Counted from the first letter of the stretch, positions 1 to 64,000 are shown. The stretch is DNA of 64,000 nt from Octopus sinensis (GCF_006345805.1 NC_043002.1:95294001-95358000), one strand, 5' to 3'. Notes: generated from the sequence alone by a model not told the origin. Program-made: numbers and translations.

Positions 1-855
1 TTTTTATATAAGTTTGGTAAATATATCTGTTAGAATAAGATGTTGGTGTTATTTTCATTTTTGTGTAGACAACAGTATATTCACTGCACCCTGTATGTAT
101 CTAAACACACTCACACACACATATGGTTGAAAAGGGAGGTTAAGAGTTCATACAAATCAAAGGTTATTGGTAGAAAGTAAAGGTTGCACCAGCACAGAAT
201 TATGTTTAAAGAATTTTTTACTCTTTTACTCTTTTGTTGTGTATGTCCATCTTATTAAATATTAAAAATTTGAAGTCAAGGATTAGGACATAAGAAAAAA
301 ATTGGAAATTTAAACAATTTGTTCTCATATTCTGTGCCTAGTTAAGAATGTGTGTGTGTGTAGATAGGTAGGTCCATAGATAGCTCATTTAACATCTATG
401 TTTCATGGCGGCATGCATGGGTTTGATTGGATCTGATTGTGTTCTAGTGTCTGCTTTGGCTTGGTCTCTAATGGCTGGATATACTTTCTAACACCAACTA
501 CTTTACTGTGCGTACTGGGCACATTATTTCATGCCATTAACACTATTAAGGTTGCTCTGCAGCTCTCATAGCAATGAACCTTAAGGGAGGGAGTGTCAGC
601 TTTATGCTAAGGGACAAGAGATTAAAAGGGAGTACAGAGCAGGTTCTTGTAAAAGAACTGCATGGATAATCTTTGTTTATAAACCTTTTCAACTCTTTAT
701 ATAACATGTGATTCTTCTATATTGTAATAATATGTAGATAGTTTGCCTTGTTATTCTTGTCCATACCTGTTCAATAATATGGTCATTTTATTATTCTCTG
801 CTGTGATTGTTCATTTGTTCATATCATCCTCTTCTGTTCTGTACCTTTTTATCAA

Positions 856-1400
856 CATCATCATTTAACGTCTGTTTTCCATACTGACATAGGTTGGACA
901 GTTTGACAGAGGCTGGCTAACCTGAGAGCTACACTAGGCTCCAATCCTCTGTTTTGGTCTGGTTTCTACAGCTGAATACCTTTCCTAGTGCCAACCATTT
1001 TACAGAGTGTACTGGGTACTTCTCACATCACACTGGCATGGGTGCTTGTTACATAGCACCAGCATGGGTGCCTATCACGGGCAAAATGCGTAGCCGTATT
1101 TCGTCTGTCATTACGTTGTGAGTTCAAATTCCGCCGAGGACGACTTTGCCTTTCATCCTTTTGGGGTCGATAAATTAAGTACCAGTTACGCACTGGGGTC
1201 GATGTAATCGACTTAATACCTATGTCTGTCCTTGTTTTTCCCCTCTGTGTTTAGCCCCTTGTGGGTAATAAAGAAATAGGTACTGGTACGGGTGCTTTAT
1301 ACGTGGCACCAACACAGGTGCTTGTTACATGGAACCAGCATGGGTGCTTTTTATGTGGCACCAGCAAAAGTGCTTTTCACACTGTATGAAATCCCCAGCA
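856..1400 (-). mobile_element. 5'-truncated RTE-LINE 3' tail with short tandem units, interrupted by a SINE
   Basis: Begins CATCATCATTTAACGTC (reverse of the (GAT)n tail). Continues with CTTTCCTAGTGCCAACCA and repeated GGGTGCTT..GCACCAGCAT units, the same tail as at 7000-7440. Confidence 0.7.
1076..1280 (+). mobile_element. SINE family B, 5'-truncated and young, nested in the RTE tail
   Basis: GAGTTCAAATTCC B-box-like motif, core GACTTTGCCTTTCATCCTTTTGGGGTCGATAAATTAAGTACCAG, CpG-rich. A near-identical reverse copy lies at 54590-54826. Confidence 0.8.
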
Positions 1401-1407
1401 CTGTCAT

Positions 1408-1775
1408 ACTTACTCTTTTACTTGTTTCAGTCATTTGACTGCTGCCATGCTGGAGCACTGCCTTTAGTCGAGCAAATCGACTCCAGGACTTATTCTTTGT
1501 AAGCCTAGTACTTATTCTATCAGTCTCTTTTGCTGAACCGCTAAGTTACGGGGATGTGAACACACCAGCATCAGTTGTCAAGCGATGATGGGGGGGGGAA
1601 ACACAGACATACAAACATACACACACACACACATACATATATATGCATATATACGACAAGCTTCTTTCAGTTTCCGTCTACCAAATCCACTCACAAGGCT
1701 TTGGTCACCGTGAGGCTATAGTAGAAGACTCTTTCCCAAGGTGCCACACAGTGGGACTGAACCCGGAACCATGTT
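1408..1775 (-). mobile_element. tRNA-derived SINE family A
   Basis: TACTCTTTTACTTGTTTCAGTCATTTGACTG...AAATCCACTCACAAGGCTTTGG...GGGACTGAACCCGGAACCATG, repeated more than 15 times in the window. Confidence 0.85.
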
Positions 1776-1779
1776 GTTC

Positions 1780-2200
1780 ATACTTGTACATATATTCTAT
1801 TTTCATTAAGACTGCTCAACCAGAAGCAGTCACTAAGTGTTCCTTCACATCTTGCATATATTCTTCAGTTACATTTTGGATTCTCCTTCAATAAATGCTT
1901 TTGGTGGTAGGCTTTAGTTTTGTGCTACCATAAAAAAAAAAATTCGATCATTCTCAGGTTTGAGTTCTGTCAACTCTCAGCCTGTGCAGAGATTATTCTT
2001 TATCCATTTTACTTTGTTCAGAATTGTCATGTATAGGCCATGTAGGTGTTTTACTTGTCAGCATCTATCTTGCCATGACAAATTTTAATCCCACATTCAG
2101 CTTAGCTTTGCAGGTTGTCATTTTTATTCTTTCTCTATCTCCATTCTCCTTGTAGCTATCAATACCTTAGCCGCAGTTTTATATTTGTTGACTTCTTCTT
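1780..2200 (-). mobile_element. highly decayed non-LTR retrotransposon C-terminal fragment
   Basis: The minus strand reads ...LHGLY...ELKPENDRIFFFMVAQN*SLP..., resembling the LKxETEGFIxAAQDQSL motif upstream of the CCHC knuckle. Many stops. Confidence 0.35.
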
Positions 2201-2339
2201 TGAAAAACAGAAGCATTTTTTTTTTTTTTGGTTCATATTTTGCAGCTATTTGAATTTTCTGTCATTTATTTGTTTTTTATTATTATTATTATTATTATGA
2301 TAATAATAATAATAATTATTATTATTATTATTATAATAT

Positions 2340-2560
2340 ATAGATGGCAAGCTGACAGAAGTGTTAGCGTGCTGGATGAAATGCTTAGTAGTATTTCATC
2401 TGTTTTTACATTTTTAGTACAAATTCTGCTGAGGTTAACTTTGCCTTCTATCCTTTCAGGGTCACTAAATTAAGTACCAGTCAAGCATTGGGATTTACAT
2501 AATCAGCTAGTCCCTTCCTCCCAAAATTTCAATCCTTGCACCTATAGTAGAAAGTGTTAT
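2340..2560 (+). mobile_element. SINE family B, diverged copy
   Basis: GGCAAGCTGACAGAAGTGTTAGC...GAGGTTAACTTTGCCTTCTATCCTTTCAGGGTCACTAAATTAAGTACCAG. Confidence 0.7.
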
Positions 2561-3479
2561 TATATATATATATATACTAGCACTGCACCCCAGCATTGCT
2601 TGGGTGTTATGACCTATAGCCACATTGTATTATTTGTTCCTTTCTTATGGGCAGAATCGGCACACAGAATGCAAAGCAAACAGCTCTTCTTTATAAACAT
2701 GGTTTTTGGTCATTTTCTGATAAACAACGCTGCAGTTTCTATCTACCAAATTCAGTTACTAGTCTGTGTTTGGCCTAGGGCTATAGTAAAAGAACACTTG
2801 CCCAAGGTATCATGCAGAGAGACTGAACATGGAACCATGTGGTTGGGAAGCAAACTTCTCAACCACACAGCCATTCTTGCACCTAATGTGTGTGTGTGTG
2901 TGTGTGTGTTGACATTTGTTGTTAAATCAAATATTGTGTCCCACCACTATGTTTCAAAATTAGCAGTTCATCAAGCAGGGATCTATAAAATAAATGCCAG
3001 ATTGAAAGACATATTGAGGTCAGTATGATCAATTAAATTTTTGAAGGTGATACCCCATCATAGTGACAGTTGAAGGACTAAACCCAGTAAAAGAATGTCT
3101 AAAGACTTAATGGCTTCAAATTTAAGGTAATGAATTACTAACCGCAAGATAATGAGTTCAAAATTTTGTATTGAACTTCCACTGTATACGATTACACTAT
3201 ATGTACATCTCAGTCTACAATTGTAATTTGAAGTTGAATGACTAGTAGTAAAAAACATGTCCAGATTTCTTTTAAAATTATTGTGCAAAATATTTGCACA
3301 ATATACATTTGTACAAGTTGGCTCCAAGTCTCACCCAGAGACCTCAAGAGACAAGTTGGAAATTCATGTTGGTGTTATGCCTAGGGTGCCATATATTTGA
3401 TTTTGTACTTAGTGTTTTATTATCATCATCATCATTATTATCATTCAATCAATTTCCATAGCCTAGATGGCTGTCGATG

Positions 3480-4680
3480 CACAGCTAGAGAGGTAACCTT
3501 CAACCTTTCCTGGTTATTCAACCAGTGATCATCAGCTGTAAACGACTTTGATTGATGTTTGTCCATGCATAACCATGATTTTCGCTAGATGTATTATGTC
3601 ATAGCGAATGAGCCAGATCACTCCCATGTTTTAACAACTGACCAAGCAGTTTCCTGGTTCAGTCTTCCCGACAATGTCTTACTTAACATTTCTTAGTTCA
3701 ATATTCTGAATGCAAAACATCATTGTATAACATTTCATTTCAAGAACCATGATCCTTTTTTCACATTTTGAATATCAGAAATCCGTAATTCACATCCGGA
3801 ATGTACAAATGAAATTACTATTGCTTTAAAAAAAATAAATAAATCTCTGTTTCTATTGAAATCTTGTTATCGTTCCAAATAGGATCTAATTTTGCTAAAG
3901 CCTTTGTAACTATTTCAATATGGCATTCTGCTTCTTTTATGGATCCCTCATCTTCCATTATTTCCTTTTCTTTTTTTTTTCTCAAATATTTTGATCCATC
4001 AATTTGTTTAAGCGTCTTGTCTGTTATTTCAATTAGACTGACTTGTTTTCTTTTTTCTAGCTATTATTTTCTGTTCTACAGCACTTATTTCCATTCCATG
4101 TCTCCTTGTAGTTTCATCCATTTCAATGCTTACATTTGTATCAAGACATTTTATTTTTCTTTAGATTTCAAGGTTCCCCATTACACTCTGTTGAATTAGC
4201 ATCACCGATAAAACAGTGATTACTGTCTTCTCTACCTCTTCCTTTAACATTTCCTCCAAAAGACTCAAGTTCTTCCAACATCATATATTTTAGAAACACA
4301 TCACAAAGGCTACAACAACTGTTGTCTTAAACCAGTTATTTGGTGAATTTCCAACCAAAAACCAGACAATTCATATTATGACTTTATAACATTTACTACT
4401 GGTAGGCTGGTGTCATATTTTCTCATAAGCCATAATGACCATGTCATACATACATTAAAGCTTCTTTTTTTTATTTTTTATTTTTCAATCAATGAAGTTA
4501 TGGTAAATGTCTGACCAATATTCCAAATATCGTTTCCTTCTACAATATCGATATTACAGACCTGTTTAATAAAGTTGCTTTTGCCCTTTTTGAAAACAAG
4601 CTTGTGTTTCACTAAATATCATTTTTATTGTTGGTTTCACTTGAACAAGTAAAATGTATAACAAAACCTTGCTTGAATAG
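3480..4680 (-). mobile_element. decayed RTE-clade LINE, reverse transcriptase region
   Basis: Minus-strand remnants: IFSETQACFQKG (xxQAGFRKG), KYLEYWSDIYHNFID, IDGSKYL...EAECHIEIVTKALAKLDPIWNDNKIS, and a C-terminal W.GH-like block. Stops and frameshifts throughout. Confidence 0.7.
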
Positions 4681-4860
4681 CTAATTAAACTAATTGCATG
4701 GTTGTTAATTGTTATTATTACTGTTATGCTCTTGGTGGTAGTTGTATCCATCACCGTTACCACCAACACTGTCATCTCGAGATAAAACACCACACATATC
4801 AAATTTTGTTTCTCTGGAATCAATAAAAAAATCCACAGTAATATATTGCTATTGATTAGT

Positions 4861-5167
4861 GGAGGCACATGGCCTAGTGGTTAGAGAAGCGGACTCGCAG
4901 TCGAGGGATCGTGGGTTCGAATCTCAGACCGGGCAATGTATGTGTTTATGAGTGAAACACCTAAGCTCCACGTGGCTCCGGCAGAAGGTAATGGCAAACT
5001 TCTGCCGACTCTTTCGCCACAACTTTCTCTCACTCTTTCCTCCTGCATCTAGCAGCTCACCTGCGACAAACTGGCGTCCCGTCCAGGTGGGGAACCTATA
5101 CACCAATGAAACCGGGAAACCGGCCCTTATGAGCCAGGCATGGCTCAAGAAGGAACAAACAAACAAA
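4861..5167 (+). mobile_element. tRNA-derived SINE family C, full length
   Basis: Pol III A-box TGGCCTAGTGG and B-box GGTTCGAATC, then an unrelated body ending in (CAAA)n. Head and body are shared with 25928-26310. Confidence 0.85.
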
Positions 5168-5894
5168 TTGCTATTGATTCAGTTAAAGCAGTATATAACT
5201 GGTACTTCTGAATTCAGTTAAATTAAATTTCTCTTCCAGTAGAATTTTTAAAATATACAGTGTGCAGTTTTTACCAAGGCTGGAATTGAACTAATGCTGT
5301 TAGTCATAGAGCAGTTTACTACACCTCCGTTTGAGTAGTGTAAGTTGTTGAGAGCTAAATGTTTAGACAGTAGATACATTACGATCTCAGTGACAGGACA
5401 AGCAGAAATTTTTTGATTGTGCTACAGTACTTTATAAACTCTGCTATTCACACTTCTCTATGTGCATGTGTAATGTACACCATCATCATATTTGCATCTT
5501 CTTTTGCTGCTTGCCTAAGTCAGATGGGATTTTTTGAGGCAGAATTTCGGTGACCAGATGCCCTTCTTGTTATCAGTCCTCTACTATTTCCAGACATGCT
5601 TTTCATGGAAGATCAGAAACAAATTATACTACTCATGCGGTGCTGATGCTCATTTAATGCTATCATATAATATCAAGACAAGAATGTGTGCGAACACATG
5701 CACACACTCACACACATGCATACACACAAAAACCTTTCAGTTTCATTCTACTAAATCCACTCCCAAGACTTCCATTGACCCTAGGCTTCAGTAGTAAGCA
5801 ATAGACACTTGCCAAAGGTGCCATGCTCTACGACTGAACCCAAAGCCATGTGATTGGAAAACAAAAATTCTCAGTCACATAGCCATGCTTATAG

Positions 5895-6299
5895 GTATGT
5901 GTGTATGGATGTTTGTATGTATGTATATATACATATATATGTTTGTATATATGTATATGTACATATGCAAGAATATATACATATGCATGTATGTATACGT
6001 ATGTATATGTATGTATATATAGACATATGTATAATATATATATATATACATATGTATATGTATGTATGTATATATAATATATATATATATATGTGGGTAT
6101 GTATGTATATATATATTATATATATATATATATGTGGGTATGTATGTATATATATACATATGTATATGTATGTATATATATATATTTATATGTATGCATA
6201 TATATGTATGTATGTATGTATATAAATAATGAGGGTAAAAAATTTATATCAACTTGATTAATATCAATTTAAACCAGTTTCAGATTTTTTTTTATATGC

Positions 6300-6361
<62 letters not shown>

Positions 6362-6484
6362 TATATAGGTGTGTGTGTGTGTTTATGTATATATGCATGT
6401 GTGTATGTATGTGTGTGTATATATATATATGTATGTGTGTGTATATATATATGTGTGTGTGTGTGTATATATATATGTGGTATG

Positions 6485-6524
<40 letters not shown>

Positions 6525-6682
6525 GGTATGTATGTATATATATACATATGTATATGTATGTATATATATATATTTATATGTATGCATATATATGTATGTA
6601 TGTATATAAATAATGAGGGTAAAAAATTTATATCAACTTGATTAATATCAATTTAAACCAGTTTCAGATTTTTTTTTATATG

Positions 6683-6745
<63 letters not shown>

Positions 6746-7000
6746 TATATAGGTGTGTGTGTGTTTATGTATATATGCATGTGTGTATGTATGTGTGTGT
6801 ATATATATATATGTATGTGTGTGTATATATATATGTGTGTGTGTGTGTATATATATATGTGTGTGTGTGTTTATATGTGTGTGTGTATATATGTGTGCGT
6901 ATGTGTGTTTATATGTGTGTGTATATATATGTATATGTGTGTATATATGTGTGTGTGTGTTTATATATATATGTGTGTATATGTATGTATGTATGTGTAT
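5895..7000. repeat. compound (TA)n/(TG)n/(TATG)n microsatellite block containing a ~384-bp tandem duplication
   Basis: Direct inspection. The non-microsatellite core AAATAATGAGGGTAAAAAATTT...CAGATTTTTTTTTATATGCA occurs at ~6224 and ~6608. Confidence 0.95.
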
Positions 7001-8590
7001 ATCATCATCATCATTTAACATCCGCTTTCCATGCTGGCATGGGTTGGATGGCTTTAGACTGTAGTGGGTGCTTTTTACGTGCCACCAGCACAGGAGCCAG
7101 TCAGGCAGGCTTGGCATTGATCACGTTCAGATTGTGCTTTTTATGTGTCACCGGTATGAAGGCCAGTCAAGAGGTACTGGCATTGGCTACATTCAGATGG
7201 TGTTTTTTACATGCCACTGGCACAGGAACCAGCCAGGGGGCACTTATATTGGCCATGTCCAGATGGTGCTTTTTATGGCAGTGGGAGCCAGTCAGTGGGT
7301 ACTGGCATCAGTCACATTCAGGTGGTGCTTTTTTATGTGACACTGGCATGGGAGCCAGTCAGGCGAACCTGGCATTGACCACATTCGGATGGTGTTTGTT
7401 ACATGTCACTGGCCACAACTACGATATTGGTCTTACTTGACTCAACAGGTCTTCTCAAGCATATATCGCCTGATGCATCAAGGGTATTCTTAACTGGGCC
7501 AGACATACATGGCTGTGATCTCACTTTAGTTGCCTTATCTTCTTAATCACAGCATATCTCCAAAGGTCTCAGTCTCCTGTCATTGGCTCTGTGAAGCCCA
7601 ATGTTCGAAGGTCATGCTTCACGACCTCATCCCATGTCTTCCTGCATCTACCCCTTCTACTAGGTTCCTTAAGTAGTGACACTTCCTCACACAGCTGTCC
7701 TCATCCATATGTAACACTTGGCCATACCAGTGCAGTTGTCTCTCTTGCACACCATATTTGATGCTTCTTATGCTCAACTTTTCTCTCAGAGTGCTTATAC
7801 TCTGTTGTGAATGCACACTGACATTACACATCCAGTAGATCATACTAACTTCATTTCGTTCAAGCCTACACTCGTCCTCAGCAGTCTACCTTTCATTCTG
7901 AGCAAGAGGTCCTCAGTTTCCAGCAGAGGTAGGAGCTCCCTGAACTTTGCCCAGCCTATTCTTATTCTAACCACTACACTCTCAGAGCAACCACTCCCAC
8001 TACTGATGTAGTCGCCTAGGTAGCGGAAGCTATTAACTACTTCTAATTTCTCCCCCTGGCATGTGATGGAATCTGTTTTCTGTACATCTTCCATGTTTAT
8101 TGCCCCTGTGTATCTGCCTCACTAAAAGCTATTTTCCCGGTTAACTTTCCTTTGATATTGCTGCACCTTTTAGATGTCCATAGCTTACACCAGGTACATC
8201 ATATAGAGTTTCTACCCATGCCTTACAAGAAATATAACATCAGTGGTGTTTCTGCCTGGCGCAAAACCAAACTGCATCGCATTTAGGCTAACTCCCTAAT
8301 TAGTTGGGTTATGATCCTCTCTGTAATTTTCATCATCTGATCCAATAATTTGATAATCCTATAGTTACTTCTGTCTAAAGCATCACCTTTACCCTTGTAG
8401 CAGTTGACTGTGGTGCTGCTACACCAGTCATTGGGTATGACTCCTTCATGGACTACATGATTTACAATGTGGGTGACAAGACCATAACACACCCCGCCCA
8501 ATATTTTAAGCATCTCAATGGTGATTCCTGATGGGCCAGGTGCTTTCCCTGTCTTCATATCCTTAATTGCTTTATCCACCAGGGTCCTCT
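7000..8590 (-). mobile_element. RTE-clade LINE with internally deleted RT, 3' UTR, ~66-bp VNTR and (GAT)n tail
   Basis: ORFs 8283-8612 (DKAIKDMKTGKAPGPSGI...KGDALDRSNYR), 7840-8094 (KLEVVNSFRYLGD...RIRIGWAKFRELLPLL) and 7619-7843 (QERQLHWYGQV), followed by UTR and tail. Confidence 0.9.
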
Positions 8591-9060
8591 TCCATTCATA
8601 CCACATAACCATACCAGTGCAGTCATCTTTCTTGCACGCGTCATCTGATGCTTCTTAGGTCCAACGTTTCTCTCAACACACTTACACACTGTCGTGTATG
8701 CACCCTGATATTACACATCCAGCAGGGCATACTGGCTTCATTCCTTGCAAGCTTACGCATGTCATCTGCACTCATGGCCCATGTTCCACTGCCATGTAGC
8801 ATGGCTGTTCATACACATGCTTCATACTGTCTATATTTTGCTCTGAGTGAGAGGTAGGACCTCTCTCAGCTTTACCCAGGCTATTCTTATTCTGGCAGCT
8901 ACACGTTCAGAGCATCCACCCCTGCTACTGACTTGGTCACCTAGGTAATGGAAGCTGTCAGCTACTTCTAGTTTTTCTCCCTGGAATGTGACATAAGTTG
9001 TTCTCTGCACATTTCCAGTCTTTATTGCTACTGAGCATCTGCCATTTAGCTTTTCTGCTG
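8585..9060 (-). mobile_element. second RTE-LINE fragment (post-RT region) fused upstream of the first
   Basis: Minus strand reads FQGEKLEVADSFHYLGD..GGCSERVAARIRIAW...LHGSGTWAMSADDMRKL, repeating the region present at 7700-8100. Confidence 0.8.
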
Positions 9061-9647
9061 TCTCATATCAGTATCCCTATATAAACCATAAACCCTGTTT
9101 TTCAAAATCTTCTAGCCTTTAGATTGTTTCTTTGTTTCTTCAGATTGTAGGAATACGTTTTCAGGGTGCAGATTGTGTTTCAGAGAATAAGGGTATTAGC
9201 CTAATTTCAAGTTGCCAGCTTATACCCCATGTGATTCTGATCATGTTCCTTATTCTTCCAAATGTAGATGACAGGTTAACCCTTCTCTCAAGCATAGAGA
9301 AAGAAATCTCAACTTCTTTTTTAGAAACTTTTCATTGTTAACTAATTTAGGATTATTATGCATCTTAATTAATAGTTACTAATGAGTATGATATTTTCAA
9401 GTTATTTTAGCATAGCTACATCAAAAGAAATTAGGACCATAACTGAAGTTAAAAATCTTAGTCACAAACAGGTTCTACTTCAATGCACCACTGTCTTAAC
9501 TATTCTAATATTCTGTAACATCTTTATTTCCTGCAATTCTATTTTCTTTCTTTTTTTTTCTTTTTCTATTTATCTTTCATACTTTTACAGATTGTTTGGT
9601 TTTCCTGATATGACATTTTCAAAATCTAATCTCTAATTCTCTCTTTT

Positions 9648-9685
<38 letters not shown>

Positions 9686-11399
9686 TCAAAAATAAGAGAC
9701 TGCACTGCGTAGTAAAATGTTTTAGAAACACAACATTTCTGTTTTAATTCTTAAATCTTTAAATATTCAATAAGTTATTTTCTAATATATTTTGTTTTAC
9801 ATTTACGAATTACAATAATCTCTCTCTCCCTCTCTCACTGTCTCTCTCCTCTCTGTTTCACTCTCTGACACACACACAGTCTTTATTACAATTGCTCATG
9901 TTGAAAAATATCAGTGCTAATTTACTTGACATTTCTCAAGATTCAGTTCGAAAATATTGCCAAGTAATTACGCATGAAAATACAAACTTTAACCCATTTC
10001 ATTTGGTATAGAGAAGATAATGGTAATGATCATTTCTGAACGATTTCTTAAATCAAACTATGAAATTGTTGTTGTTGTTGTTTTTATTTTATTGACTTGT
10101 TATTATAAAAGTAATCAGTTTTTAATTTCATTATTAAAGAGTTTTAAAGTTTAGAGTTAATTTGAAGATGCCATAATTAGTTTTCGAGTGTCTAAGCGAC
10201 TAATATATCTGCATTATCAAAGATTACTTTAGCCACTGTTATCTCAAAACCGGCTCTTACAAAATAGTGTGCATTAAGAGTCTTCATTAATCTTCACCTC
10301 AAGTCACTATTATGCCAATTTTTGACAAAAATTATGAAAATTCACCATTTATCACATCTATAAATTTATAAGATATTTTTCCTGACAAACTGATATTTTA
10401 GAAATGACAAATGTAAATTTCTTTGAAGTTATTAATTTTAACAAACTCATGTGCATAAGTACCCGCAAACCCATGTGCACATACATGCACATGCATGCAC
10501 TGACAAACACATACCAGCCTGCTTTTTCTTGAATCTCTCAGCTGCTGGATTTGAATTTTTGCGGAGCAAGTGTAACATGGGCTGTGTGATTGAGCAGTTC
10601 CTTTTGTGTCCACTATGCAATGTCATGAGCAAGTGTCTTCTACCAAAGCCTCAGAATGATCTTTACTTTGGAAGTGAAATCAAAATAGCCAAAAAAACTG
10701 TTCAGAAGATTGTTATGACTGCACGCACACACACGTGAGTCTGTGTGTATTTGTCACTGTTATATAAAGATTTGTCACTGTTGTACAAAGAAAATAAATA
10801 TCAGTGGAAAAACCAAAAAAAGCGCATATTTTTCAAAGTAACTTGAGATATTAGTTTTACATCTTGTTACAGACACCCACTTGATGCACTGACTGTCAGA
10901 GATACATTGAATCAGTAATTAGCTGTTGGAAAACTAGTAACCAAGGGTAGCTGTTGATCACCAGTTGGGGGTCATCATTTTTCTCATCATTTCACATCAG
11001 CTTTCCATTGTAGCATGAGTTTCAGGAGTTGTCTCAAGCCAACTCTATAGTTATTCAAAGTTACTACCCCTCTCCACTAGATGGGGCAGAGGACCATATC
11101 ATGCTCATGCATTCCATTTTGGATTGATTTCCATCACTAAAAGCCCTTCAGAACATCAGCAACTTTACAAAGGGTATTGGGTGCATTTTATTGCGACACT
11201 AACACCAGTAAGATACCTTTGTTCTCTGCAAGACCAGAGAGCCCTCACTACTCTTCATTGCCTCCATTCATTCAATACAACATAATCTGAAGGTTGAATA
11301 GAAGATGGTAATGACAGAGAAAGTGTAGAGGACACTAGACATAAGACTATAAGGATGGTAAATGCTGAATTGTTAATCTAATATTGGTTTTGATTTTTG

Positions 11400-11590
11400 G
11401 CACAAGGCTAGCAAGTTCAGGGGCAGGGATGAGTTGATCATAGCAATCCCTGAGCTCAACTGGTACTTATTTTATTGACCCCCAAAAGGATGAAAGGCAA
11501 AGTCAACCTCAGCAGAACTTGAACTCAGAACTTATTGACAGACAATGCTGCGACACATTTTGCCCAGCATGCTAACAATTCTCACCCCGT
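11400..11590 (-). mobile_element. SINE family B, diverged copy
   Basis: TGGTACTTATTTTATTGACCCCCAAAAGGATGAAAGGCAAAGTCAACCTCAGCAGAACTTGAACTC is the reverse of the family B core. Confidence 0.7.
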
Positions 11591-11953
11591 TCAGTTATGA
11601 ATGACCATGAGACTGCACCTAGAAGGTTCCCCTCTGAGGCACAAGTCTGGACGAGGTTGTTTATGGAAGACCAGCAGTTGCCCATGCATACCAGCCTCCC
11701 CTCTCCATGTCACCAATGTTATCCAAGGGAAAGACAATTGCCAATACAACTTGATACTTACTAGTGATGTCACAACTCATTTCTACAGCTGAGATAACTG
11801 GTGCAGCATGAAATAAAGTGTCTTGCTCTAGAACACAGCACACAGCCCAGTCCGAGAATCGAACTCACTGCCTCATGACTGTGAGTTCAATGCTCTAACC
11901 ACTGAGCCATGCACTTTCATTACCTGATATTAATACTAGCATTATTTAATTGT

Positions 11954-12181
11954 TTAACCCTTTAGCACTCACATTATTCTATCAAAAGTAATGCTCATTT
12001 ATTCACTTAATTTTGAATTAATCATGCATTATCTTGTAGCTTTGAGATTTTAATGAAGTAACTATTAATTTTCGGAATGATATTGTAGGATTGGTTGAGG
12101 GTCCATATTTGGCCAGTTTGAACATAAAGCAGGAAAAAATATTTGGACCTAATATGGCTGGTGTAAATGCTGAAGGGTTAA
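11954..12181. mobile_element. piggyBac-type MITE family 1
   Basis: TTAA|CCCTTTAGCA...TGCTGAAGGG|TTAA. An inverted sister copy lies at 22089-22317. Confidence 0.8.
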
Positions 12182-12244
12182 ATATAACTAAAAGTAAATG
12201 CTTCATATTTGTTTTCAGTTTGCAAGATTTTTTTTATGTGAATT

Positions 12245-12389
12245 CTAGGGAGAGTCATTATGCAAATAACAATAAACACGTAAACAATAAAGGAGTGAAG
12301 TTGAACACCTAAGCAATTGTCTAACTATATTGTAGTGAAGTTGAGCTAGCGCACGTGTTTACTATTATTGGTATAATGACCTTCCCTAG
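12245..12389. mobile_element. short MITE-like element with 37-bp imperfect terminal inverted repeats
   Basis: 12245-12281 CTAGGGAGAGTCATTATGCAAATAACAATAAACACGT matches the reverse complement of 12353-12389 at 31 of 37 positions. Confidence 0.6.
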
Positions 12390-12582
12390 ATACAAGTTAA
12401 AAGTAAATGATTGCAGCATGGAAGAACATGTTAGCCAATAAGAAACACACAAAGGCAATTAACTTCACTTATTGCTTCATTTATTGCTTGTAATATGGTG
12501 TTAAAATTTTCATTGCTCAAAACTGTAACCCACTGCTGTGACCAGGTCATAGTTATGAGTGATGAGAATTTTGTCACCATGT

Positions 12583-12970
12583 TAGGCACAGGCATAGCTG
12601 TGTGGTAAGAAGTTTGCTTCCCAACCACATGAAGCTGGGTTCAATCCCAATGCATGGCAACTTGGGCGAGTGTCTTCTACTATACCCCCAGGCCAACGAA
12701 AGCTTTATGAGTGGATTTGGTTGACAGAAACTGAAAGAAGCCCATCATATGTGTTTGTTTGTGTTTGTCCCCCACTACTACTTAACAAATGGTGTTGGCA
12801 TATTTATGTCCCCATAATCTAGCAGTTCAGCAAAATTGACCAATAGAATAAGTACCAGGCTTTACAAAACATACTAAGTACTTTGTTATCAATTCACTCA
12901 ACTAAAATCCCTCAAAACAGTGCTCCAGCATGGCTGCAGTCTAAGGACTGAAATAAGTAAAAGATGAAAG
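12583..12970 (+). mobile_element. tRNA-derived SINE family A, full length
   Basis: Head TAGGCACAGGCATAGCTGTGTGGTAAG with B-box GGTTCAATCC, tail GACTGAAATAAGTAAAAG. Confidence 0.8.
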
Positions 12971-13855
12971 ATATTACAAATAATAAACATTAACAATTTT
13001 TATGTGTTTTCGAATGGTTGTTGTGTGTTTTTTAATGCTGCAATCATTTTGGTTTCAACACATAGTCCCAGATCAAATCTCTTGCTTGGTATGTACATCT
13101 CTGTTGAAGTAAATGGTATATTTCCTGTTTTTAGAATCATGATATACTTATCATTAGCATTTTAACGTACACTTTTCTCTACTCTGATAGAATTTGTTGA
13201 GGTGGATATTATATGGCCAGATACCCCTCCTGTCACTAGCACTAACTTGTTACCATGTAAGGTTAATAGTTCCCCATAACAGAACAAGATTGGAAAGAAA
13301 GGACATCGCTTGCATGACAGTGATACTTGCCTAAAGCTATCACACATTGTAAAGACAAGGAGACAGCAACACGCACACACACACACACACACATGCATGC
13401 TCACACACACAGTATGCATGCTTCTGTCTCTGTCTTTCAAATCCACTCACAAACCTCTGGTCAGCTTGGGACAAAAGTAGAAGACACTTGCTTCAGGTGC
13501 CACACAGTGAGACTGAATGTGAAACATTGTTCTTGAGAAGCAAACTGCTTACCACAAAGCCATGCCTGCGCCAATATAAACAAAGAAAATAATTTTGATG
13601 TTGGAACATCAGAAACACATCTTTTCTTCTAAATATATATATATATATATTCCCATGAAATAAAACAAAAAATGAAATTTAAAGGTTGGTTGGCATCCAT
13701 GATTTTGTAGTTTTTTCTTTGCAATTTTTTTCTTCACATTCACACAATTTAATGTTCTTAAAAACTTCAGAATAAAATTATTGCAAAATGGTAGATAATA
13801 TATTGTATAATATTCTATGTGTGTGTGTATATCTATATGTGAATGTGTGTGTGTG

Positions 13856-13899
<44 letters not shown>

Positions 13900-14609
13900 G
13901 TATTCATAACTTTGAGTTTAAAAAAAACATTTAGAATGTATTATTATTTTGATTAGAGACACTAAAACTAGAAAACAGTTTTTCTATTAAATATTTTATC
14001 TTAAATTCAGTAGAAGTGTTTCTTAATTTAGTTTTCTCTTTTCAAAAATAATATTTTGGATTTCTCTTTTTTTTTATATAGAAAATTTATTTCTTTTCTA
14101 TTTTTTTTTCTCCCTGAATATTTTGTAAAATTAAAGAATACATTCTATGCTATGAAATTTTTAAAAATGGGCTGAATTGTATTTTAAGACAAACCTGTAT
14201 TTTTTGTGATCTGTAAACAAAAGAAAATATTTCTAGTTGAAGAATACCAAACTAACTAGAAGCTGATTAAGGGTTTTTCTACTGTCATACTAAATTCATC
14301 TCTCCTAGAAACAGAAAATATTTTCCAACTCTTATCTTTTGCATTTGTTCTTCAATAACCAACTCAAGAGGAATTTGTAATAAAATGTTCATTAATAGGC
14401 TGTGACTGGCAACAGTTTACTGATTGCTTTAAATAAATTGACAAAGAGACTACATGATGCAAATATCAAACTATACAAAGTTGAGGTTTAAAACTGTGTG
14501 TTTTTAGAAAGCCACAAATAATGCAAGTTATAAAGTGGCGAGCTGGCAGAAGTATTAGAATGCCGGGCAAAATGCTTAGCAGATATTTGTCCTCATCTTG
14601 TTTGTTGTT

Positions 14610-14655
14610 AACACACCATTTCGGCTGATATACCCTCCAGCCTTCTTCAGGTGTC
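14610..14655 (-). ncRNA. minimal hammerhead ribozyme motif, degenerate at stem III/cleavage site
   Basis: Minus strand reads GACAC-CTGAAGA-A-GGCTG(GAGGGTATAT)CAGCC-GAAA-TGGT-GTGTT. Stem I, the CUGANGA core, stem II and GAAA are present, but the CG-UH segment is mutated. Confidence 0.65.
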
Positions 14656-14759
14656 TTGGGGAAATTCCAAACCTGGGTTCTCATTCCTGAGGTATTTTTC
14701 AATGTTGTTGTTGTTATTATCATCATCATCTTCATCATCATCATTATTATTAATATTAA

Positions 14760-14794
<35 letters not shown>

Positions 14795-14820
14795 TCACTG
14801 ATTTCAGTTCCAAGCTGTGA

Positions 14821-14855
<35 letters not shown>

Positions 14856-14902
14856 TCAAAAAATACCTCACGAATGAGAACCCAGGTTCAAAATTTCCCC
14901 AA

Positions 14903-14945
14903 GACACCTAGTGAAGGCTGGAGGGTATATCAGCCGAAATGTGTT
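14903..14945 (+). ncRNA. minimal hammerhead ribozyme motif, inactivated copy
   Basis: GACAC-CTAGTGA-A-GGCTG(GAGGGTATAT)CAGCC-GAAA-T-GTGTT. The core is scrambled and 3 nt are deleted relative to the left copy. Confidence 0.5.
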
Positions 14946-15034
14946 AACAAAAATAAGATGAGGACAAATACCCGTCAAATGTAAATAGTGTACATAATTC
15001 CTCATCTCTTGAATATAGAACTGTATTAACAAAT

Positions 15035-15856
15035 AACTTATTTGCCTAAGTTTTAACATTATCTTCTTCGAAATAGTGACCTTGCACAGCAATACACTGG
15101 TCCCAACATTCCTGCATTTTTGGAATCTGACCTGGAAGTCGTTTTCCATAAGTAAGTCTAGGCTCTTTTGCAACTTACGCTGGTTTTTGACAATGGTGTT
15201 AAAACAGTGACTTTGAGTTACATTTTCTTATGAATGACCATGAGACTGCACCTGGAAGTCTGAGGTGCTAAATCTGGTGAATAGGGTGGGTGCAGAAGTG
15301 ATACCATGTTGTTTTTGGTGAGAAATTCATGAGTAAGGAGAGCTCAGTGGAGAATCTAATTCTTCACACTCTATAGATCTTTTGCTGAATGTTCTCCCTC
15401 AAATGCTTCCAAACGTCGCAGTAGAACTCTTGACCGACAGTCTGGCCCTGGGGAACAAATTCTCAATGCACAATACCACATTTCTGGAGGTGATGATCAT
15501 GAAAGGTCTTCAAGATCCTCTCATTGTCTTCTAGGGGTGTTCTTCTCCTTTTGAAGCACCCATGCCTCTCAAAACATTGCATACGACCCATTGCCTGTAA
15601 GCTTGCCAAAGTATGCTCAATGTTTCTGTAGCAGACTTCCCAAGTTTAATGCAAAATTTCACATTGGCTCTTTGTTTCTGTCCATGTCAAAATCACAGAC
15701 TACTACTTACACAACTTGTAAACTAAACACAGCTGTCACTCAGCGCAATGCCTCATGAAGGTCACTGCTAGCTCTCACTGCACACACAACTATGTGCTGC
15801 CTTCTGTTGGCAAACAACAGAGCTAGTCTGAGAACCTTTTCATACCACCCTGTGTA
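15035..15856 (-). mobile_element. mariner transposon relic with internal deletions
   Basis: Minus-strand remnants: QRANVKFCIKLGKSATETLSIL (HTH), GIVH*EFVPQGQTV..EFYCDV and HPPYSPDLAP. A terminal repeat remnant lies at ~15830-15856. Confidence 0.85.
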
Positions 15857-15887
<31 letters not shown>

Positions 15888-15894
15888 GATCATT

Positions 15895-16212
15895 ACCAGC
15901 GTCACCTTACTAGCACTTGTGCTGATGGCACGTGAAAAAGACATTCGAGCGAGGTTGTGGCCAGTGCGCTGGCATGTAAAAAACACCATTTTAGCGTGAC
16001 CATTGCCAGTACCGCCTGACTGGCTCTCGTGCCAGTGACACGTAAAAGCAACCACTACACTCTCAGAGTGGTTGGTGTTAGGAAGGGTATCCAACTGTAG
16101 AAACTATGCCAGATCAGATTGGAGCCTGATGCAGCCATCTGGTTCACCAGTCCTCAGTCAAATCGTCCAACCCATGCTAGCGTGGAAAGCGGACGTTAAA
16201 CGCTGATGATGA
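15895..16212 (+). mobile_element. RTE-LINE 3' tail copy with two VNTR units
   Basis: GGCACGTGAAAAAGAC..., GTGGTTGGTGTTAGGAAGGGTATCCA, ending GGAAAGCGGACGTTAAACGCTGATGATG. Confidence 0.75.
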
Positions 16213-16224
16213 TATATATATATA

Positions 16225-17130
16225 TTCCCTCAAATGCCCTGGTGGCTCATTAGATGCAGTAAATAATTTCTGCTACCTCGGAGGCCGTGGGGGAAGATGC
16301 ACAGACAGTGTGATAACTAAAATAATAGAATGGAGGAAATTCTGTTGACCTTGAAAGGTTTCTCTCTCTGAATAAAAGGAAGATTGTATGATGTATGTAT
16401 ACGGAGAGCAATTCTATATGGTAGTGAGATGTGGGCCCTGAATGCAGAGGACATGCAAAGGATAGAAAGGACTGGGGCTAGTATGCTCCACTGGATGTGT
16501 AATGTAAATGTACATGTTTGACAGAGTGCTAGTGTTCTGAGAGAGACGTTAGGTATAAGAGGAATTGGTTGCTGTGTGCAATAGAGAAGATTGCACTGGT
16601 TTGGTCCTGTAATGCAGATGGATGCCAACAACTCCATAAAGAAGTGCTAGTCTCTCAAAGTGGATGGAACACGTGGAAGTGGGAGACCCAAGAAGACATG
16701 GGATGAAGAACTTCAGAACGACCTCAGGATGCTGAACCTTTCAGGCGAGATGACAAAGGACTGAAATGCCTGGTACTTTGCCATACCTAAGAAGACCCAT
16801 ACTCTGCAACAGAAGTGATAATACTAATCCTTCTGGTGGTGTAAAACACTTGTGACTTGTGACAGTGCTACATAAAAGCGCTTATGTAATGCCATGCAAA
16901 AGCACCTGTGCAGAGCTATGTAAAAGCACTCATGCAGCACCATGTACAAGTGTCTGTACGGAGCTACATAAAAGCACCCAGCATACTGTAAAATGGTTGG
17001 CATTAGGAAGAGCATCCAGCCAGGGAAAGGAAGCTAAATTAGACTGGAGTCTGATGTAGCTCCCCAGTTTTCCAGCTCAGGTCAAATTATCCAGTCTATT
17101 CCAGCATAGACAGTAGATGTTAAAGATGGT
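16225..17130 (+). mobile_element. decayed RTE-LINE 3' fragment plus tail
   Basis: LKCPGGSLDAVNNFCYLG..., ILYGSEMWALNAEDMQRIER, RRLHWFGPV, GRPKKTWDE, followed by a repeat-containing UTR and GATGGTGAT tail. Confidence 0.75.
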
Positions 17131-17139
17131 GATATATAT

Positions 17140-18410
17140 AAACACAGACATGCAGAATGTAAATAGATACCTTTAATTTTCAAAATCTTTTATTTAATAC
17201 ACAAAGCAAACAATTGAAATGTAATCGATGTCTGTAGGACTACATACTTTAGTATTTAGTTGACATTCTTTTTGCAGTTTTTAATTCAGAAACTCTTTTT
17301 GGCATTGAACTGATGAGCTTTGTGATTGTCTCTTGTGGAATTTCTGCCCACTTTTCATGCAACAATCGAAACAATTCATCTTTAGATTTAGGTTTCTGTT
17401 GAGTTTTTCGTATAGCTCTAGCTAGTATGCTCCAGAGATTTTCAATTGGGTTCATGTCAGGAGATTGGCTTGGCCAAGGAAGCTTTTTGATCCCATTTTT
17501 GATTCCTTTTCACTGTGTGGCATGGAGCCCAATCTTCCATGAATAAAAACTCATTTTTCGCTATGTTATCGTGTGAATACATCAGAAGTAGTCCTTGCTT
17601 AAGTATTTCGATGGGTTTTTTTTTTTTAGAGTTTATGGTTCCGCCACATTCGATCAGCTCAGAATGACCATTGCTGGTGAAAGTTCCCCATACCATTACA
17701 GAGATACCGCCATGTTTCACAGTTGGTTGGAATCGCTTCAACTCAAATTCTTGACTGGGAAGCCTCCAGACCCAAACACGTTCACTGTCCGAAAATAATG
17801 CAAATCTGGATTCATCTGAGAAAATCACTCTATTCCAAAATGATCTGGATTTTTCTGACATCTCCTTAACCCATTTCTTTCTTTTCATGATATTAATTGG
17901 TTGAGGGAGAGGTTTTCTTCTAGCTGCTCGTCCATAATACCCAAGCTTATGCAGATATGTAACATATTCTTGGACTAATTCTAGCTGTTTTGCAATGTCA
18001 GAATCCTTCGAATGGGGTTCGTTTTCCACAATTCTCTTCAAATAGTGAAGCTTCCTTTATAAAGGCTCAGGTCAGCTAGGACAAGAATCTGTTGATTCCT
18101 TTCCTTGGCTTTTGAATTTCACTATAATTCTATTAATAGTAGCAAGAGGAATTTGAAGATTTTCAACAATTTTTCACTGGCTAAGACCAGCCTCTGATTG
18201 CCCAACAATATGACCTCTTTGAAAATCTGACAGTTCTGATGAATTTTTTGTGTATGGCATGGTTACTCTTCACACATGTTTAATATAATGGTACCTGGAA
18301 AGAAAAAGAATAATTACATTGCAAATTCTACCCTGCTGAAAACATATTAAGATGCTTAGATCAGAAATTTTGAAAATTAAAGGTGTCTGTTTATTTCCAT
18401 GCTGCATGGA
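17140..18410 (-). mobile_element. Tc1-family DNA transposon, nearly full length, transposase disrupted
   Basis: ATG at 18260 (MPYTKNSSELSDFQRGHIVG). ORFs 17457-18041 (VIFSDESRF, KHGG.SVMVWG, EDWAPCH) and 17249-17455 ([WPSQSPD]MNPIENLW). TIR remnants 17161-17186 and 18367-18392 match at 24 of 26 positions. Confidence 0.92.
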
Positions 18411-18648
18411 ATTTTGCCAGTGAACAGGTTGCAGTCGCAAAGCGATGAAAATATTTAGGCAAATTAAATTTAAATGTCAAAGTGAATATAACAGTTTTTG
18501 TGTGTTTTTGAATAGCTTATAAACACCTTCCACACTGTAATTGTTTTCATTCCAGCACACAATTTCAGATCAGGTCACTTGCTATGCAAGTACATCTCCG
18601 TAATATATATATATATATACACACACACACATATATATATATATGTGC

Positions 18649-18679
<31 letters not shown>

Positions 18680-20917
18680 AGTTTGTGTGTATATATGTTT
18701 GTGTATATATAACACTTTCCCCTCTAAGATATTCCCACTCTAACATTGTACCTACTGTTATTGCCCCAGCCATCATAGGTGCTCTTTTTATTTTACTTTC
18801 CAAGCGGCCATGTTATCCTGAGTTTAAAAAAGCACTTAGTACACACTGTAAGGTGTTGGCATTCAGGAAGGGCATCTCACCATAGAAGCTATACCAAAAA
18901 TATTATCAAACTGTCCTTCCCATGTTGATATAGAAAACAGATGTAAGATGAAACGATGATGATGTGTGTAAACCACTATTGTGAGACACTGAGGAAGTGA
19001 AGTGTAAGATAGCATGTTTCTACAACTGTTATGTAATCATTTGGCATTTGGTTGAAACATGTGTCCTTAAAGCATTGAATGTAATGACTATTTTCTGCTT
19101 TATTATACACAAACACACACATATATATCAAATATATAGACAGGTTTATAATCCAAGTTGTCCTCAGTAAGCACATCTGCATTCTGTCTCTGAATAATTT
19201 CTAATAGATTTTGTATGTTTCTCCTACATATACAATTTTCTCATTCCTGTTAGTAAATGAAACACATGTAACGGTGAATAAGTAAGACCCAAAAAATTGT
19301 TTCCAATCTCCTATCTTGGGAGATGTATATATATATATATATATATATAAGCTAAAATACATCTAATATAACAAAAGCAATTATTTATTATTATAAATGC
19401 AAAATTCCCTGCTGTCATTGTGCCATCAAAAACATATAAGCCATCAATCTGTGTAGCCCTATGTAGCCCACAACTCAATTCTCGATAGGTCCATTAAAAG
19501 CCACATGAATCCTTTATCTCATGCTTGAATTACAAAAGAAACCAAAATATTTCAGCTAAGTTTAGTCTTTGATAACAGATACTTACTTTCATTTTACCCC
19601 CTAATTTCAGTACAATATTTTATTGATGTGAAATCATTACACACATTAGGTTTTTATAGCAGGGAAAAAAGAAAATAAATGAATAAATGTAATATAAATA
19701 GAATATTGATAGAGATATTAATAATCTAAATACTGTAGTGGTGTTTGTTTGTTTTTTATTTGCCGACTGGGATTTGTCCATATGACTTGGTATTTTCCCC
19801 GAGTAATTCTTGAAAAGAATTCTTGCAAAGGAAATCCAAACAAATACTTTAATATGAAAGAACAAACGTTGCAAGAAAATTGTATTGAGTTTGGATTTAA
19901 AGAGAATTTTAGAACCCAATAACTTGCTGTAGTAGCAAAATAGCAAGTTTTCTTGCCATAAGGGAGCGTATTATTTTATCTGCTACATAAAGTTGTGTGT
20001 GTGTGCATGTATGTATTTGTTTACATAATATACATATATTATATATATAGTATGTATATATACACACATACACATATATATATATATACACATACATATA
20101 CACATATATATATATTATATATATAATATATATAGTATGTATATACACACATATATATATATATATATACATATACACTCATATATATAATATATTTAAT
20201 ATATATATAATATATTTAGTATGTATATATACATATATATACACACATACGTATACACACACACACACACATATATATATAATATATTTAATATATATAG
20301 TATGTATATATACATATACATATATATATATGTGTGTGTGTGTGTGTATTTATGATGAAGGATATCAAATGAAATGCTAGAAAGAAGAAACTTTAGAAAT
20401 ACAGAATTAATTTTAAAGAAAAGAAAAAGATTCTCTTTTTTTTTTTTATTGATATTAAGTGAATTGTTTTTCGATAGTGAAATAAATAAAAATAGATTAG
20501 TATATAGATATTGAATTAATCTATTTTAAAAGCTTATTGAAAAAAATTAGTTTTATGTTTAATTTTGTTATTGGTTTTACTCTAAATGTTTATTTATTTG
20601 TATTTATATATTTATTAAACTATCACAGCTTGCAAATCAGATTAACTCCTCACTGAACATTTATAGGAAAGGATCAATAGCTAAGTTTAACTTACATAAC
20701 ATTATCTTTATCGTTATTGCCATTTCTTTATATGACATCATTGCAATATTCCAAAACCATTTTCTGAGGATAATTCATGATTTGAGAAACTTGGAAAATA
20801 TCAGTAGGAAATGTTTGAAAAATTCTAATTTTGAAAGAATCATCAAAGTACAATATAGTATAAAGGAATGTAAGTCACTTTTAATGCTTTAATTAAAAGA
20901 AAAAAAATGGAATATAT

Positions 20918-21123
20918 ATACTCTTTTACTTGTTTCAGTCATTTTGACTGCGGCCATGCTGGAGCACTGCCTTTAGTCGAGCAAATCGACCCCAGGACTT
21001 ATTCTTTGTAAGCCTAGTACTTATTCTATCGGTCTCTTTTACCGAACCGCTAAGTTATAGGGATGTAATCACACCAGCATCGGTTGTCAGGTGATGTTGG
21101 TGGGTACAAACACAGACACACAA

Positions 21124-21172
<49 letters not shown>

Positions 21173-21360
21173 TACACAAATATATATATATATACAATGG
21201 TCTTCTTTTCAGTTTCCATCTACCAAATCTATTCACAAGGCTCTGGTTGGCCCAAGGCTATAGTAGAAGACACTTGCCCGAGGTGCCACGCAGTGGGACT
21301 GAACCCAGAACCATGTGGTTGGTAAGCAAGCTACTTACTACACAGCCACTCCTATGCCTA
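20918..21360 (-). mobile_element. tRNA-derived SINE family A, full length
   Basis: Same sequence as 1408-1775, ending ACACAGCCACTCCTATGCCTA. Confidence 0.85.
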
Positions 21361-21839
21361 TATATAAACAAATATAAATAAATAAAACATAATTATCATC
21401 ATTATCATTTAATGTTTGTCTTTCCATGCTGGAATGTGTTGGGCAGTTTTGAGATTCAATGGGTCTGAGGAATGCATCACGTTCTAATACTTACTTTGGT
21501 ATGGTATCTTCAGCTGGATGTGCTTCCTAATGCCAACCACTTTACAGTGTACTGGATGCTTTTTTCATGCCATCACATTAATGAGGTCACCATGTAACTC
21601 ACATCCCCTTCAACTTGAATGGAACTACAACAGAGGGGTTAAATAATGAGAGAAGGGGCTTCAACAGGTTTCTTTCTGTAAAAGAGATACATTGATACTT
21701 GCATTATTCAAAAGTGGATGAGAGTAGTCAGAGTTGGAAAGAAAGATTAAAGATGGTATAGTAACGAGGTATTGGGGTGGGCTCTAGAGGTGAACAGAAG
21801 TGAATGAGACCAGAAGAACAAGAAGGTTGTATAATGTTT

Positions 21840-22050
21840 TGTACAACCTGATTAAGTATATGGGTGACTAGATCGTATCTTATTCTGTCAGATAACTTAA
21901 GCACCTCAGTAGTAGTTCCTGATGGTCCAGAGGCTTTCCTTGCATTGATATCCTTAATTGCTTTATCTAAAATACTGTTGTCAACGCCTTTCATATTGAA
22001 ACCAAAGATAGTAGTTTTCCTTCTAGGTCTGACTTAAGCCACTTGAGCTG
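21840..22050 (-). mobile_element. RTE-LINE fragment (region just upstream of RT)
   Basis: ORF 21728-21994: LDKAIKDINARKASGPSGTTTEVLKL..YDLVTHILNQVVQ, homologous to 8283-8612. Confidence 0.75.
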
Positions 22051-22088
22051 CTCACGGTTGATCTCCTTTGTTATTGTTTAGTTTGGGT

Positions 22089-22317
22089 TTAACCCTTTAG
22101 CATTTAAACCGGCCATATCTGGCCAAAAGTATTCTGCCTGTTTTATGTTCAAACTGGCCGTATCTGATCTCTCACACCAACCCTACAATTTCATCTTAAA
22201 AATTAACAGCTACCTCATCAAAATCTCATAACTACAAGATAAGACATGATTAGTTCAAAACAATGTGAATAAAAAAGCATTAACTTTGGCAGAATAATGT
22301 GAACGCTAAAGGGTTAA
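22089..22317. mobile_element. piggyBac-type MITE family 1
   Basis: TTAA|CCCTTTAGCATT...AACGCTAAAGGG|TTAA. Confidence 0.8.
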
Positions 22318-22384
22318 AAGTTTGAAGTGGACTAAACCTTTCATATCCCACCAAACAGATAACAACACCTCATGTGGTTGAAGA

Positions 22385-22935
22385 CCTTCCTTAGTCACTA
22401 TTCAGTCCAAAAGAGGTTTATTCATGAGATGTGACAGCAAAGAAGAGCACACATTTACTCTCTGTGTGCGATTAGACTCGAAAAGTTTGTGAGGAACCCA
22501 CTGACCCAATTTGCTAATTTTTCTGATGGCATGCAGGTGTCGATGAATGGTTGAATGACCAATTCCAAGCTTTTCTGCTAGTTCCTCAACTGTTGTGATG
22601 GGATTTCATTCCACCAGGGTTTACAGGACATCCTTGTCGAGCTCTACAGATCTTCCAGGACAATGCTTGTCTTCTTGGCTGTAGTTTCCAGCTTGGATTT
22701 TATGGAATCACCGTTCCAGGAATTGGCTTATGCTTATTGTCCCATCCCCATATACTGCATTAATATTCCTCACACTTTTCGTTGCATTGCTGCCTTTATT
22801 GAACTCATAAAGCAAAATATGCTCCTTTGTCACTTCCATTATAGCTTTGATAAAATAACTGTCAAAATTGAACTGCACTCTTCAAAACTTGCACTAAGAA
22901 TAAGCACAGGGTAAAATTTCTATCTGCTTTTATAG
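22385..22935 (-). mobile_element. mariner (Mos1/Hsmar-like) transposase N-terminal relic
   Basis: ATG at 22839: MEVTKEHILLYEFNKGSNATKSVRNINAVYGD...NPITTVEELAEKLGIGHSTIHRHL..KLGQWVPHKL. WVPH is the mariner signature motif. Confidence 0.88.
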
Positions 22936-23754
22936 CAAGTTGGATGCAGGTGGTTTATTCTGTCTCCCTCTGAATTTTAGTTCATGCAATTGAAAAGACC
23001 TCATTATTTATGGGATGACCCAATACATTTACAATCATCTGCCTGTTTTATTTTTTGGTTAGAATGTCATCGATCTGGCTTGTGTGGATAGGTGATCAGA
23101 TAGTTGTCTAGTTTCCTGAAATTAATCATATGTATATATATTAAGGGATTGGTCTGGTGTAAGAAGCCATAGCCATGTATTTTGCAGTCCCTTAAAATCC
23201 AGGTTGATATTTTCTTGAGGGAACTGCTTGTTGAGAAATGTGGGAGTACTATGGACAAAAGGTGCAATTCTAGAAAACTAATATTCAGTGGAGGGGGAAC
23301 TAAGGAAATAGTGTGTGTGGAGCCTGGATGTAGTTAATGCAGAATATGTGATGATAGGAGAAAAGATGAGTGTGTTGGGCTGGTCTGTGAGCATCAGACT
23401 TCAAGGGAACAGAGGCTGTAGTAGTAGGGTGAGATGACAGCATATATGTGTGCTAGAGGTTAGAGTAAATTTTAAACTTTCAGTTATTCACAATAGCCAT
23501 TTCTGCTGTATTTTTGTTCTCATGTTGTACATCCATTTGTTGCATATTAACACAGATGTGATTGCTCTTTTGTTAGAGTTGTTATTTTAAGTGTAGGATA
23601 CCTTTTCCTACCACTTCAATCATGAGGTCTAAGTGAAAGAATATTTTATCTGTTTGCCAAACAGAAACAAGCAGAGTTGAGTAGCCTGCTGAAGGATACA
23701 ACATGTTTGTCATAAGATTTGAATTTACGGTCTTGTGGTTAGTAGTTTATCTCT

Positions 23755-23982
23755 TTAACCCTTTTGTTACTGTATTTATTTTGAGATGCTCTGTGTTTCT
23801 TTCAATTACTTTAAATAAAACAAAGAATTTAGTAAAATTACTTAGTTATCATTCAGCTAGTGTTAGGAACATAAATTGTGACTAAGGTTTAATGGAAGAT
23901 TTTGATTCAAAACTTACAAAAACAAGACATTTGTACTCAGAGCCAGTGCTGGTTTCAGCTGGATCAGTAACGAAAGGGTTAA
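23755..23982. mobile_element. piggyBac-type MITE family 2
   Basis: TTAA|CCCTTTTGTTAC...GTAACGAAAGGG|TTAA. An inverted sister copy lies at 55424-55651. Confidence 0.8.
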
Positions 23983-24867
23983 CCACACGACTAACATGTT
24001 TGTAATTTCAGAAATCTGAATAGTTTAGTGCTAAAATTCCTGATTAACTTTAACTGCAGAGTACATTCTCATCTTTACAAAGTTGATTTTTATTCTGTTG
24101 TTAACTTTCCTGATCACATTGCCATTTACCTGATTACTTTGCCATCCTTGGACAAGTTTCCCAATCATGTTCTTTCATTCTGCTACCAGTTTCATTCAGT
24201 GGATTGTGATTATTCTAGACCACTACTTTCAGAAGTTCTATTCTATTAGATCAACTCCAATATTTTGTCTGGTGCCTGTTTTATTAATCTTGTAAGGAAT
24301 ACAATGCAAATTGTTTACGATGCAGAAATAACTTCAATTAAACTAAATACTTCATGATACTTTTGTTCAGTGCTCTAACTTTGTTAATTCCATACCCAAA
24401 TATGACGGAAAGTGAGGTGTAATTCTTTTAAAATCATGCCAGGATGGAACAATGAAAAGTGGATGTAAATCAATGATAATGATGTTATATACTCCATCTG
24501 TGTGTGTGTGTGTGAGTCTGTGTGTGTGATTGGCTTTCCATCTACCGAATTTCTTGGACATGGTTTGGTCAACCTGAGGCTTGCATGATTGGATCACATC
24601 TGGAATCATATGGTTTTGAAGGGAACTTCTTAACCACACAGTCATGCATTTACCTGTATCTTACTTGATTTTCCTATATACTTTGTCTTGGTTAAAATTT
24701 TCAATCATATCTTTGGGAATTATAGAAACAAATCCCTTTTGTTTGTTTTCCGTCCTGTTTTTCCTTGCCAACACGGGTTAGAGGTATATATTATCAAGGC
24801 ATTATTTTACAGCCAGATACTCTTCCTATGGCTAAAACCCATCTTTCAAGTAAGAGATCACTCATTC

Positions 24868-25012
24868 ATCATCATCATCATCATCGCTTAACGTCCGCTT
24901 TCCATGCTAGCATGGGTTGGACGGTTCAACTGGGGTCTGGGAAGCCCAAAGGTTGCACCAGGCCAGTCAGATCTGGCAGTGTTTCTACAGCTGGATGCCC
25001 TTCCTAACGCCA
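24868..25012 (-). mobile_element. short RTE-LINE 3' tail copy
   Basis: (CAT)n CGCTTAACGTCCGCTTTCCATGCTAGCATGGGTTGGACGG...GATGCCCTTCCTAACGCC. Confidence 0.8.
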
Positions 25013-25927
25013 TTACATGTCATAAAGATGCAAAACGAATGGACCATTTGTGGACGGAGGTGAGGGGGGGGAGAAGACAACAGCTTCACCACTTGTGATG
25101 TTTGGAAAAACACAAGTGTAAACACGTGCACACATACACAGAAGCATACACACTCACACATGCACCCACTAATTCACTTATGCAATGGGTTTCTTTCAGC
25201 TTCTACATTATATGATTTCATGATGAATTCAAAAATAAGTTACTTTTTAAATTGATTTTACTATTTAAAAAGAAAAAAAAAAAAACGATTTACGTTACAC
25301 TACTACCTGGAATGACATGAGTTTTTGAATATCTTCAAACCAAAATAGAAGACATGGAAAAATATTGGGAAAATCTAAAATCGATTTGAGTGGAATTTTC
25401 CAAATAATCAAAATGTTTTGTTTCTTTCAATATTTTCGTTTTTGACTCTTGATCAATAGTGTTCTGTTATTCACTTATGATTTCCTATACAACTTAGCAT
25501 TCCATAAAGGTTTCATTCCGATTTTTATTACAACTTGCTTACTGGAGTTGAGGTGAAATAAAGTTGTTATTGATAGAAATTGTACTCTGGGAAATATATT
25601 GACAGTTCCTTGATTTTTAGAAAATCTAAAAACTAAACTTTATAAGAAGTTTGAAACTGTAGAATTAACTAAATGTACAAAAACAAAGAATGAATATTTT
25701 CATCAAGTCCCGAGTAGACAGAGCATTTCTTTCTTGACATTTATGTCCATTTGATTTTGTTTGGAATGTCTTAACAATTTTTGAATACCATACTGGTAGA
25801 AATAATCAATACCATGCTGGTAGAAATTCCTCCCACATATGACTATCCAAACTTTAATGTATATATTATCACATCTTAAGTATATAAATCAGAAACCTAG
25901 TCATCAATGGAATATTAGTTGCTGTGT

Positions 25928-26310
25928 GGGGGCGCAATGGCCCAGTGGTTAGGGCAGCAGACTCGCGGTCGTAGGATCGCGGTTTCGATTCCCAGACCGC
26001 GCGTTGTGAGTGTTTATTGAGCGAAAACACCTAAAACTCCACGAGGCTCTGGCAGGGGATGGTGGTGATCCCTGCTGTACTCTTTCACCACAACTTTCTC
26101 TCACTCTTACTTCCTGTTTCTGTTGTACCTGTATTTCAAAGGGGCTGGCCTTGTCACTCTCTGTATCACACTGAATATCCCCGAGAACTACGTTAAGGGT
26201 ACACGTGTCTGTGGAGTGCTCAGCCACTTACACGTTAATTTCACGAGCAGGCTGTTCCGTTGATTCGGATCAACCGGAACCCTCGTTGTCGTAACCGACA
26301 GAGTGCTTCC
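25928..26310 (+). mobile_element. tRNA-derived SINE (family C head, different tail), young
   Basis: A-box TGGCCCAGTGG, B-box-like GGTTTCGATTCC, CpG-rich. Decayed copies of the tail lie at 51985-52058 and 52352-52665. Confidence 0.85.
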
Positions 26311-29300
26311 ATTAGTTGCTGTTGAATGTTCTGGACAAGTAAATATTTATTTCTAGTTCTTTTGAGTATTTATCTTTTACTTGTTTCAGTCACTGGACTG
26401 TGGCCATGCTGGGGCACGGCCTTAAAGGGATTTAGTTAAATAAATCAACCCCAGTCCTTACTTTTTAAAGCTTGAAGCATTGATGTGGGTGCTTGTGCTG
26501 TGTAAAATGCACCTGTGGTGATGCCAAATAAAAAGTACTGATGATGGTTCCGCATAAAAAGCACCCAGTACACTTTGTGGAGTGGTTAGCATTGGGAAGG
26601 ACATCCAACCATAAAAACCAGGCCAGAACAGACTATGGAACTTGGTATCCATCCCATGCCAGCATGGAAAATGGACATTAAGTGATGATGATGATGATAT
26701 GAATTCTGTCAGTGGTTTTGCAAATTTGGCAAAAAAGACTAAGTTATGGATGTAAACAAACTAATACCACTTGTCAAGTAGTGTGAAGACAGACACACAC
26801 ACACACATACATATATGATGGGTTCCTGTCAGTTTCCATATTCACTCACAAGGCTTTGGTCAGCCCAGAGCTAGTAGAAGATTCTTGCCCAAGGTGCCAT
26901 GTAGTGGGGTTGAAACTGAAACCATGTGATTAGGAAGCAAACTTATTATTCCAAAATTATTATGTAATATCTCTAAATTAGCTAAATGTATTAGTATCAT
27001 TTATATAATGTTTCCAAATGAGCAATGTTAATTAACAGTATTTATAAAACACAAAACAATGAAAAGTATTACTAAATTTGCAGTGGAATATAAATTAGAT
27101 TCCCTTGAATTGTTACAAATCCAAAACTAACTTTAAAATACATGGATAAAAATAGTGAATACTTCAGAGTATAACAGCCTAGATTTCTAGGTTAATTAAA
27201 AATTTCTCTAATATCCAAAGTCAAGAACCAAATAAGATTCTAAATTATAAAATAGTTGATGTCCTTAATGCAAGTTTATTTTTGGGTTTTTTTTTTGCTG
27301 CTTGTTTATTTTTAAGAAAATATAATTTTAATTGATATTTGAAATCCAATTATTAATGCAAGTATGGGATGGGATATGAAGTAAAAGTTTATTCCTTAAA
27401 AAAATATAAACTGAAATTATATTCAGTTTAAACCAGTTGGTTTCTACCATTTTTAGCTTATGAACTTTTTTGATTCCTATTTTATTTAGGTGGACACTCA
27501 TAGCCATTCAATATTTAAAAATCCTTTTATATTTTTACAATTAAATATTATGAGGAATTGTATTTGAAAAATTGTTAAAATATTTTGTGTGTTGTAAAAG
27601 TATAAGCAATTTATTGCAGATAAATTTTAATGACAAAACCTTATGTGCACCCCCACTGGTTTAAACTCTAAATCTGATTAAAGCCACTTAATAAGTGGGC
27701 TTGTTTTATTTAATCTTTTTTAATATCGAAAGAGAAATCAAATTTAATCAAGAAACTAGTTGGATATACTTTAAAGTGATGTCTGCAATACAATGGTCAT
27801 AAAATAATTCTGCACTTATTAGTATTGAATGTGTACTAAGTCCTTTGTTTATTCTCATCATTTTATTGTAGCAGTCCACTGAAGAAATCAGTCCACATAA
27901 GATATTGTCATATGAAACTTGAAACTACTTAGCACAGACATTGAAAATTCACATACTTCATTTTTATATTTCTTTATTATCATCTTGTAAGTTTTTCCTA
28001 AAGGTTTGCTCCAATTCATTCTTCATCATTATTATCTGCCTTTTACATTGTAAGATCCTTAATTTTAAAGTTTTGGCTCAGAGTAAGTTGGTGGATAAAC
28101 CTATCATGCTACGGATCCTCAGTGGGAACTTTGATTTTGATTTATGTGGAAGGATTCTTCAGGTCAAAGTCTGTAGAATGTTTTCACTTCAACCATCACA
28201 GCAATATATTGTGATTCTGCTGTAATCTTATGTGTGATTATAAAGCTATAATACTGGTTTGAGCTTCATTTTCACTGTTATTTTCCAATGCAGGAAATGA
28301 CAAATTTTCTGTATCAGCAATACTTTTAAAATATTATAAATGCTTTATGAATTCATTCATTTCCATCAGAATACAAGATGAGGTATAATTAATTAAATGA
28401 TAGTTTTTTCACTGAACCGCAAGGCAAGAGACTGGAGTGAGCTCTGTCAAAGTTTGGTATCTTAGAGAACTAGAATGGAGTATTATACAATGTATATTAA
28501 TGTGGTTAAAAATTTACCAAGGCCTTCATTTTCCTTTATGGCTTTTGCAACTTATTTCTACTTACCAAATCAGCCAATGAAAGGAGCCTGTAAGCAGGCA
28601 CCTGATCTGCTAAAATAACAGCCAAATATTCCACAAATCACACCTTACATCAGGTTGGCTAAATCACTTAGAGTAAAATTTGACAAACATTAAACTGTGT
28701 GTAGGCGAATGGAGAGGGATTGTCTTTGTTCTGTGATGATTTAATCCATCACCCTGTTTAACTTGTCCATCTGACCCTAGCATACCTTTAGTAAAATCCA
28801 TTCCAGATCAGGTATGACTTCGTCCCTTCCTTTTTCTAACCCAGTTATTATCATTATTGCATTTCATCAAAAGCGACCAATTGAATAAGTACCAGGCTTA
28901 GAAAAAAATTCATTTAATTAAAAATTGTTCAAGGCAGTGCCCCAGCATGGCTGCAGTCTACTGACTAAAACAAGTAAAAGATAAAAAGATTACATGTCTA
29001 TATTCCCCATATCTAAAGGACACAAGAACTTTCACACACATGTATACACATCGTTGTCATCATCATCATCATTATATATTTTTCTTGTTGGCATGGGTTG
29101 AGCAGTTCAACAGGAACTGACAAGTCAGAAGACTGCACCATGCCCTGTTGTCTGTTTTGGCATAGTTTCTACAGCTGGGTGCCCTTCCTAACACCAACCA
29201 CTATACAGAGTGTACTGGGTGCTTTTTTACATGACACCAGCAGCAGTAAGGTCACCAAGTGACTTGCAAGACCAGACCCTTCAACTGAAGATGGTGGAGA

Positions 29301-29671
29301 GAGTAGTATTGAGGTAGTGGGGGAGAGAGAGAAGACAGTGAAGATGCAGTGCAGTGGGAGGAGCATAGTCCCAGGTTACAGGGAGGTGTATGTAGTAATG
29401 TGGACCAGGGAAATGGAAGAGAGTGAGTGGATAAGTTTCAGAGATTTTGAAAGGAGAGTGGGAGATGAAGGGTTGAGAGAATGCAGTGAGAGGGAGGAAG
29501 TATTAGAAAGATAAGTTGAAGTAAACAGATTCGACAATAAAGATTGTGTGCAGGAATATTTGTAAGTGTAGGAGATAGAGGTGGGGGGGGAGAATACAGG
29601 TAGCAGGGAGTTGAAAAGATGAGTGGTGGGGGAAATATATATAAAGTTGAAAATGACATAGCGTGTGTATA

Positions 29672-29878
29672 AAGGTGGCAAGCTGGCAGAAACATTAGCA
29701 CACCGTGTGAAATGCTTAGCAGTATTTCATCTGTCTTTACATTCTGAGTTCAAATTCCACCGAGGTCAACTTTGCTTTTCATCCTTTCAGGATCGATAAA
29801 TTAAGTACCAGTTGCATACTGGAGTCGATCTAATCAACTGGTCCCTGCCCCAAAATTTCTGTGCCTAGAGTAGAAAAG
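29672..29878 (+). mobile_element. SINE family B
   Basis: AAGGTGGCAAGCTGGCAGAAACATTAGC...GAGTTCAAATTCC...CATCCTTTCAGGATCGATAAATTAAGTACCAG. Confidence 0.8.
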
Positions 29879-30824
29879 TATGTATATGTGTATTTGTAAG
29901 TATATGTATATATGTGTGTGCGTATTTTTGTGTGTGTGTGTGTGTGTGTGCATGTGATTCCTGATTCCATTTTGTTTTGTCTGTGTGGCTGGGGGATTAT
30001 GGCTTAATCAGAGGAAGGAGATCATTGACCATACGCATTTTCAAGGTCTCCAAGTCTAGTAGATGAAAAGGAGAAAGTTTCTTTTGACTGGAAACTTGGC
30101 TCTTGCAACTAAGTTGTAACTCTGCTAAAGACACCTTCCTTAAGAGCCAAGTAGGTGGAATTAAACTAGATGATGGATTATGTCTACCACCCAAGAACAG
30201 GCATGCTTTCCATATTGAGCTTTCACATGGTTTCTGTCTGTCAAATTCCACATTCAAAGTGAGACAATAGTTAAAAAAACAAAAAAAAAGAAGACACTTG
30301 GCAAAATTGTCGTGCAAAGAGTTTGAATCCAACACCACACAGCCACAATACAAAATTCTTTACTGCACAGCCACACCCACCCCAGCTATATGATATTTTT
30401 GCAAATAAACAAGCCAATGTTCCTTCTAATAAGATTTTAATACAAATAAAAACACTGATCGTTAGCAATTGTTTTCTGATTACATTTCTTTCTATTTAAT
30501 TCATTTTATTTTAATTTAGATAATTATTGTTTCTCTATTTAAACTTTTATTGAGGCACCTATTTATTGTTTCAATTTAGCTTAAATATAATTTTGTTTAT
30601 TCCTTTCATTGAGTTGCTGTTCATATGTATAAAATTCCTAAGAAATTATCTTCCCCATGTTAAAGAACTTGAGTTAATTCAGTCTTTGATATCTTGTGGA
30701 TTTTCTGAGATAAAATCTGTTTGCTGAAACAAATAAAATCTGACATATTATACCCTATGATTGGTTTTTTTACACAGCTACATTTGATGCCTACCTCAAA
30801 AATATTGTCTTTTATTGTTAAGTA

Positions 30825-30998
30825 TATTTGCCACCTAAATGTGGCAGTCCCATAGAGGATGATGCTACTGTTTTTTATAGCCCCAGGAAGACATCTCCTC
30901 CAGCTGGCTAATGACACACTGTGTCTGATTATTATTTGCAAAGGGAAATCATCATTCCCATCTCTAGGCTTATATGATACACACAGACCCAGGTTTCA
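30825..30998 (+). repeat. dispersed copy of the unclassified repeat found in tandem at 47251-48075
   Basis: GGCAGTCCCATAGAGGATGATGCTACTG...CCTCCAGCTGGCTAATGACACAC...GGCTTATATGATACACACAGACCCAGGTTTC aligns with 47270-47438. Confidence 0.75.
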
Positions 30999-31119
30999 TC
31001 CTTTTATTAATTTAATTCTTCTACATTATATTTCAAATGGTTGCCTTCCACTTTAGGGCCCACAAAATATTTCAATAGTTATTGACTCTTTACAAACTAC
31101 AAATCAACCCATACTAAAT

Positions 31120-31720
31120 TCATCATCATCATCATCAAGGTCCTTTAACTGATGCAACCAGTCATTGGAATGCCACTCTAGATGCTTTCTTAGTCAGCCA
31201 TCATCACTGGTCTCTGTTCTTTGTCATGTGTAGCAGGTCTGTTGTGTAGTGATCCGTCCAGTCTTTGATGTTGTGAAACTAGTATTTTCTCTGTCTGCTT
31301 CTCTTTCGTCCTCCATATTTAAAATACTACTCACATATCTGCAGTGGAGAAACTGCTTTCTACACAAACCTTTACTGACTTGCATGTTGCACCTTCAAGC
31401 CAACTAAAATGCCATTGTCCTCCTTATCTCATATTTTTACCACAATGCTCTCTGCTGTTATGAAGGTTTTGTGTTTAATGCAACCACCTTTTCCTTGTTA
31501 TCATCTATACAAAGTATCATCACTTGGACTCTGTGATAAAAGAAAAACATTTCCCAAACCTTTCTTCCAGAGGTACAACCCTTTGAAACCCGCCTTGGAT
31601 TCCACACTTCCTTTCTCTGTGGACATCAAAATACAGGGATTCAAACAACTAAAGTTCAATCACTTTGTCCTCACCTTTGAGAAAGCCTTGAAAAGGCTAC
31701 GAATGAGGACCATCTTCCTT
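31120..31720 (-). mobile_element. heavily decayed RTE-LINE 3' fragment
   Basis: Minus strand reads SKVMILCIDD...YEIRRTMAF, then a GRPTTRW.D-like region, and (GAT)n at ~31125. Confidence 0.5.
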
Positions 31721-34099
31721 AGACTCAATAAAAAAGATATAATAATGCTTAGGTAAAGATATTTCAACAAAGCGTAATTTTTATAAACTTAATGATGTTG
31801 AAGTGATATATTATGTATAAAGAATGATGTTGCAAATTTATTCTTTATAGTCAGTTTGGTTTATGATTCAGTAATATTCACTAGTGAACTACATATTCTA
31901 TCCACATAATTATTATCTAAATTGGAACCTTTTCCAGGGAACTTCCTTCCTACACTCCAATTCACATTCTATTATTTAGCTCCATCCATACCAAGAGTCT
32001 ACATAAGATAATGTTGCCAAATATACTGTTGTTTCTTTTCTTTATTTAAACATTTTATAAGGATATATTATCTACCACTAGCTATTATAACCAAAATTTG
32101 CTTAATACTGTTTACTATTAAGTTTAAGTGCAATGAGCTTTCAGCATTAATTACAGTGACTTTGCTATTTGTTTTCCTTGCACCAGGTCTCCCTAGGTAT
32201 TTTCCCCAGTCATTCCAAGTTGTTACAACATTTAGCATTCATTCAGTCATTAAAATTCTATAATCTACCTATTATCTAAGATCTGGCAGTAATGGTCAGA
32301 CTTTACTTTGCTGATAAAACCAAAACATGTCTAGAGTTATTATTGTACTACCAAAGATCAGACTCACTCCCTCCACTCACTGCATTCTCTTTTTAATTAA
32401 TTGTAACTAATTTAAATTCCAAGGTTGTCTACTCTCTCTGTCTTGTACAGAATTACTCGTTAAGATATTTGTTTTTCTCCTTCCTGCTTATTCAATTTTA
32501 ATTACATACATTAATTATGTTAGGACTTTACTTTCTGTTTCATTGTTTGGCAATCGTTTGTGCTGAAGTTTGATGAGATGCACAATATCAGTTCTTTAAA
32601 CAATTTCAAGTTGTTTAGTTGGCTATCATCCTTATTTGTTCAAATGACATATAGAAGAAGAGACAACATTAAGCAGGAACTGACTTAAAATAAAGGGAAT
32701 CTTGAAAAGAGTCTATTTTTAGTCAATAGCCAATTTTCGATCTTAAGTTTTTCAAGACAAGTTCTTTATACAGCCAAAATCTTCATAAAATTCTACATGC
32801 TGAAAATTCAGTAACAAAAATATCAAAATACATATATGTATATCAATTGCATACAACATTATAAAATATATCAGAAAAATAATGATCTTCTTTAGAAACT
32901 TCCATTTTTTTTTTCTTCAACAAAAATTCTTTTCAGATTTTTATATGTTCTTTTCAAATTATCACTTTTCCATAAGGTAATTTTTTGTTATGTATTCCAG
33001 CTTGTTTAGTTTATTGTCTATAAATATCTTCCACCATTAGTGAAATAAAGTTTTGAAAGAATTAAGCACAGAGGAAGTTATAGAAAAATATTACAAATAT
33101 ATTGCTGCTTTTTGTTCTAGTTGAAAATATCCTGGAAAAAAAATTTCTTTTTTGTATATCTCACCAAATTTTTTTTAAAGGTAGTCTATGTGAAAAGAAT
33201 CAGGAGAAAGCAGTTTTATTTTATGTATATCTACTATTAGTATCATAGAATAATTCTGAACAAGGCATGAGATTAAATCTCAGAAAAAAATCTAATAAAT
33301 AATTCTTAACAAGGGATGAAATTTCATCTCAGAAGAAATTTAATATAGATATAATCTAGGAGATTAGTCTAACTTAAAACCTTAATCTTAAAGAAAACTT
33401 TTCTGAACCCAAAACTATAAGATTTTTATGTTGCTGGATTCTATTGGCAACAATCTGTTTGTTTACATCCATTTTTTTCCCATGCTGGCATAGGGTCATT
33501 GGGAAGTTATTTGAGACAATATTTCACAGCTAGATGCTTTTCTTGTCACAGATCCTTTAATTTTCTCTATTTCCCAAAAACTATCATTCCCAATAGTGAC
33601 TACTGTTTTGCTCTCGCCACTACTGCTCTCTGCCATCACACACACTATCTCTCCTATTCTCCATCAGTTATAGGGACCCCTTTAGGCTCTTTAGTCTTTC
33701 AAGCTGTAAGGTGACCTCTCCAGGGCTGTGCAAAAGCATCATTTACACTCTGTAAATTATTGACACAAGGAAGAAAATCCACCTATAGAAACCTTACCAA
33801 AATAGACACTGGAATTTGAGGTAGTCCCCCTACTTGTTCAATCCTGTAGAATTGTCTAACCCATACCAGCATCAGAGTGGGGACTCATGTTAAATAATGA
33901 TGGAAACTGTATGGAAGCCCATTGAGTGTGCACCACCAACCCCACAACTTGGCAACTAGTAGTGGTTTGTTTACAACCTCTGTAACTTAGTGGTGCAGCA
34001 AAAGAGATTGATACAATAAGTACCAGACTTTAATACACTCTTCAAAGCAGTGCCCCAGTATGGTTGCAGTCTGACAACTGAAAGAAGTAAAAGATATAT

Positions 34100-34500
34100 A
34101 GGTGCAGGTGTAGCTGTATGCTAAGAAGGCACAGGAGTGGTTGTGTAGTAAGAAGCTTGCTTACCAACCACATGGTTCTGGGTTCAGTCCCACTGTGTGG
34201 TGCCCTGGGCGAGCGTCTTCTATTATAGCCTCAGAATGACCAAAGCCTTGTGGGTGGATTTGGTAAATAGTAAGTAAAAGAAGCCTGCCGTGTGTGTTGT
34301 CTGTCTGTTTGTCCTCCACTACCACTTGACAACTAGTGTTGGTGTGTTTACACCTCCGTAACTTAGCAGTTTGACAGAAAGAGACTAATGGAATAAGTAC
34401 CAATTTTAACAAAAAATAAGTACTTTGGTTGTTTTTTTCAACCAAAAATGCTTCAAAGCAGTGCACCAGCATGGCCAGTCAAATGACTCAAACAATTAAA
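34100..34500 (+). mobile_element. tRNA-derived SINE family A with duplicated head
   Basis: TAGGTGCAGGTGTAGCTGTATGCTAAGAA followed by GGCACAGGAGTGGTTGTGTAGTAAGAA and the full body. The tail of another + copy (33930-34095) precedes it. Confidence 0.8.
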
Positions 34501-35623
34501 ATATATATATATATATATATATATAGCAAAGCATGTAAATAAAGATATTAGATATATAGAGCATAGGTTCAAAACTTGTGCCAGATGCCATTTATTTTAT
34601 TAACTCATTAATAGCTGTAAAGACTGGGGTGGGGTTTCATAACAGATGTTTGTGGGGTCGGGTGTAATATCCAAATGTAATAATATCCACTCAAAAATAT
34701 GCGATCGTCTGATTGTTATTTGCTGACTTAATCTATCTAATGACATCAGTAAAACATGCAAATTGAAAGAATATTAAATGTATTACTTTAAAATATTACA
34801 GCTGTCTCCTCTTTATTTCACTTTGCCATCGTTGTGATCTTAATTTCCAAAAAGAAAAACTCCTCAAATCCATATTTTACATCTTTCCTTTAGTCTCTTT
34901 CAAATTTAGTACTTTCATTCTCCTTGTCACTCATTTACATTCAACAGCACCTCCACCCCAACCTTTTTTATATGTTCTAGCTCCTTTTATGTTCTTTTTT
35001 TCTCTTTGTGTTTCCACATGTTCTGTTAACTTCTTTTAGAACTTTTCATTTTATTCCCTGAAAGCCTTTATTTTATACTCTCCTTTCAAGTTCAGTGTTT
35101 TTCTTTTATCATTTTTGCTTTTCTTTCATCTTTACACTATCCATTTAACTCTGTATCCCCTTTAAATTATGTGCTTATTTTTCTATTTTCCTCTACCTTC
35201 TTGTCCCTTTTTTCTCTTTCTCCCATTTCCCAAGACTCTAATTCCCAAGTACTCATTTAACCTTTCCTATTACAATCCTAATTGATCAAAGAGAATCAAT
35301 AACAAAAATTTGTTTATTTACAAATTGGATCCTCCATTAAAATCTTTTATAATCTTTATCTTCTGTTGACTCTAAGTAATCAAATGCTCCATCTTTGATT
35401 CATTAAGATAGCCACCACGTTTTAAATGTTATCGTCAATATTTTATCTACTTTTTTGGTTAAAACTATAAAATATAAAACAAAGGAATTTTTAAGAAAAA
35501 CCTGCATTGAAAATATAAATTTTTTTACATGCATGTTTCTTTACTCTTTCTTTTAAAATGTTTCAATGTTAATTTTTCCTAAAATTTCAAAAATATATAT
35601 TTTTTTATTTGTTTTTTTTATAG

Positions 35624-35654
35624 GTTTTATGCCGTGGCTTTTGAATGCTAAACA
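35624..35654 (+). CDS. candidate 31-nt internal exon of an unidentified gene (…FMPWLLNAK…)
   Basis: Long polypyrimidine tract TTTTTTATTTGTTTTTTTTATAG|G and donor ACA|GTGAGT. Only one of three frames is open. It sits in repeat-free sequence. The protein is not recognised. Confidence 0.35.
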
Positions 35655-36499
35655 GTGAGTAATTGAAATTAAAATAAATTAACTTTAGTTCTTACATAAT
35701 GATTTTGCAACACTTCATCTGTTCATTTTTTTCATCCTTGTTACTTTGGTTCTGTTCCCTTGTTAATTTGAGTCTCTGTACTCCTTAACAATACATATAT
35801 GGAGGGAAACATTTGATTAAAAACAAAAATGTGCTTGCATGTGTGTGTGTGTGTGTGTTTTATTTCCATGTAGAAATAACATGAAGCATTTATGGTTTCT
35901 AGTCTTGTATAATTTTTTATAAAATGACACCGCTGTTTTCTTATTTCCCTCCTAAATTACTTTAATTAAAATTTATAGAGTTCTATAATTTATATACTTG
36001 GGCAGCTTCCAAATCTTGAAGCTAATTATTCTGAAAAATTTTCTATCTATTGAAAGTCACCCTATTTACAAACTTTTTGATAACACAGTGTTTGCTCTTT
36101 AATTAGTTTGTTTTGTTTTCTTAAACTTTCATTCTGCATTAGTCTTTTGATACTAAATCACCTTGAGACTGCCTCCGGTTCTTTGACACAGACTTCCTGT
36201 TTTGAAGTGATCTAAATTAAAATATTTCATCAAAACTTCATGTTAATTTGTCTCAGGTATATTTCTAAATTCTTCATTCTTTTCAAAATTATTCTAAATG
36301 AAGGCAATCTATTTCAACAAAAATATAGTAACACAAGGATTATATATAAAAATATCTTGTATTTTTTTCTCTAATTTCCAATAGAAAAATCTTCTTTACA
36401 TTCCTCAATATATACTAAATGTTCTAATCACTCTGCAATAGTAATTCTAAACTTGATATTCTCATTTTCAAGAAAAAAATAATTAAGCAGCATAGTCAG

Positions 36500-36745
36500 C
36501 ATCATCATCATCATCATCATCATCGTTTAACGTCCGTTTTCAATGCTAGCATGGGTTGGACGGTTCGACTGGGGTCTGGGAAGCCAGGAGGTTGCACCAG
36601 GCCCAGTCTGATCTGGCAGGGTTCCTACAGCTGGATGCCCTTCCTAACGCCAACCACTCCATGAGTGTAGTTGGTGCTTTTTACGTGCCGGGCAAGGCTG
36701 GCAACGGCCACAATCGGTTGGTGCTTTTTACGTGCCACCGGCATA
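36500..36745 (-). mobile_element. RTE-LINE 3' tail copy, young
   Basis: (CAT)n CGTTTAACGTCCG...GATGCCCTTCCTAACGCCAACCAC...GGTGCTTTTTACGTGCC (two units). Confidence 0.8.
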
Positions 36746-39051
36746 TCAGTTATCATATATCACTGTAGACGAAAATATATTGATTTCTAACTTTGGTACA
36801 AGCCATACATTTTGTGGAGGTTTAGTCAATGATATTGACTCCAGTAGTTAACTGGTATTTATTTTATCAGCCCCAGAAGAATGAAAGATAAAGTGAGTAG
36901 CTTGGGCAAAATTCTTGCTTAAAATGTACATAAAATATATTGATCAGACTATAGTTTTCTGAGAGGTGGAATAACTGAGCTCTTCTCATTTATTTTATTC
37001 CCAACAATGGCAACCAGCTTTATTTGCTGTTTTTATTTAGCCGCCAATTCCTATTTAACCATATGGTTAAATCACCATATGGACATGTTTTTCTATCTGT
37101 TCATTTCGGCACATTTATTGAAGCTACTTGCTTCCTTTTATAGCTTTATGAATATCCTCACATATTCCTGTTAATTTATCTTCCACAGTGTATGGTGTAG
37201 TAAACAGTTTTGCTTAACTTCCTATAATCACAAAAAAAAAAAAAAATTGCCCTTCCTGTAAATTCTTTATTTCTCATAGAAACTGAAAAATTCTAATGAT
37301 ATTGTCTACTATCTCCTACACTTGACTTCTAAAAAAGGAAGAAGAAAGGAAAGACAGAAGGCAGGCAGGCATCTGTAGACATGCACGTATGCTTAGAATA
37401 ACAGATTGTATTGTAATATATATTTAGAAATAACACTATTTACTGACAATGTTGTTGATTTTTCATTTCAACAGTAAAGACTTGTGTTTAATTTTCAATG
37501 TTTTAAATTTTACTTTTTATAATCTGTGAAATGACCTGCTAATTACTGTGAATTAGTAGTTAAGCAAACTTTACAACACTTATCTTTTTATTGTATGGCA
37601 TAAGGTAGTGAGCTGGCAGAATTGTTAGCATGTTGGACAAGACACTTCACAGCATTTCTTCTGGCTTTACACCCTCAAGTTCAAATTACACTGAGTCTGA
37701 GTTTGCTTTTCATCTTTTCAATGTAATTCCCCAAAACGTCAGGCCTTGTGCCTATAGCAGAAAGGATTATTGTATAGCATCCATTCTTTTAAATTTATTT
37801 CATTGTTTCAGCATCTGTTTTTGTAACTGCCAGTATAAATAGAATGGCATTTCACAAAGATGGATATTTATATATTTTGAGAGCTGTTTTACCAAAATAA
37901 ATAAAATTTATTGGCCTTTAAGCAGAAGAGAAATTGTGCTCTTGGGTGTACCAAAATGGTAAATGCTGGAAAATATTGGTGTCGACTGTTATGCCACCTA
38001 ATTCAACTATCTCCACCATCTGGTGGTGTTTGCCAGCTAAGGGACGTAATTCAGCTTTCTTTGCTATGCTACTTGGCCATTTTTTTAGGCTCTTGCTAGG
38101 AATAGAACCTGTTAATAATTACACAAGCTAACATAAACATTTATTTGCATTTCTTACAAGCAAAGCACGATTGCTTGAGTATTCAGAGTGGAATTTGTGA
38201 CTATTTAGTTTTTATTCCAGCATGTTAAACACATAGCCATTACTCAACCTACTAAGAAATAGCCAACAAATCATCCCTCAAACCATAATTTCTTATCTTT
38301 AAAAAAAAAAGTGACAAGTTGAACAATGTAGTCCTAATTACACAAGCAGATGGGATGGTCATGGTGGGAATATATTCAATCATAGATCTACGTGATCAGG
38401 ACTGACCTCAGACTAAACACCAGTAACTACCTCCATTTTGTTACTCAGAAGAAACATTTTTGTATATGAATAAAATAAACTGCATCTTTACCTGTGAGAA
38501 ATACTTTGTGAATGTGTTTATGTCTGTATCTGACACATTTATAAAAGTGGATTGTATCAATCTACTCACAGATCACATCTGAACATTCTGCTTAAATTTG
38601 CAACCAAGATTATTTGACCTTTAACTATTGAAAGCTGATTGAAACAGATTTCTGGAAAATGTAAATTACATGTAGAGGGGTTCCTCATAGCAGGTGGTCT
38701 TCAGGAAATAATTTAGGATAAGGTGCACTATTCCATGCATGATTATGTGAAAAAATAGTTTTGGATGCACTTTTTGATGCATGATTTACTGAAAAAATAG
38801 ATTTGGATGCATTATTTGGCATAACAGTTATTCAAGAAACTAAGTTTGGTTGTAGTATATGCTGCAGGATTTAGTGGGGAAATTGATTTAGTAATACTAA
38901 ATACATAGGTGCAGGCATGGCTGCTTCACAACCCTGTGGTCTTGGTTTCAATCCCACTGTGTGGAACATTGAGCAAGTGTTTTCTATGGCCCTGAGCTGA
39001 CCAAGGTCTTGTGAATGGATTTGGTAGACAGAAACTGCAGGAAGCCCATTT

Positions 39052-39084
<33 letters not shown>

Positions 39085-39149
39085 CTGTTTGCAATAATGG
39101 GTACAGAATGTCACCAACTGTGTAAACAACATGAAGTATGAAAAAAAAT

Positions 39150-39460
39150 GAGTTAAATATGCAGACAATGAAAGAAAAAAATGGAAAACAGGACAAGTAA
39201 CACAAAGAACGACCCTTCATCAGTTGTCAGCTGTCTATCTACTCATTTCAAGCATTCATACATACATATATATAAATAGTTCAAATTTACAGAAAACGAA
39301 AGACGAAGACAGGTATAGGAACAAGTAGGTGTATTAGTTTAACACTGAGGGAGAATGGAAAAGTCTTTGACTTTTCAAGCTTATGCTCTTCAACAGAAAG
39401 GATTAAGACAAAAAAAGAGAGAATGAAAAAATATAGAGAGAAAAGATGTGTAGGGATTAA
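39150..39460 (-). mobile_element. solo Penelope-type terminal region containing a hammerhead motif
   Basis: The minus strand aligns with 47075-47250, the 3' end of the Penelope-like element. Motif at 39364-39400. Confidence 0.65.
39364..39400 (-). ncRNA. minimal hammerhead-like motif (CUGUUGA variant)
   Basis: CTTT-CTGTTGA-A-GAGC(ATAA)GCTT-GAAA-AG-TC-AAAG: stem I, stem II, GAAA and a GUC triplet are present. Confidence 0.55.
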
Positions 39461-42125
39461 TGGTTCAACATGATGTATGTATGTATATCTATATGTGTCT
39501 TTGTGCTGTGTTTGTCATCTGTCACCTCTTGACAGTCTTGGTTTGTTTATGTCCTCATAACTTAGGAGCTCAGCAAAAAAACTGCTAAGTATCAAGCTTA
39601 AGAAAAATAAGTACAGGATTTGATTCACTTGACTAAATCTTTCAAGGCATGCCCCAGCATTAGCCACAGTCCAATGATTGAAACAAGAAATAAGATAAAA
39701 AAAAGTAAAAAACATGAGGCCATTATGAATTTGCATGGCTTCAGCATGTATTATGAAATGGATATTTGAAGTCTTTTAAGTCTTGAATTGTTCTTTTTTT
39801 TCCCTTCAAATTGCAATTCTTTTCTATTTAAACAATGACAAATTAACATCAAATGATAGTAAAGAAATTTTCATTGGGAAAAAAGGAGAGTGTCTGAATA
39901 AACAGTTGTCTGTATTAACAAGGGAAATGATACTGAATTTCAAGGCTGCAAATAAATGGGAAGATATATCAACTGTATCTAGGGCCACATTAGCCAAAGT
40001 GTCTTTCCGTTTTTTTTTTTTAAATAAGTATGAGTTGAGAAACCTGTGGCTACTATCTTTAGCTGGTGGAGCAACAACATAGGAACTCCCCACCAATGTT
40101 TTTGCCTTTTATTCTTTTAGCATTAACAGTTGACCTTTCACCAATACACGTGGTCTTATGTCCTAGAAATAATAACTGTTGGTGTTGTTATTGCAAAGGT
40201 GGTGAGCTGGCAGAATTGTTTGCATGCCAAACAAAATGCTTAGTAGTATTTTGTCTGTTTTTAAGTTCTGAGTTCAAATTCCACTGAGGTTAACTTTGCA
40301 CTTCATGATTTTGGATTTAAGATGAATACCAGTTGATCAATGGGATCAATGAGATTATTTACCCACCTCCCTCAAGAATTGCTTGCCTCCTGCCAAAATT
40401 TGAAACCATTATTATTAATAAGGCAAAGGTGGAAAGTTGACAGAATTGTTAGCACACAGCTCTTTACATTCCAAGTTCAAATTCCAGTGAGGTTGACTTT
40501 ATCTTTCATCCTTTTGTGGAACAATAAAATAAGTGCCAGTCAAACACTTATCAATTAACCCTCTTTCCCCAAAATTTCATTGGCAGACATATTCATTCTT
40601 TATATATTCTGGCAGATTAAGGCAGCAAGCTGGCAGAATGGTTAGCACACCAAGCAAAATGCTTAGTGGTATTTCATCCATCTTCCCATTCTGAGTTCAA
40701 ATTCTGTCAAGTTTTCCTCTTCAGACTGACTGATAAAAGAAAATGAACAAAAGCAAAGTTGGTTTTTAGATATGACAAAATTGTAGATGAAATACAATAG
40801 TACTTTCTTCATCAATTTGTATAGAAAATTATAAATAAATAATTTTTAAAAATTATGAGAGGTAAATATAGTAATGGAGCTAATCACTGCCTGGTAAATC
40901 TGTACAGTTGATGTCATTTGTGGTAATCACTATGGATTACAATCATGAAATGCACTTGAAATACAAGAACATTAGTAATAATTCAGCTGCTGTGTTCACT
41001 AATCTTTGCCCTGAGGGAAGAAATCTTAATTACAAAAAGTGAGCTAAAGGAAATAACACAAGTGGGCCAATGGTAAGTCATGATATACTCAATGGCATAT
41101 ACAAACAACTCTTCACACTAATTGAAATTTACCTTTTAGTTGGAGAAAGATTACAAAAACCTAGTGGTGACTGTTGGTGATTCTGTTAAAGGTGGGGAAA
41201 TCATTTTAAGAAAGTACAAATTAATTTCACAGAAACTTGAATGTTCATGTATAGTGGGTAAAATCTGATATTTGCTAGCACTGTGGCAATTTTAGCTAAA
41301 TTATAGCAATAGCTTTCTTTAATGGCATACCAGATTGAAATAAAAATTTATTGTGTCTATGATACTATTTGTTATTATAAGCTGCAACCGTGATTCATGA
41401 ACACACACACATCTACAGTTGAGTTCTTGACTGAGTGCTATTCATAAGAACAAAATATAAAAAACTCAAGCAGTCTTGTTTTAATTTGAAATTATTTATA
41501 TTATGACCATTGGGGAAATCCCAGTTAAACAGTAGATATTATCTGTTGATCAAGTAAATCTAAATCTAAAAATCGAAATTCTTCCATTATAGTCATATTT
41601 GCCAAAGATTTCTCTCAGAACACTGAAGGAATAAAAAAAACATCAAAATATTATTAAGTCTGAAATTATTACCTTTTGTCATCAAATTTTGTTTATCTCC
41701 AGAGATTAATGAAGTGTTAGTGAATTGTTATCTAAATAGAATTGAGTTAACATGAAGACTAACATCATATTTTCATGTTTGCTTCATTCAATAATGACAC
41801 TCTTCACTTTGTTCATCTTGACAATGCTTCAGGGAAAAAAAGACTTCTTAGTTATCTCTTCAAACACAGAAGCTACAAGTTGCAATATTATAGCTGAAAT
41901 GATACTATAACAACCCCTCAGTGCCACTAATTGAAATATAATTTCTTTAATATGATAGAATTTTCTCTATAATGAATATGGTGCCCACAACTTCATCCTA
42001 AGTATACTACAATTCTGATCTTATGTACAACAGCTATAAGCTATCAACGATTGACACAGAATTAATGCTATGGCTTCTGTCTGTCTGTTTGTGTGTATGT
42101 ATGTATATACATATATACATGCATG

Positions 42126-42182
<57 letters not shown>

Positions 42183-42186
<4 letters not shown>

Positions 42187-42548
42187 TCTTTTACTTGTTT
42201 CAGTCATCTGACTGCGGCCATGCTGGAGCACCGCCTTTTTAGTCGAGCAAATCAACCCCGGGACTTATTCTCTTTTGCCGAACCGCTAAGTGACGGGGAC
42301 GTAAACACACCAGCATCGGTTGTCAAGCAATGCTAGGGGGACAAACACAGACACACAAACACACACACACATACATATATATATATACATATATACGACA
42401 GGCTTCTTTCAGTTTCCGTCTACCAAATCCACTCACAAGGCATTGGTCGGCCCGGGGCTATAGCAGAAGACACTTGCCCAAGATGCCACGCAGTGGGACT
42501 GAACCCAGAACCATGTGGTTGGTTAGCAAGCTACTTACCACACAGCCA
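42183..42548 (-). mobile_element. tRNA-derived SINE family A, young
   Basis: CpG-rich copy of family A. Confidence 0.85.
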
Positions 42549-42659
42549 TATATATATATATATATATATATAATCATCATCATTGTTTAACGTCCGCTTT
42601 CCATGCTAGCATGGGTTGGATGATTTGACTGAGGTCTGGCGAACCAGATGGCTGCACCA

Positions 42660-43250
42660 AGTCAACAATTGTTCTATGTTCACTATCTGATCCTGACAGA
42701 AATCCTTCTCATCTGAGAAAAGCCAAAGCATATTCAGTTGGTGGGGATGCCTGAGTTTGTTCAAAAGCTTCATAGCGTGGGCTTTCCTCCTGTCCTTGAT
42801 GGCTTGTGATAAAAATTGGCCCTTTCTCAACTTGTATGAAGAACACTGAATGTCTTCATGTACTGCCTGACTGATAAGAAACTCAGACACTTCCATGTGC
42901 CTGGCAATGGATCTGACTGACTTTGAGGAACGATCAGAGTGAGTTTTTCAAGCTGTCATATCTTCACAATCACCATTAGATTCATCCAACTCTTGGCGAA
43001 TCTTCTGTACTGTCCTCAGATTGACACACAAGCACTCTGAAATGTTTGTATTGGAGCTTCCAGCACAAATGCCAAGCAGTACAGCCTGTCGTTTCAAATT
43101 TCTGGCAGCGTGCATTGCATCATGGTGCTGTTTTTCTCACAGACGGTGCCCAACGGACCCTACTATACTGTGTAGTTGACAAAATCAAAAACAAACAAGG
43201 CACATGCGCAAAATCAAAATGATAAAATGGCAACAATTTACCCATCACAC
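42660..43250 (-). mobile_element. Tc1/mariner superfamily relic, maT/DD37D-like, 3'-truncated
   Basis: ORF 42606-42896: VHEDIQCSSYKLRKGQFLS...LLNKLRHP..WLFSDEKDFCQDQ (first catalytic Asp). Terminal ACACCCTGTA at ~43248. Confidence 0.75.
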
Positions 43251-43534
43251 CCTGTATATGCATGTGGTGTGTGTGTGTATATTATAATCCTCATCACTGT
43301 TTAACATCTGCTTTTCATGAGGACTGGCAAGCCAATCAGATCTGGCAAGGTTTCTACAGCTGGATTTCCTTCCTAACACCACCCATTCCAAGAGTGTAGT
43401 GGGTGCTTTTTATGTGCCACTGGTACGGGAGTCAGTCAGGTGGCACTGGCATCAACCACATTCAGATGGTGCTTTTTACATGCCACTGGCACAGGAGCCA
43501 GTCAGAGGGCACTAGCATGTGTGTGTGTGTGTAT

Positions 43535-43925
43535 ACTCTTTTTACTCTTTTACTTGTTTCAGTCATTTGACTGTGGCCATGCTGGAACACCACCTTTAGT
43601 CAAACAAATCGACCCCGGGACTTATTCTTTGTAAGCCTAGTACTTATTCTATCGGTCTCTTTTGCCAAACTGCTAAGTTACATGGACATAAACACACCAG
43701 CATCAGTTGTCAAGTGATGTTGGGGGGGGGGACAATCATATACACACACGTACATATATGTATATAAATATACAACAGGCTTCTTTCAGTTTCCATCTAC
43801 CAAATCCACTCAAGGCTTTGGTCGGCCTGAGGCTATAGTAGAAGACACTTGCCCAAAGTGCCACACAGTGGGACTGAACCCGGAACCATGTGGTTGGTAA
43901 GCAATCTACATACCACACAACTACT
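43535..43925 (-). mobile_element. tRNA-derived SINE family A
   Basis: Full body as at 1408-1775. Confidence 0.85.
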
Positions 43926-43927
<2 letters not shown>

Positions 43928-43975
<48 letters not shown>

Positions 43976-44290
43976 TGTGTGTGTGTATATATGTATATGC
44001 ATGTGTGTGTGTATGTATATGCATGTGTGTATGTATATGCATATATGTATATGCATGTGTGTGTATATACGTATATGCATATGTATATGCATGTGTGTAT
44101 ATATGTATATGCATATGTATATACATGTGTGTGTATTTGTATATGCATGTATGTATATATATATATATATATACATGCATGTGTGTATATATATATATAA
44201 GTATATGCATGTGTTTGTAAGTATATGCATATGTGTGTATATATATGTATGTGCATGTGTGTATATATGTGTATGTGTGCATATATATCT
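43928..44290. repeat. compound (TA)n/(TATGCATGTGTG)-type microsatellite
   Basis: Direct inspection. It is the source of six spurious ORFs. Confidence 0.95.
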
Positions 44291-45432
44291 AGTCACTTTA
44301 TAAAAGTTCTGTTCTCACTGCTGTGAGTTCTGCTATGACTGATCTACCTGTTACCTTTCACACATCTTCTATTTCACTAAACATATGCCAAAATCATCAT
44401 CATTTCTCAGCTTTTAATCAGAAACACAACATCAAAATAGAGATATTGACTTTGTTGTCAGCTAAAAAATCTCTTTTGCAGGATCTGCCAATTCACGAAT
44501 GTATATTTTCTCTCACATACACATCATAAACATTTTCATGTTTATACAGTTATTAATAAAACTAATTGTGCCAAGCTTCTCTGTCTCGGATTTCAAGATA
44601 AATAGCATTTCATGTTAGAAAGATACATGTACACTTAACAATAGGTGCCAGGCTGTCTCTGCTTTCACCAGAGGCAACATTATTTGTGTTTGATTATCCC
44701 TTGGATGATGATTCACTTCTAAAAAAAGGAAGCCTGTATTTGTGTTGAATATTCATTTATTTTCTTCTTTAAAAAGAACTTGTTTTAAATTACTTATTCC
44801 TTAATAGCTGACATATGACATTGTCTTCAGTAGCAATACTACAACAACAAGAATAACATATACTTTACAGATTTAGATTTCAGTTCACATTGTGAAATCC
44901 TACACAAGATTCTTCTTTTTATATTTGATATAAAATTTCTTTCCTTTTGGCTATCATGTATATATAGCTATTATTGTGACACCTACACTGTAAAAGATTG
45001 ATTTCATTGGCTAATTGAATAATGCAAATCATGTTTATTAACATTGTGAGTGTATTTGTGTGCATATGCATTAAAATGAGCATATTTTCAGGCATGAAAT
45101 GTGCAATAATGTCGATAGTTTATCTGATCTGTAGTCAGTAATTAGTGTGTGAAATCTGAATGAAGAACATAGTGATTTAATTGATGATATCAGAGAAAGA
45201 AATCTGATAGTTATCGTAGAATTATGCGAAACTCTGGTTATAATTATTGGTAAATTTCTTATTGGAGATCAAAACGAGTCGACAGAAATGAAATTGTGGT
45301 GTAATTTTAAATATCCTAATCTTTGGTCGATAAATCATTGACTGTAGTTTATTCTGTTCAAGGAATGTGTGTGTACATATATATACACATACACACAAAC
45401 CAAATATATGTATGAATGAATGTGTATGTATG

Positions 45433-45464
<32 letters not shown>

Positions 45465-45804
45465 TGTATATAAATATATAAGGCAATGAACTGGCAAAAT
45501 TGTTAGAGTGCCAGATAAGTTGCTTTGCTATAATCACTCTGTCTCATTGTGCTCGGAGTTCAAATCTCATCAAGGTCAACTTTGCCTTTCATCCTTTTAG
45601 GGATCAATAAATGAAATATAATTTCAATACTGGGGTCAATTTTCTTTCTGTCTGCTTCTTTCTTGCCCCAAGAACAAATTAGCTGTGGTCAGACCAGGAA
45701 ACAGATGAGCTCCACCAGGTTAAAAAATACCTAAGACATATTGTATTTCATGACAGAACCTTCCCCACTCTATCAAGGAGTGGGAAGGCAAAGCATATAT
45801 ATAT

Positions 45805-47250
45805 AATTCTCTTTCACTATTTTTAACTCTTCCATCACATTTCTTGACATTTTTGTCAGTATACACCACTCTTCTCCCACTACTTCCATCCACTACAAAC
45901 ACACCAACTCACACTCCTACTTAAATTCTCCTCCTCCCACTCTAACCCACACCAAGCTCTCCATCCCTTACTCCCAATTCCTCCGGCTGCACAGGCTCTG
46001 CAGTGACAACTATGACTTTGAGTCTCAATCTCAACTCATAGCTTGCCACTTCATCCTTCATGGATATCCCCTCACTACTATCCACACTGCCTTTGCCAGA
46101 ACATATTCCATATACCATGCCTCTGCTCTTTCTCCTCACACCCATACCACCATTGACCATCTCCCATTTCCCCTCACCTACCACCCCTCCAATGCACCAT
46201 TCTCCAAGCCTTCCTATGACTCCAGTCCAATCCCTCTACCTCTCACATCTTCCTCAACATACCCTTCCCTCCTTCAAATGAGCCCACAACCTGCATGACC
46301 ACCTGGTCCACAGTTTTTTTCCCCCACTCCCACCCACACTGCTATACTGACCCCTACCTCTCCAATGCCAACATCCTCACAGGCATCCATCATATCACTG
46401 ACTCCTTTACCTGCACTTCCAGCAACATCATTTACTGCATCTCTTGCTCTTTCTGGCCTTCCCTGTACATTGGTCAAACGGGATGCCACTTGGCTGACCG
46501 GTTCACAGAGCACCTCTGAGATATCAGGCTCAACAATGACACTCTGGTCATGTGCCATTTCTGCTCTACCAGTCGTTCACTACATCTGTGTTCAGACTGT
46601 CTTTGCATAGGGGCCATCTGGACTCCCACCTTCGCTGTGAACAGGAATTAATTTTCTCTCTTCACTCCTTTGCACCACATGGGCTCAACTCCCTCCTCTC
46701 TTCACCTGACCCCCCCTACTCTCCTCATCTTACTCCCCTTCCTCTCTTCACTCCTACCCATCTCCTCTCTTCACCCCACACACCACACTACCCTACACCA
46801 CTCCAAACACTAGCACTGACCAGTTCCCAGCACCCACATCCACAAACAATCTTCAATAGCATCACCACACATACCACTATATGAACAATCACACGTTAGA
46901 TGCACATGCCCACACACATCAAAGTCACTAGCCCCTATTCACACTTACACATTCACACACCATTCTCACATACACACTTTCATGTGAGATCGCCATCACT
47001 TTATCATCTCCCTTTTTTCCAACCTCTTCTTTCAAACATTTTTCTAATCAGTTGCCATGTTTGACTGCTAAATCTATGGGTTTTTTTCATTCTCTCTCTG
47101 TTTATTTTCTCTTATTCTTTTCTGTTGAAGAGCATAAGCTCAAAATGTAAGAGGCTTTTCCTTTTTCCCGAACATCAAACTATTACACCTGCTTGTTGTT
47201 CATACGCCTGTCTTCATCTTCTGTTTTTATATAAATTTCAACCATAATAT
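45805..47250 (+). mobile_element. Penelope-like retroelement, 5'-truncated: RT C-terminus, GIY-YIG endonuclease and 3' terminal region
   Basis: SITFLDIFVSIHHS..TSIHYKHTNSHSYLN..HTKLSIPYSQFLRLHRLCSD (RT end/thumb). HITDSFTCTSSNIIYCISCSFWPSLYIGQTG..LADRFTEH (GIY-YIG). EQELIFSLHSFAPHGLN (C-terminus). Stops and frameshifts are present. Confidence 0.9.
47117..47154 (+). ncRNA. decayed minimal hammerhead-like motif in the Penelope 3' region
   Basis: CTTTT-CTGTTGA-A-GAGC(ATAA)GCTC-AAAA-TG-TA-AGAGG. The deviations from GAAA-CG-UH are the changes expected from CpG deamination. Confidence 0.5.
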
Positions 47251-48075
47251 AGTAATGTTTGTATGTCGACATAACATAGCAGTCCTGTAGAGGACAATGT
47301 TACTGTTGTTTTAGCCTCAGGAAAACATCCCTTCCAGCTGCTTAAGGACACACAGTCTGTGTCCGTATATAGCATTTGCAAGGCAGGTCATCACTCCCAT
47401 CTCGAGCCTTATGTGATACTCACAGACCTAGGTTTCTGGATGTTATCTGTCCTCAGTGTGAGACAGTCACCAGCTAGTGACAAAAGCTATCTCCACTTGC
47501 AAATACTACATGTTCTTTAAGTGACATGCAGTTGCTGATCTCGTATTGTGAAAAACATGTTTTAAATCTCTGAGCGAGAGAAACACAGTAACAGTATTGG
47601 ATAGTAATGTTGATATGCCAACATAACATGGCAGTCCTGTGAAATACGATGTTACTGTTGTTTGAGCCCTGGGAAAACATCTCTTCCAGTGTCGGTCAGG
47701 GAGTTTGACTGGGGTGGTACATCTGTCAAACAGTAACGCAGGTGTCCCAAGGTGAGCTCAGTGTGGACAGAAACCACATGTCGAGCAAAAGGGTAAAAGT
47801 TTGCTTGAACTCGATTTTTAGTACAAATATGGACCACGAAAGCATGGCCCATCAATCCTTTCCGAACAGCAGCAAGCTATGCGCCCGCCGAGAGGTGTCA
47901 AAAAAGTTACCACAGGGATAACTGGCTTTTGGCGGCCAAGCGTTCGCAGCGACATCACTTTTTGATCCTTCGATGTTGGCTTATGTGATACTCACAGACC
48001 TAGGTTTCTGAATGTTGTGTGAGACAATCACCTGCTAATGACAATTACTAGCGATCTCCACTTGCAAACACACAC
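47251..48075 (+). repeat. two tandem copies (period ~352 bp) of an unclassified repeat; the second carries the 28S fragment
   Basis: Block A at 47251-47338 and 47603-47689. Block B (TTATGTGATACTCACAGACCTAGGTTTCTG...CTCCACTTGCAAA) at 47409-47512 and 47981-48068. Confidence 0.85.
47687..47981 (+). pseudogene. 28S: 28S (LSU) rRNA fragment, domain V (P-loop through the central PTC loop)
   Basis: GGGAGTTTGACTGGGG(T)GGTACATCTGTCAAA, AAGTTACCACAGGGATAACTGGCTT, GGCGGCCAAGCGTTC and TTTTTGATCCTTCGATGT(T)GGCT are universally conserved eukaryotic LSU segments in the correct order. The fragment is isolated and carries several transitions. Confidence 0.95.
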
Positions 48076-48469
48076 ATTTTTTATTAAAGCTGCAAACTTA
48101 TATCAAGACTATTACTCAGAGTTTCATGTCCCTTTCATCAGACAGCTGTTTACTTCACAACTGTCAGATGAATTGGAATGTAAAATGCTGAGTAACAGTT
48201 TTGTGATAATTTTACAGCTTTAATAAAAGTATATTACTCTATGTTTGGTATTCGAGTACTATTTTTTCCACTTCATTTTGCTCTTATATGTTCACCTGTG
48301 TGTGTTTGTTTGTGGTTCTGTTGTTTAGCTCCAATCTTGATTGAGCAAAAGCAATCCAACCATGATGATTCTGCGTAATTATGCCAAGGTATCTTTTTCC
48401 CAAGATGGTAGGGAGAAAGAGAGATTTGAAAGAAATTTAGTTGCTATTTCTTGTAGTTTTCATTAACTT

Positions 48470-48673
48470 GTTCTTTTATTCATCTCAGTCATTTTGATTG
48501 TGGCCATACTGGAGCACTACCCTTAGTTGAGCAAATCGACCCCAGGACTTATTCTTTGTAAGCCTAGTACTTATTCCATCAGTCTCTTATGCTGGACCAC
48601 CAAGTTATGGGGACATAAATACACCAGCATCGATGTAAAGCAATGTTGGGACACACACATAAACATATACAAG

Positions 48674-48719
<46 letters not shown>

Positions 48720-48897
48720 ATATACACATATAACTGGCTTCTTTCAATTTCCATCCACCAAATCCACTCACAAGGTTTTGGTCGGCCCAAGGTTATAGTA
48801 GAAGACACTTGCCCAAGGTGCCACACAGTGGGACTGAACCTGGAACCATGTGGTTGGTTTGCAAGCTACTTACCACACAGCCACTCCTGCGCCTATA
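48470..48897 (-). mobile_element. tRNA-derived SINE family A, full length
   Basis: Ends ACCACACAGCCACTCCTGCGCCTA. A family B head fragment follows at 48900-48965. Confidence 0.85.
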
Positions 48898-51189
48898 AAA
48901 AAGACAGCCGAAATACCGCTAAGTATTTCACCCGGCGCGCTAACATTTCTGCCAACTCACCACGTTGTGTGTATGTGTGTGTGTATGTATGGATAAGATA
49001 TTAGCTTACCAGTTCATATATACCAAAATTTATAATGAAATGAATAAATGCTGCAATTATTATTATAAATGCTGCATGTTAATAAGCATGATTAATTGTT
49101 TGTTTTAAATAGAAAATCACATTAGAACAGAAATATAAGTAAAGTGACCCACAAGAATATGGAAACTAAAATAGGTTGTAACATTTAATCCGCTTCGAAA
49201 TTTAATAATAATAATAATAATAATAATAATAGTGTGCTGCAGTTTTCACTCTACATTTACAAGTAGAATGACCTTTTAATGTTCATGTGATCTCTGAATA
49301 AACTAAGTGGAAACTATTCTTGAATAGTCATGTCATAAATAAATGCTGGTTTTCTATAAGAACGTGTTAAAATTTAATTTGAGCAAGCAACAGTGCAAAA
49401 AAAAAAGAAAGAAAAGAAAAAGAGAGAGAGAGAAAAATAGAGAAAGGAAGTCATTTGAGATGTTTACAAGGGTTTATCTAAGACCCCTAGGCAATATGTA
49501 AAACGAAAAAACATTTGAAGACAAACGTTTTTAGATATGACAAAAATGGTAAATGTTTAAGAAAACCTGTATTTATATAATTTAATTTCTTGAAATATTA
49601 TTAAATTTTTTTTCAGAAATGCATTTTGGCTTTTGATATTCTTAAACTCAATGGAAATTAAAGTAATGTTCATAGAGCTAACATGAATGAATTATGTCTT
49701 TTGGTTTCATTTTCCACATACTAAGAGAAAATAAACCTCTTCTAGTTTTGCTTGGCACAAAAATTCAATAATAGTCAGAGTGAATATGGTTTTGTGAGAA
49801 CATGTTAAAAATACATTGGAGAAACAGCAGTAAAAAACAAAAATGTTTAGTTACATGATATTAATAATAAGTTAGGTGTGCATAATGTGCTGTGAGAGTG
49901 TACATGTATATTGTAAAAGTCAAATATGTAAAAGCAGATTGATAATGGTCAACAGTAAAAAGATAGGTAGGGAAGTTTATATATTTTAAACTGATGGAAA
50001 TATTAATTGGCATCTCATTCTGCAAACAATTTAAAACAGCTGATTCTATTCTATTGAGGAAAAACCCAAGAGAAAGGTAACTCTAGTTGAAAGGAAGAAA
50101 GAGAAATAAGACGGCTTGTCTGTGGCTGTTGATTGAAAATAAGAGAAAATCTTGACTTCTAACTTCAATAATTCTATAAGTAAGTAGTCCAACAGTCTAA
50201 AACTTACTTATAAACTACTGGTCTTTGATTGGTTAAAATAACGTATAAAAAAACAATGAAACAATAAAATGTTACTTGAATGAGATTACTACAACCCTTA
50301 TTATGTTGGTTTCAGTTTGACATTCTTAGCATCCATTTCATTTTCTCTAAATAATTAGTTATATAAAGTTTATTAAAAGATAGTGTTTCACAAAAATTCT
50401 TATATTTGCAATTACTTTCATTATAGTTCTCATGAATTTTGCTTGTATCCTGAAAAACTCTACCAGAAAAAAATTAAGATAAGCATGTAACATATATTTT
50501 GGTGGGTAACCACTTAAAAGTGTTATCAGATGCCAAGTGATTACTAGGATTAGAGCAAGTTATCTTAGCTTCCATCTTCTCATAAAACTAGAGTGCTATG
50601 ATTTCCTTGACAAAATGCAGTATTTTCACAAGTCATTCTCTTAATATGGTATCTCCCTTTAGAAAGACAATTCAACTAATTATTAAGTACCTGTCAAGGT
50701 ATGCTTAGTAGAGAATGGCACACATAATATAAACAATATTTTTAAGATGTAACATAGAGTATTTATATATTTCATGTGTGCATGTGTGTTTATATGTACA
50801 CTTACATAAACATATATATATATATATACATGCTTGCATACTCACAATCTATGTATATCTGAAAACATGTTGTCTATCACATAATTGTTGTCTTACCTCA
50901 ATTAACACTACAAATTTTATCCAGATTAATTACAAGGAAAACAAATTACTTCTGTAATTTAAGTGTCTGGAATCAACTTTGTGTCACATGGTTTTATCTA
51001 ATTAATTACTTGGTAATTTTTCTTTATCATCCATCTTTTGTTAATGATAGGAAGGGTAAATTTAATGAAATCAGCTATTTTATATAATTCTTATTAAATG
51101 GCATAGCACAGAATTAAGTCATCAAATTCATGAAACAAGGCACTAGACCAATACCATGACAAAGGTGTTGCATTGAAATGCAATATATT

Positions 51190-51470
51190 CTTTTCTAGTC
51201 TAGGCATAAGGCCCAAAATTTTGGGGGGAGGGGGCCAGTCAATTAGATCGTTCCCAGTATGCAATTGGTACTTAATTTATTGACCCCGAAAGGATGAAAG
51301 GCAAAGTCGACCTCGGCAGAATTTGAACTCAGAACATAAAGACAGATGAAAAAAGTATTCTTTTCTGCCCAAGGCCTGAAATTTTTGGGGAGGGGTCCAG
51401 TTGAATAGATCGATCCCAATATGCAACTGATACTTAATTTATCAACCCTGAAAGGATGAAAAACAAAGTC
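51190..51470 (-). mobile_element. two tandem SINE family B 3' halves
   Basis: AGGCC(C/T)..AATTTTTGGGG..GG..CCAG..AT.GATCG..CCCA.TATGCAA.TG.TACTTAATTTAT..ACCC.GAAAGGATGAAA occurs at ~51208 and ~51372. Confidence 0.75.
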
Positions 51471-52059
51471 GCATTTTATGCCTATAGCCTTTCCTGTTTT
51501 TCATGCTCAGGATATTTTTTATTCCAGTGGCTTTTGAAAACATATAATACTAACATGGAATGTAAATATTTGTATGCACGTGTACCCACACATATGCACA
51601 CACATACACACTCACATGCATGCACGCACACAATGGACCTCAATACAGTTTCTGTCTAAGAAATTTACTAACAAGGCATTGGTTAGCATGGGGTTATAGT
51701 AGAAGACACTATTTTTTTATCTTCTTATCTTTGCCTGATGTTCAACACAGTGGAATTGATACCACCAAAAAAAAAAAAAAAACTACGTAGTTGCAAAGGG
51801 AACTTTGTTACTGCATAACCATGTCTGCACCTAATGTGGAGATGATGATGACTATCATTACACTTCATGTATTTTGAGCAAATACTGTAATACATGCAAG
51901 AACTAAGAATGCTATAAACATGTGCACTATTACAAACATTGTCTCTAGTCTGAGAAGATAATTACCTCACTTCCAGCAGCCAAAATGAGTAGTACAAGTA
52001 TTTCAAAGGGCCAGCCTTGTCACATTCTATGTTCTACTGAATATCCCTGAGAACTACAT

Positions 52060-52340
52060 CTATCTGTGTTCAGACTGTCTTTGCACAGGGGCCATCTGGA
52101 CTCCCATCTTTGCTGTGAACAGGAATTAATTTTCTCTCTTTGCTCCTTTGTACCACATGGGCTCAACTCCCTCCTCTCTTCACACCTACCCATCACCTCT
52201 CTTCACACCTACCCATCACCTCTCTTCATCGATACCATACACACCCGTTCACACACCCCACCCACACCACACATCCTACCCACACACCACACTACCCTAT
52301 ACCACTCTAAACACTAGCACTTCTAACTCTCTTTTCATGT
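52060..52340 (+). mobile_element. short 5'-truncated copy of the Penelope-like element (end of GIY-YIG ORF)
   Basis: ORF 52066-52317 (FRLSLHRGHLDSHL.CEQELIFSL.SF.PHGLNSLL) is nearly identical to 46585-46700. Confidence 0.85.
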
Positions 52341-52351
52341 GCCATGCATAT

Positions 52352-52665
52352 TAAGCTGTGAAGGCGCATGGCTAAGTGGGTAGGGTATTCAACTCACAAT
52401 TGTAAGGTCATGATTTCAGTTCCCAGCAACACATTGTGTCCTTGGGCAAAACACTTTATTTCACATTGCTCCAGTCCACTCAGCTGTCCAAAATTAGTAG
52501 TACCAGCCTTGTCACATTCTGTGTCATACTGAATATCCCTGAGAGCTACAGTAAGGGTACATGTGTCTGTGGAGTGCTCAGCTACTAGCACGTTAATTTC
52601 ATGAGCAGGCTGTTCTGTTGATTGGATCACCTCAAACCCTCATCATTGTAACTGACAGAGTACCA
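52352..52665 (+). mobile_element. decayed tRNA-derived SINE (tail type of 25928-26310)
   Basis: GGCGCATGGCTAAGTGG head and GAATATCCCTGAGAGCTAC..GTCTGTGGAGTGCTCAGC..GAGCAGGCTGTTC tail. Confidence 0.7.
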
Positions 52666-54589
52666 GACCTATTAAACAGGCACATTGCATGAAGAGAGAG
52701 AATCAATTCTATGCCAAAGTCTGAAGTATTATGACCTTTTTTGAGAAAGATACAGCAGTAGTTTCCCATTGCCTTCTGCCAGCTTATATATAGGTTGTTT
52801 TTTTTTTCAGCTAATCTCCTCTCCGAAGCTCCTTGAGGCCAAGGGCCTATTTAATCCTTAGGCAAGAGGAAGGTTCACATGACATCAGAACATATTTACA
52901 TGGCAGTGGGATTGTGTGACACATGTAGGGAGCCAGACCTTCTCTAACTTCTGTATGCCTTAACCACAGGACCATCATCTGCTATTTAATCTATAACTGA
53001 GGCCCTTGACATATACTACTACACTGGGTCAGAGCAAGCATGAAAGTAGTTGTGACCAAGGAATAATTCCTGAACTCCTGAGCTGGAATATTGCCACAAG
53101 ATGCAATTTAATGTTTTACTCAGGGCATTACTTTTCTGATTGTGTCATATAGATAAAAGAATAAGTAAACAAAAATCAAATTTGACAGTATAAAATTGAA
53201 GATCTTATGCTGTCAATAGAAACAAGAACAGAATTTTATTGGTACACTGTCAAGGAAACGGCTGTACCTCTCTTGAATATCATTTCTTAGCTTGCTTACC
53301 AAAGGAAGTTTCATAGGAATGAACGAATCAAAGATCACCATAATGTATAAACTGTGCCATCATACTATTGTACTGCTGTCATGCCATGAAAAAAGCCCAA
53401 GCATTGAGAATACTGCCTTTGAACTGGTAAAGATTTCAATTAACTTTAGAAGGAAGGATCTATGAAATGACACCGTAAACTTCTACTCTTGTGTCATTCC
53501 TTCATCTAAACAGACTTGCTTTCATCTGAATCTGTTATGACTTTATGCAATTGCATTGGGGCAGGCAAATTTTTTAAAGAATCTCCCTTTAGCCAAATAG
53601 AAAATTGGAGAAATGTAGTTTTTCAGAAAAAGGAGGGAAAAAAAGCTATAATTTTATTATTAGTGTTAGATATTAGTTGAGTTATAAAGCTCTACAATCT
53701 TCTTCGAAAAAACAAGTTCTGACTTTCAGCTCATCCTGAAATTTTTTATGTTTCATTCTTAAGTTTAGCCAGTCATCTTGATTAAAATACATTCCAAGTT
53801 CATTTTATTCATTCTACTAGTTTCAGTCATTGTGAAATACCTTGAAGGGCCTCAGTTAATCATCTCTATCTCCAATACTTATTTCAGTTTGAGGCTTATT
53901 TTATCAATCTATTTTGTTGAACCTCTAAGTTACAGATGTGAAGCGGCACAACAACACACAATCTATATATATATATATATAGAGAGAGAGATAGAGATAG
54001 ATAGATAAATACATACATACACACACACACACATACATACATACATACACACACACATACATACATGTATATAAAACGGGCACCTTTCAGTACCCGTCAA
54101 TCAAATCCACTCACAAGGTTTCAGTTGGCCTGGGGCCATAGTAAAACCCACTGGCCCAATGTGCCACGCATATATATTACAGGCTTCATCACAGTTTACA
54201 ACTATTAAATTCCACTCACAGAGTATTAGTCAACTCAAGGATATAGTAGATAACACTTGTCCAAAATGCCATGTTGTAGGTTCAAATCTTGGACTGTGCT
54301 GTTGTGAAGATAACCTCGTAACAACAGTCACCATTTTATCTTTAGTTTATTACTTTTATGTATCCCAGCTCACAAAGCAGCATATAAAGAAGATAGTTTT
54401 CTTGAGACAGCAGTCTTCCTATACAAGTATCAAGTTTAATTGTAACAGCAACAATGATAATCTATTATGTTTCACTATTTATGTATCTTGCTAGAAGTCA
54501 CAGCTACAATACATTTTTGTCTAAACATCTTAATAAAAGAAGGATAACTAAGAGGAATTTTCATGTGCATTGTTACTGGTACTGCATAT

Positions 54590-54826
54590 TCTTATTTCTT
54601 TATTGCCCACAAGGGGCTAAACATAGAGGGGACAAACAAGGACAGACAAAGGGATTAAGTCGATTACATCAACTCCAGTGCGTAACTGGTACTTATTTAA
54701 TCGAACCCGAAAGGATGAAAGGCTAAGTCGACCTCAGCGGAATTTGAACTCAGAATGTAGCTGCAAATAAAATACCACTAAACATTGCACCTGATGTGCT
54801 AACGTTTCTGCAAGCTCACCGCCTGG
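54590..54826 (-). mobile_element. SINE family B, young
   Basis: Near-exact reverse complement of 1076-1280, plus the head. Confidence 0.85.
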
Positions 54827-55423
54827 TACTGCATATTCTTATGGCATGAAAGTCTGTAGATGATTATTATTATTCTTTCACTGCTCTTTCTGTCTCTATG
54901 ATTGATTAGTCCCTATGGCTGTCTTATTGTACAGCTCATATGACTATTTATCATTATTCATCACATTTGTCATATTGAGAACAATGAATTATAAAGACAT
55001 CATGTGAATAATTTCTTAATATTTTGGATTTGATGCATATCTGATTATAAGGATATAATTTCTCCAGCAAAAGACTTTGCTGTTTTTATTCATCGCCTTG
55101 CCTTCAAATAGTTCATCATTCTAACTCATTTAAAAACCCTGATTGTATTAACAAATATATTTCTCAATCTTATCTGGTGACTTGCCTGGATCAATGCAAC
55201 TTTTTCATCTCAAATGTCCTGATTGAGCAATAAGGCATGCTTGCTTAGCTTAGGTTTTAGTTATATTGGTCTTTTCTCTAACTGAAATATCTCATCAGCA
55301 CATGTCATGACTACAGATGATAACTATAGTTTGCTAACTGAAATGGTTGATCCTGGCCATTAACAGTTTGTTGTTTGTTCATCTGCTGAAATAGTCACAT
55401 CCACCATGCTGCATCCCATGATT

Positions 55424-55651
55424 TTAACCCTTTTGTTACCAACCCGGCTGAAACCGGCCCTGGCTCTGAGTACAAATGTCTTGTTTTCATAAGTTTTGAA
55501 TTAAAATCTTCCACCAAACCTTAGTCCCAATTTATGTTCCCAACACTAGCTTAATGATGACTAAGTTATTTTACTAAATTCTTTGTTATATTTAAAATAA
55601 TTGAAAGAGACACAGAGCATCCCAAAATAAATACGGTAACGAAAGGGTTAA
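55424..55651. mobile_element. piggyBac-type MITE family 2
   Basis: TTAA|CCCTTTTGTTACC...GGTAACGAAAGGG|TTAA. Confidence 0.8.
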
Positions 55652-56924
55652 AGTGGTTACATGCTATTTAACCAATGGAGTAGCTCCACTTGACAGCTAC
55701 CCCAGCTCAGAGTTGACCTGGAAACAGAGTTAGTTAAATGATGATTCCACACTCCTCAAAATCCTAGAACACCTGAACCAGGGCCCCACTACCAGATGCA
55801 GTTTAAAGACATACCCCAGAACTAATATATTTCAAATCTTAACTAGTCATTACTATCTTATGATTAAAGAAATGGAACACAAATAGAATAATAACCAATA
55901 AAAGAGTCAAACAGTATTTATAGACTTACTGAAATATTCTTTAGTACATGTGTAAAAATTATAAGTAATCTTTCACAAAAATCTATCTCAGATTGAAATA
56001 TGTGTTAGTTTTGGTCAATTAAATCATTTATCATAATAAATATTAATGATATTCATGGAACACATTTATACACTGAAATATAAAAGTATAAATTTAACTC
56101 TTGGAGGCCTCAGACCTAAGCAATATCAATTCAAGTGAATGGTATGACTTGTATGAAAAGAGATTAAAAAATGTTTCAATATATCTGACAAAGATTGGGA
56201 TCTATCTGTATACTCCAATTATTTTAATCAGTTTTAACATTTACTGTTATTTGTAAATGTATCAAACACTCAGTAAACAAGTCTCTTTAATGACCTAATT
56301 TTTACAATATATTTTATAGTGCTTAAGGCTTGCATACCTGTTTTTAATCTTTTAATATCTTTTGTCTTCAAATTGAGGTTGATATATGAAAATTTCTTGA
56401 AGCATTATTATCTAAATTCTTTATGCAAAAAATGAAATCCAAATTAAAGCTAAAGCACAATTATTAAAACGCTAAAAGAAATCTCATTGATGAGTGTATC
56501 TTTAATAATCAACCAAAACTGATGATTTTTAAAATATATCTTAAAAGCAATCTTTATTTTCAGGAAATATCCAGGTATTTTCTGACAAAGAGTTAATATG
56601 ATTAAATACAACAGTAAACACATTTGTTGAAAATGTAACTGAATGAAATACATCACTATCAGTTACATAAGTATCAGTTATATACTGAAGTTCATTACTT
56701 CAATCACACCAGTTCTTTGCACATGTTGTCTTTGTGCCTAGGAGGAAAAAAAATTATTATCATTATTATTGATGATGTCAACTGATGAAGTGTTTATGAA
56801 GGTTCTTGTAAAAGGTAGAAACACTGGTAGCATTAAAGAATAAGATAGATGTTCTGCAGTTTAGTGGTTTCTCTGATTAAAGTCCATCTTTTAACAATCT
56901 ATATATCATGCTTCAAGCCAGTTG

Positions 56925-56929
<5 letters not shown>

Positions 56930-56992
<63 letters not shown>

Positions 56993-57012
56993 TCTCTCTC
57001 ACTCTCTCTCTA

Positions 57013-57053
<41 letters not shown>

Positions 57054-57058
57054 CTCTC
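56930..57058. repeat. (CT)n/(CTAT)n microsatellite
   Basis: Direct inspection. Confidence 0.95.
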
Positions 57059-58854
57059 TGTTCTAGAAACAGGGGCAATTTGAAAGCTGTTTCATTTTTC
57101 TTTCTCTGAAGTAAAACATTGCAATATTTCTATGCATAATGTGGAATAGAAATTACTGAAATACTTTTTATTTCATATGAAAAGGGATGGTTGAATGCAT
57201 ATTCAAAGGAATCAATATTTCAGACCCTAGACAGCCACCGTTAGACAAACTTAAAAAATCACAAATATAATCCTCACCCAAAACAGCTTCTCTTCTATTC
57301 AATGTAGTGATTTGAAAGACAAGTCCTCCTGTATGTTATAATGTAAGTTTCTACACTGACATAATATTAGCTGTAGCTTGAAAACTAATAAATTATATCA
57401 AAATTTATTTAACCAACATTTAAACTGTAGCCAATTATCAACCGCTTTTCTTTCAACTTCTCTACTGATCAAACACATCACATAATCAAAGTATCGATTG
57501 TGTATAAAATATAGACATTAAAGGGTCAGTTATTTCCCAGTACTAGAAGCAAATGTTTAAATATTTAATACTGGAGTCATGTATAAAATTAAATGTTATG
57601 GTTGGATACCCTTCGTAGCATGAATAGTTTTTATATAAAAAAATACATATATTTCTTTCATTTCTTTTTTCTTTTGTTTTTTTGTTAATGAAACTGGTTT
57701 GTAAAAATGAAGCAAGTGAATAGTGAAAATTGGGTGAATAAATAGTATGGGTTAGTGATTACTGACAAATATAAATGATACTCTGAAGGAAATTGTAGCT
57801 ACAAGTTTGCAGGATGTAGTTTTGTAACAAAATTAAACTCCAGTCAGTCTGTAACAGGGGAAAGAGTTTCCGGCAACTCATTTTAATCAATATCTGAAAA
57901 GAAAAGCCAATGATTGTAACTACAATTAGCATTATCATGTAAAACAAATTTAAATTGCATTCAAGATAATTTTGTTTGTGTAATGATATATTGCTATTTG
58001 CTACATTTCTCCATATTATAAAACAATTTTTGCTGCTATGGATTTTCCGAAACCATTTCCTTCTCTATATGAATTACTAAGTATTTACCTAAATTCAGCA
58101 GCTGAGGATTAGAAATATTGCATGGAAAGGAATAAGAATAACTGTTTTACCTTTTTGGTATTCTTTATCTTCAGTTATCAAAAATAACTGAAGATATTTC
58201 CATGTCTGCTTCAAGTTTGCTTTCCATGTTTGCTCCAAGATTTTCCAACATACAAAAATGTGCTATAGGGGCATCACACAAAATCCTGTTTTATTCAGTT
58301 CTTTGTTTTGGTTTTGTTTTTGCTTTCTTTTGTTTTTTAATACAGCAATAAATAAACAATTGCTAGTTTTTTTAAATAAACAACTTCTGCATCACTCGAA
58401 AAGCAATTCTTTTCTTCAAACTTTCCTTGAATGAAGACTCTATTACTAACAATGTACAATGAATATTACTCATAAAATTAACTCCGCATTATTGGTATCT
58501 AACTAATTCTTTGTTTATAACAAAAAAAACAACAAAAAATGCATTAACACTGTTTGATTGTGAGTGTTCTTCATCTATTCTTTCACTGTTTTAATATGGG
58601 TTGGATTTTGAAAAATCAGCTTTCGTAGCTATTATACTTGAATTATAAGATTTAAAGAAAGCTTATAACTTTGAAAAACTTCAAAAACAAAAGATATAAT
58701 CTTCATGTCATTTATTCTCTAATTTAATTAAAGTTACTTCACATATGAGATTAATTAAACATAGTTAATTTTAGCACGTCAGTTATAGAAATAAGCAGTT
58801 TTAGTTAATTAGCTACCCACCTTTCTTTATTTTTTTACAGTTTATATATTCTTT

Positions 58855-59262
58855 TATTCTTTTACTTATTTCAGTCATTTGACTGTGGCCTTGCTGGGGA
58901 CCGCCTTTAGTCAAACAAGTCAACTCAGGACTTATTCTTTGTAAGCCTAGTACTTATTCTATCGGTCTCTTTTGCAAAACCACTAAGTTACAGGGACATA
59001 AACACACCAACATCAATTGTCAAGTGATGGTGGGGGACAAACACAGACACACAAATTCTTATATAGATATATAGATATATATATGTATACACATGACAAG
59101 TTTCTTTCAGTTTCCATCTACCGAATCCACTCACAAGGCTTTGGTTGATATGAGGCTGTCATAGAATACACTTGCCCAAGGTACCATGCTGTGGGACTGA
59201 ATCCAGAACCATGTGGTTGGGAAGCAAGCTTCTTACCACACACCCATTCCTGCACCTATTTG
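58855..59262 (-). mobile_element. tRNA-derived SINE family A, full length
   Basis: Full body as at 1408-1775. Confidence 0.85.
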
Positions 59263-59429
59263 CATGTTAACCAGAAACCCTTTTTCTAAAACTCTTGATC
59301 ATCATAAATATGTCCAGTTTCAAGTTCAGAAATTGTTTTGCAGTTCAGAAAAATATTTAATTCCATTAATGATTCTTTATCAGTTTAATCTATTCGAAAT
59401 ATATTCCATGAAAGCAAAAATTTAATGCT

Positions 59430-59868
59430 ATGGTCATGTGGCGAGAATGAATGAAGATAGTTGTGTGAAAAAGTGCCACACCTTAGCGGTTGAGGGAACC
59501 TGTGGAAGAAGTAGACCCAGGAAAACCTGGGACGAGGTGGTGAAGTATGACCTTCGAACTTTAGGTCTCGCCAAGGAAATGACTAGAGACCGAGACCTTT
59601 GGAAGTATGCTGTGCGTGAGAAGACCCGGCAGGACAAGTGAGACCATAACCTGTGGCCTCTACCTGGGATGTAGCCAATCCATCTATGCCAGTCCACTTA
59701 TGCATACCTTTCCTTCTTGGGACACAAAACTCTACTTGTGAAGACCTGTTGAGGCAAGTGAAAATCAAAATCAACATCAATGGAAATTGTAGCTGTGATA
59801 CCAGTGCCGGTGGCACATAAGAGAACCATCCGAATGTGGCCATTGCCAGCGCCGCCCCGACTGGCCTC
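59430..59868 (+). mobile_element. RTE-LINE 3' end: ORF C-terminus, 3' UTR and start of the VNTR
   Basis: ORF 59438-59641: RMNEDSCVKKCHTLAVEGTCGRSRPRKTWDEVVKYDLRTLGL..MTRDRDLWKYAV. The UTR GAAGACCTGTTGAGGCAAGT matches the reverse of 7435-7460. Confidence 0.85.
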
Positions 59869-60152
59869 CGTCATTTAATGTCCATCCATATTCTATGCTG
59901 GCATGGGTTAGATGATTTCACTGGATCTGCTCTGTTCAAGGACTGCATTATGTTCTACTGTCTGTTTTATCATGGTTTCTATGGCTGGATGTCCTTCCTA
60001 ACACCAATCACTTTATAGGATGGGTTGGGTGCTATTTTTGTGTCACCTGAGGTTGCTATACAGCCTGAAAAATCTACAGACTTTGGGGATAAGAGGGTTA
60101 CCTAGGAATTAAACTATGAGGGTGGGGTGTGACAGTACCTGTTCTTTTAATG

Positions 60153-60430
60153 CATTGGTTCTCAACCAGGGTCATATGGCTCTTGAGGGTCTATATAAGG
60201 TTTTTTGGGTCCACGCAACAAAATATTAAATTGGGGCTCCACAATAATATTTTTAGGGCCCGTGAAAAAAATTCTGCTTTAGATGTATGTATTGCAAGAA
60301 ACAGCTAGGTTTCTTTCTCTAACATTTTAACGTAGATCAACTTAATGTACAAAATAGGAATTTTTAAAGATTCTATAAACTAGTTTTTAAACATTGAATG
60401 GCTATGGGGTCAACCAGAATAAAGCAAAAA
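60153..60430 (+). mobile_element. possible hAT-type MITE, one end only
   Basis: Begins CATTGGTTCTCAACC, similar to CAGTGGTTCTCAA ends of Charlie-type hATs. No matching 3' TIR was seen. Confidence 0.4.
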
Positions 60431-60960
60431 ACCCCTGTCGTAACAGATCTACATGACTACTCACATCTAGTAGGTGAAGGGGACAGAAAGAGAAAATGAA
60501 CAGTAGGAGCTTCAAGAGATGGCTAATGGTGATAAGGTGCCTAGCTAACCCCACAAAGTGAGTTGAATAATTGCTTTAAGCGATTGTATGGGAAGGAGTA
60601 TGAGGAGATAGGAAGGCAGGCTGCCAAAATGGGTAGGGTAGAAAGGGTGGATGAGCAAGAAGCTACGAGTTGAGGTAGATAGAGGGATGCTGAATAGAGA
60701 GGTATATAGTTGAATAAATCAATACTAAAATTTGATCTTGGAAGGCTGAAAAGCCAAGTTGATACCATCAGGGTTTAAATGTAGTATGTAAAATGTTATG
60801 AATAAATACTGTAATGTCTTTTGTTCATAAACTCAACCAATCCTGGTCATCTAACAATCTTATTAATAATCTTAATATTTCATCAATGATATTAAATCGC
60901 TCACATTATATTTCACACTAAACATTATTACAAACTACATTGCAGTGTTTAATTTTATAT

Positions 60961-61335
60961 TTACCTCTGCCAAGGAAGGAGGTTATGTTTTCATCAGCAT
61001 TGGTTTGTCAGTCTGTGTGCAAAATAACTCAAAAAGTTGTGAACGGTATTTGATGAAACTTGCAGGCAAAGTTAGTAATGACACAAGGAACAGATGATGA
61101 GAATTTGGTTGTGATCTGGGAATTTTTATGGATTCTTGAAGGATTTTTAATTTGTTATATCTACTTTACATGAAGTATTACAATGTTATGTTCTTTGATT
61201 ATCTCCCTTGAAAACACTTAATCATTTCTACATAACCTATGGTGGTATTGCTGTTTCCAAAGTTTATTTTCATTTCTCTATTAATAATTTTACTCCTGTA
61301 TCTATCTTAAAATGAAATGCTTGACGGAGGTCTGC
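60961..61335 (+). mobile_element. Helentron-associated interspersed element (HINE/DINE-like), 3' hairpin missing
   Basis: 5' TTACCTCTGCCAAGG..GGAGGTTATGTTTTC. Subterminal inverted repeats CCTCTGCCAAG (60964) and CTTGACGGAGG (61320). Confidence 0.6.
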
Positions 61336-61344
61336 GGAGGATGA

Positions 61345-61830
61345 CATGACAAGCCTTGACTAATGGGATCGACTCAAAAAGCTCAGACTTTGCTACCTCC
61401 ACTGCTGCTGTGAGCTCTATATCATCTGTATGATGTGGAAAATATTCCATCAACATTGCCCTTCTTTAGAATTTATCCGAGGCTTGACCCCCGTGCCATC
61501 TGTCCACTACAGAAATGTTTGTGTCGTATCACAACACTATGACAGAACTATTTCACTTCAATTGACCCTGCTCTCTTTAACATCGTGCCAGACACACATA
61601 AAGGAGGAAAGTGACTTCACGGCATTCAAACAATCCCTAGATGATTATCTACAATAAATACCAGATAAACCACCCACACCTAGATATGTCTCTGAAAACA
61701 ATAACCCTCTGCTTGAATGGGCTACGGTTCCCCAGAGCTGACTGTGTATCTCTTCCAGGCGGTGCTATTAAATTAGACATGGTCTGAGTCAACTTTGCCC
61801 AAAACTTATCTAAGTAATCTAATCTATGCT
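61345..61830 (+). mobile_element. CR1/L2-type LINE 3' fragment
   Basis: WDRLKKLRL...ELYIICMMWKIFHQHCP and HIKEESDFTAFKQSLDDYLQ*IPDKPPTP.YVSENNNPLLEW, typical of CR1-like ORF2 C-termini. Confidence 0.65.
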
Positions 61831-62201
61831 GTAACTGTTTAATCAAAGCATGACAACATGGGTAGAGGCTGATATCTTAACATTTCTGACAGTCTTAAGT
61901 ATAAAAAAAAAATTATTAAAGATTTATATAGAACTACATTCAGAATGTGTCTATAAGCTGTTGTGTTTAGACTTGGTTTCTATCCTCAAACTGTTCTGTT
62001 TTGTAGATGCATTTTTTTTTTTAATAATGCACTCCGAAATTAGAAAAATCAAAAATCTGCAACAATCTCTCAGTTCCATAAGTATTGGATAATGGATTTT
62101 CAAATGTGTAAAGAAACTGATTGTGGTGATCATAGTTTTGATGGTGATTGTGGTGAAAGCAGAGATACAGTGTTGCTGATGATGATGGTCGAGATAAGTA
62201 T

Positions 62202-62321
62202 GGAAGGAGGTTATGTTTTTGCTGGCATTGGTTTGGGAAACTGGCCAATTTACAGCATGTGTGTATATGGGTGGAAATGATCTGCTTGGCGGAGGTCTGC
62301 ACTCTCCGAGTGCTTTTCTAG
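62202..62321 (+). mobile_element. short HINE with intact 3' end
   Basis: GGAAGGAGGTTATGTTTTT...CTTGGCGGAGG-TCT-GCACTC(TCC)GAGTGC-TTTTCTAG: subTIR followed by a 6-bp stem-loop. Confidence 0.65.
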
Positions 62322-63020
62322 CTCTATATTATTTATTTTTACATTTTTAATTTATATGCTGAAGATCCCTTTGTACTTCAACTCTCAGGAGTTGATAAAA
62401 TAAACATCAACCAGATACTAGACCCAACTGTTGTCTTCTTACGGTTTGTGGTCCTTTGCCAAAGTGACGTGTGTGTGTGTCTGTATGTGCATGCATGCAT
62501 GTGTGTGTGTGTGTCTTAGGAATAACACAACAGTGAGAAGAATATAATGATTTTATTGCGTTTTCAAGTAAATGTACCTGATATATTTTGTAGAATATGT
62601 AACTATAAAAATATGAATGAAATCAAACCTCAAAGTAAAGCTAAATACGGTAATAGTTTTAAGATAGAAACAAGCCATCATTTGAATGCTATGTGTTTAA
62701 TAGATATTTTATATTCAAACAGTGCATATTAAAAAATCTATATCGATATAAATACATAGGTTTAGCCTAAGCATTGTGAGATTAATAAGCTTTCTCACTG
62801 GTAATGCCTTCCCTATACATTGCAAAATGAAATTGCTTTTCTCCAAATAAATTCATATTCTAGGCTGTTATGAAGCTACAGGATGTTATTCAGGTACTCA
62901 GCTGAGAGTCACACTGCATCTTACAGCAGAAACAGCTGTTATGCTAATGAAGTTTATAACATAACCATTGCTTTTCCTGAATCATCTCTTTTTCTTATAC
63001 ACACACACACACACACACAC

Positions 63021-63238
63021 ATATGATGGGAGTGCTGAAAAGTTGCTGACTTTGAGTAAAAGAAAATACAGGAGAAAATACAGGAGGATCAGTTAATTAT
63101 GATTTTATTGAACATATTCACACACTTATTGCAGCAGTCCTTCAGTTTTTCTGTCAAAGAACTCATAAGGTTGTGCCTCCAACCAGGCCTTTAGTGATAC
63201 TCTTAAAGCCATGGACTTTTCAACACTCCCTTCTGTAT
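63021..63238. mobile_element. mariner-type MITE
   Basis: TIRs ATGATGGGAGTGCTGAAAAGTTGCTGACTTT and AAAGCCATGGACTTTTCAACACTCCCTTCTGTAT, in a TA context. Confidence 0.7.
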
Positions 63239-64000
63239 ATATACTTATATACATGTACATTCACACATAGGCAAAAAAAAAAAACATCAAGGTGTGTAAA
63301 CTTAATTTATTAAGACTGAAGGAGTTTGAGTAAAAATATTTTTTATCTACTACAAATAATATCTGTTCACTGTTTCTCTTTGAAATGATAGCCTTGTCAA
63401 AATCAACATAATTGAGAATATGTATCACACTAATTTCTGAGTTGAATATATGCTTCAGTATTCTGATGCTAGTCTCAGAATTTTGAAAACCTTTCAATCC
63501 TTCTGACATAGGAAAATGGTTCTGAGCTGTCTTCAAGAAATCAATATGTGGATTAGGAAAGTGTTCAAGGCTGTCAATACTGATATTTATTTTTTTTTTT
63601 TTTTCCTTTTGGAAAGAATCTTACATGTATTGAAGAAATGGTAACATTGAGAAAGGCAAAAAAAAAAACGTGCATTTTCCACTAACTACTCAATATGTTA
63701 ATGATAGGAAATTTAAGAAATAGAAAGTAAATATTTGTTTCTGTGTGGTATCTATTATTATGACTTACTGCAATATGTAGTTCCACACAGGCCACAAGGG
63801 AAGTTTATATTTTCATTTAACAGAATTTCAAAATCTGTTTTTAGATGTAGACATTTTTTTTTTCTAGTTTCAGCTTAGAGCTGCGGCCATGCTGATGCAC
63901 CGCTGTTTATTCATAAAATTTTAAAATAAAAATGTATATTGCTTAGAGTTAGAATGCAGATACAGCACATGCAGTGCTTATTTTCTCTAAAGACATCCAG

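What the first reader, a model, noticed from the sequence alone, without database searches (positions are those of the whole stretch)
47687..47981. 28S rRNA peptidyl-transferase segment swapped into the middle of a dispersed repeat
Seen: the repeat has the layout A-middle-B in two copies (47251-47512 and 30825-30998). In the third copy, A (47603-47689) runs directly into ~295 nt of 28S domain V and then directly into B (47981). The ~70-bp middle is absent, so this is a replacement rather than an insertion, and no TSD or poly(A) is visible. The left junction shares CAG (repeat ..TTCCAG| versus rRNA ..CAGTGTC). The right junction shares GGCT (rRNA ..GATGTYGGCT versus the 30.9-kb copy ..TAGGCT|TAT). 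Established: this segment includes the P-loop and the A2451-equivalent GGGATAAC. Inference: a double-strand break was patched from an rRNA or cDNA template, or RT switched templates during retrotransposition. If the chimera has been copied elsewhere, it would be a new rRNA-carrying element family.
Basis: partly seen in the sequence, partly recalled or inferred. Interest (0 to 1): 0.72.

Follow-up and report, generated by a model that had tools for sequence, protein, structure and literature searches.

The report
Dead 28S rRNA scrap inside repeat
One copy of a short interspersed repeat has had its ~70-bp centre replaced by a decayed 295-bp piece of 28S ribosomal RNA; this is a real but old, non-functional, apparently one-off scar of a kind already known from other genomes.

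Summary
Window 47687-47981 (+) is a eukaryotic 28S domain-V fragment (Rfam LSU_rRNA_eukarya, 227 bits, E 8e-58). It sits exactly between the two arms of a ~270-bp repeat whose other two copies (47249-47519 and 30817-30998) carry an unrelated 63-68-bp middle instead. Neither the arms nor the middle resemble 28S, so this is a replacement and not a decayed rRNA-derived element. The 28S piece is dead and old. It differs at 23 of 207 columns that are invariant in five real 28S genes, mostly by transitions and CpG decay, including P-loop and PTC positions. This rules out rDNA contamination or misassembly. Its decay (8%) matches copy 3's private divergence (6.8%). No TSD or poly(A) flanks the piece, ~65-70 bp of target is missing, and the junctions share 2-4 nt. 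The most likely cause (about 0.5) is repair of a break inside the repeat, patched with rRNA- or rDNA-derived filler. A double reverse-transcriptase template jump is the main rival. No second chimera was found, but the source genome could not be searched. 28S/LINE-1 chimeras, SINE28 and scattered rRNA pseudogenes are already documented, so interest is low.

The parts
47601..47689 (+). Arm A of repeat copy 3 (the left part of the repeat, up to ...CTCTTCCAG)
   Evidence: 83% identical to copy 1 at 47249-47337; nhmmer arm-A profile E 2.5e-29; no similarity to real 28S beyond shuffles.
47687..47981 (+). Decayed 28S rRNA fragment (domain V: P-loop to the GAUGUCGGCU region, including GGGATAAC), in rRNA sense on the + strand. 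Bases 47687-47689 (CAG) and 47980-47981 (CT) are shared with the repeat arms.
   Evidence: Rfam LSU_rRNA_eukarya 227.5 bits, E 8e-58; 76-82% identity to real 28S loci L001-L017 over 47699-47981; 23 of 207 invariant columns mutated, 19 of them transitions and 7 CpG-type.
47980..48078 (+). Arm B of repeat copy 3 (CTTATGTGATACTCACAGACCTAGGTTTC... to ...CTCCACTTGCAAACAC...). Its 3' end abuts a MITE-like hairpin element.
   Evidence: 78% identical to copy 1 at 47408-47519; nhmmer arm-B profile E 3.5e-32; no similarity to 28S downstream sequence beyond shuffles.
47249..47519 (+). Repeat copy 1, intact A-middle-B layout, 81 nt upstream of copy 3
   Evidence: Self-blastn, alignment, nhmmer; no Rfam hit at E up to 10 on either strand.
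47338..47405 (+). The 'middle' of copy 1: the segment that copy 3 lacks and that the 28S piece replaces. It contains a small hairpin, GGACACA-CAGTC-TGTGTCC.
   Evidence: Alignment; not similar to the 28S piece (148 of 500 shuffles score at least as well) or to whole 28S on either strand; DNA fold z = -1.9 to -2.2.
30817..30998 (+). Repeat copy 2, A-middle-B(start), truncated at the B end and flanked by an exact 8-nt direct repeat CTTTTATT (30809-30816 and 31001-31008)
   Evidence: Self-blastn 79% to copy 1; alignment; the flanking 8-mer abuts both ends, empirical P about 0.008 in this window.

Best explanation
This is a one-off, ancient, non-functional scar. One copy (copy 3) of an unclassified ~270-bp interspersed repeat suffered a break in its central part. 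About 65-70 bp were lost, and the gap was filled with a ~295-nt sequence copied from the host's 28S rRNA or rDNA (domain V). The filler was joined at 2-4-nt overlaps on each side, by end-joining or microhomology-primed repair; this could include reverse-transcriptase-assisted, endonuclease-independent repair using abundant rRNA. The piece has since decayed neutrally together with its host repeat.

Shown: the A-28S-B layout; the absence of the family's middle; the lack of any 28S similarity in the arms or the middle; the heavy decay of the 28S piece; the absence of a TSD or poly(A) around it; and the short overlaps.

Inferred: that a break and repair produced it, rather than a polymerase jump during copying; that the donor was the host's own 28S; and that it never propagated.
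For: Arms and middle are unrelated to 28S. Decay is 23/207 invariant columns overall and 15/188 (8.0%) outside the expansion segment, with 19 transitions against 4 transversions, 7 CpG-type changes and 4 of 8 invariant CpGs lost. The window's CpG o/e is 0.26. Together these show a long neutral residence in the genome and exclude live rDNA or rRNA contamination. No TSD or poly(A) surrounds the 28S piece, and a 63-68-bp target segment is missing; these are the hallmarks of repair-type capture rather than target-primed insertion. The junction overlaps are CAG/CCAG and CT/GGCT. No other rRNA scraps lie within 45-51 kb, and there is only one rRNA hit in 64 kb. Copy 2 has an 8-bp TSD abutting both ends (P about 0.008) and is truncated at the B end. 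If the family is a retroposon, its sense strand is then the minus strand and the 28S is antisense to it, which disfavours a simple cDNA template jump.
Against: The decay of the 28S piece (8.0%, CI 4.5-12.8) equals copy 3's private arm divergence (6.8%, CI 3.0-12.9; Fisher p = 0.83). The capture is therefore about as old as the copy, which is what a capture-at-birth (template-switch) model predicts; a repair event at a random later time would more often look younger. Microhomologies of 2-4 nt are only weakly non-random. The class of the repeat and its sense strand are not established: there are three old copies, and only one has a credible TSD. The source genome could not be searched, so 'one-off' rests on a single 64-kb window.
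Confidence: 0.5

Rival explanations
1. Double template jump by a reverse transcriptase while copy 3 was being made. cDNA synthesis on the repeat's RNA left the template at the B/middle boundary, copied ~295 nt of abundant 28S rRNA, then returned to the repeat RNA at the middle/A boundary and finished arm A.
For: 28S/LINE-1 chimeras with 28S pieces of 50-482 nt (median 269) are documented and attributed to template switching or RNA ligation (PMC13174262). Double jumps giving tripartite chimeras are documented (PMC2104539). The 28S decay equals copy 3's private divergence, as expected for capture at birth. There are short overlaps at both junctions. Copy 2's 8-bp TSD suggests the family is mobile.
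Against: No TSD or tail was found around copy 3. Known chimeras place the cellular RNA at the 5' end of a truncated element, not inside an otherwise full-length one. Returning to the same template 65-70 nt further on is an extra rare step. If copy 2's truncation marks the 5' end, the element's sense is the minus strand and the 28S is antisense, which a single-cDNA jump does not produce. The middle is only a weak hairpin, so there is no strong structural reason to skip it.
Confidence: 0.2
2. Replication-based template switching (MMBIR/FoSTeS type). A collapsed fork inside the repeat re-primed by microhomology on rDNA, copied ~295 nt, and switched back.
For: Microhomology at both junctions and a clean replacement without a TSD. 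Copies 1 and 3 are adjacent and are each other's closest relatives (private divergence 5.9% and 6.8%, against 17.8% for copy 2), so a local complex rearrangement is conceivable.
Against: The sequence flanking copies 1 and 3 is not duplicated, so there is no sign of a larger complex rearrangement. The overlaps are short. Nothing distinguishes this positively from end-joining capture.
Confidence: 0.1
3. The chimera is a member or founder of a propagating subfamily in which the repeat's central module is a 28S-derived module (modular reshuffling of a non-autonomous element, analogous in outcome to SINE28).
For: rDNA-derived modules in non-autonomous TEs and a 28S-derived SINE are known (PMC10946416; PMC4994717). 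The capture is as old as the copy, which is compatible with inheritance from a chimeric master.
Against: There is only one chimera among the three copies in 64 kb. There were no hits to the arm motif in the metagenome or viral collections, and no chimeric ORF among database proteins. No retroposition hallmarks surround copy 3. This could not be tested genome-wide.
Confidence: 0.07
4. Assembly artefact: an rDNA or rRNA-derived read stitched into a repeat.
For: rDNA is multicopy and repeats are assembly-prone. No reads are available here.
Against: The piece differs from universally invariant 28S positions at 11% of columns, with a CpG-decay signature, so it is not live rDNA. The two flanks are the complementary arms of one repeat in the correct order and orientation. 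There are no Ns.
Confidence: 0.02
5. The whole repeat family is itself derived from 28S rRNA, copy 3 is simply the least-deleted member, and the 'middle' is a collapsed 28S.
For: The Infernal alignment extends weakly into both arms (47654-47686 and 47982-48030). Copy 3 carries GTGAAATAC, a 28S motif found upstream of the captured piece in L001/L006.
Against: Copies 1 and 2 give no LSU hit at E up to 10. Arms and middle against real 28S flanks, and against whole 28S on both strands, fall within the shuffle distributions. The 9-mer is not significant (258 of 1000 shuffles).
Confidence: 0.01

Closest known systems
[quoted passage not shown]
   Same: A few-hundred-nt internal fragment of 28S rRNA (there a median of 269 nt, range 50-482; here ~295 nt) fused directly to a repeat element, without being a functional rRNA gene.
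   Different: There the 28S piece sits at the 5' end of a 5'-truncated LINE-1, with a poly(A) tail, TSDs and an L1 endonuclease motif. Here it is internal, flanked by both arms of a short non-LINE repeat, with no TSD or poly(A) and a target deletion.
Tripartite chimeric retro-pseudogenes formed by double template jumps (Gogvadze et al. 2007, PMC2104539)
   Same: A three-part layout in which a foreign RNA copy is fused directly on both sides to other sequences.
   Different: Those join three different transcripts and, in the fungal case, are flanked by a 14-bp TSD. Here parts 1 and 3 are the same element in register and no TSD was found.
SINE28, the 28S-derived mammalian SINE (Longo et al. 2015, PMC4994717)
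   Same: 28S sequence dispersed outside the rDNA array in association with a short interspersed element.
   Different: SINE28 derives from the 3' end of 28S, is Pol III-transcribed and is present at multiple loci. Here the fragment is from central domain V, there is a single locus, the piece is decayed, and there is no evidence of transcription or amplification.
Scattered rRNA pseudogene fragments and captured filler DNA at repaired double-strand breaks (rDNA-derived 'junk' reviewed in PMC10946416; endonuclease-independent LINE-type repair insertions, from my own knowledge)
   Same: No TSD, no poly(A), loss of target sequence, short junction microhomology, and neutral decay afterwards.
   Different: Nothing substantive. 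The only unusual aspect is that the break happened to lie inside a recognisable repeat, so both the deletion and the insertion can be read off by comparison with sister copies.

Membership tests
Dispersed LSU-rRNA pseudogene fragment | Significant sequence and structure similarity to eukaryotic 28S rRNA | tested here: met
   Rfam RF02543, 227.5 bits against a gathering score of 50, E 8e-58; blastn 76-82% to real 28S loci.
Dispersed LSU-rRNA pseudogene fragment | Loss of universally conserved positions (non-functional) | tested here: met
   23 of 207 invariant columns changed, including the P-loop C-to-T at 47715 and PTC-region sites 47929, 47954, 47957 and 47977.
Dispersed LSU-rRNA pseudogene fragment | Located outside an rDNA unit (no adjoining rRNA, ITS or other 28S parts) | tested here: met
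   Only one rRNA hit in 64 kb at gathering threshold, and none further at E up to 1 within 45-51 kb. The flanks are repeat arms.
Break-repair capture (end-joining filler / endonuclease-independent insertion) | No target-site duplication and no poly(A) at the inserted piece | tested here: met
   No direct repeat of 6 nt or more flanks 47687-47981; there is no A-run.
Break-repair capture (end-joining filler / endonuclease-independent insertion) | Deletion of target sequence at the insertion point | tested here: met
   The 63-68-nt middle present in copies 1 and 2 is absent from copy 3.
Break-repair capture (end-joining filler / endonuclease-independent insertion) | Short microhomology at the junctions | tested here: inconclusive
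   The left overlap is CAG (or CCAG) and the right is CT (up to GGCT). Chance P is 0.065 for 3 nt or more and 0.18 for 2 nt or more. The exact lengths need the species' own 28S and a family consensus.
LINE-mediated chimeric retrocopy (template switch; U6/L1 or 28S/L1 type) | TSDs flanking the whole chimera, and a 3' tail | tested here: not met
   No flanking repeat of 6 nt or more around copy 3, with or without the adjacent MITE; no tail.
LINE-mediated chimeric retrocopy (template switch; U6/L1 or 28S/L1 type) | Cellular RNA at the 5' end, joined to a 5'-truncated retroelement | tested here: not met
   The 28S is internal, and both ends of the repeat are present.
LINE-mediated chimeric retrocopy (template switch; U6/L1 or 28S/L1 type) | Same-sense orientation of the captured RNA and the element | tested here: inconclusive
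   The element's sense strand is unknown. Copy 2's TSD plus B-end truncation hints at minus-strand sense, i.e. an antisense 28S.
SINE28-like rRNA-derived SINE | [quoted passage not shown] | tested here: not met
   The fragment's solid core matches about positions 2620-2889 of the 3401-position LSU model (the whole Rfam hit spans 2412-2985), which is central domain V and not the 3' end.
SINE28-like rRNA-derived SINE | Multiple dispersed copies with their own TSDs | not testable with these tools
   There is one copy in the window, and no animal genome collection is available. The metagenome and viral scans were empty.
rDNA-specific retrotransposon (R1/R2 type) carrying 28S flank | The 28S boundary lies at the element's specific insertion site, with an RT-encoding element adjoining | tested here: not met
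   There is no RT ORF near the locus, and the flanks are arms of a short repeat. The fragment starts about 200 model positions downstream of the CCUGUUGAGCUUGACUCUAG landmark. That the R1/R2 sites lie upstream of this point is from my own knowledge and was not tested.

The most novel reading that the evidence does not exclude
The A-28S-B chimera is not unique. It would instead be the founder or a member of a propagating subfamily of a cephalopod-type short interspersed element whose central module was swapped for 28S domain V: an invertebrate counterpart of rRNA-carrying SINEs, created by module exchange rather than derived from an rRNA gene.
Probability: 0.06. Interest if true: 0.5.

Novelty: new member of a known kind. 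Interest (0 to 1): 0.15.

Why it matters
It matters little on its own. It is a clean, readable example of how abundant rRNA or rDNA sequence ends up as filler in a genome. Sister copies of the host repeat reveal both what was lost (~65-70 bp) and what was gained (~295 nt), which is rarely visible for repair scars. If genome-wide searches showed many copies with identical junctions, it would document module exchange between an rRNA and a non-autonomous element in an invertebrate. In practice it is a caution for annotators: the fragment scores well above Rfam's gathering threshold yet is a dead relic, and the covariance-model alignment over-extends into unrelated flanks.

Tried and rejected
1. 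Whole repeat derived from 28S. The Infernal extension into the arms prompted this. Copies 1 and 2 give no LSU hit at E up to 10, and arms and middle against real 28S flanks, whole sequence and both strands fall within shuffles. Rejected.

2. Copy 2 as a C/D-box snoRNA retrocopy. The hits to snoU31b and SNORD52 have E 0.2-0.6 and lie far below gathering scores. The 'C box' arises from a CpG-decayed site that differs in the other copies. Rejected.

3. The GTGAAATAC cluster in copy 3's arm A as a second 28S-templated patch. The 9-mer is not significant (258 of 1000 shuffles) and the motif is absent from the upstream sequence available in four of the seven reference loci. Rejected.

4. A larger tandem duplication containing copies 1 and 3. 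The flanks are unrelated. Rejected.

5. Arm A sharing a module with the window's abundant SINE. There were weak nhmmer hits (best E 0.0065), but the alignment of the SINE copies shows no convincing shared block. Not pursued.

6. Retrieving the same locus or other copies. Four window ORFs are not on record. The arm-B motif is absent from the metagenome and viral collections. The protein search with the junction-spanning ORF returned only seven rDNA-derived RRT15-type spurious ORFs from metagenomes, none chimeric.

7. Finding a close-lineage 28S through the expansion-segment 20-mer. The single hit (L018) is a chance 21-mer in a GC-rich bacterial-type contig.

8. A fragile or skippable hairpin in the middle. 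There is only a 5-7-bp stem, with z = -0.1 to -2.2. Too weak to carry any argument.

9. tRNA-like head. ARAGORN found no tRNA in the window.

Full report
**What is there**

Window 47687-47981 (+) is a fragment of eukaryotic large-subunit rRNA. Rfam's LSU_rRNA_eukarya model matches 47654-48030 at 227.5 bits (gathering score 50), E 8.3e-58, model positions 2412-2985 of 3401. The high-confidence part runs from GGGAGTTTGACTGGGG (P-loop helix) to GATGTTGGCT. It includes GGGATAACTGGC, which by my own knowledge is the E. coli 2445-2452 equivalent; the piece corresponds roughly to E. coli 23S positions 2235-2511.

Real 28S genes were recovered from public contigs through their spurious RRT15-type ORFs. 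They align to 47699-47981 at 76-82% identity. It is the only rRNA match in the 64-kb window. Nothing else rRNA-like appears within 45-51 kb even at E up to 1; the miRNA-model hits there are TA/TG microsatellites far below their gathering scores.

**The repeat**

Self-blastn, profile searches with nhmmer and a motif search (where none of 100 shuffles gave a match) find exactly three copies, all on the + strand:
- Copy 1, 47249-47519.
- Copy 2, 30817-30998.
- Copy 3, split into arm A (47601-47689) and arm B (47980-~48078).

Pairwise identities are 73-83%. Copies 1 and 2 share a 68/63-nt middle between the arms. Copy 3 has the 28S piece at exactly that place (alignment).

**Is the repeat itself rRNA-derived?**

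The covariance-model alignment creeps into both arms, so I tested this idea directly.
- Copies 1 and 2 give no LSU hit at E up to 10.
- The middle is no more similar to the 28S piece than shuffled sequence: 148 of 500 and 434 of 500 shuffles score at least as well.
- Arms A and B were compared with 600 nt of real 28S upstream and downstream of the captured region. Arms and middle were also compared with whole 28S contigs on both strands. All lie inside the shuffle distributions.

The extension is a local-alignment artefact, and the repeat and the 28S piece are unrelated sequences. A private cluster of substitutions in copy 3's arm A creates GTGAAATAC, a 28S motif found upstream of the captured region in two references. 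A 9-mer match is not significant (258 of 1000 shuffles).

**Real or artefact, young or old?**

I aligned the piece to five diverse real 28S genes.
- It differs at 23 of the 207 columns that are invariant among them (11.1%): 19 transitions and 4 transversions.
- Seven of the changes are CpG-type, and 4 of 8 invariant CpGs are lost.
- Excluding the poorly alignable expansion segment (47858-47895), it differs at 15 of 188 columns (8.0%, CI 4.5-12.8).
- Hits include the P-loop (47715) and PTC-region positions (47929, 47954, 47957, 47977).

The window as a whole is strongly CpG-depleted (o/e 0.26 against GpC 1.05). The piece has therefore resided in this genome as neutral DNA for a long time. It is not live rDNA or rRNA stitched in by an assembler, and it cannot be functional rRNA.

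In a three-way comparison of the arms, copy 3's private divergence is 6.8% (CI 3.0-12.9). Copy 1's is 5.9% and copy 2's is 17.8%. The 28S decay and copy 3's private divergence are indistinguishable (Fisher p = 0.83), so the capture is about as old as copy 3 itself.

**Junctions and insertion hallmarks**

- Left junction...CTCTTCCAG|TGTCGGTCAGGGAG. The repeat continues ...CCAG|CTGC in copies 1 and 2. Real 28S sequences have CAGTG-like sequence just upstream of the core, and L001 reads CCAGTGTCG, so the overlap is CAG or possibly CCAG.
- Right junction...GATGTTGG|CT|TATGTGATAC. Real 28S continues GGCT|CTTCC, and the repeat reads GCCT|TATG (copy 1) or GGCT|TATA (copy 2). The overlap is therefore CT for certain and GGCT at most.
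- Chance probabilities are 0.065 for 3 nt or more and 0.18 for 2 nt or more at a junction. The microhomology is suggestive but not strong.
- No direct repeat and no A-run flank the 28S piece.
- No credible TSD flanks copies 1 or 3.
- Copy 2 is flanked by an exact 8-nt repeat, CTTTTATT, abutting both ends of the homology. The empirical P is about 0.008 for random pseudo-elements in this window, or about 0.02 after allowing for three copies.

Copy 2 is truncated at the B end. If the family is a target-primed retroposon, the B end is its 5' end, its sense strand is the window's minus strand, and the 28S piece is antisense to it. This rests on one copy and is an inference.

**The element class remains unknown**

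- There is no tRNA-like head and no Rfam family.
- There are no terminal inverted repeats and no tail.
- The full-length RNA fold is unremarkable (z = -1.7).
- The middle contains a small hairpin present in both copies, but its energy is only marginally better than shuffles.

**Mechanism**

The features are those of a repair-type capture: an internal position, loss of 63-68 bp of target, no TSD or poly(A) around the piece, and short overlaps. A break inside copy 3 was resected and patched with filler copied from 28S rRNA or rDNA. I rate this at about 0.5.

The main rival is a double template jump by a reverse transcriptase while copy 3 was being made, at about 0.2.
- In its favour: the equal ages, and precedent. 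Eighteen 28S/LINE-1 chimeras with 50-482-nt 28S pieces have been reported in primates and ascribed to template switching or RNA ligation (PMC13174262). Tripartite chimeras from double jumps are also known (PMC2104539).
- Against it: the absence of retroposition hallmarks around copy 3, the need to return to the same template, and the probable antisense orientation.

Replicative template switching (0.1) cannot be separated from end-joining with the data at hand. A propagating chimeric subfamily (0.07) cannot be excluded, because no animal genome is searchable here. The window has one chimera among three copies. The metagenome and viral scans for the arm motif were empty. The protein search with the junction-spanning ORF returned only rDNA-derived spurious ORFs.

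**Comparison with what is known, and verdict**

Dispersed rRNA pseudogene fragments, rDNA-derived modules in non-autonomous elements, SINE28 and 28S/LINE-1 chimeras are all documented (PMC10946416; PMC4994717; PMC13174262).

This locus passes the tests for a dead dispersed LSU fragment and for a repair-type capture. It fails the defining features of a LINE-mediated chimeric retrocopy (TSDs, tail, 5' position of the captured RNA) and of SINE28 (3'-end origin).

It is a new instance of a known kind. It is neat because sister copies make both the deletion and the insertion legible, but it would not surprise a specialist. Interest 0.15.

The taxon was not verified.

Noticed in passing
window 48079-48228: A ~150-bp palindromic MITE-like element with 46-nt terminal inverted repeats (83% complementary) and a 58-nt loop. 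It directly abuts, and probably truncates, the 3' end of repeat copy 3, and it explains the weak miRNA-model hits on both strands there.
   Followed up: partly
window 1430-1810(-), 20940-21350(-), 42230-42550(-), 43560-43930(-), 48480-48900(-), 58870-59250(-), 12580-12860(+), 34120-34400(+), and fragments at 2733-2861, 5738-5872, 13350-13563, 26872-26948, 51646-51706, 54014-54320: A very abundant SINE with a tRNA-like head (...GGTTCTGGGTTCAGTCCCACTG...), an internal TA/TG microsatellite and a long conserved 3' body. It is a different family from the repeat that hosts the 28S piece. ARAGORN does not call the heads as tRNAs.
   Followed up: partly
window 30809-30816 and 31001-31008: An exact 8-nt direct repeat, CTTTTATT, abuts both ends of repeat copy 2 (empirical P about 0.008). 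This is a likely target-site duplication, implying the host repeat is a mobile element and that copy 2's missing B end is a genuine truncation at insertion.
   Followed up: yes
window 47249-47519 and 47601-48078: Copies 1 and 3 lie only 81 nt apart in the same orientation. They are each other's closest relatives (private divergence 5.9% and 6.8%, against 17.8% for copy 2), yet their outer flanks are unrelated. Adjacent insertion of one subfamily and an old local duplication cannot be told apart.
   Followed up: partly
window 47639-47647: Four of copy 3's eight private substitutions cluster to convert GTAGAGGAC (copies 1 and 2) into GTGAAATAC. This equals a 28S motif lying 127-288 nt upstream of the captured region in two reference 28S genes. 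It is not statistically significant (258 of 1000 shuffles) and is probably coincidence.
   Followed up: yes
window 5841-7100 and 43850-44300: Long TA/TG-rich microsatellite arrays. The first has a higher-order tandem unit of ~384 bp (6117-6416 against 6501-6800, 88% identical). These generate the long spurious ORFs rich in Y, I, C, V, M and H residues.
   Followed up: no
window 17457-18041 (-): A 194-aa ORF with a weak Tc3-type transposase HTH match (PF01498, 22.8 bits, below the 31.5-bit cutoff). It is probably a decayed Tc1/mariner transposase remnant.
   Followed up: partly
whole window: Strong CpG depletion (CpG o/e 0.26, GpC o/e 1.05) at 35% G+C, consistent with heavy germline methylation-driven decay of this repeat-rich non-coding region.
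   Followed up: partly
window 23740-23982 and 55424-55666: A 243-nt inverted pair, 88% complementary and 31 kb apart: two opposite-strand copies of yet another interspersed repeat family. Several further families (for example 1085-1278 / 54593-54786, and 29673-29839 / 54658-54824) are visible in the repeat listing.
   Followed up: no
window 30855-30931 (+) and 30943-30959 (-): Copy 2 of the host repeat gives weak C/D-box snoRNA model hits (snoU31b E 0.58; SNORD52 E 0.21), far below gathering scores. The apparent C box is a CpG-decay product not shared by copies 1 and 3, so this was judged to be chance.
   Followed up: yes
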